Positions 1 through 64,000 of a DNA stretch of 64,000 bases are shown here, piece by piece (positions within the stretch are counted from its first letter, which is position 1; the number at the start of each line of letters is the position of its first letter). This DNA comes from Lama guanicoe (lineage: Eukaryota). The stretch spans positions 158,676-222,675 of the forward strand of contig MU053629.1 of NCBI GenBank assembly GCA_013239625.1, read 5' to 3'. Both the position numbers and the translations under genes were made by a program. The notes below the pieces were generated by a model. It did not search any database. It was not told the DNA's origin and saw only the letters and a list, made by a program, of their open reading frames with translations.

Positions 1-587
1 CTTGCGCTGTTACCTATCAACTCCACCTAGAACCAGCTCTCCGCCTCTTTTTGCTTCCTGAAAACACACTTTAATAATTTACAAGTGGAAGGAGGGGAAA
101 CAGCCGCATCGTAAAATGGCAGATAGAATGGAAACTGAATATGCATTTTGTTAACTCGTTCTTTTACTCCCTTTTGTGCCTGATTGGCTCTTCCTTAACT
201 CAGGGGCTACTTCTTAGTTATCTACCTCATTACAGAAATAAAAAACAAAACGTAGTACTTCCTTGATTTTCCATAAGGTATGGCTTAGCTGTTACTTATT
301 TATCGCGTTCTTTCATGCAATCATTGAACTGCTTCTGGTGTGGCAAGACGTAGAAAGTGGGGCTTTTATAATGCAAGGACTTTTTAAGTTAAGTAAATGA
401 AACCACCCACTGACAAGCCAATTCTCTTCAGAGAACAGGATTTTTTTCCCCTAAAATTTATTTCAGAAAACTGTTGCGATACCATAAGCTGAAATAAACC
501 TAAGAAATATTATTCGTAGTCACAAGTTTTTTTTAAATGCTTTGCTACACTTTATGTATGGAAAACTATGTGTGAATTGCTCTTAAC

Positions 588-934
588 TGCTGTGAACAGT
601 GTATACACCCTAAAATTCGTAGGCTGAAAGCCTAACCTTCCTTGTCAAGGTATTAGGTGGGGCCTTTGGGATGTAATCAGGTAATTAGGCAGAGCTCACG
701 AATGGGATTAATACCCTTATAAAAGAGACCCAGAAGCTCCCTCGCCCCTTCTGCCATGTGAGGATACATCAAGAAGACAGCCATCTATGAACCAGGAAGT
801 GGACCATCACCAGACATTGAATCAACTAACACCTTGATCTTGGACTTCCTAGAATAGAGAGAAATAAATTTGCATTGATTTTAATCCACCCAGCCTATGG
901 TATTTTGTAATAGCAGCCTGAACAGATTAAGACA
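588..934 (+). mobile_element. MaLR LTR (MLT1A/B-like)
   Basis: Typical MLT1 text: gaatgggattaatacccttataaaagag...ccatgtgaggata...accttgatcttggacttc...tagcagcctgaacagattaagaca. Confidence 0.75.
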
Positions 935-3900
935 ATCAAAAAGAAAAATGATTCCTTAAATACAAAGACCATGAGAGAAGAAAAAAATGTCAAAATCTCT
1001 ACAACTGATATTATGTAAAATAGATGTAAAAGGATGAACCAATGCTAACCAGTATTGGTGTTATCAGTATCCACCTCCATCCTTCACTCCTGTACACAAG
1101 CTAAATCCTTAACCTTTGGTTTTTCGTACTTTAGTCACCCTGACAAATTACCTAGGATGTATTTTGAAGCACTTTATACTTCTTTCCTTCACCGTCCACA
1201 ACCAGTTAACAGCCAAACCTGGTTATTATGCTTTTGCCGTATTTCCAGAATTCTCCTTATATCTCATCTGGGCCATGCAGTCACCTTCTAACTGACCTGG
1301 CCTCCAGTTTTTTCTTTCTCCATCCATCTGCACACTGTCACCAGAGCTAATTTTCCAAAGTACAGGTGAGCTTACGTAAGTTACCTGCTCAAAAACACTC
1401 AATTCAGCGTTCAGAAAGCCCTCTTCAACCTGTCCCAAATTTATTTCCAGTCCACCCCGAACAACCCCTCTCCCTTTGCGTATGCACGGGAGAATGCAAA
1501 AAAAAAAATTACACGTTCTGGTTGAGATAGGCACACACCATAAAAAGTTAAAAAACAAACAATGCAAGGTTGTATGAATAACAGTGAAGATGATGTGAAA
1601 GATGCTACGGACAGAATAGTGCGGTCAAGAAAATGGAACAGAAGGTATAATCTGGTGGGAGAAGTGGGCAATACTAATCCTTGTGTAATACCAATTTCTT
1701 GCATTTTTGTGCTACTTTACACTTTTGAAAGAATAATGCATATGCATGCCTTTGTAAGCATTATTCCACTTTATAAATACTTCTTCAGTTATACTTCATG
1801 GGTTATCACGCCATTATTACGCGAAGGTATGCATTTTCAAGTAAGCCTCACAAAAGATCTGTGAGATGAGTGATGAAGATAGTACTATTGTCCCCATTTC
1901 ATAGGAAAATTAAAGTCACTGATTTACTTAAAATTAGGTAATTTACATAGAATTGCAAGGTGCTTATTTCCTTCAGCTCCCTGAGCACTGCCACCAACTT
2001 TTCTTTTTAAGTAAGTACAGGTAAATCACCTGTAAGTAATTTCTCAGAGATCTGACTTTGAAAGGTTAATGACAGAATGGAAAATCTTAGGATGGAAAAA
2101 TTCAGCTCAAAATTGTCAGCAGGAATAATGCTATTACCATATAGTATAAAAAGCTTTTAAGTTTTAACATTTTACTTTTTAAGTATGTTTTGAGGGGATT
2201 GGTCATTATGTGTGCAGAGTTATGCCCCGAATTTCCCGTAATTCTTGAAAAAGTCTGAAATTTACAGTCCTAATCCAAAACAAACCATAACTAGTGTCAA
2301 GAAACATCATTAGCTCTCTAAGGCATAGCGCTATACCAAAAAGAATTTGGATACAAAGGTTAACTAAAGGAAAGGAACATTCTAGTCATTAGAGCTCTTA
2401 TAGTCATTCTGGCTTCAGAACAATGAGAGGGATAACAAAGGCAATTGCAGAGCTAAACTGCACTGAGGGATGGAGCAATAAAAACAGATGAGCAAAATAC
2501 TTCTGGTCAAAACAGAAGTCAAAATTAGAGACACGTTAAAAAAAATTCACCACTCTTGCTTAAAAATTGAAAAATAAGAAATTGTAACATTACACTACCT
2601 CATACCCACACCCCATTCCCCAGCCTTCCAGTTTGTTGAGAAAACAACAAAAGGGATTGGGGTCAGGGGTGGGGTAGGGGAGGAAAAGGAGGAGAAAGCT
2701 AGAGAATAAGCAGGATGCCATGGATTTTCAGAAACGTTAGGAAGCTTCACTGGGAGAAAGCACATGACTGGATTGCAGAATGTTAGAGACAGAGGAGAAC
2801 AAGAATCATCTGTTTAATCCAACCCCACCCTTTGACAGAAGGAGACACTGAGTTCAAGGGAGAATTAAGGGACTTGCTAAAGTCCGACCACAAGTTAGCA
2901 GCCATCAGAACTAAAACCCAAGTGTCCCAACTCCCTGATCTGTGTTCTTTCCATTACTCCATACTCTAGTTCTGCAAAATGAGATGAATAATTCAGAACA
3001 TCAGTATTTTATGTGGTTGTAAACGCTCTTCTTCTTGCTTTCCTTGACACCCTATCTCCTATGTATTATTTTTCGGGTTGGCTTTAAACTGTTCAGTTTC
3101 CTTCCACTCCAAGAGCACCTCTGACCTCAATGGTGTGGGACGTATGTAGGCTTACTTCGTAGAATTGTTTTCCAGCTCCATCATTGGATGTCCCCATAGC
3201 TGTGAGCGCTGAATGATCGCAGTCTTCCTCTGAGTAAATTTGTGTGATCCAGGTACAGGGCCTCATCCTGTTATTCTGTTCTCCCAAGTACTGCAGGGCT
3301 CATACTTCCAAGGTAAGGAAAACATAAGGTTTAATGTGGTCACAGGAGACCAGTCACACAAGGACACAACTCTGCTGTTTTCAAGCTTATACAGGAAATG
3401 CTTCTAAAGTGTTATTGAGGAAGGTGAATTGTTAATACAAAACAAAGCATATCTGCTTGGCTTGGCCAGAAAGAGAAATGTTTTTAAAGGAATCCATGTG
3501 TGAATCACCTAATCCCTAGCCAAGCAAAACTGTGTCATAACAGCTGTTAGCTAGCAGTGACTGTGCCAGGCATTTCCTGCATTTTTAACCCTCAAGACAA
3601 TCTTGTGTAGTAGGTATTATAACTCCCACTCTACAACTTCAGCTCCAAGAAGTTAATTGACCCACCCACAATCCCATAGTTAAACAGCTGCAAAACAGAT
3701 CTGAACCTAGGACAGATTGATCCCAAAGTCTATATGTCTTTACCTCTAAATTACCTCTCCCTTCAAAACCCAGCTTTGCTTTAACAACTTCTCAGACAAC
3801 CTCTCAGATTTTGAGTCACACACCATTTTAACCAAGGGCTCTCATTTGCAAAACTAACAGCATCTTGTCTCCTGAGAACAGTTGAGTCAAAACACATTCA

Positions 3901-5399
3901 CATGACCCTCAAGTATGTAATTGGGTAATCATTTCTCCCATAGATTTAGCACTGGCCCAAGACTTTTGGCCAGGAGTGGAGATGATATCAAGACCAAGAA
4001 GTAGCTAGTCAAGGGCATGAAATCCAGGGACCCACCAACCCTGCCCCCAGACAAAGTGTTCAATAGTCTCTTCTCATTCCTGCCTCAGCCTGATGGAGTC
4101 CAAATATTTTATCCTCTTCATTTCTTTCATTCCTCTTCTGACAGATGGACATAGCTGATATGATCTTGTACAGCCTGGGGCTACCTGCCTAGTATAGTGA
4201 CTGGGACCCAGAAGGCACTCAGGAAACATTGCTCTGAATGAATAAATGAACTAACGAACATTTGCTCTCTTCCGTAATAACAATAAATATAATGTAATTA
4301 TAATGTGTATAAATATACACAGACTCTATGCTAAACTTTTCATATACATTATCTCATTTTATAGCTATCTAGCTACATAGCTAGATACTGTTTATCATCA
4401 GAAGGGGAAAGGGTGCTCTCCTGGGTCCCTCTTATAAGTAATTTGCTCAAGGTCACATGGTGAGCTGCCATTCCAGAATCAAAACTACTGATTTCAGACC
4501 CAATTTTTTTAACCACTACATTCTACTACCTCCTTTCTATCTTTATTAACAATAACAATCATTGCTTCTGTGTATTTAGCATTTACCATGTTCCAAGCAC
4601 AGTGTTAAGTATGTTACATTATTAGAGGTGTTTAATTCCCAAAACAACTCATTTATGCCCATTAGTATATATATTTCCCTCCATTTCCCATCATTATATG
4701 AACTTGAATAAGTTTACTATGAATCTTTACTATGAATCATCATAATTTGCAGGGTGTATGTGACAATTCTAGAGACTATAAATCATCAAGCAGAGTGCCT
4801 GTGTAGGTATTTATCCTGGAAACAACATGCACATGCCCCATTCTGATATCACCTTTGCATGAATTCAATTTAATTTACTGAACATTATTTGAACAAGCAA
4901 TTAATTTGCAAGGCAGTATCTTAGCAGAAATAGCATCCACCCAAACGCTGAACAAAATGCCCCAGATGTCTTTCAACAAGCTAGCCAAGTGTATGCGAGG
5001 TAACTTTTGTTTACATATGGATGGACCCCTGTAACTCTACCCAGATCAAGATACAGAATATTTCCAGCAGCCCATAAGGTTCCCTGTACCCAGAGTGGTT
5101 TGTAATCAACAAAGAAAAGCCATTTAAAATCAGAATAGAAAACCAGAAGGCAGGTAAGGAATTTCGAAAGCTGAGCAACGAAAGGATGGATTTGGGGGAA
5201 GACATTAGGTAAAACTAAGACAATCTCAACTTCTATCTCGCCTTAATGGTGGGTGTAGAGTGCTTCTGTGATTCACATTCATTAAGTCCATCCATCTGTT
5301 CTCAGAATGACTCCGATATATCGCAGACTTAACTCTCTTAACTCTCTTTTGCACATGAGGAAACAGAAACATCTCCACCCAAAGCTGGAGGGAAAAAGA

Positions 5400-5560
5400 A
5401 CTGGGTGTCTGGAATTTGCGTAGCGGATCCAGCCACGTGGCGGAGAGAACGTTGGGAGGCCTGGCATCAGGTTACCTACCGGTGCCGCTCCCGCCCGCCC
5501 ACTGGCCGGCGTTCCAGGCCCCGGGTATAAAGGCTCAGGCCGGCAGTCTTCAAACAACCG
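5400..5560 (+). promoter_or_regulatory. C2CD4A core promoter
   Basis: E-box CACGTG 5434-5439, GC box ccgcccgccc 5491-5500 and TATAAA 5526-5531 at the CpG-rich edge upstream of the CDS. Confidence 0.7.
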
Positions 5561-5667
5561 TACTGAACCCCGTCGCGTGTGCTTTGAACTTCCCAGAGGC
5601 TGCGCGCCTCTCCGGGTTGGTGCCCCCGTCGGAACCGTGCGGAGACCTGTATGACGCTGGACCCCAG
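5555..5667 (+). other. C2CD4A: Predicted exon 1 of C2CD4A, with intron 5668-6147
   Basis: Start estimated about 25-30 nt after the TATA box. Donor CAG|GTACAT at 5667/5668, branch-point-like CTCTGAC about 6115-6121, acceptor ttgtgcgttgcag| at 6147. Confidence 0.55.
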
Positions 5668-6099
5668 GTACATTAGGAGAGAACTATAGCCTTGCTTAAC
5701 TCCCTTGTGGACTCGTCTGAGGCTCTTTGCTCTTAAAAGTGGGGAGCAAGGCGAATATCTTGGTGAGGATGTTAATTATTTTAATTCTCTCTGAGGATTA
5801 GAGTGCAATAATCCAAGGATTTAGGAAACACAAGCAGAGTGTCTCTTGGCACCGAGGACAGCGCAAGGCCAACGTTTTGAGAATCTCCGCCTTAGGCCAG
5901 GGAGGGCAGGTCTAGATTAAGGCAACAAACCCAAAGTGTACTACTGCTACGAAGTAGAGACAGGACAAGGTAAAACGAAAGTTTTGCAGTCAGCGAAACA
6001 CTGAAACGTATATGCAACAGAAGTGTGAAGGGCAGTTTGCCTTGTTCCTGGGGAGGCAGGAGGAAACACCCTATTAGAAAAAGAGACAGGAATTTCTGC

Positions 6100-7300
6100 G
6101 CCCTGCAAGGCTCACTCTGACGATCCGTGTGCGCTTGTGCGTTGCAGGCTGACCAGCTCCAGCGGAGGTTCCCCTGGATCCAGCACCTGCTGCCTGATGT
6201 GGTGCCTGGAGCGGCTCCGCTTGGGACCGGAGCGCCTCCTGCCGCACAGGAACCGTCTTTTCCAGGGTCGGGCAGGGCGATCCCCGGCGTGCACAAACGT
6301 GCTCACCCCGGACCGCATCCCCGAGTTCTGCATCCCCCCGCGACTGGCGTCCTGTCCGACCCTGGCTGCAGTCCGGGACTTCTGGGGCGAAAAAGCAGGG
6401 ACAGACGCCGCCGCAGGGCACACGGACTGGGACCCGCGCTCGCAGGCCGCGCTGTCGCTGCCGCACCTGCCCCGCGCGCGCACCGTTTATGGCTTCTGCG
6501 CGCTGCTCGAGAGCCCGCACACCCGCCGCAGGGAGTCGCTCTTCCTCGGGGGCCCGGGCTCCGTGGCGCTCCTGCCCGCGCCCCGCCCCCGGGCCCGCAC
6601 CTACGGCTGCCACCGAGACGCCCCCCTCCCGCCCCGGGGAGGAGNNNNNNNNNNNNNNNNNNNNNNNNNNNNNCCAAGACGCGCGCCCCGCGGTCCCGTG
6701 GCCGCCGCCTCGTACGCGTCCCTGAGGAGCTGCTGCGCCGCGCGCTGTGGGCCCGGAGGAGCCGCGGCTTGGCCCGCGCCCGCTCCGTCTCCAGTGGGGA
6801 CGGGGACGAGCACGAGGACGACAAGCGCCACGCCAATTCCGGGCCCCCGACACAGGCCCCCGCCGCCTCCCCTCCGCCGCCCCCCGGCCCGCGGCCCGAG
6901 CGCCTGGAGGCCGAGGGCACCGTGGCTCTGGGCCGCGCCGGCGGCGCCCTGCGCCTGGCCGCCGAGTACAGTCGGGCCGGCGGGCGCCTCCGCGTCCGGC
7001 TGCTCCCCGCCGAGGGCCCGGCCGGAGGGGCCGCCGAGCCCCGCGCCCCCGTCGGCTGCCGCGTCAGCTTCGTCCTGCAGCCGCCGGGCCAGACGCGCCG
7101 GCCGCGCGGCGCCGTGGTCCGGCGGAGCCGCCGCGCCGTCTTGGAGCAGGACTTGTGCTTGGACGGGCTGTCGGAGGACGAGGTGCGCCGCCTGGCCGTG
7201 CGCGTCAAGGCCGAGGACCGGGGCCGCCTGCTGGGCCGGGGCGAGCTGCTGCTGGGCCCCCTCCTGCCGCTCTGAGGGCGCGCCTGCCCCTGGGGCCGCT
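6100..7300. other. CpG island over the C2CD4A coding exon, containing a 29-N gap at 6645-6673
   Basis: Very high GC content and CpG density against AT-rich flanks. Confidence 0.9.
6197..7275 (+). CDS. C2CD4A: C2 calcium-dependent domain-containing protein 4A (NLF1), single coding exon spanning an assembly gap
   Basis: The 6137-ORF frame gives [12 protein letters not shown]...[17 protein letters not shown]...[18 protein letters not shown]...[18 protein letters not shown]. After the N gap (6645-6673), the 6127-ORF frame gives RSVSSG...[25 protein letters not shown]...[17 protein letters not shown]...[11 protein letters not shown], stop TGA 7273-7275. These are C2CD4 family motifs; the [12 protein letters not shown] start is C2CD4A-type rather than C2CD4B-type. 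Confidence 0.93.
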
Positions 7301-7301
7301 T

Positions 7302-7345
7302 TGTACAAAATAAACGTCTATTTCTTATGTTGGGTTTCGTTTCAG
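7302..7345 (+). terminator. Proximal polyadenylation signal of C2CD4A
   Basis: TGTA at 7302, AATAAA at 7309-7314, and a downstream U/GU-rich tract tttcttatgttgggtttcgtttc. Confidence 0.6.
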
Positions 7346-9486
7346 TCTAGTACTGGCAGAGATGATACTGGATTAATTGCCACAGTAAAAGATGTTATAA
7401 TTTGTGTAGATACCATCGAAATTCTTTTTCAGCAAATGGTGTGTTGTTCTGCAGTGGGGTTTTCCTATATTCCCCATGGCCCTATTAGGAGATAATGAAT
7501 CACATGAAGTATTAAAACTAGAGGGTGTGTTGGCGATCTGTTTGCTACAATATCCTCATTTTGAAGTTTGTTCATCCCGCAACATGCATTGGGACCATCT
7601 TGGAACATTTATTACTTTCCAAGCATTGTTTTAGACCCTGGACAAGAAAATGAGACCTGCTCAAGGTCAACAGTGAATTACTAGTAGGAGCTCAAATCCG
7701 ATACTCTTGGCTACATCTTGTTGGGGAAGCATAGGAAGATGTGAAACCATTTTAGTATTTTAAGCTTAAATAATAATTATAATAATTTTACAAGTATCAA
7801 CTCGAAACAACTCGAAAAATAGGTACGGCTAACCCTATTTTACAGATAAGGATACTGAGGCACAGATTAAGGAGCATAGTCAAGATTTGCACCTAGGTAA
7901 TCAGTATTTCACTCATCACTCTGTAAGTATTATCACAGTGTCTGTAGCGCTCATCTCACTAGTGTTGTGAAACTGCCTCTTATATCTGAAATTGTTAACT
8001 CTGAGGTTGAGGTCGCCTCACATTCCTCACCCTCTAGTAGAAAAGCAAATAGGTTAAAACGAGTGATTGACCATCTCATGCTAATGACTTCAGGCATTGA
8101 GATGAGCTGGGTCTATGACTGAGGGAGAAGCTAAAGACCTCAGAATCATAGAAAAAGGGATACCAGCGGTACTGGCACCAGGTGAACTCATGTGCCGGGG
8201 AAGAGAGTCAGGAGCGTACCTGTAACTTTGCTCTACCTCTTCTGGCTTCTGATAGTAATAATAGGTTTACTACATTTTGAAGGATGATGTTCCTTCATCC
8301 CTCACATTCATTGCCAACCAGACATATTTCTTCCTTTCTTACGCACATAGGAGGAAAATGTGCCCTAAATGAGCGTTGAAAATATGTAAACATGCTGTGA
8401 GTTGTTAAGTATGACTTCCTTAGCGGTCTGGATTCAGAAATGGTTTCTGCTCTCACTAAACTGTTGACAGTTTTACCCATTGGTGCTCAAGAAAAATGCT
8501 GTTTAGAAAAGAGTTTCACTTTTAATCACAGATGAAGCATAAACTGAAAATGAAGATATTTACAATGACATTCACTGAACAAATGTGAAAAATAACTGTG
8601 AATTAGTTGACTGGCAAAATCAACCCCATCTCGAAGGGCAAGGTGGTTGACCAAATGAATGATGACATCACAGTAGTTCAGATCTTTAACACGCTCTTTT
8701 ATCTACTCCCAGTCACCACTTCCTTGGCCTATAAGCCAACAATTTTTTTAAATAAAGAACCTTCTTAACAATTTTAGAATTTTAGTAACTAATTTTGAGT
8801 TCACATATGTAGTACTTTAAAAGAAAATAAATAGGAAGTGAAAACAGCTTGGGTATATACAAAATTGTTGTGGGGTTTTTTTGTTGCTGTTTTTAATAAA
8901 AACAGATTTCATTGATGGCTTAAATTGTAAAATTTATTCCAGAAAATATTGCAACCGCTATCGTCACTAGATTATATACAGGTAACTGTTCGGGGGCAGA
9001 AGTGTCATTTTCTTAAGAAGGTAAATGAGGGACCTAAGTTTTCCATGAAATAATGGTGGGTATTTCCAAACAACCTCCATTAATGACAAGTTACAGTTGA
9101 TTGAATAATGTAACAGTCTAGTCAACAAGATTTTAAATGACTTTAGAATCATAAATCATAAAACCATGGAATTTCTTTTCTTCATGAAAAGAACAGTAAG
9201 AGTCATTTTGTGCAAATCCATGTATCACAGAAGAGGACTAGAGAGGTAAATCATAAATTGCCCCAAATAACCCAATTAGTAAAAGAGCTGAGGCTAGAAA
9301 CAATTCTAGTTTTTATTTTGCTCTTGGACCACTACTTCTAAGAAAGGAGAAATACTTGTGCATAAATTACTTTACGTCACTGAACTAATTTAAATTTTTT
9401 GCATTTAAGAAATCTTGTTTGCAGTACAAATTTTTGTGGTAACATCAGGATTTCTGGGAGCAACTTTAAATTTGATTTGCATTTTG

Positions 9487-9500
9487 CTGCCCTCTAGTGG
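9487..9500 (-). promoter_or_regulatory. CTCF core motif
   Basis: Reverse complement CCACTAGAGGGCAG matches the consensus CCASYAGRKGGCRS at 14/14. Confidence 0.55.
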
Positions 9501-12500
9501 ATGCCTCATGTGTTTTGTTAGTGGGTCTGTCTACTTCCTATTAGACTAACTCAACTGAAGACCAACTAATGCCAGAACCCAGTGACCTTGAACGTGTGTG
9601 CTAATATCAGATTATAGGAAGAATCACATTGAGAAATAGCTAAATACAGCTATCTGAGCATAGGAGGTACTAAAATATTTTAAATTGTAAAAAAAGAAAA
9701 ACTTTTCCCAGTACTAATGAAGCTGGGTGTGTGTGGCAAGGACATGTTGGTTGCAGAAAACTGCTGTAAGAACTTCTCACATTTCCCATTGGGCTATAGG
9801 TATGCATATCTTTTCCACAAATGACATGACATAGTCTTGCCTCTTTGTGGTTTAAATATCTGAACATACACAAAGAAAACCCCAACACAATGGACAGGAA
9901 ATATTCCAGTTTAAATAGTGTTAAGTAGAATTTTAAAATCAAATCAACTGTTCTGTCACTAAGTCTCACAAAGATAATGCATTCTACACCTAAAATATTA
10001 GCTTTAATATGACTAAAACGTGCCTAGAAGATTATTTCTTTAGAATCTAATTTTCTTTTACCCACACTTCAACAATTCACAAACATTTTCCCCAGATCCA
10101 TTCCCAAGACCTAGGTAAAAATACTATTTTGGTCAAAGATATTTGGAAGACAGAGTAAACAGTGTGTACTATGTGATCCCTGTGATATTAAAGCAATAAA
10201 AATATGTAAGTGCAAATGAACTTATTTACAAAACAGAAAACAGACTCAGACATAGAAAACAAACTATAGTTACCAATAACATTTAGGCAAATGCCCCACT
10301 TAGGACAGAATTTCAAAGTAATATAACTATTTTTTCTTGAAGTAAGATGTCTGTAAAATATTTGGGTTCATTAAAAACTCCTAGAACATCAGAATTTTTA
10401 AATATTCAGCCCCAATTCAGTAGCTTTAGAGTTTAATAAGAGTCACTGAGTTTCTTTCCCAAAGCCATTAGTCATTTAAAATCAGTACAGATAAAGGAGA
10501 TCTATCATAGATCAAGATCACATTTTGTGAGAGTCAGTTAAAGGAAATAATTATATCACTAGAGAAAAGTCTGAATAGGACGGAGCTTAGAGACACTCTT
10601 GCTTTTCTTCCAGGTGGGTTAATAGAGGTCACCTTTGTCGAGGATTTGACAATCTCCTCTTTCCTGTCTGTATTGCTCTGCAGCAAGGTGAGGAGAAATA
10701 TGAGCTGTCTGGTGACATCAGAACCAGAACACTGCTGCAGAACCTGTTTCTGACAGTCATTATTCCAAGGTGCCACTCCACGCACAAATCTGGGCCTGGG
10801 TACTCTGTAGCGACTTTACAAGTGTCAGTGGCTGATAGTAAATTCACTTTTTAAAAGACAAATTTCTATGCAAAATCAGAGGGATGTGGGTTCCAGATCT
10901 CAACTGTTGTTTACTATCTGTGTCTCTTGGCCACGACAGTTAGCCTCTTGGCCATGTGACCTTTCTAAATGTCATTTCTTCGTTAGTAGCAATGTAGTGA
11001 TATGACCTACCTCATGGGATTTGTGTAAGGATTAAAGGAGATAATGAATTCAATGTCCTCCTCCATACAAGGGCTGGTGTGTAGAGCCGCTCAGTAAACA
11101 CTAGTTCTATTTTGGGCTTCTTCACATTGGATGATGTTTGTGGACTTTCCCCCAAGCTTCTAACATGTTCAGTGGGTGCTCATCCTGTAGCTGGGACCTT
11201 ACGTCTAAGGGAGTTAGTAGATAAGTTATATGACTCATTTGAGGAACAATACAAAGGACCAAAGCAAGTGTTATAAACCATAGTGCTACGGACAAGGATG
11301 CTTAACAGAAGGAACTGAGAAATGAGAAAAGCTCTGACATTTATTTAGCACTCATGTTCCAGACATTATACTACAGACACTAGCATTAGATCTCCTTGTG
11401 CCACTGCTGTGTGAGGAATGATTTACAGGTAGATTCTGATGCTCAGAGAAAACGCACAGTCATACAGCTGGTAAAGGGGGAGAAGCTGATTTGGAACGAT
11501 GTGCATATGACCACACAGCCTCTGCCAGGCTTTGGGGACCCAAGAAGTGGGCTGGGTTTTGGTTTAAAGAGAAAAACGGGAAGGGCAGCCTTAGAAAAGG
11601 AACTAAGTTTTGGATCCAAGATAAGTAAATGATGTTCTGGAAACATGGCTTCTTAGGTCCCCAACAGACCCGGGGAGCATCACGTGGCCACCTGCTGGGA
11701 ACTTTGACTTGTTGACATCCTGCCACGTAAAACTAAACTATGGATATCACCGTGCCTTGCAAAAATGAGAAGAGAGCAGCTCACCCTGTGTCTGCGGTCA
11801 TGTTTTATTCACTTATAATATCACATGGCCCTTGGACAACACTGTTTCTCCATCTTTTGAAGATATTTTACTGCATGACTAACTGTGTAATCAGCAGTAG
11901 GTCCGAAGTATATGCTTTTCTGAAAAATAGATACATCAAAGCTTTAAGCTTAAGAAAAAAATGACTGGTTTTGAGTCAAAGCAGATAGATTACTTTTTAT
12001 TTTATGTAACTCATTTCTCTAAGCTTGAGATGGAGGCCCGAGAGTTTCTTTGTTGGACCAAGGCCCCGAAATCTGACAAGTGTTTACCACCCTTGATATT
12101 TTAAAATACTTTCAAATGTCAATTTAATAAAGAAGAAAGTAAGTCCCTGAAGATAATAGAATTTAAAACTACCAGTCAACTTAGAAAAAAGTTGCTCAGT
12201 GTCCTTCTTCATTTTACAGAGGAAAAAAGTGAGACCCACCAGTGAAAGGATTTTGCAGGGTCATATACCAGTTAGCAACATAGCCTGACTCCCAGATTAC
12301 AGCCCCTTCTGCCTCCATCTGCCATAATACTAACCACACTTGTGAACTATTCATTTTTTGCATTATTCAAAAACATTTTGAAAAATGATCACCATCAAAA
12401 CACAACTATTCTCCTGCCACTCTGATCTAAATTATTTTTGTCTTCATTCACTACTTTCCAGCCTTTGCTTATCAGTATACCAATATTTACATAGCTTCAA

Positions 12501-13154
12501 GAATAGTGTATATACACATATCAATTTTTTCTATTTTTTGTCTGTGATTATAATTTGAGTTGTTCATGTTGCTATTGGTCTTTAGTATTATAACCCTTGA
12601 AATAGATACATAATAATCAATATAACTATGTCCCTATTTTTGAACATTTTACACTCTTCCCAATTTATTTTCTTCTCTTGATTTTTTTCTTGCATAAATT
12701 CTAAGTGATGAGACTTCAGGATCAAAGGCTATGAGCAGTGTTATGTCTCCTAACACACCTTAATAAATTGCCTTTCCCAGTTCGTTATATTTTCTTTCAC
12801 TAAGTGAAATGGGGGAAAGAAGTACTGTGAGGGGAAGGAGAGAAAAACTCTAAATTTAATAGGTTTGGAACTGAAGAACTAAACTTGTCTGTAGAAGGCA
12901 CAATGTTTCCAGAGGTATCATAGCAAGTGAAAAAGACTGAGGATGGCTTGGTTGCTATGATAAGTAAAGCTAGTGTTGTATATGATTGGCTATTAAGGAC
13001 TCTTTCTCAACGAATTTGTTGGTTTGGGCTGCTTCTGAGCAAGGGTCCCCTTGCTCTCCAACCTCCTCTTTCCCAAGTCAGTGGCTAGTTTACAAGAACC
13101 CCTAAAGAGCAAAAATGCTATTTGTGTTTGGATTAAAAAACCCCCACTGTCTTT

Positions 13155-13523
13155 CATAGAGAACAAACTTATGGTTACCAGTGGGTAAAGGGGGTGGGAA
13201 GGGATAAATCTGAAATTTGAAAGAATTTGAAAATTGTACCTCTTGGGGAGTGATGGAAATGTTAACTGTCTTGATTGTGGTGGTGGTTTCATGGGTGTAT
13301 ACATCTATCAGAATTCATCAAATTGCACATCTGAAATATGTGTACTGTACAGGAACCATACCACAATAAAGGTGTTTAAAAAGAGGAAAAAAACATCATA
13401 AAAGTCTTTTGAACTATTCTATTGAAATCCTGATACATTGGAGAACCATGATCATAATCCTATTTTTAAAAAATCAATAAAGCTGGTACAGCAGGATTAA
13501 TTATCAAAAAATAAATAAAAAAT
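13155..13523 (+). mobile_element. Polyadenylated retro-insertion with two L1-derived segments and a unique tail
   Basis: TSD aaaaacccc(c)actgtcttt at about 13136-13154 and 13524-13541, AATAAA 13476-13481, A-rich tail from 13506. Confidence 0.7.
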
Positions 13524-14899
13524 AAAAACCCCACTGTCTTTAATTACTGTTTCATAAGTGCCCTTTTAAGTGCCTGGAGAAAAAACCAGGAAGAACAATT
13601 TGCTCAGATGCATCAAACCCAGTCTGAAATAATTTGGAGAATAAATGAATTTCATGCAAGTATGTTTTTAGATTTACGCTTTTTAAATCTAATTTCCATT
13701 ATGAATGTGTTTGATGTATTTTTCCATATTTAACCTGCCACATTTAACCAGGAAGATTTTGTACAATTACAGACTCTCTCCATTTATATGACTGGTATAG
13801 ACTATGGCAAGTCGTGAGACGGGGTATGTACTTTAATGGATTTGAGATAAACTTTGTGGACCTCATTAGAGAAGGAAGTGAGTTTGAAAACTACCAGTTT
13901 GAACGGAAATGTCAGATAATTCACAATCATGAATTAAGCTGCCACCCCAGGCAGACCCAACAATATTAAATTGTAATATCAACAGCATTGTGGACATGCT
14001 CTACTTTTCAAATACCCGAGTAAGCTCAGCCTTAAGAAAGATGGTCATGGGTGTTTGCTGAGCACCGAGTATGACCCACTATGTGGATTTTCCCCCTCTT
14101 TTTTCCTTTTTATTTAAAGGTAGAAACAGGACAAAGCCCAGGAAGTGTGTCTATGACTCTGGCTGGCTGATCAGCCAACTGTTTTCCCTAAATGCACCAT
14201 AAAGAAGAGAAGGGGAAAAAAAACTCTAAAAAATCATGGAGAGGAAAATACAGAACAGATGGTGATGGTTATCACTTCATTAACCTTTGTGTGTGTGAGA
14301 AATGCTTGCGAAATTTCTAGGAACTGGGTGTTGCCAGAATTAAAACACGTATATAAGCTAATTGCTAGGAATAACAGCGTCAATAAGCCCCATCACACCT
14401 GAGGTGGCTGAGCTGGAAACAGAAAACCCAGCTTATCACATACTTACCAACCTGTCACTTACGGTAGTCAGAGCTTAAAAAAGAGGGCGGGGGGCTTTTC
14501 AGAGAGCAGCTCCTCTTACTACTTCTTAGCAGTGAAACTCTTGATTGGACTCATTGTGAACTGCTTCTTCCTTAGAAGCAGGTGTAAAGATTTAAGGCAG
14601 AAGTAGGGAAGGCATTTAGGTGGGAATGATGAGAGTGAAATACACGGAAGAAAGGCTGAGATTATGAATCAGGAGAGACGGTCTCTCTTCCCGTTCTGTT
14701 TTAACCGGATGTGTGATTCTCTGGGCGCAGGCTCCCTACTCCATGTAAGTGGGGCACCGCACCAGAGTGGCGGTGTCTAAATGGAGTTTGTAGCTGCTGA
14801 ATCTTTGCTTCGAATGGAACCGTATGTGGACACCTAACGTCAACGCTAATTATAAAGATGCGTTTGCTTTGGCTGATGAAGAGGCGCCAGACCCAGAAA

Positions 14900-15730
14900 G
14901 CCATTCATTCGTCCTCACACTAATTCAGCAACTATTGTCTGAAATCCTAATATTTGGTAGGCAGCGTTCTAACTGCCTGGGTAACAGCAGTGAGCAAAAC
15001 AGATAAATACCCCTGTCCTTGTGAAACTTCCTTTTTTGCAAGGGGGCAACCAATAAACAGAGGAAATCAGCATATAGTTAAGTATGCATGGTGTGTGAGC
15101 AAATCATGGCAAATCAATGGTACCTTAGAAGGTGATCAATATCAATCAATATCACAGGAAGAAGAAAAGTAAATCAGAGGAAGGGGAATCCAGAGGGCCC
15201 AGCGGATGTGGGGGAAATGCCAATAGAGAAGGAAATCAGGGAAGGTCTCATGGAGAAAGTGAGGTTTGAACAAAGATTGGAGAAGGGTGTGAGAAAACCA
15301 CTACGTAAATGGGCTTGGGAGAAGGGCTCTCAGGCAGAGGGCAGCCTGAGCAAGGGCCCTGCGTGGAAACATAGCTGCACCGTGGAGGGACAGCAAAGAC
15401 GCCGGGATGGCAGGGGCGCAGCGAGCGAGGAGGAGAGCAGCAGGAGAGGAGGTTGGAGACGCCGTGGAGGGGCTAGACGGTGCAAGACCTTCAAGAGTCT
15501 GGCCAGGAATGTGTGTTTACGCTGAGTGAAATGGGGAGCTGCTGCAGGGTTTGGAGCCAAGGAATTGCCTAATGTGACTTCTGTTTTAATAGGCTCCCTG
15601 AGGCTGCTGCGTTGAGAATAAACTAGATGACGATGAGGATGAAAGCGAAGAGAATGATCCAGGGCAGACATCCAGGTGGCTCAGGTCAGGGTGGTTGCAG
15701 TGGAGGTGGTGAGAAATATGGGATCTGGAC
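14900..15730 (-). mobile_element. Ancient L2 fragment(s)
   Basis: cattcattc...acagcagtgagcaaaacagataaatacccctgtcc and gagaaagtgaggtttgaacaaaga...ggtggttgcagtggaggtggtgagaa are typical antisense L2 text. Confidence 0.6.
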
Positions 15731-17984
15731 AGAGTTTCAACGCCCTGCCCCTCAGCCTTCTACTCACTCCCTGAGCTGCTTTCCAGGTCCTCCTGGTTTA
15801 CCTCGGACTTCTAGGAGCACAGTCTGCAAATCCATGGTCGTAATGACCTGCCCGTTTCCCTGCTGGCTCGGGCCCCCATCACCAGTAGAGCTAGAGTACT
15901 AGTCATTTATGTTCACGGACCTGCCCAGGGGATGGTATGATCTGCTGGACCTAACTTTTTTTCCAGCCCAAACACTTACATTTCAGATCATGACAAATAT
16001 TTTGGCTTATAAGTCAGCACCAGAGTCTACCTCAAGGCCACCTCCACACCAGCAGTTCCGGCTTGGAGGAAAGCCTCATGTGCTCACTGCAGGCAAGAAC
16101 TCCATGGAGGGCCTCAGAAGTGCAGTGGTCCCTCGTGTGTATGTTCCATCCTTCCTCCTCCTCTGGATGACAGAAAGGGACCAGTATTCACTTGGCATCT
16201 CCAGACCCAGATCCCTCCACAGACTGCCTCTGTGCTTTCTGCACTGTCGCACTGGTGATAACATCGTGTATTACATACAGCAATTTCTCAAAGGAAATAG
16301 GTTGTGTTGACTCAAATCCATGCCAATAGCTCCACATAAAAAACATTATGAGCAGCAAAATTGCCAAGAGTCACAAATGTGGGTGGTCTTTGTGTCTGTC
16401 CATTTTAGTTGGACCTTATAGACAGCCCATTGTGATAGGACCTGAAGGGCTCATAGGGCCCACCTGCCTAAATTATTCACCCCACAGGCTTCTATGATTT
16501 CTACAATTATCCACATTTAAGCCAGGATGACAATAGGATTTATCTCAATACCAAATATGATCAGTTAATGAAGACTGTGGAGCAATATGTTGAGAAGGAC
16601 AGAGAAACCACATCCAGGTTCAACAACAAGGGAAAAAAAGCAATAATTGATTAATAATGTCTGCCATGGACATGGTAATTAGGTATTGGCACACATTTTC
16701 TCCCTGTTTTAAACCTTTCTCTTACATTCAAAAGCCCCATATTTAGAAGGTACCCATTCAAATACAAACATGGACAGAAAAAGTTACCAATAATGAAGCC
16801 AGGGGAACATCCATTCAAATTTTATATACATTTTGAGGGGACTCCATTTCTTAAATATGTATCTGAATTCTTAAATTATATGTTGCCTGACCCAAATCTG
16901 CTTGGCTAGGAAATAATTGTTGAATGCAAATCTGGCAACATTCAACCTAGCTGTTTTGTCTACTGCCTTTTGGCATCTTATCTTTCAAGAAAGTTACTTT
17001 TTGAGAACCCAGTATTTTCAAAGCACAGTTTAGGTACTTTCCATATATTATCTCAAATTCTCACCACAATCCAGCAAAGTAGGTGTGATTTATGTCTGTT
17101 TTACATAGAAGATGCTGGATTGTCACACGGGGACAAGTGGCAGATACAAGTTCTGAACCCACCTTCAATGCTTTGCTCTCTCTCTTTTCAAATTTGAAAT
17201 TGGCACTGTGAGCTCATGCACATAATTTGCAGAGGTAAATTACCTGCTAATGGATGTCACCAACTGACAAATGATGAAGTTGTCCGTCTCAAAGATGACT
17301 CCAGTAGTGTAAGCCTGGTGATCTTTGGGATTTCACCAAGCCCCAGGGGCTATTAACACCGATTCAATAAATGCTGAAGCCCTTACCCAATCATTTGTTT
17401 GCATCTCTTCAATAAAATGGGAATGTCAGCTGGACATGACACGCTTCATTCTGCTGGTGGTATTTTAAAAGAGATCGTTGTTTTCTCAGAGCTCATATTT
17501 CCTCTCCAGTCCCCTCCCTTCCCTATTCCTCCCCAAGCCGCCTCTTGTTGGAGTGGTTGCTGGGAAAAAGGTCACGTTTCCAAATGCTGAGCCAGGAGTG
17601 GGAAATTTCCCAGCACGTGTGCCTGATTTTCAGGTCTACATTTCTGGTTTTCTAGGGCAGAAGCATTTAATCTCAGGTTTCCACCATCACAGATGATATG
17701 AATGTAGGGCATAAAATGTAAAATTCCAGATGAGCGTTTTTGCCTTATGCATCTTTAATAATGTTTGTGAGAGATGGCACTGAGTCAAAACATGGCGGGC
17801 TTCACCCACAAGCATTTAATCACAAGTGCCTACCATGTGGTCCCCTCACACTGTGTGATGTTTTCATCACCTCTTCAGAAGATGCAAGGGGGACAAAGCA
17901 CCCAGGGTTCAAAGACCTTAAACTCTACCTGGAGAGGCAAAATGAATCCCAAAAACATTTGGAGAACATCAGGATGATATTCGC

Positions 17985-18190
17985 TAACACTTTTATAGTA
18001 ACTTTTCACATGACAGATTCTGCCCTAAATGCCCTACATATATTAATATGTTAATACTTGCAACAGTGTCAGGAGCTAGGTACTGTTTTTATCCCCATTT
18101 TACAAATGAGAAAACTGAGGCTGAGGTCACACTGCTAGTAGTGGCCAAGCTAGAATTTGGACCCAGGCTCAATCACACTCTGTATTGCCT
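17985..18190 (-). mobile_element. MIR SINE (one of many MIR remnants)
   Basis: MIR core atccccattttacaaatgagaaaactgaggct. Similar cores near 7840, 18430 (opposite strand), 45200, 50470, 54430 and 63870. Confidence 0.75.
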
Positions 18191-19953
18191 CTTATGTTAA
18201 CTGCTTGGTGAAGTGATCATAAGGGTAAATAAAGCTGAGACAAGAGGGAATTCAATGAAGCCTGTGTAATGCAGGAGGGCTTCGAGGAGGAGGCATGAAT
18301 TCCTATGTCCACATCTCTTGTATTGAAATCTTAGAAACCTGACTGAGGCTCTGGGGTGCAACTTCCTCACTTTGAATGCCAGCTTTACCTCTTAGTAGCT
18401 TTGCAAACTTGGACACATTTCTTAACTTCTCTGTGCCTGTTTCCCCAACTATAAACTGGGGATAGTAATTGAACCTATAAAAATTCTGAAATGGTTGTAA
18501 GAACAAAACATGATACTGAGAGTAAAGGGCTTAGCATAGCTTAACACATCACACAAGCTCAGTGAGCATGCTCTGTTATTGCTGTGACTATCACTGTTTA
18601 CAGCTCGGTACAGGGTATAGATAACTGTTGCCTTACGCTGCTGTCGAGGAGGGTGCAGGAGGGGATTGTCAAGCAGGATGGGAACTTGGATCTTCAAATG
18701 ATTTCTGGCCACAGCAACCACAGTCTATGGTTCTCTTTGTCTCTCCATGTCTAACTCTCCTCCTGTGATCAGGCTTCCTCCATGTAATGGAGAAAATGGT
18801 GGGTGGAAGCCATGGTCGCCAACATTTCCAGTGTATATTAAAGCCTACTGATGCCAGAGGAAAAAAGAGCAACCCGATCCCCAGGGAAGCCTCTGATTGG
18901 CTCGGCATAGTCATGTGACCCTCTCTGAGCCAATCACTACGGCCAATGAAGGGTACTGTTGGCAGTGGTACCCAGAACTCATGCAGCAGAGGAGAGGCAG
19001 TTCCTCCAAGGGAGGGGATGTTGTCCAGCAAGAGAGAGCACAGAGATATGAGGCGAAAACAGCAGGTGTTAGTCCTCCATACTAGTACATAAAAATAAGC
19101 TTACCTTGCCACACATGGGAACATAATTTTATGAATAACCAAATACCATTCTTTGTGGTGAAAGAAAAATGACTACATTTATCAACTTAGAAGCTTGAAG
19201 CTTGAAACTAAAAGCAACGAAAGGTAAAGAAGATATTCTGTCAATATAAAATAAATTTTAAAATGTTAATCAGATTATTATTAATTTTATAACTTCCTTT
19301 TTTCAGCTGCCTAGGTTTTAATTCTAAGTTGTGGTAATTTGTTCAATTTTCCTGTCTTACAGAGTTCCTTAAATAGTTTTTATTTGGGAAGAGAGGAAAC
19401 ATTCTGCTATAGATACATATAGTAATGCAAGTGGTCAAAAATAAAACTTGCAAAGAATATGCTTCAAAAAAACCTTGCCCACATTTCATGGGCTGTAATG
19501 CCATCATAGCACATTTTCAGATAGTCTCAAATTTCTCTCTTTGATGATCTTAGGTTAAAGTGGTAATGAAACTGATAGTGATTTGCAGGTGATGTGAAAT
19601 AGATCTCTTGTACCTTCAGTTGAATTTGTATTGATTGATTCAGTACATTTTCTTGAGGTTCTACTTTTATTTTCACCAAATTAAGTGAAATCATTTGGGG
19701 TCAGGAAGGCGAGCAAGTTAGCACTGTGTTGGTCATTCAACTCTCACGACTTGCTGAGTGGTCCTTTGACTTAAAATACTGCTGGACACCTGACAGCAAT
19801 CAGACTGATTTAAGCATATTGATAACCCAAAGCTGGTGATATTTACTACTCCATGCCCATGAATACATGGTTACTTCTTTGGGGAAAGGAGGGGTAGTCA
19901 TTGGGAGGGAGAACCAGGAAGACTTCTGAGGCACTGGCCATGTTCCATTTCTT

Positions 19954-20450
19954 TTTTTTTTAACTGAATTTTTAAAAATTATCTTGCAGTAAAATTGACT
20001 TTTTTTCTTTCGGTATATAGTTCTACGAATGTTAACCTATATTTAGATCCTTGTAACCACCACCACTACCAGGATTTGGGGGTTCTGTCACCCAAAAAGC
20101 CGCCCTTGTACTAGCCTTTTATAGTCACGCCCGCCCCACCTCTGCCGGTGGCTGATCTGTTCTCCATCTTGCATTGTCTTTCCAAGAATATCCCATAAGT
20201 GGAATCCGACGGTAAGTAACCTTTTGAGACTGGCTTCTTTCACTTCCCAAAAAAGCCTTTGAAAATCATCCATGTTGTTGCCTGCGTCCGTGGTTAGTTC
20301 TGTCTTATTGCTGACTAGTATACTATTACGTGGCTGTGCCACAGTTGGTTTATACACTCACTCATTGAAGGACACTTGTGTTGTTTCCAGGTTATGGTGA
20401 TTATGAAAAGAGTCACTACAAATATCTGCATACAGGTTTTCACATAAATA
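19954..20450 (-). mobile_element. L1 (L1MB-like) 3' end
   Basis: Poly-T at left, antisense L1 3' UTR text, TSD ttccatttctt at 19943-19953 and 20451-20461. Confidence 0.75.
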
Positions 20451-20484
20451 TTCCATTTCTTGACCTGGGTAGTGGGTACACAAG

Positions 20485-20852
20485 TGTTAGGTAGTTTAGA
20501 TAGAAATGAGCACTGGGCAGGGAAAGGAACAATCCAGAACACAGGGAACCTGCGCTGTCAATTAACCAGAGCACAGGGAACCTGTGCTGTCAATTAACCA
20601 GAGCACAGGGAATCAATCAGTTAATCAATCAGTTAATCAACCATGAAACCAGGGTATAAAAACAGGAGGAAGGAGAGAGCGGCGCCATTCTCCCTCTCTT
20701 GGGTTGGCCCGCTCCCAGTTCTTTCACTATTTTTTTTTTAATTTCACTAATAAATTTTGCTTATCATGCTTCTTTCCTGTCTCTCGTCAAAAATCTTTTT
20801 TTTCGGGTGTCAAAGAACAGAGGTGATTGTTATTTTGTGTTTGCCGGTAACA
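20485..20852 (+). mobile_element. Solo ERV1-type LTR, 368 bp
   Basis: TGTTA...TAACA termini, exact 4-bp TSD CAAG (20481-20484, 20853-20856), TATAAAA near 20655, AATAAA near 20749. Confidence 0.85.
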
Positions 20853-22357
20853 CAAGTATTTGCCTTATGATTAATCCTTGAGCTGTGCCTTGTTGTTCTC
20901 TTGTTCATTTCTCTGCGATGTTATATGTTACAATGTCAGGTGCCATAAAATATCATTGAATTCGGTCAGTGTCAGAGAAGAAGGAATTTTCCGCTGGAGA
21001 AGAAGGCTGAAAAATTAATTTCCACTTGGCCTTAGAATATTAAAAATGGAGTTCAATTTGGCCTGTGCACTTACGAAATTATATGATTCTAACAAAAATC
21101 TCCACGTCCTCTTGGTTAAACAAAGGCCAGGGATCAACGGATAATGCAGTTCTTTATCTTGGCTGACTGTGACAAAAGCTTCTGAGGCCCCTGCCTGAAA
21201 GGCTGACAGAGCTCAAAGCTCTTTCACAGAAGCTCTGGACTTCTTGGTGAAACTGATGTGTGATCTCTTTGAGGATCAAAATAACCCAGGTGGGCTGCAC
21301 TCTATTCCAGCAACCCAAAGAGTCACTAATAAAAGCCACTCTGGCAGAAGTAGAGCAAATCTGAATTATACAGGATAATACAATGACCCATGTCCATATT
21401 AACTTCTTAATTAGTGCTGTGTAACTTGGTTTCATAACTGCTCAGCCATTTCAGAGTGCGGAAGGGAAGACGTAGGTTCCCATGCAACTGCTGGATGATT
21501 TATTACCTTAGGCCATTACTGTAGAGCATAGATGCACTTGGACAGTTATGGTGTTTTCCCCTTCTATTGTCATGAAAGCGCAAAGCCAAATCAAAATGTG
21601 TGCGACATGCCATAATGCTACGGTCAGATGTGAAAGAAAACCCAGGGAAAACTGGTATCTATTCAAGTACAGTTTTGTTTTAGGACTAATGTCATTCATT
21701 CCATACTTGTTCAAAATGCAATAATCCATTGAACGGCTGTGATTTATAGAACTGAAACATTCAGATCACTTTGACCTTCCTTGGCCCACAGGCTAACGTC
21801 CACACATGTTAGCTTGGAGTCACTTCTGTGGTCAGCTCTCCCTTGGGGATACGCAGAGGAAAGCTGCATGCCATGAAGGTGTCAGCTCCTCAGCACCAGA
21901 AAATTAATTCAATGGGGCAGAAGTCACTGATAGGCTACTTGACCATTTCTATTCTTCTGGAGGCAGGGTGGGCTACGAGGACTGGGCGCTTATTGCAAAG
22001 AGATGGGAGGGGCTGGGACTCACAGATGGTGCATGACAGGAAGTCACTTTCAGTTCTTGATCAGGATGAATGAAATGATGAAAGACATAGGATGCCAGTA
22101 AGAAACCCTATAACTTAAGTATTGGCTTCTGAAGTAAGGAAAAAGGCTTTCATGTCCAAACATTTTTTCTTGGGGAAACACAGCCAAAATGCTATTTGGA
22201 TTTTTTTTTTCATTTTTTGATAAAAGAAGAGATGAAGATTTCAAAAGTGAGGACGATTATCACTTGAGTAAGATAAAACACATGCGTGTTCCAGTTACTC
22301 TCCTTAGTCATTTCATGAGAGCATTGAATGGTTACCTGTCTTTAATGGCTAAGCGTA

Positions 22358-22502
22358 TATTTTGGCAAGGAGTAATTAGGTTGGTTGGTTGATTGACTGA
22401 CTGACTGACTGACTGATTTTAATGGAGGTACTGTATTGGGGATTGAACCTGGGACCTCATGCATGCTAAGCACCCACTCTACTCCTGAGCTATACCCTCC
22501 CC
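22358..22502 (-). mobile_element. tRNA-derived SINE (camelid Vic-1-like)
   Basis: Reverse complement begins GGGGAGGGTATAGCTCAG...GCTTAGCATGCATGAGGTCCCAGGTTCAATCCCC (A and B boxes), followed by a simple-repeat tail. Confidence 0.85.
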
Positions 22503-22559
22503 ACAATGGCCTAACATTTAATCTGTCTTCCTATGTTTCTGAATTCCCTCAAGTTTGGG

Positions 22560-22977
22560 GTTTGGTGGGATATAGTCTGTCTGTCATCGTAGAAGCTGAA
22601 GAGGCCAGAATTATTTTCCTAGCCTCCCTAGAGCAAGAACCCTTAACCTAGGCATGGCCAATCAGACGCCTACACACAAGGGCTCCAAGAAGCGCGGCTG
22701 GGGGTGACTGCAGCACGGCTCCCCACGGCCGTGTGGGCAGCAGCAGTATGAGAGCTAATGGCTATGTCAGCATCTTCATGGGCCTCATTAGGTGGGGGAT
22801 GTGGCTCTTGTTCTCACTACATAGATTCTCCCTTCCTCCCCCCCTTTTCTAAACCTGGTTCTCCAGCTTTCCTAGAGGTCCAATGAGAAACCAAGATCCT
22901 GTCAATAAATTCTTTTTTTGGTTTAAATGACTAGAACTGGTTTCAATTGCTTGCAACCAAGAACCTTGACTAAGATC
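22560..22977 (+). mobile_element. ERVL LTR (LTR16-like)
   Basis: Ends aataaattc...ctggtttcaattgcttgcaaccaagaaccttgactaa, typical of LTR16 3' ends. Confidence 0.6.
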
Positions 22978-24077
22978 CCAGATGAATCTTTCTAAGTTTG
23001 CTCGTCTTGCCGGGATGGGGACAATTTTATTAGCACACTTTAATCATGAGAACAGAGCTGCAGTGCTCCTAAAGGAAAATACGATGGTTGCATTTATGAC
23101 AAAGGACTGATTACATAAAACTCTTCTTAGTTTGTAATTTTCCCTGAGAAAGGCACATCCCATGTGCATTATCATCTGAAATATAAAAGCAGCTCACCAG
23201 GAAATCACTAGAAAAAAATGCTCAGTAAACACTTGAAAAAGTGATATATCCTTTAACTGGGCTCAAGATACAGTTGAGTCTCTTACATGGCAAGAGGTTA
23301 CACTTTCCCAGCAGGATTCAGATTCCAAAGCAGTTGTGTTTATGTAGGAGAAACTCATGTAAGCCCCAATTTTTTCAAACATCTAAGGTGCTGGGATTTT
23401 TCCCCAAATCCTCATATCTCATACAATTAGTATGAGATTGGTGGGAGACCAGCAGAATCCCTATTGGAAAACGATCTGCAGTAAAGTTAAGCAGACTAAC
23501 ATCAAGTTGCTGATCCAAAAGCAGCAGCCAGGGACATACACAGCATGCTTTTTTTTTCACCAGCTTCATTTATGAGTTTCTCAAGGGGCCCTGCCTTGAT
23601 CCCTTTTATACTTCCCTCTCAGTGCAGAGCACAGAGCCTTACACATGATTAACACGTGTCAGTTGATTTAATTCAGAGTCAGAATGATTACAATCAACAG
23701 TGACCGGGAGGTAGCCATGGCCTGAATCACGAACAGCAAAAACAGCCAGGGCCACCTCTAGGCTTGAGCTGATTGTGTGCTGGGGTCGGGGGAGAGGAAC
23801 ATTCACAATGTTGACAGCACAACAAATTGTGGATTATGACAAAACCAGCATATTATGGCGTTTTCCTAGAGAGGTATCTAGGGGGTGCCTTTTTGTAATT
23901 TACAGGAAGGCACCATCACCACCATTGTGTGGGCTAGCAGGCGCCTGGGCAGAGGAACTGATGCATGGGCACTCGACCTTAAAGAGATCTTGAACTCTCA
24001 AATCACTGGAAGTGGGAGGCACAGTCCTACTGAATAAGCAGTTGTTACATTTGTAGCGTAAAGTTTAGGAGTCAAAA

Positions 24078-25208
24078 GACATGATAAACCTCCTAGAAGA
24101 AAACATAGGCAAAACATTCTCTGACAGAAATCTTAGCAATGTTCTCCTAGGGCAGTCTACCCAGGCAATAGAAATAAAAGGAAAAATTAACAAATGGGAC
24201 CTAGGTAAACTTATAAGCTTTTGCACAGCAAAGGAAACCATAAGCAAAACAAAACAGCAACCTATGGAATGGGAGAAAATATTTGCAAATGATGTGACTG
24301 ACAAAAGTTTAATTTCCAGAATATATAAACAGCCCATATAGCTTAATAACAAAAAAACAAACAACCCAATCCAAAAATGGACAGAAGACCTAAATAAGCA
24401 ATTCTCCAATGAAGACATACAAATGGCCAATAGGTACATGAAAAAAATGCCAATATTGCTGATTATCAGAGAAATGCAAATCAAAACTACAATGAGGTAT
24501 CACCTCACACCAGTCATAATGGCCACCATTCAAAATTCCACAAACGATAAATATTGGACAGGGTGTGAAGAAAAGGGAACCCCCCCACACTGTTGGTGGG
24601 AATGCAGTTTGGTGCAGCCATTATGGAAATCTGTATGGAGATTCCTCAAAAGACTAAAAGTAGATTTACCATATGATCCAGCAATCCCACTCCTAGGCAT
24701 ATATCCAGAGAGAACGCTGACTCAAAAAGATGTTCAATATTCAGAGCAGCACTATTTGCAATAGCCAAGACATGGAAGCAACCTAAATGTCCATCAACAG
24801 ACAACTGGATAAAGATGTAGTATATATATACAATGGAATACTACTCAGCCATGAAAAGAATAAAATAATACCATTTGCAGCAACATGAATGGACCTAGAG
24901 ATCATCATTCTAAGTGAAGTAACCCAGAAAGAGAAAGAAAAATACCATATGATATCATTCATATGTGGAATCTAAAACAAGAGAAAAAGAGGACACTATG
25001 AACTCATCTGCAAAACAGAAACAGACTTGCAGACAATATTATGGTTACTGGGGGAAAGAGGATGGGAAGGGACAAATTTGGAAGTTTGAGATTTGCAAAT
25101 GTTAACCACTATATATAAAAACAGATTAAAAAATACATTTCTTCTGTATAGCACAGGGAACTATATTCAATATCTTGTAATAACTTTTAATGAAAAAGAA
25201 TCTGAAAA

Positions 25209-25239
<31 letters not shown>

Positions 25240-25310
25240 TGACTGGGACATTGTGCTGTACACCAGAAATTGACACATTGTAACTGACTGTACTTCAATT
25301 TAAAAAAAGG
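24078..25310 (+). mobile_element. 5'-truncated L1 (degenerate ORF2 C-terminus, 3' UTR, A tail)
   Basis: ORF fragments LLEENIGKT...[19 protein letters not shown] and [15 protein letters not shown]...CWWEC.LVQPLW...[12 protein letters not shown] are L1 ORF2. TSD agtttagg(ag/ca)tcaaaa at 24062-24077 and 25311-25326. Confidence 0.93.
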
Positions 25311-25641
25311 AGTTTAGGCATCAAAATGCATCATCTCTCTTGTGGGGTACGTGTGGGGTACTTGATAGTAACTTCTGCTCCTCTCCCTAGCTCCCATCCC
25401 AGGCAGTGGACTCTGTGCCACCTGCCCTTAGAGGGAAGGGGTAGGTAAGAGAGTGGGATGTTAATGATGTGCAGAACCACAGCAGCTGGCCCATGTCCCA
25501 GGAAAGCCACATCAGCCAGGTGCCGGGCAACAGCCGTCAGCTCAGTCTCTGGGGTCACACCCACATGAAAGAGGAGAAAGAAGACAGGATCCTATGGAAC
25601 AGCTGGGGAGCAGGCAGATTAGATCATTTCGTGGTTTAAAG

Positions 25642-26110
25642 CAGTGGTTCTCCATGGGGCGATATCATACCTCAGGGGGCATTTTGGTAATCTGAAGAAG
25701 GGTTTCTGGTCAGCACAATGATTGTAGGGACACTGTCCACATTTGGTGGACAAACTGAGGATCATAAATGACCTGCAATCTGACAGTCCCAGACAATGAG
25801 GCATTTTCCCAATCTGGCATGACTTTTGAATGTTCCAGCAGGTATTCACATAGTGCAAAAACCTTTTCTGTGATTATGTGAGCCTGGAGTCTACCTCTGT
25901 TTTCACATGTAACATGGAGTCGTTTTTGCTTTGTTTTAGTACAAACAGTGATTTTTCCAAGAAGATCACTACTGTGTAAATCAGGGTAAGTTTATACTTT
26001 GTTTTGTTTGGAAATTGCCCAAAATTTTTCATCATTGTGGAGAATAAAGCCACATACTTGCTTTGTACTGCACACACCTGTGTTAGTCTGTACTTACAGG
26101 TGTCCCATGT
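25642..26110. mobile_element. hAT-Charlie-like DNA transposon remnant
   Basis: Begins cagtggttctc, the hAT-Charlie terminal signature; degenerate internal sequence; end boundary approximate. Confidence 0.5.
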
Positions 26111-27534
26111 AAAAATGAAAAAAATAAATTTGAGACTCCCTTTAGCAGATTTAGCAGATTCTTATCCAAATGCTATTAAAATATGGATATATATTAAATG
26201 TAGAAATACCATGGCATTTCATTCATCAAAGTTTTTTTAATATTTACAATTTTACTATCACTTATTTATAATTTTTTAGAACAATGATAAGAAACTTAGT
26301 GTTGCAATTACCTTTTTAAGGTTACCTGGGTTTTTTCCATCTTACTGTAATAATGACCTTCAGTGTCTACTCCTGAATGATAACTCTTTTTCCAGTTTAT
26401 CCCTTATTCTCCATCACCTAATGGAGTACATGGTCCCCAAAGTCTTTCTAACGTACTAGAGATGGAATTAAAAAAATAAAAAACACTCAACTCATGGCAG
26501 GATTTCGAAATAGGAAGTTTTCCATAAAACTCTGCCCCTCCTCAGTCCATCTCATAACAAAAGCAATAACTGACTTACATTTGTAAATAAATTCCAGCTT
26601 ATTAGCGGAACTATGCCATGCTTCCTCATTTTCTCCACTCTGTCAGTATGTAGTTTATCTTGGCGTGTGATCCCTACTTCAATTAAGGTGACCTCCAGCT
26701 TTCTCTTATCACAGATAAATGGCTCTGGTCTGCCATTACGTCTCCTGACACTGGTTCCGCCTTCAGCGTCTTCCATACGTGCTCATTTACTCTCCTTTGT
26801 ATCTTGTATATTGAGTGCTATCTTATCTGCTTCCTTCTCTTAAAGTCCGAGTCATTTATTATGCACAGGTGCAACCACCTGACCGATTCGTTATGTCTTT
26901 TAGTGAAAGCGCTCCTTACCATTTAAACGTTGCAATAAATTTTATCATTACTACATTTATTTTACTTCTCTGTTATACTTGTGGCATTATATTGCTTTTA
27001 AAAAAAAGTTATAGGTGTGGGTAGATCTTATTATCTGTGAATTTTATTGCAGGATATATTTTATTTGCTATAAAATAAAAAAAAAAAGGCCAGGTGAAGA
27101 ATTTACTTTGGCTGGGGTATCTGGGGTCCGTGTCCTACTTACAACCAGGCAAGACTTTTATTCGGCCCACAGTCACTGGACGGGGATGAAGCATGGGGCA
27201 GTGGAGGTGGTAGGTCGGTGCTTCCTTCCTTCCTTCCTCATTGTTAGCCAGGTCCAGCTGGCCCTGTGTTCTGGGCAGTGATGCAAATCCCCTGCACAGA
27301 GTCAGACCTGCTGAGCCGTTGTGATGCTGCTTTAGGAAACGTCACCTGAGACCCAGGGCCTGCATTCTCCATCGCACCTGCCTCTCAGTTTCTCAGACAC
27401 TTCATTGTGTACCCACTCACTCGGCCGCAGTTCGTTATTTACCTTCAGGTAAACGTGTAGCAAGGTGTTCCAGCCGAACCGAACTGGGATTCAGAGAGTG
27501 GCTCTGGACCACTGCCCCACCCACCCCACTGAAT

Positions 27535-27880
27535 CAGTCAGGGTCCAACCAGGAAAACAGAAACGACCCTGAGTACTTGAAACCTTGGGACTTTAAGGCA
27601 AGGAACAAATTACCCAGGCATTGGGAAATCAAGGTGCCAGTAATCAGGCAACTTGGAGATCAGCAATGGCAGGCAACCACTATGACCTCTAGACCACTGA
27701 CAAGCAGGAGAAACTGAAGCGATGTTGGGCCTGTCCAACAGGAGCTGGAGCCACAGAGGAAACACAGCTGTTACTGGAGATGCCCCCTTAGTTCGAGGTA
27801 GGCAGAGAAATATTCCAGCTTCTCCCTTCTACCCTCCAATCATCTTCCACCAGTACCTCCCATTGGCAGCAGCCCCCTGA
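27535..27880. mobile_element. Old ERVL/MaLR-type LTR remnant
   Basis: tcagtcagggtccaaccaggaaaacagaaac...cctcccattggc resembles ERVL-class LTR ends. Confidence 0.4.
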
Positions 27881-29774
27881 TGTGGGGGCGTGAGAAACAC
27901 AACCCTGCAGGGGTGGTACCCTTCCTGGCCCCCTTACTCTGCTCCCTCTGGCCCTGCTCTTCAGTGACACAGAGCTAAGAAGAGGAAGAGAACAGGGACG
28001 TGTTCTAAGAGCAAGCAAGCCCAGGGTAGGCAAACCCACTCTTGTACCTGTTTGCATGTGTTGATAAGCTTTGGAGGAAGGTGTTCTGGAAGGAGGAGGA
28101 GCCAGAGATGGCAGTTTATCAGCTCTCTAATTTAAGGAATGTCTGAGCCAGGGCTGGAGGGTACTGCTAGGATTTTCCGTAACTTAGTACTACTTTCTCA
28201 GTAAATAGAGCTGTGACTTGGCCCTGGGTGATTACATGTGACAGAAATTCCTCCAAGCCTGCAATATAGACGATACTTGGGTTTCAGACTTGATGCAGAA
28301 TGCCCTCTATTTTTATCTTCCTTAGATCATTCGAGTCACTTTCTAGGAAGTGCGGGCAGCTGTACATCCATCCTTTTGCCTCTATCTTTCCAGCATTCTC
28401 CCAACAGATACAGATCTTTGTGGGTGCAGGGCAAATTCCCAGACAACTGAGTCCAAAGGGTTCAAATCTCTTCCAAGTCCAAATTAACAGACTTTAAGAG
28501 CACTTTATTATTTTTTCACTAAAATACTGTGCATAAGGAAAAGAAGGTGGGTCCTAAAGTGAGATATTTGTAATTAGGATAATATTGGATGGTGAACACA
28601 CCAATGAAGAGCTTTAAACCTTGGACTCCTCAGTGCTAAAATAGGGATATTAAAGCTTCCCTGGGAAGTAAGCTATATGAGACACCTTCCACACTGTCAG
28701 GAATATAGCAGGAACCCTACAAAGAGTCTGGTCATTTGGGATGACCAAAATGAGCTGTGACAGTATTTAAATTTCACTGAAAGATTTGTGGTGATAGATG
28801 AAAATAAATATTTGGTAAAACCATCTTAAAATTAGGAGAGTCCTCAAACCCAGTGGCTTTCTATTTTTTTCCTTATAATGACCCACAATAAGTAATACAT
28901 TTATATCATAATACATCTCACGCAAGACACTAAAGCAAATGTTACATGGAACACCCCTACTCTTATCACATGTGAAGGATGCTAATGTTTTCTATTCTAG
29001 GCCATTCCATTCCATTTACTAAAAAAAAAACCCAAAAAACAAAAAACCCAAAAACCAAAATTCTGGTCATGACTCAATATGCTTCACATGAATGGAAAAC
29101 TCTAACTCATTAGATTCCTTTTTAAAATGTGTTTAAAAGGAAGTCTGCCTAAGCCATTGACGTCAGAGGAAGTCAGGCAGCCATGGACAACTCAAATGGA
29201 AGTTATTGCTCTCCAGGAGCTTAACATGAACATAAACCCCAACCTTAGCTATACTAATTGGGTTTTACCACGAGAATACGAGTTCTGAACCATGCTTTAC
29301 AACTGCATGTCATATACCATTTGGGCAACCTCGGAGGAGTCCCATTGACACGGACTTGTCTCTAGCTGAGTCATTAAAAATGACATATGTCTCAACATCC
29401 CTATGTGCATCCACCAGGAGAGTGTTAATGATTTTTTCTATTTTAAGCAGTGAAGGATGTGCCTTCGCATTCAAGGTGATTTCTGAGCCCTCTAATTGCC
29501 GATAGGTTTGGGGCGATAAGTACGCACTTAGTGAAGTCACATTATAAAATGAGTTGCTCAAATATTTAATCAGCTGTGCGTAAAGCTCAGCCACATGGTT
29601 CCTTCTGTATAGCATTCTATCCACCATGGTGAAGGGTTGCTATGGGTTACAGCTCCCCTGTGAAGTATGAAAAAGCTGGATTTGGGAGGTGGGTTCCAGA
29701 ACTGGCTTCCACCTAATTGAGGGAAGATTTGCACATAAAACTCTTGGGCCAAGAGTTCAAAAGTCATGGATTTT

Positions 29775-30205
29775 CTTGCAGCAACATGGAAGGACTTCTA
29801 TAGAGATCATTATACTAAGTGAAGGAAGTCAGACAGAGCAAGACGAACACCATATGATATCACTTATACGTGGAATCTTAAAGTATGACACAAGTGATCT
29901 TATTTACAAAACAGAAACAGACTCACAGACATAGAAAACAAAACTTATGGTTACTTAAGGGGAAAGTGGGGGAGGGATAAATTAGGAGTTTGGGATTTGC
30001 AGATAGTGACTCATATATAAAATATATATATACCACAAGGTCCTATTGTATAGCACAGGGAATTATATTCAATATCTTGTAATAACCTATAATGGAAAAA
30101 AAGTTGAAAAAGAATATACATGTATATGTACAACTGAGTCACTATGCTGTACACCAGAAACTAACACAACATTGTCAATCAACTATTCTTCAATTAAAGA
30201 AAAAA
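29775..30205 (+). mobile_element. L1 3' UTR fragment
   Basis: ttgcagcaacatgg...acaaaacagaaacagactcacagacatagaaaac...tatagcacagggaa...cttcaattaaagaaaaa; related to the 24-25 kb L1. Confidence 0.88.
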
Positions 30206-31599
30206 TTCCTATCCTTAATAATTTCCTAGGAAATCATCATTTTTTTTCCTCAGCTTCATTCATTCAGAGGGAGAACATACATTTTGCACCAAGAATGTGC
30301 AGAGAGCTTTCATAAAGGTTAAAAGATTTTGTCTAAGGATATCTAGTGAGCTAGTGAGAGAACTGAGATTCCAAGAACTGAGATTCCTAAGTCTGTCTTA
30401 TTCATTTTGAGTGACCCTTATGTGCCGGGCATGGTTGGGGAGAAGGCATTACAGCAAGCTTTTGAAGGAGCCTGAAGTCTAGCGGGGAAGGCAGAGCCAT
30501 AAACACACCAGCACAGACTAAGGGCTATATCATGACTGGAATGTGCAAAGGATCATGGGAGCTCAAAAGACAGAATGACTAATTCTGTCATGAGTTTTCA
30601 TCTGTTTCTGTAGATGGGGATTCCTGGTGTCATGGGAGGTTTGAGTAGGAAGGTTAATAAAAATTACAAGCCAGACTCCCATTGAATATGGACTTTATTT
30701 TTTAGTACAATGAAATCCTAGTATTTCCAAACTTTGACTCATAAAAACTCAAACATTCTATGCATTAAATGTGACTTGAAATAAATGGGTCATTTGGTTA
30801 ATGTTTACAAACCTTTTTGGCTACAGAGAGATTGGCTTTTCTTGCCCTTGGCTGGGCCCATTATTTACTCTTAAAGGTCAAGAAGCTGAATGTCTTCCCC
30901 TTTCTAAGAGAATCAAATTTAGTTTTTATTCATCCTCCTTGGTTCCCTTTTCTGTGTCTTCTTTCCTTTGGAGGTGAACTTAACATCTGTCAGTCAAACA
31001 ACGGGACATGAATTCCCTTTTCCCCAATACTACAAAGGAGCAAAGAAGGCTTAATGTAGCCCAGTTTTCTCCCTTTCTCCAAACTAGCTTACACAGACCT
31101 GCAATCCCCTGGACACTTTTAATCCTTTATCAGACCTCACACCTTCTTAGGAGGGAGCAAACATCTCTTTCCCAAAAATTTCACAAAGAACCTAATTGAA
31201 TATCATGAATTCTGACTGAGTCTCACGCCCATCCCAGAGCCAAAGGTGGTGGCCAGGAGGAATGCAATGTATTGCAGGTCTTGGGTACGAGACAGGTGCT
31301 CCTACCTTGAATTTTGGAGGCAGATTCCATTCCACTACACAGATTAATAAAGGGGGAGGAGAGGAAAGACCAAAAATACTGTCACTAGAAATAGGATGAA
31401 GAAATGTTCGGCTACCCCAAAATAATCACCATGACTATAGAAGACTGTACCCAGGAATTGCAGAAATCCTGGGGAAGACATTTCAATTGTTCAAACTCTG
31501 GAATAGGAATTTGAGCCCAAGTCTTATATAGATCTTAAGAGGCAGGGAGGCATCATCTGACATGTAGTTTGCATTGGGGAAAGACAAAAGAGAGAGATC

Positions 31600-32088
31600 T
31601 ACCATGAAGCTAATGTAGCCTTTCTAAGCTTTGCATATTTGACAGCAAGCCTAAAAGCGTTCCATGACATTACCAAAGATGAGTTGCGATGCTGAAACAA
31701 ACTTTTCTAAGCCATCAATAATAAAACATTTTAATCATCCATACTAAAGGAAAGACTACGTTTGTATCCTCTCTATTAAAATATGATACGATTAAATCAT
31801 TGTACTATAAAGAGGTGATCAAATATTATGCAGCTTAAAACATAGGGGAAGTACTTCAGAGGTATGTCAGATATTAATTAATAAAAAAATTGTGCTGTTT
31901 ACCTGGATTTGATGATGTTTGTGGTATTTGCCAGCTCTTTCTAACTTGTAATTTGTTATGACTTCTTTTCTCATGCTAATTAAATATTCATGTTGGTACT
32001 TATGTACTTGTAATTTTTGTTCATTTTCTTAAAGAGAGCATGGAAATTGTATAAGCTACAGACCTCACAGAACTTAACATGTATCCCT
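31600..32088 (+). mobile_element. hAT-Tip100 (Zaphod-like) transposon 3' remnant
   Basis: gaaacaaacttttctaagccatcaataataaaac...aggaaagact resembles decayed hAT dimerisation-domain coding sequence. Confidence 0.55.
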
Positions 32089-33329
32089 GGATTCTCCCTT
32101 TTGGCAGGGGCCAGAGGGTGGCCCACAGCTTCAAGTTCATGTCCAGTAGTCCCAACAATATTTGGCTGTACATCCTCTCACCACAAACCCAAGAAGAAAA
32201 TGTCCTTCTCAGCTTAAGTTCCAAGTTTACTCTTCTTGGACAAACTTAATTGCCTTCCCCTTGAACCAACCATCCTACGGGGAAGGGATGTATTGACTGG
32301 TTTAAACCAATCACAGCTCATAACTGGGTTGAGGGGTGGGGGTCAGTCCCATCCAAACCACACACATAGGAAGAGAGACAGAGGGACTGGTTTCAAAGGA
32401 AACGTGGTTTGCTGGTGCCCGGGAGGGGAATGTATGCTGGGCGGAAAGCAGTAGGTATCACAGATCTGCGACTTGCCTCGGGTGTGAAATTTAAGAAGGC
32501 ACCCAAAACTCAACAACAAGTCAAATGATATTTTAACGCATTATTTTTAAAAATTGAACTGGCAAATTACAGCTTGCAGGCTGACCACCTGTCTCTATAA
32601 GTAAGCTTTTATTACAGTGGCTGGGCTACCTCCTTTGGGAGACAGGCTTTGCCTCACTGCTGCCTACAGAATTGTTGACGTTTTAGAAGGAACTGTCTGG
32701 GCCCTGAGGCCTCTTGGAACCCAGGAATTGTGAGATGTTCTTATCCTATGACTCCGTTCTAAATTGGCCTCCTGATTCAGAGAGAGAGAGGTGTGGGAAA
32801 GCAAAGGGTGCCCCATTTCCCTAACAATTAAGATCATCTCCCATATTAATAGAACAAGCCATTCACTACCCAATGAGTTTGAACAAATCAGAATGGTGGG
32901 AAGCCTTGGACTCAAGCTAAGCCTCTGCACAATACTTGTAGCCCCACGCTGAGGCGGCAGGCTCAGCCAGCTTGCTGGTGATGCCACGTGAGATGTGCCG
33001 GAGACGGAGGAAGAGGCAGATCCCACGCAGTTTGCTGCCAGCCCTGGGCAGGCTTGTTATTCTCCGTGGACGCCTTGGGGCTCCAGTTACTGAGCCAGGT
33101 TTTATCTTCTGTGACAGCTCATCAAAAATCAGCCTAGCCTCACGCTGTCAGAAGCTCATGCCTAGAAATAGCCCAGGTATTGGTGAAAGGGAGAAAGACG
33201 TCTTTCCTTTAGGTAACATGTGTGATCAGAAAGCCAGTATTTCATTAATGGGACCACAGGTACGCAGTAGAAGTGACCAGTAACTCATAAGTAATCCAAA
33301 CATGTCCTTTTAAATAACAATCTCTAAGC

Positions 33330-33366
33330 GCCCTGCTACCTCAGTCGGTAGAGCATGAGACTCTTA
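33330..33366 (+). pseudogene. Tailless 5'-half tRNA-Lys(CTT) retropseudogene
   Basis: gccctgctacctcagtcggtagagcatgagactctta matches the first 37 nt of tRNA-Lys-CTT (recalled sequence) with 2 mismatches. Flanked by TSD a(a/g)ataacaatctcta at 33312-33326 and 33366-33380. Confidence 0.88.
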
Positions 33367-34049
33367 GATAACAATCTCTATTTACTGCTAAGAAACACAT
33401 TCCTGGAAATGTCGATAAGAGCTGTTTGTCAGCTCTGTGACCCTGATGAGTCAGCTGGACACTTAACCATTGGGTGCTCAGTCTCTCCAGGTGTGAGGTG
33501 AGGGGCAGGATTTGAGCAATCATCTCTGAGGTCCTTACCAGCTCTGGCATGCTACAGTCCTTCCAGGTGGGGGTCATTTTCCTCCCCTCCCTTCCCAAGC
33601 GGAGGTAGGCCGTCCCAAGACAGCTGTGGCACCCAGAGGATCAGGGTAGGAAACACAATCAAGGCATAAAACCCGTCTATACTGGTAAGTGGGATTGACG
33701 CGCAAAATAATTTTTTCCAAAAAATAATCTGTCACCTAGTATTAGAACTTATTTTTAAATAATGTCAGGAATATATTACATTTCCCAATAAGTTTTTTTC
33801 CTACACATCTGTGATAGTTTGGGTCCCCTGAGAAGCAGATGTCAAGAGGGGCTTAGACAGACAAGAGATTCATTGAGGGAAACTCCAGCGAGAGGAAAGG
33901 AGTCGCAGGAGTCAGAGGAGGTGGAGGGAGCCTTCAGCCCACAGAGCAGGACTGCCCCCTGTGAAAGGAGAGGGGGGACATGGGAAGGCTGGGGAGGAAG
34001 AGTCTCAGACGGCAGCACAGTTCTAAGAATGTTCCAGATAGACTGAAAT

Positions 34050-34407
34050 TAATTCACAAGGCTGCCTTAACAGGGCACCGTGGACGGGTGGCTAAACCGA
34101 CAGAAATTTTCCCACAGTTCCGGAGGCTGGAAGTCTGAGTTCAAGGTGTTGGCAGGACCGGTGTTATCCGAGGCCTTTCTCCTTGGCTTGTCCATGGCTG
34201 TCTTCTCCTGTGTCTGCACCTCATCTCCCCTCTCTAGAGCTCTGTGTCCTCATCTCTTCTTCTGACAAGAGGGCCCACCCCAAGGACCTCATTTTAACTC
34301 AACTCCCTCTTCAAGGGCCCTATCTCTGAATACAGTCACATTCCGAGCCCCTGGGGGCTGGGATTTAGACGTATGAATTTGGGGGAAGGCAATTTAGTCC
34401 GTAACAG
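34050..34407 (-). mobile_element. MLT1-like LTR nested in an older ERVL-type LTR (copy 1; duplicated at about 39196-39553)
   Basis: gctgccttaaca...cacagttccggaggctggaagtctgagttcaaggtgttggcagg...cgtaaca. Confidence 0.7.
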
Positions 34408-37149
34408 GCAGGTAGGGTGTCCTCAAGCCAAAGCTGCCCATCAGAGGAGCTGTGTCTCACATCAGTGGGCCACCATGAGTATCCCCACCATGTTCTGCCA
34501 CTACAGGAGCGTGGCCCTGTGCAAGCACAGTGGTGGAGTCAAAGAACGGCCACAGCTGGGGCCTTCAGTTAATTCTCCTCCTGCCAGCAGGAGCTCTGTG
34601 GGGCATTTCCTTGGTCACTGCAACATTCGCACTTCATTGACTAACGTACTCAAGAAAAATTAATTGACCACTTATTAGGTACTAGGTGAGTGAGTCTCGA
34701 CCCTGGTTATTTGACAACAAAATTAACAGTGGAGATTTTGTTTTCTAGTGCACTTTTCTGGGCCCCATCTCGGCAGGGGGTAACTGTGCCTGAGAACTCG
34801 TGTGCCAGGTGTTGGGGGGGGTAGGACGCTGAATGGGACAGCCTCTGCCCACCAGGAGCGTCCGGCCAGGAGATGGAAGCAACGTCTTCAGAAGCCTCAT
34901 GCACAGAATAACAGCCTCATTATGGGGCCCTGGTTAAATCAGTAACTAGAACCAGCTGGAGGCAAAAAAAGGCTTGTGACTGTTATCAATCAGTAACAAA
35001 TAAAGAGTCCCAGGGGGATAGGTTCTGAGACTCACACTCATCTTGCTTTCTCCCTCAGTCCTTCCTTGCCAGGAGCTTAATCTATACATCTTCAAGCTGA
35101 AACCGGGAGAAGCGACTCAGCTCAGCCTCTGAGCTTGGCGCAGCCTTGAATGCAGTGTGGCACACCAGAGTTGTGCTAAATAAAACACAGGCACAGCCCT
35201 GACTTTAACACAAGACCAGTGAGGCGTGGCAACTTTCCAGGTCAGTACACATCTATGAGGTATTAAACACATGCACAGAGGAGCTGTTCCCACAAGACGC
35301 TTTCCAAGGCCATAGAAAGTGTTCACCTGGAAATATAAATTCATGTGTTCATACCTCCTATGGTTAAAATTAGGATAAATCTATTTGAATATTATTCTGT
35401 CTTTTATTACTATTTAATGACACTTTAATTTTTTAATGAAATTGACTCAAGAGCTTGCAGATCCCCCGAAGCATCTCTGCAGGACCCCCGATCCCTGCCC
35501 GAGCTGAGCCTAATATGGCTGGAGGTACAAGGCCCAGGGAAGCGTGGTGTCTTGCCCGGGCTTGCACAGCCCACTAGTGGCCCAACCACAATGACAGCCT
35601 TCAGCTTCAGCCTCCTCGGTCAGTGCTCTTGAATTCTGGGAAGCTCCCCGTGCCCCACAGTGAGGGCAGCGGCAGACATCAGCATGTAGCCAAGTGGGAA
35701 GTCCTTTCCCACATGGGAGACAAAAGTCCCAAAATGACCGGTGGCCTTTATGACTCAGCCTATGTTGTGGAGCATGGGAAAAAGAAGGGTTTGTTTGATT
35801 TGGTTCAGTTTTTGAGAAAGAGAAAAGCCAAGCTACATCACACCAAAGTCTGCAGGTGCTGGATCTGCACTGGGGCAGTCCTTCGGTAAACGTGGGGAAG
35901 GGACAGCGGCCGCTAGGGACTGGGGCAGAAGGTGGTGGGTTGGGGGCCGGGTGTGAGTCTGGATCAACAGAAGGGCATGCCCAGGAGGCCCGCAGCAGCA
36001 GTCTCTCCATCTGCCAGATAGTTGCAACAGCTATTCTAAGCACTGGCCCGAGGCCAGCTTTGATTGATTTTGGCAATAAAATTACATGTTCCAAAGCTCA
36101 TCTGTTTTGGACCATAAATGACACAGAGAGCTATTACAGAATGTCAGATCTGTCCCACTGTTTGGGACAGTGTCCTCTCTATTAATACCTGTTTGGCCTC
36201 AATAATGATTCATGTAAGGCAGCAGAATAATTGAGTCACTGTCAGAATCATTTTTACTCACACCTCTCTCATCGTTATTGTACGTTCTCTTCTAGAGCCA
36301 AGCATTATTCATAGGTCCCTTTGACCGTGTTAACATTAAAGTCACCGACGGGCTCTTTTTTCACTCTGCTGAGCTGAGATGGTAAACATGAGAATAAAAC
36401 ATAATGGTTTCCTACGGTGGTTAGGAAGCCCTGCCGTTAGAGGCTAACCCCCCATTTTCTAATCATGGAACAAAGGAACAGTGATCAAACTTGGAATCAA
36501 CAAATAAATTCCACCTCCATCCACACCTCAACTATTTCAGATGCCTCTCTGGTGCTGCCTCAGTGAAGCCAATTTCCCCTTCGGACCCACAAGCATCTTC
36601 TCGCTGCCCCAAACCAGGAGGCAACTGTGCACCTTCCTCTTTGCTCAGACTCCCCCTCCTTCAGGCCAGTGCTGTCAGTCCATCCCTGTGTCGCATATGG
36701 GTCTTGGCCAGGGAACAAAGAACAGAAACCCTCTCCAACTAGCTCAACCGAAAACAGGGACTGTGTTGGAAGGAACTGAGGTGATCTCTCAGGAAGCTGA
36801 GCTCATGGGGAGACAGGACATACCTGAGGGAGCAAGGGTTCCTTCTCTTCAACAATTTAAGGAGACACTGGTAGGAGGGTCACTGAGCTTGTGTTGGAAG
36901 CTTAGAGGAAGACGTGTGACGCAGGGGTTGCCGTGTCTAACAACTGACCTGCCGGTGGTCAAGAAGTCTGCCCTCCCGCCCTCGCTCCGCTGCCTTCCTC
37001 CGCGTGGCTGGTGCTGGCTCAGCCCGTTTGCAGTGTGGGAGAGGACCCCTGTCTACAGAACCTGGCGCTGGGGCCCCTTAGAGGCCTTCCAGCACCCGCC
37101 TTCTCAGTCCTTGAAATCACCCTGCCACATCCTCTGTCGGGGGTTCTTT

Positions 37150-38790
37150 GGCCTTGTTTATCTGATAGCTCCAGTGACAGGGAACTTAACTACCTCTTTC
37201 CTTTTTCAGACAGCTCTCACCATCGTCCCCACTCATCTCTCGTCCTGATCTTCTTACTCAGATTTATGAAAATGACTCTTCATTTTCCCATAGATCTTCT
37301 CTTTGAGAAGCTAAGCATTTCCGGGACCCTCAATAATCCCTCAAAGGGCATTCTCAGCGCCCCAGGACATCCCAGTGTCTGTTCCGGGATATCTTCCGGT
37401 GTATTGAAGTCCCTTCTAACTTGCAGCACCCAAAATTGAACCCTGTGCTCTGGATGTCGTCTGCTCTGCAAATGAAGGATGGATTATTTTTCATCCATAC
37501 TCGTATTATTTTCCAATGTCATTATTTTCTGGTTATACTTTAAATTCAGTTTTCTGGTAGCCAGAATGTACCGTTGCCTCCCACAGAGCCACTTATCAAT
37601 CAATGTGAGACTTTACATTTATTTATATCCATGACACTCCACCTTGTTGAAATTAGGCTGCTGTTCCACCTTGCTGAAATGGTTGGGTCCTAATTTTACC
37701 GTCAAACTCACTGTCATTCATCTTTATATAGACCTCAAATTTGACAAGACATACACTATACATCTGAGTCACTGATATGAACATTGAACACGACTGTTCC
37801 AGATCAAAGCTCTTCCAGAATGTATTTAGAAACCTTCCAGTCTGTCACCCATTCTTCAATCAATAATGCTCTTTCAAACAGTCACAGATTAATCTCTCTC
37901 ATAATTCAATCAGCATTTTTTCATCTTGTCCATTGAATGCCTCTTACAATCCAGACACACCATACCTGCTGCACATCCCCAGTCTGACTGGCCAACAGTC
38001 CTACTGAAAGCAGGAGATAAAGATCACTGGGCATGATTCACAGTGAGCTGCTATTACTTACTGGACTAAGAATTCACAAAATATTCATTTAATAATTACT
38101 TAGAGAGTGTCTTGACACCATCTTCTTCCTTTTTTGATAATCAGGGCAGTGTTTTCTTATCTTCAACCTTCTAATATTTCCCTATTTTCCACCATGCCTC
38201 AGAGATGACTGACAAGCATTCTAGTCCATTTACCTTCAATTTGCCTGAACCAGGCTATGAACTTATTCAAAACAGGTAGGTGCTTTTCCCCCCATTCCTT
38301 CCCCTATCTTGTGCTTCCATTTCCTGGTCCCCGTGTTTTCCATTGTGCAGATCATTAACCTTGACAGAATGGCAACGTTAAAAACACTTGTATTTTCTCT
38401 TTGTCACCTGTAAACATTACAGCATCTCCCCCAGCAAGAGACTCATGCCTTTTTTAGTTCTTCCTGCTCTGAACTAAAGAAAAAGTCATTATCCTGGTTC
38501 TTCAAGCCTAAGTTAATCCTGTGCTTCAGTCATCCTGCCCCTGTCTTAACAAATTTATTCACGCATTCACCCAGTGGACAAACTTTTACTAGGAAATCTG
38601 CATCTTGTCTCCAAGTAAGATAAAGTAATTACACAGTAATTACATCTTCGTGATGCTTTCTCCTTTGGCCAGATTTTGGTATTTGCATTATTTGCTTCTA
38701 CACATCTTCTCAGCAATCAGAGAATCATATGTCACTTCTTTGGATGTAATTAGGGGGAAAAAAGGTTGCTGGAGGAAAAAAGAATGATAG
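37150..38790 (-). mobile_element. Ancient CR1/L3 fragment (copy 1; duplicated at about 42298-43938)
   Basis: ctccagtgacagggaacttaactacctc and caaatttgacaag...gtcactgatatgaacattgaaca resemble antisense CR1/L3 RT-region text. Confidence 0.55.
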
Positions 38791-41700
38791 TCCATATGGC
38801 AGGGCAAGAGCATAAAACCCGTCTATACTGGTAAGTGGGATTGACGCGCAAAATAATTTTTTCCAAAAAATAATCTGTCACCTAGTATTAGAACTTATTT
38901 TTAAATAATGTCAGGAATATATTACATTTCCCAATAAGTTTTTTTCCTACACATCTGTGATAGTTTGGGTCCCCTGAGAAGCAGATGTCAAGAGGGGCTT
39001 AGACAGACAAGAGATTCATTGAGGGAAACTCCAGCGAGAGGAAAGGAGTCGCAGGAGTCAGAGGAGGTGGAGGGAGCCTTCAGCCCACAGAGCAGGACTG
39101 CCCCCTGTGAAAGGAGAGGGGGGACATGGGAAGGCTGGGGAGGAAGAGTCTCAGACGGCAGCACAGTTCTAAGAATGTTCCAGATAGACTGAAATTAATT
39201 CACAAGGCTGCCTTAACAGGGCACCGTGGACGGGTGGCTAAACCGACAGAAATTTTCCCACAGTTCCGGAGGCTGGAAGTCTGAGTTCAAGGTGTTGGCA
39301 GGACCGGTGTTATCCGAGGCCTTTCTCCTTGGCTTGTCCATGGCTGTCTTCTCCTGTGTCTGCACCTCATCTCCCCTCTCTAGAGCTCTGTGTCCTCATC
39401 TCTTCTTCTGACAAGAGGGCCCACCCCAAGGACCTCATTTTAACTCAACTCCCTCTTCAAGGGCCCTATCTCTGAATACAGTCACATTCTGAGCCCCTGG
39501 GGGCTGGGATTTAGACGTATGAATTTGGGGGAAGGCAATTTAGTCCGTAACAGGCAGGTAGGGTGTCCTCAAGCCAAAGCTGCCCATCAGAGGAGCTGTG
39601 TCTCACATCAGTGGGCCACCATGAGTATCCCCACCATGTTCTGCCACTACAGGAGCGTGGCCCTGTGCAAGCACAGTGGTGGAGTCAAAGAACGGCCACA
39701 GCTGGGGCCTTCAGTTAATTCTCCTCCTGCCAGCAGGAGCTCTGTGGGGCATTTCCTTGGTCACTGCAACATTCGCACTTCATTGACTAACGTACTCAAG
39801 AAAAATTAATTGACCACTTATTAGGTACTAGGTGAGTGAGTCTCGACCCTGGTTATTTGACAACAAAATTAACAGTGGAGATTTTGTTTTCTAGTGCACT
39901 TTTCTGGGCCCCATCTCGGCAGGGGGTAACTGTGCCTGAGAACTCGTGTGCCAGGTGTTGGGGGGGGTAGGACGCTGAATGGGACAGCCTCTGCCCACCA
40001 GGAGCGTCCGGCCAGGAGATGGAAGCAACGTCTTCAGAAGCCTCATGCACAGAATAACAGCCTCATTATGGGGCCCTGGTTAAATCAGTAACTAGAACCA
40101 GCTGGAGGCAAAAAAAGGCTTGTGACTGTTATCAATCAGTAACAAATAAAGAGTCCCAGGGGGATAGGTTCTGAGACTCACACTCATCTTGCTTTCTCCC
40201 TCAGTCCTTCCTTGCCAGGAGCTTAATCTATACATCTTCAAGCTGAAACCGGGAGAAGCGACTCAGCTCAGCCTCTGAGCTTGGCGCAGCCTTGAATGCA
40301 GTGTGGCACACCAGAGTTGTGCTAAATAAAACACAGGCACAGCCCTGACTTTAACACAAGACCAGTGAGGCGTGGCAACTTTCCAGGTCAGTACACATCT
40401 ATGAGGTATTAAACACATGCACAGAGGAGCTGTTCCCACAAGACGCTTTCCAAGGCCATAGAAAGTGTTCACCTGGAAATATAAATTCATGTGTTCATAC
40501 CTCCTATGGTTAAAATTAGGATAAATCTATTTGAATATTATTCTGTCTTTTATTACTATTTAATGACACTTTAATTTTTTAATGAAATTGACTCAAGAGC
40601 TTGCAGATCCCCCGAAGCATCTCTGCAGGACCCCCGATCCCTGCCCGAGCTGAGCCTAATATGGCTGGAGGTACAAGGCCCAGGGAAGCGTGGTGTCTTG
40701 CCCGGGCTCGCACAGCCCACTAGTGGCCCAACCACAATGAGACAGCCTTCAGCTTCAGCCTCCTCGGTCAGTGCTCTTGAATTCTGGGAAGCTCCCCGTG
40801 CCCCACAGTGAGGGCAGCGGCAGACATCAGCATGTAGCCAAGCGGGAAGTCCTTTCCCACATGGGAGACAAAAGTCCCAAAATGACCGGTGGCCTTTATG
40901 ACTCAGCCTATGTTGTGGAGCATGGGAAAAAGAAGGGTTTGTTTGATTTGGTTCAGTTTTTGAGAAAGAGAAAAGCCAAGCTACATCACACCAAAGTCTG
41001 CAGGTGCTGGATCTGCACTGGGGCAGTCCTTCGGTAAACGTGGGGAAGGGACAGCGGCCGCTAGGGACTGGGGCAGAAGGTGGTGGGTTGGGGGCCGGGT
41101 GTGAGTCTGGATCAACAGAAGGGCATGCCCAGGAGGCCCGCAGCAGCAGTCTCTCCATCTGCCAGATAGTTGCAACAGCTATTCTAAGCACTGGCCCGAG
41201 GCCAGCTTTGATTGATTTTGGCAATAAAATTACATGTTCCAAAGCTCATCTGTTTTGGACCATAAATGACACAGAGAGCTATTACAGAATGTCAGATCTG
41301 TCCCACTGTTTGGGACAGTGTCCTCTCTATTAATACCTGTTTGGCCTCAATAATGATTCATGTAAGGCAGCAGAATAATTGAGTCACTGTCAGAATCATT
41401 TTTACTCACACCTCTCTCATCGTTATTGTACGTTCTCTTCTAGAGCCAAGCATTATTCATAGGTCCCTTTGACCGTGTTAACATTAAAGTCACCGACGGG
41501 CTCTTTTTTCACTCTGCTGAGCTGAGATGGTAAACATGAGAATAAAACATAATGGTTTCCTACGGTGGTTAGGAAGCCCTGCCGTTAGAGGCTAACCCCC
41601 CATTTTCTAATCATGGAACAAAGGAACAGTGATCAAACTTGGAATCAACAAATAAATTCCACCTCCATCCACACCTCAACTATTTCAGATGCCTCTCTGG

Positions 41701-44700
41701 TGCTGCCTCAGTGAAGCCAATTTCCCCTTCGGACCCACAAGCATCTTCTCGCTGCCCCAAACCAGGAGGCAACTGTGCACCTTCCTCTTTGCTCAGACTC
41801 CCCCTCCTTCAGGCCAGTGCTGTCAGTCCATCCCTGTGTCGCATGTGGGTCTTGGCCAGGGAACAAAGAACAGAAACCCTCTCCAACTAGCTCAACCGAA
41901 AACAGGGACTGTGTTGGAAGGAACTGAGGTGATCTCTCAGGAAGCTGAGCTCATGGGGAGACAGGACATACCTGAGGGAGCAAGGGTTCCTTCTCTTCAA
42001 CAATTTAAGGAGACACTGGTAGGAGGGTCACTGAGCTTGTGTTGGAAGCTTAGAGGAAGACGTGTGACGCAGGGGTTGCCGTGTCTAACAACTGACCTGC
42101 CGGTGGTCAAGAAGTCTGCCCTCCCGCCCTCGCTCCGCTGCCTTCCTCCGCGTGGCTGGTGCTGGCTCAGCCCGTTTGCAGTGTGGGAGAGGACCCCTGT
42201 CTACAGAACCTGGCGCTGGGGCCCCTTAGAGGCCTTCCAGCACCCGCCTTCTCAGTCCTTGAAATCACCCTGCCACATCCTCTGTCGGGGGTTCTTTGGC
42301 CTTGTTTATCTGATAGCTCCAGTGACAGGGAACTTAACTACCTCTTTCCTTTTTCAGACAGCTCTCACCATCGTCCCCACTCATCTCTCGTCCTGATCTT
42401 CTTACTCAGATTTATGAAAATGACTCTTCATTTTCCCACAGATCTTCTCTTTGAGAAGCTAAGCATTTCCGGGACCCTCAATAATCCCTCAAAGGGCATT
42501 CTCAGCGCCCCAGGACATCCCAGTGTCTGTTCCGGGATATCTTCCGGTGTATTGAAGTCCCTTCTAACTTGCAGCACCCAAAATTGAACCCTGTGCTCTG
42601 GATGTCGTCTGCTCTGCAAATGAAGGATGGATTATTTTTCATCCATACTCGTATTATTTTCCAATGTCATTATTTTCTGGTTATACTTTAAATTCAGTTT
42701 TCTGGTAGCCAGAATGTACCGTTGCCTCCCACAGAGCCACTTATCAATCAATGTGAGACTTTACATTTATTTATATCCATGACACTCCACCTTGTTGAAA
42801 TTAGGCTGCTGTTCCACCTTGCTGAAATGGTTGGGTCCTAATTTTACCGTCAAACTCACTGTCATTCATCTTTATATAGACCTCAAATTTGACAAGACAT
42901 ACACTATACATCTGAGTCACTGATATGAACATTGAACACGACTGTTCCAGATCAAAGCTCTTCCAGAGTGTATTTAGAAACCTTCCAGTCTGTCACCCAT
43001 TCTTCAATCAATAATGCTCTTTCAAACAGTCACAGATTAATCTCTCTCATAATTCAATCAGCATTTTTTCATCTTGTCCATTGAATGCCTCTTACAATCC
43101 AGACACACCATACCTGCTGCGCATCCCCAGTCTGACTGGCCAACAGTCCTACTGAAAGCAGGAGATAAAGATCACTGGGCATGATTCACAGTGAGCTGCT
43201 ATTACTTACTGGACTAAGAATTCACAAAATATTCATTTAATAATTACTTAGAGAGTGTCTTGACACCATCTTCTTCCTTTTTTGATAATCAGGGCAGTGT
43301 TTTCTTATCTTCAACCTTCTAGTATTTTCCTATTTTCCACCATGCCTCAGAGACGACTGACAAGCATTCTAGTCCATTTACCTTCAATTTGCCTGAACCA
43401 GGATATGAACTTATTCAAAACAGGTAGGTGCTTTTCCCCCCGTTCCTTCCCCTATCTTGTGCTTCCATTTCCTGGTCCCCGTGTTTTCCATTGTGCAGAT
43501 CATTAACCTTGACAGAATGGCAACGTTAAAAACACTTGTATTTTCTCTTTGTCACCTGTAAACATTACAGCATCTCCCCCAGCAAGAGACTCATGCCTTT
43601 TTTAGTTCTTCCTGCTCTGAACTAAAGAAAAAGTCATTATCCTGGTTCTTCAAGCCTAAGTTAATCCTGTGCTTCAGTCATCCTGCCTCTGTCTTAACAA
43701 ATTTATTCACGCATTCACCCAGTGGACAAACTTTTACTAGGAAATCTGCATCTTGTCTCCAAGTAAGATAAAGTAATTACACAGTAATTACATCTTCGTG
43801 ATGCTTTCTCCTTTGGCCAGATTTTGGTATTTGCATTATTTGCTTCTACACATCTTCTCAGCAATCAGAGAATCATATGTCACTTCTTTGGATGTAATTA
43901 GGGGGAAAAAAGGTTGCTGGAGGAAAAAAGAATGATAGTCCATATGGCAGGGCAAGAGTCAAGGTATTTACTACACATTCTGTGGGGAGAGAGAGAGTGA
44001 CAAGGAAATAAACCCTTGCATTATAACCACATCCCCCATTTGTGAGAAGAAGAGAGTTAAGCCATGCATTTAAGTGGGTTTCTTCTGGCACAAGGTGGGA
44101 ACTGATGCCAAGAATCACCAGCTTCAAGTCATAAAATCATACAAGGGAAACAGAATACCTCTAGGGATGCATATAAAGTAAATGCACATACAGACGTCTC
44201 ACTGAAACTGCAATGGAGGCAGATTCTGAAACATTCCTAAGGAACTGTACTTGATATGTGCAAAAATACTACTGGTGCTTTAGTAATGGTGTAGTGCTTG
44301 GTATTTTATTTCAGCTAGTTAGGCGTAAAAATTAAAATAAGGGTGTTTGGTAGATCTGTGACCTCAGTGTCTCCAATTCTACGTTTCAATTAAGGCCTTA
44401 AGTTATTTAAGTGTAAAATTCTCCCATCCCATCCCAGGGGTTTCAGGCACCTAGTGCTTGAGCTTAAGCGGTCGCTGATGTGTCGAAGCCACGTGTACAT
44501 GGTAGGAGGAACCGATGAAAGCCCAGAGAGTGAAGAAGCTTCTTGGGACAGCAGGGTGTCCCGACTTTCAGGGTGAGTAGGAGAGAAAGGACCACCTGCG
44601 CAGAGGCCCCAGCCGGTGCTGAGGCAGGCAGGGTAACCCAACCCGCACAGGGAAACACCCAGGGCTGACCAAGGGAAGGAGCAGCAGGAGGGAAGGCCAG

Positions 44701-45414
44701 GCAGCAGAGCCAGGCCCATCCCTGAAGGGCCTCAAACGTCCCAGCAGGGAGCCTAGAATTTCTCCTGCGAGGAGGGGAGAACTAACGTGGTTTGTGAGCC
44801 TTCGGGGTGGTATGTTGCAAGCCTACTTGTGACTTCAAAGGACAAGGCAGGAGACCGTTTGCATCATGAGCTCCCTGGGGACCAGGGGAGGCGTCATCTT
44901 CTGCTTTGCTTCTGTTACTTTTTTTGTGTATTCTCTTTAAGACAACATTGACAGTTGTTGGGCTAGGCCATAAAATGGGAGTTTATTCTGCTTTGTCTCT
45001 GAAAAGACATGAATCACTCTTTCTGGCTGCAGGTCCTCTATCTGTTAAATCAGGTCACAGTACTTCCCCCGCTGCCTCATAGCCAGGAAGAGCTACCATA
45101 TTTTTGACATCTCACTGTGTGCAGGCAGTGTGCACATGCAGTATCTCATTTAACCCTCATAACAACCTACTAGAGTGAACTGTTAAATGTCCCCACTATA
45201 TGGATGAAGGGATTGAGGTTTGGGGAGGGCATGTGACATCCCTTAGGTCTTACAGGTGTAAGTGGCATAGCCAGGAGATTCCTTAGATGAATTTCCCAGT
45301 GATTTGAAGGGTGATCACTGTGAGGCTCCCCCCGACCCGCCCCCGGATTCTAGGTATTACTGTACTGCGGATGGAGGAAGCATTAGGAAGCTTTCGTCCT
45401 CCCAACGAAACTTT

Positions 45415-45898
45415 TGAGACAGAAGGGAAGGGGGCAGGGCACGACCATTGAAAGAATGACACAGCAACTGAGGACAGGACATAAACCGGTTAGAACCAAC
45501 TCAGCCCAAGACGGCAGAAGACTAGACTTCCTGTAGACCTTGGCCTCTTTACAGGCTCATTGTAACATATTAGCATGCACAATGACACACCCACAGGTGC
45601 ACGACAGTTTCCAAGGTGACCGTAAAAGGCCCAAAAGTGGGCAACGGCCCAATTCCTGGAAATGCCCACCCTTTTCCCCAAATAGTTGGAATAAACCTCC
45701 CACTTGTCAGCATATGAAATTAACCAGCCCGTAAAAACTAACCACTCTCACTCCTCGGGGCCACCTCTCTTGCCTTCTGAGTGGGTCCGCACTCTGCCTA
45801 TGGGGTATGTGTCTCCCTGAATAAACTTGCCTTCACATTGCTCTGGCTCGCTCTTGAATTCTTTCCCGCAAGAGACAAGAACCGACCCTACGGCAACA
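45415..45898 (+). mobile_element. Solo ERV1-type LTR
   Basis: TG...CA termini (tgagacag...ggcaaca), AATAAA near 45820, U5-like cttgaattctttc...gacaagaac, flanks cttt/gttt (4-bp TSD with 1 mismatch). Confidence 0.72.
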
Positions 45899-48800
45899 GT
45901 TTCACCGTCGGCACCACGTACCTCCCTTCTCTCTCCTGTCAACCCGCTGCCGTCATTTTGTGCTTAGAATATGGGGTTAGTGATTTTAATGCAGCCCCTC
46001 CCAGGCCTCCCCAGAATTCAACAGTCTGGGAAGCATAATTCAGCTCCCACCTTCAGCAACACGGCGACGCCACTTGCCTTTTTTCCACTTACTCATCACA
46101 GCAGTGATTCAGAGCCGCGCTGTTCTGACGGCAATTCATGCCTGTGCTGCTGTGTGCAGGTGTTGGCTGTGACTTCCCGTTAGGGCACTGATGTTATTTT
46201 TACCTGAGCCGGGATTAAATGACTTAGCTTATAGCAAAAGTGGAACCAAAAGTCCTCGGGAACCCCGGGGAAGAATTGGTCAGATGGTTTTGAATGTGTG
46301 ATGTTTTTTCCTTTGATAGAAAAGAAGATAACATACTAATGTAATTAAGAGGCTGCTGTGGTGTGATGGGAAGAGTAGAAGAAGTGAAGTCAGAAGACCA
46401 ACTCTCCTCCCCTCTTTCTGCTGGATTTGGAGTTGTTTTTGTTCATTAAGAGGTAAGTCACACATCATAATAAAATTCACCCTTTAAAAGGGTATAATTC
46501 AATAGTTTTCAGTATATCCACAAAGTCATGCTACCATCACCCCTCTCTGATTCCAGAACATTTTCTCATCCCCCAAAGTAACTGCACACCCAAGTGCAGT
46601 CACTCCCTATGTCCTTTACTTGTGCTGATGCCACCTCAGCTTGCTCGCTCCCCTCCCGTCCCCCAACCCCGAATCCCCCAGCCATCACCCGTCTGGTCAC
46701 CAGAGATGAAGTCCCTCTGGCTGAGCACAGGGACAGGGCCATTGCTGTTTGATAAGCATAAAGGTGGCTCTGCTGTCCGGCACAATGTCATCCCTGATGG
46801 CAGAGAACCACCACCACCAGGCTACAACTGATATCCGGGCAAACAGATAAATAAGCCCTGAGAGAGAGCGGGGCCCTGACTGCCGGCATGGGTCTCTGCC
46901 ACACAACCACACTCAAGAAACGGACTCTCCAGCCTCCGTAAGGCAGCCTCAGGGATTAGGAAGACAGCGGTGCATCCCACCTAGGGCAGAAACGTCACCC
47001 TTGGAACTCGTCCACAGTTTCTGCCTCCTGCATTGCTCCTGCGGAGGGGAATGCTCATTCCCTAGCCCAGGTTTTCATGGACGGGAGGGAATTGATGCTC
47101 TAAGCCAGAGGAGGCGCAGTGTGCAAGAGAAACAGCTTGCCGGCCCCTCCCCCACTCCTCCCCAAGGAGGGAGAGACTCAGCACCAGCTTTAAAAAAAAA
47201 GTATATAGAATGTATGATACAATATGATTCAATATGATGTGATATGATACGGTATAATATACAGTGTATTATATGATATATACAATGTATATTTACATCT
47301 TTGTTTTTGTCCATCCACCAGAACATAGTGTTCAAGAGAGCAGAGAGTTGGCCCCACCTCCAACGCCTAGAATTGTGCTTGAAACAGAGTAGATGCTGTA
47401 TGAATACGTGTTGAGTAAACAGAGGAGAGAAGTTAGGACAATAGAAAAGTGGCCGGAGGCCAAAGGCCAAAACTGAACCCAGAAGAGTTTGTCACTAGTA
47501 GGAGAAGCCCTAACTATTGAGATTCGCATTTCTCTAAAAGTTGTATTTTTATCATGTTTTAAGATGTTCTACTTCAGGACACTTAGCACAACAGGACCAT
47601 TGTTTGGCGAGCCCAGCCCTGCCAGCCAGAGTTGGCTGCTTCAGCCTCCCGGCTGCTCTTCCGTCCTCAGGACTCAGCTTCCAGGCCTGCGCATCCATGC
47701 TCAGCTGGACAAAAGAACCCCCGGTGACCCCTCCTCCCTGGCGGCTGAGTCAGGGTGCAGGCTCAGAACAGGCAGCTTGGTGTGTCTTTCCGGGCATGAC
47801 CGGTTCTCTCCAGCAGGGATGGGCTGGCCAGTCGTTCCCCCAGGGCAGCCCTGTATATGGGGCACTGAAGCCCCACCAGAAACGCAGTGATGCTGAGAAC
47901 ATCACAGCTCCTGCAACACCGTACTGTACATAGTTATAAACTGCGACCTTTTAGAACCCCAAGATGTGTCCTCTGGTAGCAACAGTAAAAACCCTGGCTG
48001 CCTCCAGAGTTCTGCTTTGCTGAGAGGGGTCTACAAACAGCTCTGGTTTGGATCCAGACAGGAGAGGCTTTTGGTGGTGAGAGCCCTGCCTCCTTGCTCT
48101 TCCCCCAGACAGGCAGGCGCTCCTCCAAACAAGCTTTGAAGGGGCTCTAAACTGCGATCCTGCCCACGGTGCCCATGCACTTGACCCACTCCTGCCCCCT
48201 CCCTTGTACTGTACCCCACGTTGCACCATTCCTCCTAATCCATCTTAACTTCCAGTCTTGCCCCCGACCCCATGGTGGTCTCAAACACTCAGAGCAACCA
48301 CAGGGTGAAAATGACATTTGTTTTGGCCAAATGTCCTCTGAAAGAGTCCAATCTACATCTGACACTCTCCAAGGGCATCCCAGGCTTAGCTTCAAATTTC
48401 ACTTCAATGCTTCCCAGTGGAGTGATTACACAATTCACACTGAGTCTTTTACCTGAAGGAACCTTTGTCTCTTGGTATCTGCAGGAACCTAAATCTAAAT
48501 GTAAAAGGAGAAAGTAAAGGCCATGTGCAAGCTGGCTCAGCATCCCTCAATGGTGTTCATTCAGCCCAGTATTAAGGTCAATGATATTTTGTCATGGTCT
48601 ACATTGGGGCAGAGCCTTTCATTAGACAGGAAGCTCCGGGCAAGCTTGATTTTCTTGACCTCTCTAATTGAATACATTTCTCCTTATCCCTGGCAAAGAG
48701 AGTGGAAAAACACTTTTAGAACTCAGTCCACCAATTGTAGCCTTAACAGGTTGGGTGACCTACTCGGCCCTAGGTTTCATTGTCCACCCGTTGCCCAAGG

Positions 48801-51800
48801 GCATCTGGCTGGTTGGTCTGCAGCCACCATGAGTTTGTTTCCAGACCAGGATCTTCAGGCTAGAGGCTCTTTATCTTTCTCCCTTACCTAAACAGCAGAA
48901 CAATAACCAGAGTGTGTTTAACAACGAAGGAATGAGGGTAAGCAAATTTGATTTTAAGACCATGACGTCAAACAGGATAAAGCATCAGTTTGGTGCTGCA
49001 GGTGGTTTCACACAGGTTTGAGTCTATATGGTTCAGACTGTGACCTCCCTGACATCAGCCCTACAGACACGCAAGGAGAGCCTGTTAGACTAGGGGCAAC
49101 TATACAAAATACTCTGCTCCCAAAGATGTGATTGTGGCAAACATTGCTTTGTGACATGAGTCTTACAGCAAGCAGCCACATACACGTGGTCGCCCCCTAA
49201 CAAAACCACATGGACTATATAAGGAGCAATTTTTAACAAAGTAAACTCAAGTCCACAGATATTTCATCATCTGAAAATGCAACTTCTGGTTGGCCAGTAG
49301 CGGTTACTAACATTGTCCAGAATCTCTTGCTTATGAGGTTACTTTTCCCCTGAAGATTCAGGCCAAGCAGTCTTCTTGATTCCCATTCCCCTGGGTAGAA
49401 TTGACCACTTTGTTTCCCAAGGTACCCTGTACATGCCTTTACTGACGTGCATGCTGCTGATGCATCCAGTTTTGTCCACGTCTCTCTTGCAGGAAAGAGG
49501 AATCTCTTTCTCTCTGCCCAGGGTAGAGGGTAGAGGGGAATCTCACTATTTCTCCATGGAATCTCGTTTCTACCAAATATACGTTTGTTGAATTAGTAAA
49601 CAAAGTTTTGTGGTATGGTGCAGAATGTATGTTTTCTGCAGTCAGCTTAATTTTTCCCGTTATTGAAACCATGACCCATAACAAAGACTAAAAAGAGTCA
49701 AAGTGTAGGAGACAGTAACTTCCTGTTTCACATTTTCTTTAGCCCACACATTTTCCTCCACCTTTTTCCTTCAAAGAGCATTTGTTTTAAGACCCTGTTC
49801 AGATTTTGTGTAATATAATTCTGTAAATTATGCAGTGATGGGTATAGTTGACAATACAGCCAGAGACTCTATTTTTGTCCAGTCTCTGACACTAACCAAC
49901 TAGGAAAGTCACTTCCTCACCTGCTGGTTATAAACAGGGGTGGTGAACGGCTTCCATTTCAAGGACCAGCACGCATCAATTGGTAATAATCACACAAAAT
50001 ATCATGTTGGGGGACTACTCTCAACTCCTGAGTTCTGTGGGAAAGAATTCTGGGCCTGATTAGTGGTATCTGCTGGTGGATATTTGCCATCCTTGTATAA
50101 ATGTTCTGAAGCACCTCTTCTAATCTCTAAACTTCTGATTTATTTTTAGTAGTTCATAGACTACACAGCATCTTAAATTTTTTTTTCAATGAAGTATAGT
50201 TGATTTACAATGTTGTGTTAGTTCACAGCAATGTGATACCGAGCATCTTTTAACATTAATAACAAATATATTTAATATATTTAAATATATTAAAAATAAA
50301 ATATATATAATAAATATAAATAATAAATAATAAACATATTATATATGGTCAGGATGCATTCAATGTTTACTAGATCCTGGTACCGTCCAAAATACTTTGC
50401 CTAGATTATGTCATTTTACCCCCACAACAATGCTGTGGGGCCTGTGCTATTATTATTCATGTTATGCAGGGTGAGGAAACTGAGACTCAGAGGTTGAGTG
50501 GCTGGCAAGATCACAGAGCTGTAACAGTGAAACCAGGATTCACACTCTGAGGGTCTTTCTCTAGAAACCGTGTTCTTAATCACTCTGTCGAGGTGCCCAT
50601 TCCATTTGAGCTTCTTTCTCAACGACAGACTAAAATAAAGACTGCAACTGGCAAAAAATAAGCATGTTCAGAGATTAGGAATCTGCTTGCATGCTAACTG
50701 ACAGGCAATGATTTGCAACCTGAAATAACACATGGCTGTACAAATATTGACCGTTCCTGAATCACTGGTGGTACAGGCAAAACTGTCTGAAAGCTGGGAA
50801 AACTGACACATAATCATTTTGCACCAGTGCTAGTGAGTTAAGAAAGTTGTGATATTCTAGGTAAAATGAAACAGGAAATTTTTCCTTATCTCCCTTTTAA
50901 AGATGGAAAGAAGGATTAAGAACTTCCATGGGGGCTTTGATGCCGAAACTGCAATTGTTTCAGCAACTTCCTTGACACGCCATCTTCAGCTCCGCTCTGT
51001 TCCATGCTCCCTGATGCTCAGCAGACGACCTCCTCTCTAATATATTCACGTTGTTCCTAGCCCGTTCGGCCAAGTAGACTCACCCATGCATTATGACCCT
51101 GCCAGTCCATCAGGGCCAGTCTCACCTGCTAGCAGCTTCCCCAGGCTCAGATCAGAAGAGGCTTTGTGCAATTTAGCGTAATGAGTTACCAGGGACGGCT
51201 GTGAAGGACCAGTTCCCCAAATTCAACTGACCAGCAGGTGGAACACAGGACCCGGTCAAATTTCCTTTTGTTGAAACCTGAGAAGCACCCTCCCCCAACT
51301 GCCAAGTTTAGAAAAAGGCATTCCCACTGGTGCCTAGCAGGTGAGAGGATGTGCAATACTGCTTTCAGGAGAAAGATGCTACCTTTCGTTGTATTGTGTA
51401 CATTAATTTTCTTCTGTCTTTTTTCATCATTACTCTATTCACTCCTCTCTATCCAAGACTAAACTTTGTGTCTTCTGTGCTCTGGACCTCATCCTTGAAA
51501 AGAATTTTCTTCCCTCCTGTTGGGGCTATGGTTTTAAATTAATCTCTTTCTTTAACTTTTAAATTAATCTCATTAATTAAATTAAACTAATCTCATTCAT
51601 TAACTACACTAATGGATTCTCCATGTAGAAACTAAGATCTGCAGATAAGGCTAAAGTCAGATAGGTAGTTGAAAATATGAATCTTGAAAGGAGTGGACTG
51701 GAAATGAAGCAGGCACTGAAGTTGTGGCCATTGATGAGATTCTAGAGAGAATTTTCTCCTCTCTTAAACCCTTTTAAAAACAGATTCTTCCCCTCAGCAT

Positions 51801-52576
51801 AAGTAACCCTGAATCACCCTCATCTTCAGAAACAAAACCAACAAACCAAACCAAAGAAGCTCCCCTCTTCCTAAATCTTTTCCTGGTTATCACCTGACAC
51901 TTTCCATCCTCCCCTCCCACCCACTCCTTTTAAGGTTTTCTCTGTATCGTCTTACTTCTGCGGTTTCACTACAATGTATCTTGCTTCAGTTTTCCCTGGG
52001 TTCGACCTAAACAAAGAGCAAGAGTTTGTTTACACCAAGAGTTTCCAAAAAAACCCAAGCGTATTGTATTGCTGCCTTCTACTACCCTTGACCCACGGAG
52101 CTGGGAGTAGGAGTGGGGAAGCTGGAAGGTACCTGCACAATTACACCCACCCAGCTGTGCTCCCAGCTAGACCAATGGCGGGCCCCCTAAAGGCGAGGAG
52201 CCAGGGTATGTGGAGCATTTGTGTCTGCAGTTCCGGGCACTGGCCCTGCTCCTCTGAGCTGGGAGTTGCTCTTTGCTAAAGCAAGCACTTGCTTTGTCAA
52301 GAGTTTATCGGGGCATACCTGTGATCGCTACCAGACACGCCCAGCAAGCTCACTCCTCTCCTCTACCCCAGTCAATCCATCACACTACTGTGTTCACTCT
52401 TACATCATCATGTATCATCATAAAAACCTGTTTATGTTTTTCAGCCTAAGATCCTTTTTATTCTGGTGACCCTCTAAAAGAGTCTCAATATATGACATAT
52501 TAAGTCAGTAAGCCCCTGGACCAAAATGGAAGACACCAAATTTCCTCCCACTATATTGTTATAAATGCACGTGCAC

Positions 52577-52603
52577 GCACACACACACACACACACACAC
52601 ACA
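52577..52603. repeat. (CA)n microsatellite
   Basis: Run of about 12 CA units. Confidence 0.9.
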
Positions 52604-54747
52604 AAACCAGGAAGAAGTTCTCTATATAAAAGGATAGCCAGTTGTTTTGACAAAATTTAATAAATGTTACTCATCCTTCTCCCAAAGATTTCAAATATTA
52701 CCTTTATCCGAAACCTCATTGTCAACTCTGCAGGGCTCTGTTTTGTTTTGTTTTTAGGTTCTTTGATCTCTAATTCTAGTCCAGTGTCAATATCACACAG
52801 TTTTGTTATAATTTTTCATTGGATTTTGATATTCACTAAGTCCTCCTTTGTTGTTCTTTTTTGGCAAAAATGTTTTGGAGGGGGAAACTAGCCTAAATGT
52901 CTTTCTCTTTCATGTAAATGTTAGAATCAGCTTGTTAAACATTAATTTTAATGAATGTTCATGAATGTTACTGTTAATTAAACATTATTGTTTAATAATG
53001 AAATTAGCTGGAATTCCATGTGCTTTTGGAATTAGCAAAGGGGCGTATCACACCAGTGAGGATGAGCTGGACTTGTTCATACTCCAGTACTGGGGATAAC
53101 TGGACAGCCACATGGAAAAAAGATAAAATTATATCCATATCTCTCACTGTTTATCAGGATCCTTCAAAGAGTTCATGTGTCAGAGATTTAATTTATTGGA
53201 GATATAATAGAAAGATAAGGGACACAGGCTGTCCCTCCAGTCTCAGTGGGGGAGACAGACACCTACGTGTGGGTTGCAGCCAGGGCTAGAAAGCACGTTT
53301 GTACAAAGCCCCACGGGAACCCACGAGGGAGTACCAGCCTTGCCTGAGCACAGGGAGGAGGCTTCACAGCATCTCTGGGTCACAAATGAGAAGGTCAACA
53401 GGCTCAGGAGAGGAGCAAGGGTGTGTGCAGCAGGGGCAAATTTATGGGGATACAGAAGGGTGCCTGCAAGACCAGGGAATTTCAGAAAGTGAAGAGTGCA
53501 TAGGCGAGAGGGCCGATGTGAGGGTGAGAGAGGGCCAGACCGCGCTAGCTCACACGGGGCTTTGACCCTGGACTAGTCAGCCAGAGGGGCACACAGCCTG
53601 TCTTGGAATTCACACTTGAGGCCTTGGGGCTACGGGAAAACTTGAGCTGCTCCACTAATTAGCTACTCCAGCTCGTTCACTGCAGGCCAGAGAGGGGAGA
53701 GGCCTCTACCCCGACATTCTCAGTGCTCCCCAACTCTCAGTTTTATCTTAGCAAGAGCCCAACACAGCGGCAGGGCCTCTGCATCATCTCGGTGACCTCC
53801 CAGTGGGCAAGATGGCCAGAGTGTTTGTTCCCTCTGCAGACTTCAGCACTATAGCAATAATCAGGAGATGCTGGGGATTTTCCTCTGGGTGAAAAACACT
53901 TCAGTTTCACTTGGTGCCAGCACTTGTCAGGTCTCAAAGTCTGGAACCACCACAGACAAGTTCCATTCAGATAACTGCCATGAGCCCCCTTCTCCCCCTT
54001 AAACTAACAAAAACACCCTTATCTCCCAACCAAAAAAAGAAAAGAAAAATCCCCATCATTGTCCAAACACACGAACTTCCTATTTTTCCAGGCCTGCCAC
54101 CCCTGCTCCTTCATCTCAGTTTCCCAGCAGCAGCCAACACCCCCTGCAACTTGAGCACCAAAGGAGACAGGTTCTACCCAGGTATGTGCAGGACACAGCT
54201 GTGGGAGGAGACAGCGGCCGGCAGAGAAGGCTCTTCCGAGAGCCCAAGGCACTTCCAAGGCTGGCCTGGGAAGCAAGCCTGTGGCCTAAAGAAATGTTTC
54301 CAATCTTGGCTTGAGTCATTGCAAGTCACATGTGCTCAGTGCCGCAGAGTTTACGGAGCTATTGTCATGTACATGACCCCTCTTCATCCTCACAACAATC
54401 CCGAGGGGCCAGATCTGATTTTTGTTTCAAAGATGAGGAAACAGAAACTCAGGGAACGTAAATGGCTTTTCCCAGACCACTTGGCAGAGTCGAGACCAGA
54501 ATTTACCACTTCTGAGTAAATCCTGGCAGCATGGCCCTACCCTTGGCATCGCAGAAAGGATAGAAGGCTTTGAGAAGCCCCAGGAAAGCGATGCGTGAGT
54601 GAGTGGCCCACCACACACACTCACAGTGATCACGGTACCTGTCCTGCTGTAAGAAACTCATATTGAAATGATCCAAAAGACTCAGCACAGTGCCTGACAC
54701 CATACAATGCTTTACTCAGAAGGAGACCACCGTAAGGTCACCATCCA

Positions 54748-55066
54748 TTTTTTTTAATTGAAATATAGTCAGTTTACAATGTTGTGTCAATTTCTAGCGT
54801 ATGGCAGAATGTTTCAGGAATGTATGTACATACACATATATTCCTTTTCAGACTTTTTTTCATTATAGGTTACTGCAAGATATTGAATATAGTTCCCTGC
54901 GCTATACAATAGAAACTTGTTTATCTATTTGCAGTATCTGCAAATCTTGAACTCCCGTTTTATCCCTTCACACCCCCTTGCCTCTTGAAAATACCATATG
55001 ATATCACTAATATGTGGAATCTGAAAAAAAAAGACACAAATGAACTTATTTATAAAACAGAAACAG
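54748..55066 (-). mobile_element. L1 3' end with 5' inversion
   Basis: Antisense L1 3' terminus 54748 to about 54986 joined to a sense upstream segment about 54987-55066. Confidence 0.8.
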
Positions 55067-57634
55067 ACCATCAGTTTTTATGAATGAACTTGACTGCAGT
55101 TTATCACACTGAACGGTAATTACCTGTTTATAAGACTAGTCCCCTCACCAGGCGGGGAGCTACTCAGGTCCCCACAGTGCCCAGCACACCACTGATCCTT
55201 AAAACACATTTTTAAAAAAAAAAAAAAAGGTAATGAGAATGAGAGGCATGAGGACAGATAAACTGCCACTTCAGTCACTTCACTTTCCTTGGGCTATTAT
55301 GCTAATGTTAATTCTGCTCAGTCAGTCGTGTGCTCAGGACCACTCAGGTCAGGCCCAGCAGGATGGGGGTGCATGGAGCAGGTGGGCAAAACACAGTGAG
55401 ATGCACCAGGTACACTGGGGGGCTGCATGCTAAGTGGGGGTGCAAAGCCAGTACTGAGACAGAAAGGTCAACAGGAGATGTCTCGGAGGGAGCAGGGGAG
55501 AGGCCCCAGCCGGAAAATGGCAGAGCTGATGGGCAATGTTAGAGGGCAGTGGTATGACAGCTCCTGGTCTAGAAAAGAACACGCTAGGCGGTCTTCCCGG
55601 AGTCACTAAGGTCCAGTGGGTGCCCCTCCATCAGAGAGGGTTCTCTTTGGTCCCCCTTTACTGCACATCATCCTGAAGTCGCCCTGTTCCCTCCAGCCCA
55701 GAGCTCGGTGAGCAAATGTGTGGTGAAGCTATGAGGTCACCTAAGGGACACAGAGGCATTGATGATGACACCTCCCACTGCCCGGCACCAGGAGAGATGA
55801 ACGTCTGAACACAGTTAGACTGAGGACAGAAACTCAGACACTTTCACTCCATGATGGCCAAGAAACCAAAGTGCGGGGGGAGATGGACTGGCTTCACATT
55901 ACCCGGCTTTGAATCCCTGTCTTGCACCTGACTCGTGGGCTGAGGTGGGACAATGGAATGATGTCAGGCTCAGTTCGGGCTGAGACAAGACAATTTGTCC
56001 AAGACAACAGGTGCCCATCACTCCCATGCAGGCTGCATAGTCTACCTGTGAGAAAAGCAGATTCAGAGACAAAAGCACTTAGGAATGAAAAGAAGTTTAC
56101 TTTAAAAAGAATTCAAGGAAGTCGGACTTCAGGAGGGCAGGCTGGCAAAAATTAAAAATGAGATCAAATCCATTTAGATATTTAAAGAGAAAAAAACCCC
56201 TAAGTATGAGCAAAGTTACTGACTTTACATTAGCTGTCGTGGTAGAAAAACAGTGACTTTCCCACGTAATTATCTTACCCTCAAAAGTCACAGCTGATGG
56301 TCAGATGCTGGCATTGCAAGAGGCAGGGTAAAGTTTCTGTTAGAATCAGGTAAGAATCAAATGACAGCCCTACCCCTGCTGGGAGCGGAAGGGATTACAG
56401 AGGCTGGAGACCCATGTTTACTGGACGAAGTCAAGGCTTCGTTTATTTAGGGGACCAGAACCAGACATGGGGATCTATTTGTTCTGTCTCCCAGTGCAAC
56501 CTGATTTTTTTTCCTCCCCGGATGTGAAAAATGATGTACACATTACTCAAAATGGTAGCAGGGCAAAGGGTCAATTTTGCTTTCCAAGGAGGTGGCTGAA
56601 ACCCTGTTACCACTTACAAACCCCAAAAGTTAATGTCGGAGAGCAGGAGGGAACTTGGAGGTTGGAGCCTCTCTTTAGAGACCTTTCCAGCCTGCAGTGA
56701 GTCCCAGCCCTCATGCCAAAGAGGAAGGGGTGGTGATGGTGGCAGTGCTTGGGCATGAAAGGCTTGCTCAGAGCGCTTCATTTCTCAGGGAGACAGACAG
56801 CTAAAGAGAAGAGGAGGAGGAAACAGCCTGGGGCAGCAGAGGGGGCTGCTATAATGGGATCAGTTCACTCCTGGAGGGCCAAGGATGTACTGGGTCTGCC
56901 CAGGATCAGATGCGGGTCCTGGCAGAGAGACCTTGCCTGGAGACCTTAAGGATTCCACCCCAGGGGGTCACCTTATAAGAATGATGGCCAAAGTTGCCCT
57001 AAGTGACAGAGGGGCAGAGGGAGGAGTTGCTAAGTGGCCAGCCAGAAGAGGCATGTCCACCACCACCAAGGGAAGGTCAGGGAAAGGCTCTGCAGCCTGG
57101 AAGCACAGCTCTAAGAAATCCACCGGAGGGAAAAACATCCTTAAACACTTGCCAGCTTAGAGGAAACTCAGACCAGACAAGTGCCAGTCAAATAAGACCC
57201 TTCCTGCCCTACGCCTTTCCTTCCTCTCCTCATTGCTTCTCTGTGGTCATCGGAACTTAGAGCAAGTCTCGTGCAGGGAGGAGAAGCTAGGGTGTCAGGA
57301 GAGCCAGAGGGTCCACAGCAGGCTCCACCATCCCTCACCCCCGGAGGTCCAGGCTCGGGGGAGGGGGAAGATTTACATTTGAAGTTCATCGTTTGCTGGC
57401 GTTTTAAAAATTAAACTACGTGGCACTGGATATTTCATTATTATCTGAGACCATTTAAAGGACTAAGGGGACTGGGGACTTTCACGCCATAGAAGTGAGG
57501 GCACCTGCATGAGGTTTTATCTCAGGCCAGGGAAAAACCAGCCTGACGGCAGGAGGGCAGCGAGGGAAGATTAAGTTGCTGTAAGGTTGGTCTTACAAGT
57601 CCTGCCCTTCCAGTGAACGGTTAGGCGGAGTGCT

Positions 57635-58098
57635 GGCCTCCTATGACTGCTGCAACAAATGACTGCAAGCTTCGTGGCTTTAAACAACACAACGGTATCA
57701 GCTTACCATTCTGGCTGTTAGAAATCCAAAATGGGTTTTACAGCTAAATAAAATCAAGGCTGTGTTCCTTCTGGAAGTTCTGGGGGAGATTATGTCTCCT
57801 CACCCTTTTCAGCTTCTAGAGGTTGCTCACATTTCTTGGCTCATGGTCTTACATCACATCACCAGTTCTGGCCCTCCCCCTGCTTCCATCGTTACGTCCC
57901 TCCCCCTCCGCCTCCCTCTTCAAAGGAACCTTGTGACTACATTGACCTTCTTCCCCCAAACAATCCAGAAGCATCTTCCCATCCCAATATCCCTCAGTGT
58001 AACATACCTGCAAAGTCCCTTTTGCCATATAAGGTAATATATTCATAGATTATGGGAATGTGTGTGGGCATCTCTGGGGAGCCTTTATCCAGCCTACC
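57635..58098 (-). mobile_element. MaLR LTR (MLT1C/D-like)
   Basis: ctgctgcaacaaatgactgcaa...ttaaacaacac...ctgcaaagtcccttttgccatataaggtaatatattcatag. Confidence 0.75.
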
Positions 58099-58719
58099 TC
58101 AAGCAGACAAGTCAGCTTCCAAAGAGTCACTTTATTCACTGAAGCTTGCTTTTTCCTCTGTGAAACATGGATAATAATACCCACCTTGCAAGATCACAGC
58201 ACTTCAAGGAGGGCTGACGTGAAACACTGCATCGCATCTCAGGACGTGCTTTGGGAGAATTCATACCTTTCATTCACTCACTTGATAAATGTGTTAAATA
58301 CCTCCCATGAGCCAGGCAGTATTCAGAATGCTGAAATATTGCTAAAAAGAGGGGAAGGCAGGAGAAAGTAAGGGCTTTGGCTGCTTTAAAGAGGTGGGTG
58401 CTAGATCTGGGAAAATGGTTCAGAAAAGTGAAGCAATCACCCAGTGGATCCTATCAAGTACTGATGATAATTTACCCAAATGGAGGGGGGAACTTCATTA
58501 AAATACTTGGCTCCTATCTGCTTTTCAACAAATATTGATTTATTGATTTAGGATACAGAAATTAAAATGCAAAATATTATCATACCCTCGACATCTGTAG
58601 AGATTAATTCCGAGGCTCACAGGGACCCAGGCGGAGTGATGACTGTAGTCTGGAAGCAATGTGGCACACAGAATACAGCACTAAGGTTGAGTTCTGGGCT
58701 CAGGTCTCAGGGGTTTGTA

Positions 58720-59085
58720 TCAGACCTTCCTCGGGGCCTCTAAATGGGGTTACGCTAATTAAACAAGGACGCCATCAGACTGAGGTGATTTTAATGCTGC
58801 GGCAGCCTATGTCAGGGAAGCAAACTCTGAGCCTGTGAACGTCTCAAGGTTACAAAGTCGAAATCGAAGGACAACCAGTCACAAACAACCGCCTAAGCGT
58901 TCAGCTAGACTCAATCAGTAACTTCCTTACTTTGCCTCCGCCTTTCCTCTGTCAAGTTCTCTCCCGGAGCTCCTGTCAGTGGTGCGTTCCTAACCACGTC
59001 CAGTTTGGCACTGCCCAATTAGAAATGATTTTTGCTCAGAGAAACCCTTAAACATTTTCATATGCCTCAATTTCCGTTTTTAAAT
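58720..59085 (+). mobile_element. ERV1 LTR (MER34/MER39-like)
   Basis: Ends tttttgctcaga...aaacccttaaacattttcatatgcctca, typical of this group. Confidence 0.5.
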
Positions 59086-59199
59086 TTCCGTTTATAGGTA
59101 CTTACTACATGTTGAATTAGAAAGTTGAGGCTGTGCTTTCATTGATCTGGCTCCAAGACCAGAACACGGAAACAGTATTTCATCAGATTAAGGAGCAGT

Positions 59200-59350
59200 G
59201 GGGGGGGGTATAGATCAGTGGTAGAGTGTGTGCTTAGCATGCACGAGGTCCTGGGTTCAATCCCTAGTACTTCCACTAATAAACAAACAAACAAACCAAC
59301 CTATCACCTCTGCCCCCCCCAAAAAAAACCCAGAAAAATTTTTTTAAAAA
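59200..59350 (+). mobile_element. tRNA-derived SINE (Vic-1-like)
   Basis: ggggtatagatcagtggtagagtgtgtgcttagcatgcacgaggtcctgggttcaatccc plus A-rich tail. Confidence 0.88.
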
Positions 59351-61461
59351 GAAGCAATATGAGAAAGACAAGAATTCCTAGAGGAAAGAGAAAACTGCTA
59401 ACAAATTGCTTAAAAAGGCACAAAGCTTTGCTCCTGATAGAATTATAACCCTTCCTAACTGCAGGAGTCTCAAAAATCAACACTTGCTATCACCAAAGAG
59501 GATGTCTTACTTCTAAGGGGCAAGCAGTGTTCCATATACATTTTCCCCCCATGGGCTTTGCTTTTCTTTCACTTGGCCATATATGTTGAATCTTTCTGTT
59601 TAAAATAAAGAGCTATGGAATACTTTTTTTTAAATTATGAAGAAATTTGAATATATTTGTGGGACAAGGGGATGAAACCAGTTAAGATAACAACAACAAA
59701 AAGCACCCAATATGTCCATTAAAACTATAATGATGAAGTCCATAACAATGCGGAAATGTGTAACACTGCAGGAAGTGTGCAGCTGTAATTTTTGAAAAGC
59801 AAGCACATAGAGATGGAAGGGAATCAGAAAAGATTCTAACTGTTGTGATAAGGTGGTAGAATTGTGGCTGACATCACCTCTTGGTTTTCTAACTTTCTGA
59901 AATGTCAGCAGAATCTTCAAATCAAAATAATTCCAGTAAATTACTTTTGATAACACACTACAAAGGCATATTATTTGCAACTGGGGACCTTGAAACTTCT
60001 GATTCAACTTCGTAAGCTTTTCTACTGGGCATCGTTCCCACACTCGCTCTCTTAATTCTTAAAATTTTTACTAGGATTTCTCGTGCTTTTATCAGATCTC
60101 CCCGTGGTGTCACATTAAACATTTTTCTCGTTCAGGTTAACCCAGCTCTTTAAGAACTATTTTTATTTTCATTAGCAGACAACTTCTTTCACTCTCTTTA
60201 GCATTTTGACAATTTATGATTAAGCTCTCAAACCCCCTATTCCATCACAAATCTTTACTTTGATATAGGTCCCCATAACACTGGCTGTACAGTTGTGTCC
60301 TCTGAATTCTTTGAAACCTTTGTAGTTTAAAACATGCCATATAGATACTATTGACAAAATACTATGAAGAGGTGGAACTGTAATAGGATTATCAATATAG
60401 TTTGCAAAAAATCAATAGCAACCAACAGCAACAGAGTCCTTGTTTCTCTGGGCAAGCAGAAATATAGTTGGATAAGAAATATGGTTCAAGTAACCTGTTA
60501 TCAAGACCTGGAAAAAGCCTTTTTTTTTTTCTGTTAAAACACATGGCCATTAATATCCAGTGGAAATGTAAATATCTTATCAGGAGACTGAGCTCTGCTC
60601 ACCGCCTATCAGAGACATTTCCTTGATGTCTTTCTTTACCTTTTAAAGTTTAGCCTCAGAGGCCCTGATTATTACATGACACAAAAAAGAAAAAACAAAC
60701 AACATGTGAAAAAAGCGTAAAACGTTAGTATTTTGTACATGATGCCAAATCTAGACCTCCCTTACGATGACAGACAATCATGGGGAATCAGGGAGAACTC
60801 CTGGGCCTGGTCCTTTCCAGCGTGGTTGGGGCGACAGGACGCAGGCATTCAGGACTCGTCATACTGTCACACTGTCATTCAAGGCAGCAGAGGCTGGTAC
60901 AGACTCTTGGATCCAGCTTGTTTCCCGGCCAGAGCCACAGGATCTCCACCAGCAGGGCCATCCCTGCTTCCAGCTCCCAGGCCCTATCTTGATCCAATGC
61001 AAAAAGATTTAATCAGAGCAGCCACACATGGTGGAGTTCAGCATCAAGTCTTCTCAGTAAGCAGTATGGCCCCACATCTGATGACTGGATTACTGCTGAT
61101 GGCAACCAGTCCCCTTTTTGGAACACCCCGATTCTTACTCAGCTCTCATTTCTTATATATTTTGCATTCCACTCTAAGGCCTGGAATTTTCCTCCATTCC
61201 TCGCCTCTTTTTCATGCTGTCCACTTGTCCTCATGACCTCCTGATTGTCCCCCAACCCAGATTCTCAGTCACCATGTTCCATTTACAACAGAACAACAAA
61301 TCTCATGCTGCTCTTGTGGAAAAGTAAAAGCAATGAGATGGTAAGATAAAGCAGCCACTGAGACCCAAGGTGTCATGTCACCCCTGTGAGCATCATAGCC
61401 CCTGCAAGCAGCTGCAGGCTACTGTCCTCAAAGTCATCATATCCCATCGAAAGTAAAGCCA

Positions 61462-62256
61462 ACCACCAAAATTCTACAAATGATAAATGCTGGGGAGGAG
61501 GTGGAGAAAAGGGAACCCTCCTACACTGCTGGTGGGAATGTAAATTGGTGCAGCCACTGTGGAAAACAGTATGGAGATTCCTTTAAAAACTAAAAATAGA
61601 ACTGCCATTATGATCCAGCAATTCCACTCCTGGGTATATATCCGGAAAATATGAAAACTTTAAATCAAAAAGATACATGTGCCTTTAATGTTTATAGCAG
61701 TGCTATTTATAATAGACAAGACATGGAAACAACCCCAGTGCCAATCAACAGATGATTGGCTTAAGATGTTACACACACACACACACAAAATGGAGTATTA
61801 CTCAGCCATAAAAATAATGAAACGTTGTCATTTGCAGCAACATGGAGGGACCTAGAGATTATCATACTAAGTAAGTCAGACAGAGAAAGACAAACATGGT
61901 ATCACTTACATGAAAAATCTAAAAAATAATACAAATCAAATCAGCCTATATACTAAACAGAAACAGACTCACAGACACAGAAAACAAACTTACAGTTACC
62001 AAAGGGGAAAGAGTCAGGAGAGAGGGATAAGTGAGAAGTATGGAATTATCAGATACAAACTACTGTACATAAAACCAACAAATAATAAGGACTTACTACT
62101 ATAGAGCACAGAGAACTATGTTCAATATCTTATAATAAACTATAATGGAAAATAATCTGAAAAAATATGTGTACCTATATATACATAATGGAATCACATC
62201 TCTGTACACCTGAAACTAACACAATATTGCAAATCAACTGGACTTCAATTAAAACA
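61462..62256 (+). mobile_element. 5'-truncated L1 3' end
   Basis: ORF2 end (KCW...[26 protein letters not shown]) plus 3' UTR; candidate TSD agtaaagc at 61452-61459 and 62265-62272. Confidence 0.9.
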
Positions 62257-63070
62257 AGAGAGAGAGTAAAGCTGGATGCTGGCTTGTGTAACCCAACCCT
62301 AGGTTTTCACCTCAACCACCTGTTTCTCTAGAAATTGCCAACTCAGAGCAAAGTTCAAATAGGTTATAATTCCCACAAGCAGCTGCATTTCCAATAAATA
62401 ATTAGTTATCAAATTAACTGTGATCCTGACACCTGCCAGGCCAAACCAATTCACAAGGCTTTTAGAGAGAGCATATTTCAAGATTTTGTTTTGTTACTCA
62501 TGTTATTTTCAAAATTACATGATATTAAACACTCAGCTTTAGTTATCACAAAAGCTTTTGGTCTGGTGGAACTCCTACACAATGTGTGTACATGAGTGTT
62601 GGGTTTAAGGTACCCTCAGTAATTGCATATTTAAACGTGGTGAATTCAGAGTTTGAACTCAGTCACTTTTCTCTACCTTTCACCCCTCTTCCCAACAGGG
62701 AAGTAACTACACCCAGAGCTGTTGTCAGGCCTGGCTGGCTCTCTGAGCTGTGGCTTAGCGGTCCTCAGCTGGTCCTCAGGTTGATGAGCTGGCCTTTCCA
62801 TAGATGGTCAGTCCTCACCATGGCCTCTGGTCACTGGGTCCAATCAGCCTGCTTCTTCTTGGTTCCAAAACAAGGCCTTTCTGGGTGGACCAGCTGGCCT
62901 GCAGTCACTTCTGAGCTCCTGTTTGGGAGCCGTGGGGGATTCCATATGCCCTCTTGTGAGCTTTCCCCAAGTCCACCGGTGGGCACTCCTCCCTCAGCCA
63001 CTGCTGTCCTGCCACGCAGGCCCCAAGACCAGGCATGCATCTATTTACATATAAAGTGATTACCTTTAAA

Positions 63071-63218
63071 GGGGGGAGGACATAGCTCAGTGGTAGAGGG
63101 CACGCTTAGCATGCTCGAGGTCCTGGGTTCAATCTCCACTAAGTCCATTAAAAAAAGTAGTAATAAATAAATAAACCAAATTACCTCCCCTACAAGGAAG
63201 GAAAAAAAAAAAGAAAGA
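63071..63218 (+). mobile_element. tRNA-derived SINE (Vic-1-like)
   Basis: ggggggaggacatagctcagtggtagagggcacgcttagcatgctcgaggtcctgggttcaatc...aaataaataaaccaaattacctcccc plus A tail. Confidence 0.88.
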
Positions 63219-64000
63219 ATGTTCTGCTTGCACACATGGCTTATCTATAAAAATCTTTCACTGAGTCATGTTTCAAAAAAATTGAAAAGTGCTTACCGGT
63301 GTAGGCAGAGATCCTAAAAGAAACGCTCTCCTGATACCTAGACATGCCTCCTTGCTTCCCTCAGCAGTTTCCCGGAAATAATCTGACATGCATTTATCAG
63401 GTCAGATTTACTGAGTGCCTACTCTGTGCCAAGTACTATTCTAGGTACTGGGGATACAGTAATAATCAAGACAAGACATAAATCCTGATCGCATGGAAGT
63501 GAGATTCTAACGTGTCAAGACAGACAACCCATAGGCTCTCATTTCACAATGAACACAGAGCTTATTTTAATTCTTACATCCAAACAAGCCATGAAACATT
63601 AAACTTACCCCCAAACAGGACGTGCCTAAAAGCTCTGTGAATTCTGAGCAATTCTCACAAGTTGCAAATCCCCAGGATCGTGCTGTGGCTCATTTGCCAA
63701 GGTATTAAAAAGTACAGAAGTGACCTCTTTTAAGACAACGCTGATCGTTACCCATTACTGAGTGCTTGCTACGGGCCCGGCACTGCGCCCAGGTCTTGGC
63801 GTGTATTCTCTCTAATCCTTAGTGCAGTCTTAAATTAGGTGGGTATTGTTGTTACTAATGGCCCCACTTTGCAAATGAGAAAACTGAGGCTGATACAAGG
63901 AACTCAGGTATTAAGTGGACAGGACACAGACGGTCTGACATCACTCTGCCTCCATACAAATAGTAGGGAAATGCATAAAAAGGAAAGCAAAATTATACAT

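Follow-up and report, generated by a model that had tools for sequence, protein, structure and literature searches.

Tandem duplications that are simple and non-recurrent and carry microhomology at the junction arise by MMBIR/FoSTeS and by alt-EJ. Some non-coding tandem duplications reportedly act by enhancer dosage; this is said of the 4.6-kb grey duplication at STX17 in the horse and of a human 5.5-kb duplication downstream of BMP2. A similar picture may be produced by genome assembly: false heterotype duplications are reported to be mostly separated by gaps and sometimes to be joined without a gap by unsupported gap filling (Ko et al., 2022, PMC9516828).

For the locus considered here, the closest described regulatory element is the human islet stretch enhancer at rs7163757, the most thoroughly studied type 2 diabetes enhancer of C2CD4A/B, which is reported to lie in the interval separating the two genes (Kycia et al., 2018, as cited by others). 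The human element was cloned as a 1303-bp fragment and showed islet and brain reporter expression (PMC7829492). Two cloning primers for it have been published together with its allele-sensitive behavior in reporters (PMC5005967), the latter being described also in PMC10760134, and the SNP overlaps an NFAT footprint (PMC3431491). The human papers conflict as to which way the allele acts and which gene it targets: the risk allele lowers reporter activity in PMC5005967, whereas a rise in activity, with C2CD4A/B or VPS13C as the target, is given in PMC10760134, PMC12779665, PMC6961712, and bioRxiv 400291. Here, we describe a 5.15-kb unit that is present in two adjacent copies downstream of C2CD4A in a camelid window, i.e., the whole stretch of 64,000 nucleotides that was analyzed.

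Organization of the Repeated Unit and Its Breakpoints

Self-BLAST of the window revealed a single long internal repeat, which aligned over 5154 bases at 99.69% identity with 13 mismatches; the next-best self match was a dispersed repeat of 818 bases with 71% identity. According to the pairwise alignment, copy 1 occupies positions 33665–38810 (5146 bp; 33664–38809 is equally possible owing to a 1-bp microhomology) and copy 2 occupies positions 38811–43958 (5148 bp), both in direct head-to-tail orientation. The copies are distinguished by 13 substitutions and a 2-bp indel, namely GA at 40739–40740, which is found in copy 2 and is absent from copy 1 (0.253%, 95% CI 0.13–0.43%). A repeat of 5 kb with such identity cannot occur by chance. 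The sequence-only reading had reported two head-to-tail copies with a gapless junction, and its coordinates proved exact; its estimate of about 13 substitutions and a GA indel near 40740 was likewise confirmed (0.25%). Within the unit, stretches identical between the copies reach up to 1.2 kb. Inspection by eye showed the unit to be a non-coding patchwork of ordinary intergenic DNA, and, of the 39 stop-to-stop frames of the window that reach 120 aa or more, those that fall within the unit also look non-coding.

The junction between the copies (38810..38811) contains no gap and no inserted bases and has 1 bp of exact microhomology (G). No N was found between the copies, the sole N run of the window being one of 29 bases at 6645–6673. 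The hexamer TCAAGG abuts the unit start on its outer side (33659..33664, plus strand) and occurs again immediately past copy 2 (43959..43964, plus strand); it is thus present at both outer breakpoints and missing where the two copies meet. A 6-mer match that strictly abuts the breakpoints is found in 0.1% of random breakpoint pairs, for a pattern that was defined post hoc, and any common 6-mer no more than 8–10 bases from the breakpoints is found in 3–6% of random pairs. The nearest differences between the copies lie 680 bp inside the unit start and 270 bp before the unit end. A simple heterozygous bubble would be expected to end near variant sites, unlike the ends of this unit.

Host and Genomic Context

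The C2CD4A coding sequence was located at 6197–7275 on the plus strand, where it is broken by the 29-N gap; the gap lies inside a GC-rich coding region (GC 0.60 in 6001–8000). The unit starts approximately 26.4 kb downstream of the C2CD4A stop codon. The N-terminal 149 residues of the product showed 99% identity to the alpaca protein, which was the best of 571 matches. In a comparison with the three camelid members of the protein cluster, C2CD4A differed from the alpaca protein by one residue before the gap and one after it (two in total) and from the Camelus proteins at 9–13 and 10 aligned positions, indels included. Because C2CD4A is only two residues away from alpaca and is separated from Camelus by indels, the host is a South American camelid, which narrows the earlier assignment to a probable camelid. 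The lineage-marking indels comprise a 4-residue insertion (GDEH, positions ~6790–6805) common to the window and alpaca in comparison with Camelus C2CD4A, and a 5-residue stretch near the N-terminus that Camelus has and both the window and alpaca lack.

The two sides of the gap align to residues 6–171 and 191–368 of alpaca C2CD4A in different frames. The frame break is therefore an effect of the gap and not a loss of the gene. A Pfam search with the two C2CD4A pieces returned no families. The C-terminal half of the protein (6691–7218) has 84–89% identity to camelid C2CD4B-cluster proteins, whereas the N-terminal half has 58–64%, and this contrast suggests that gene conversion between C2CD4A and C2CD4B may have occurred at the 3′ ends. 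In the window, C2CD4B proteins match the C2CD4A locus alone; hence, the C2CD4B gene lies outside it. It had been proposed that the unit is located in the C2CD4A/C2CD4B interval. Its position downstream of C2CD4A was borne out, whereas the placement between the two genes relies on synteny (adjacent accessions on contigs of equal length), for which we presume the gene order of human.

The DNA around the second copy was also compared with public data. Sampled words of positions 38700–48600 were present at a share of 0.81–0.93 in 20 of 24 public runs, covering five organism labels and eight studies; the runs consist of contigs, and the comparison is blind to the junction (~3 of 1023 words) and to copy number. 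The best runs, with 0.88–0.93 of the words, correspond to a divergence of at most 0.23–0.41%. Thus, the DNA itself is genuine camelid sequence.

Several repeats were found elsewhere in the window. A SINE with a tRNA-derived head and low-complexity tails occurs three times, at 22417–22502, 59200–59283, and 63073–63153; we take this to be the camelid SINE, and its presence fits a South American camelid origin. The Rfam search of 40000–64000 gave one match, a tRNA-like SINE head at 59204–59275, outside the unit. LINE-1-like 3′ fragments that are 71–85% similar to each other occur at 24065–25308, 29776–30203, 54748–55068, and 61467–62257, and the frame 24342–24764 resembles by eye the tail of LINE-1 ORF2. 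In addition, a stretch of ~450 bases at ~45430–45890, 1.5 kb past copy 2, resembles a solo LTR by eye (GC-rich, with a poly(A) signal), and positions 20534–20612 contain 2.5 copies of a 32-bp unit with 95% identity.

Divergence Between the Copies

Transitions account for 12 of the 13 substitutions (p = 2e-5 against 1/3), and six of the 13 fall at CpG sites (p = 2e-6), which make up 3.3% of the unit. Owing to this spectrum, the differences are attributed to mutation, and sequencing error was ruled out as their origin. They are germline mutations, which holds for paralogues and alleles alike. Asymmetric decay of one copy was also considered and rejected (CpG losses 5:1, p = 0.22).

The differences are distributed unevenly. 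Eight of the 14 are grouped within 721 bases at 37820..38540 (42968–43688 in copy 2; scan p = 0.008, KS p = 0.026), so that the divergence is 0.80% in the distal kilobase and 0.14% in the proximal 4.15 kb. Alleles that had recombined in admixed animals would be expected to show such distal clustering, and so would true tandem copies that were partly homogenized by conversion or unequal exchange. Error-prone synthesis was discarded as the source of the cluster, since three of its eight sites are CpG transitions, which point to age.

Mutation rates were taken as 2.2–5e-9 per year. At these rates, the copies would have diverged 0.25–0.58 Myr ago, with an outer range of 0.14–0.98 Myr. If two alleles were joined, the duplication itself is younger than the divergence of the copies.

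The heterozygote rate reported for alpaca is 0.266%, and those of two camels are 0.074% and 0.116% (PMC6389616, Table 4). The divergence between the copies (0.253%) thus matches the rate of alpaca, which serves here as a stand-in for the South American camelid of the window. Under a non-recombining coalescent at the alpaca rate, two alleles would show at least 13 differences with a probability of 0.40. The earlier remark that the low divergence equally fits two mis-assembled haplotypes is therefore upheld by these values.

Possible Origins of the Tandem Copies

Taken together, the data slightly favor a real duplication over an assembly artefact, with the two close to balance. A real duplication is supported by the clean gapless junction, the short homology at the breakpoints, the distance of the unit ends from the differences, and the mutational spectrum. 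The allelic level of divergence, the clustering of the differences, the post hoc nature of the breakpoint-motif statistic, and the gapless false joins reported from erroneous gap filling (PMC9516828) count against it.

The short imperfect homology at both ends points to template switching, as generally understood for MMBIR/FoSTeS and alt-EJ. A replication fork or a break end at 43958 would have jumped to a template position 5.15 kb back and annealed there through a short imperfect homology (CAAG(A)G versus CAAG-G) next to the TCAAGG of both outer breakpoints; the class of mechanism would be MMBIR/FoSTeS or polymerase-theta end joining. Two courses of events may then be envisaged. In the first, the copies would have drifted apart for ~0.25–0.6 Myr, with the proximal 4 kb partly homogenized. 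In the second, the template would have been the homologous chromosome; the copies would then be two alleles, and the event could be very recent.

Copy-number variants are reported to be common in these species, with 4247 calls in 24 animals, including 1265 duplications (bioRxiv 2025.08.28.672513). We give an even chance to the full reading that this is a real, ordinary, young non-coding tandem duplication, probably segregating in South American camelids and having no large physiological effect. In the titles and abstracts of a limited literature collection, no report of a duplication at C2CD4A was found, C2CD4C is mentioned in the PMC7331169 supplements, whose text names neither the other C2CD4 genes nor VPS13C, and PMC6598621 contributes no information on the locus. 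A scan of metagenome contigs for the final 24 bases of the unit gave no matches, where camelid host DNA is not expected.

The strongest alternative, to which we assign somewhat less than an even chance, is that the assembly placed both alleles of a single-copy 5.15-kb stretch one behind the other. The gapless junction means that such an artefact would need a chimeric molecule or a wrong merge to close the gap. One concrete route may be suggested: a read over the circularization join of a mate-pair fragment of ~5 kb would go from the end to the start of that fragment and would mimic a tandem junction with a period equal to the insert size. Libraries of 5 kb are reported for published short-read assemblies of these species (PMC7331169 supplement), and the 29-N gap in GC-rich DNA suggests that short-read data contributed to the assembly of the window; however, the match between the unit size and a library insert is a weak coincidence. 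The equality of divergence and heterozygosity supports this explanation, and the distal clustering would suit alleles of mixed ancestry, admixture being reported at 36% for alpaca and 5% for llama (PMC7331169). In contrast, the junction is free of gaps and stray sequence, the unit ends away from variant sites, and there is no reason for a common 6-bp motif to stand at both ends of a random library fragment. If the unit is an artefact, it represents a gapless false duplication that would escape gap-based filters and would conceal 14 variants from SNP calling.

Two further origins were rejected: non-allelic recombination between breakpoint repeats, since neither end has a self match except the unit itself, and insertion of a mobile element flanked by a 6-bp target-site duplication, since no terminal repeats were seen in what appears by eye to be a patchwork of intergenic DNA.

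Putative Enhancer Content and the Camelid Glucose Phenotype

A search of the window with the human cloning primers of the rs7163757 element gave no matches at up to three mismatches. The best match of the reverse primer in the whole window lies at 36140–36164 (18 of 25 bases, syntenic strand), and 26% of shuffles were as good. Each of five human primers, three of them for the neighboring SNP, remained at chance level (26–95% of shuffles as good), and the chain of all five scored 107 against a null mean of 105.8. When both cloning primers and their known spacing were considered, the best pair found beyond the gene on its downstream side lies within the unit, is syntenic in orientation, and delimits a tentative orthologue of the human amplicon at 34866..36164 on the plus strand (40012–41312 in copy 2), with a span of 1299 bp versus 1303 bp in human. 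The significance of this mapping depends on the spacing allowed, for which seven tolerances were tested (p from 0.05 to 0.87): in 150 trials, shuffled pairs scored as well in 5% at ±5 bp, 10% at ±10 bp, 18% at ±25 bp, 34% at ±50 bp, and 87% at ±400 bp.

A search with the NFAT consensus found three NFAT-like hexamers in the mapped span, at 35234, 35301, and 35328 (35234–35333), with no differences between the copies. Ten islet-type motifs were counted in the unit; RFX half-sites (5) and AP-1 sites (4) reached ~2.5–3 times the background, which is unconvincing across ten tests. By eye, an AT-rich block beside the reverse-primer match (36040–36400; ~41190–41550 in copy 2) contains TGATTGAT and CCATAAAT together with an AP-1 site and a TGTCCC-N-GGGACA palindrome, and it resembles a conserved non-coding element. 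Overall, the presence of an rs7163757 enhancer orthologue in the unit is possible, with a likelihood that we place just under one half.

A real, segregating duplication might double the putative camelid orthologue of the rs7163757 islet/muscle enhancer, raise the expression of C2CD4A, C2CD4B, or VPS13C, and make insulin secretion or sensitivity differ among individuals or among species. We regard this as very improbable. The tightly spaced primer pair, the islet and brain activity and allele sensitivity of the human element (PMC7829492, PMC5005967, PMC10760134), and the hexamers that recall the NFAT footprint at the human SNP (PMC3431491) speak for it. However, the primer mapping loses its significance with relaxed spacing, the single primers and the five-primer chain are at chance, the islet-type motifs show no convincing excess, and the human literature disagrees on direction and target.

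High glucose and insulin resistance are reported for camels (PMC6389616) and also for South American camelids (PMC11436879), and these lineages are reported to have been separate for more than 11 Myr (PMC13751797). Since the copies are 0.14–1.0 Myr old and the trait is common to both lineages, the duplication cannot be the cause of the camelid-wide phenotype, and a link to it is not supported: copies less than ~1 Myr apart put a family-wide trait beyond the reach of an enhancer-dosage allele. At most, the duplication could modulate how the trait varies among individuals or among species. If it is real and carries the enhancer, it would provide an easily genotyped natural copy gain of a diabetes-risk element in a large animal that is known to be insulin resistant; such a natural dosage experiment could help to settle the target gene and the direction of the effect, which are disputed in humans.

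Comparison With Known Systems

The unit shares with the human rs7163757 enhancer the locus, the side of C2CD4A, and a tentative primer match, whereas the human variant is a single base and the camelid one is a copy gain with putative orthology and activity. In comparison with the STX17 and BMP2 duplications, it is of similar size and is likewise tandem, non-coding, and near a plausible target gene; those two are said to have junction validation, phenotype segregation, and reporter data, whereas the camelid unit is a candidate from sequence. It resembles microhomology-mediated tandem duplications formed by MMBIR/FoSTeS or alt-EJ in its direct orientation, kilobase size, breakpoints in non-repeated sequence, and a junction with 1 bp of exact homology and a few bases of imperfect homology. 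It differs from them in that the 6-bp outer motif is absent from the junction, where one copy of it would be retained in such events, and in being a candidate as regards its existence in animals. In terms of sequence structure and divergence, the adjacent near-identical copies that differ at the level of heterozygosity are also like false heterotype duplications, although, unlike most of those reported, they are joined with no gap and no filler (PMC9516828). The unit is therefore either an ordinary young copy-number variant or an assembly artefact, and in neither case a new kind of system; the observed structure behaves as a simple non-coding tandem copy-number variant and, if it is real, belongs to that class.
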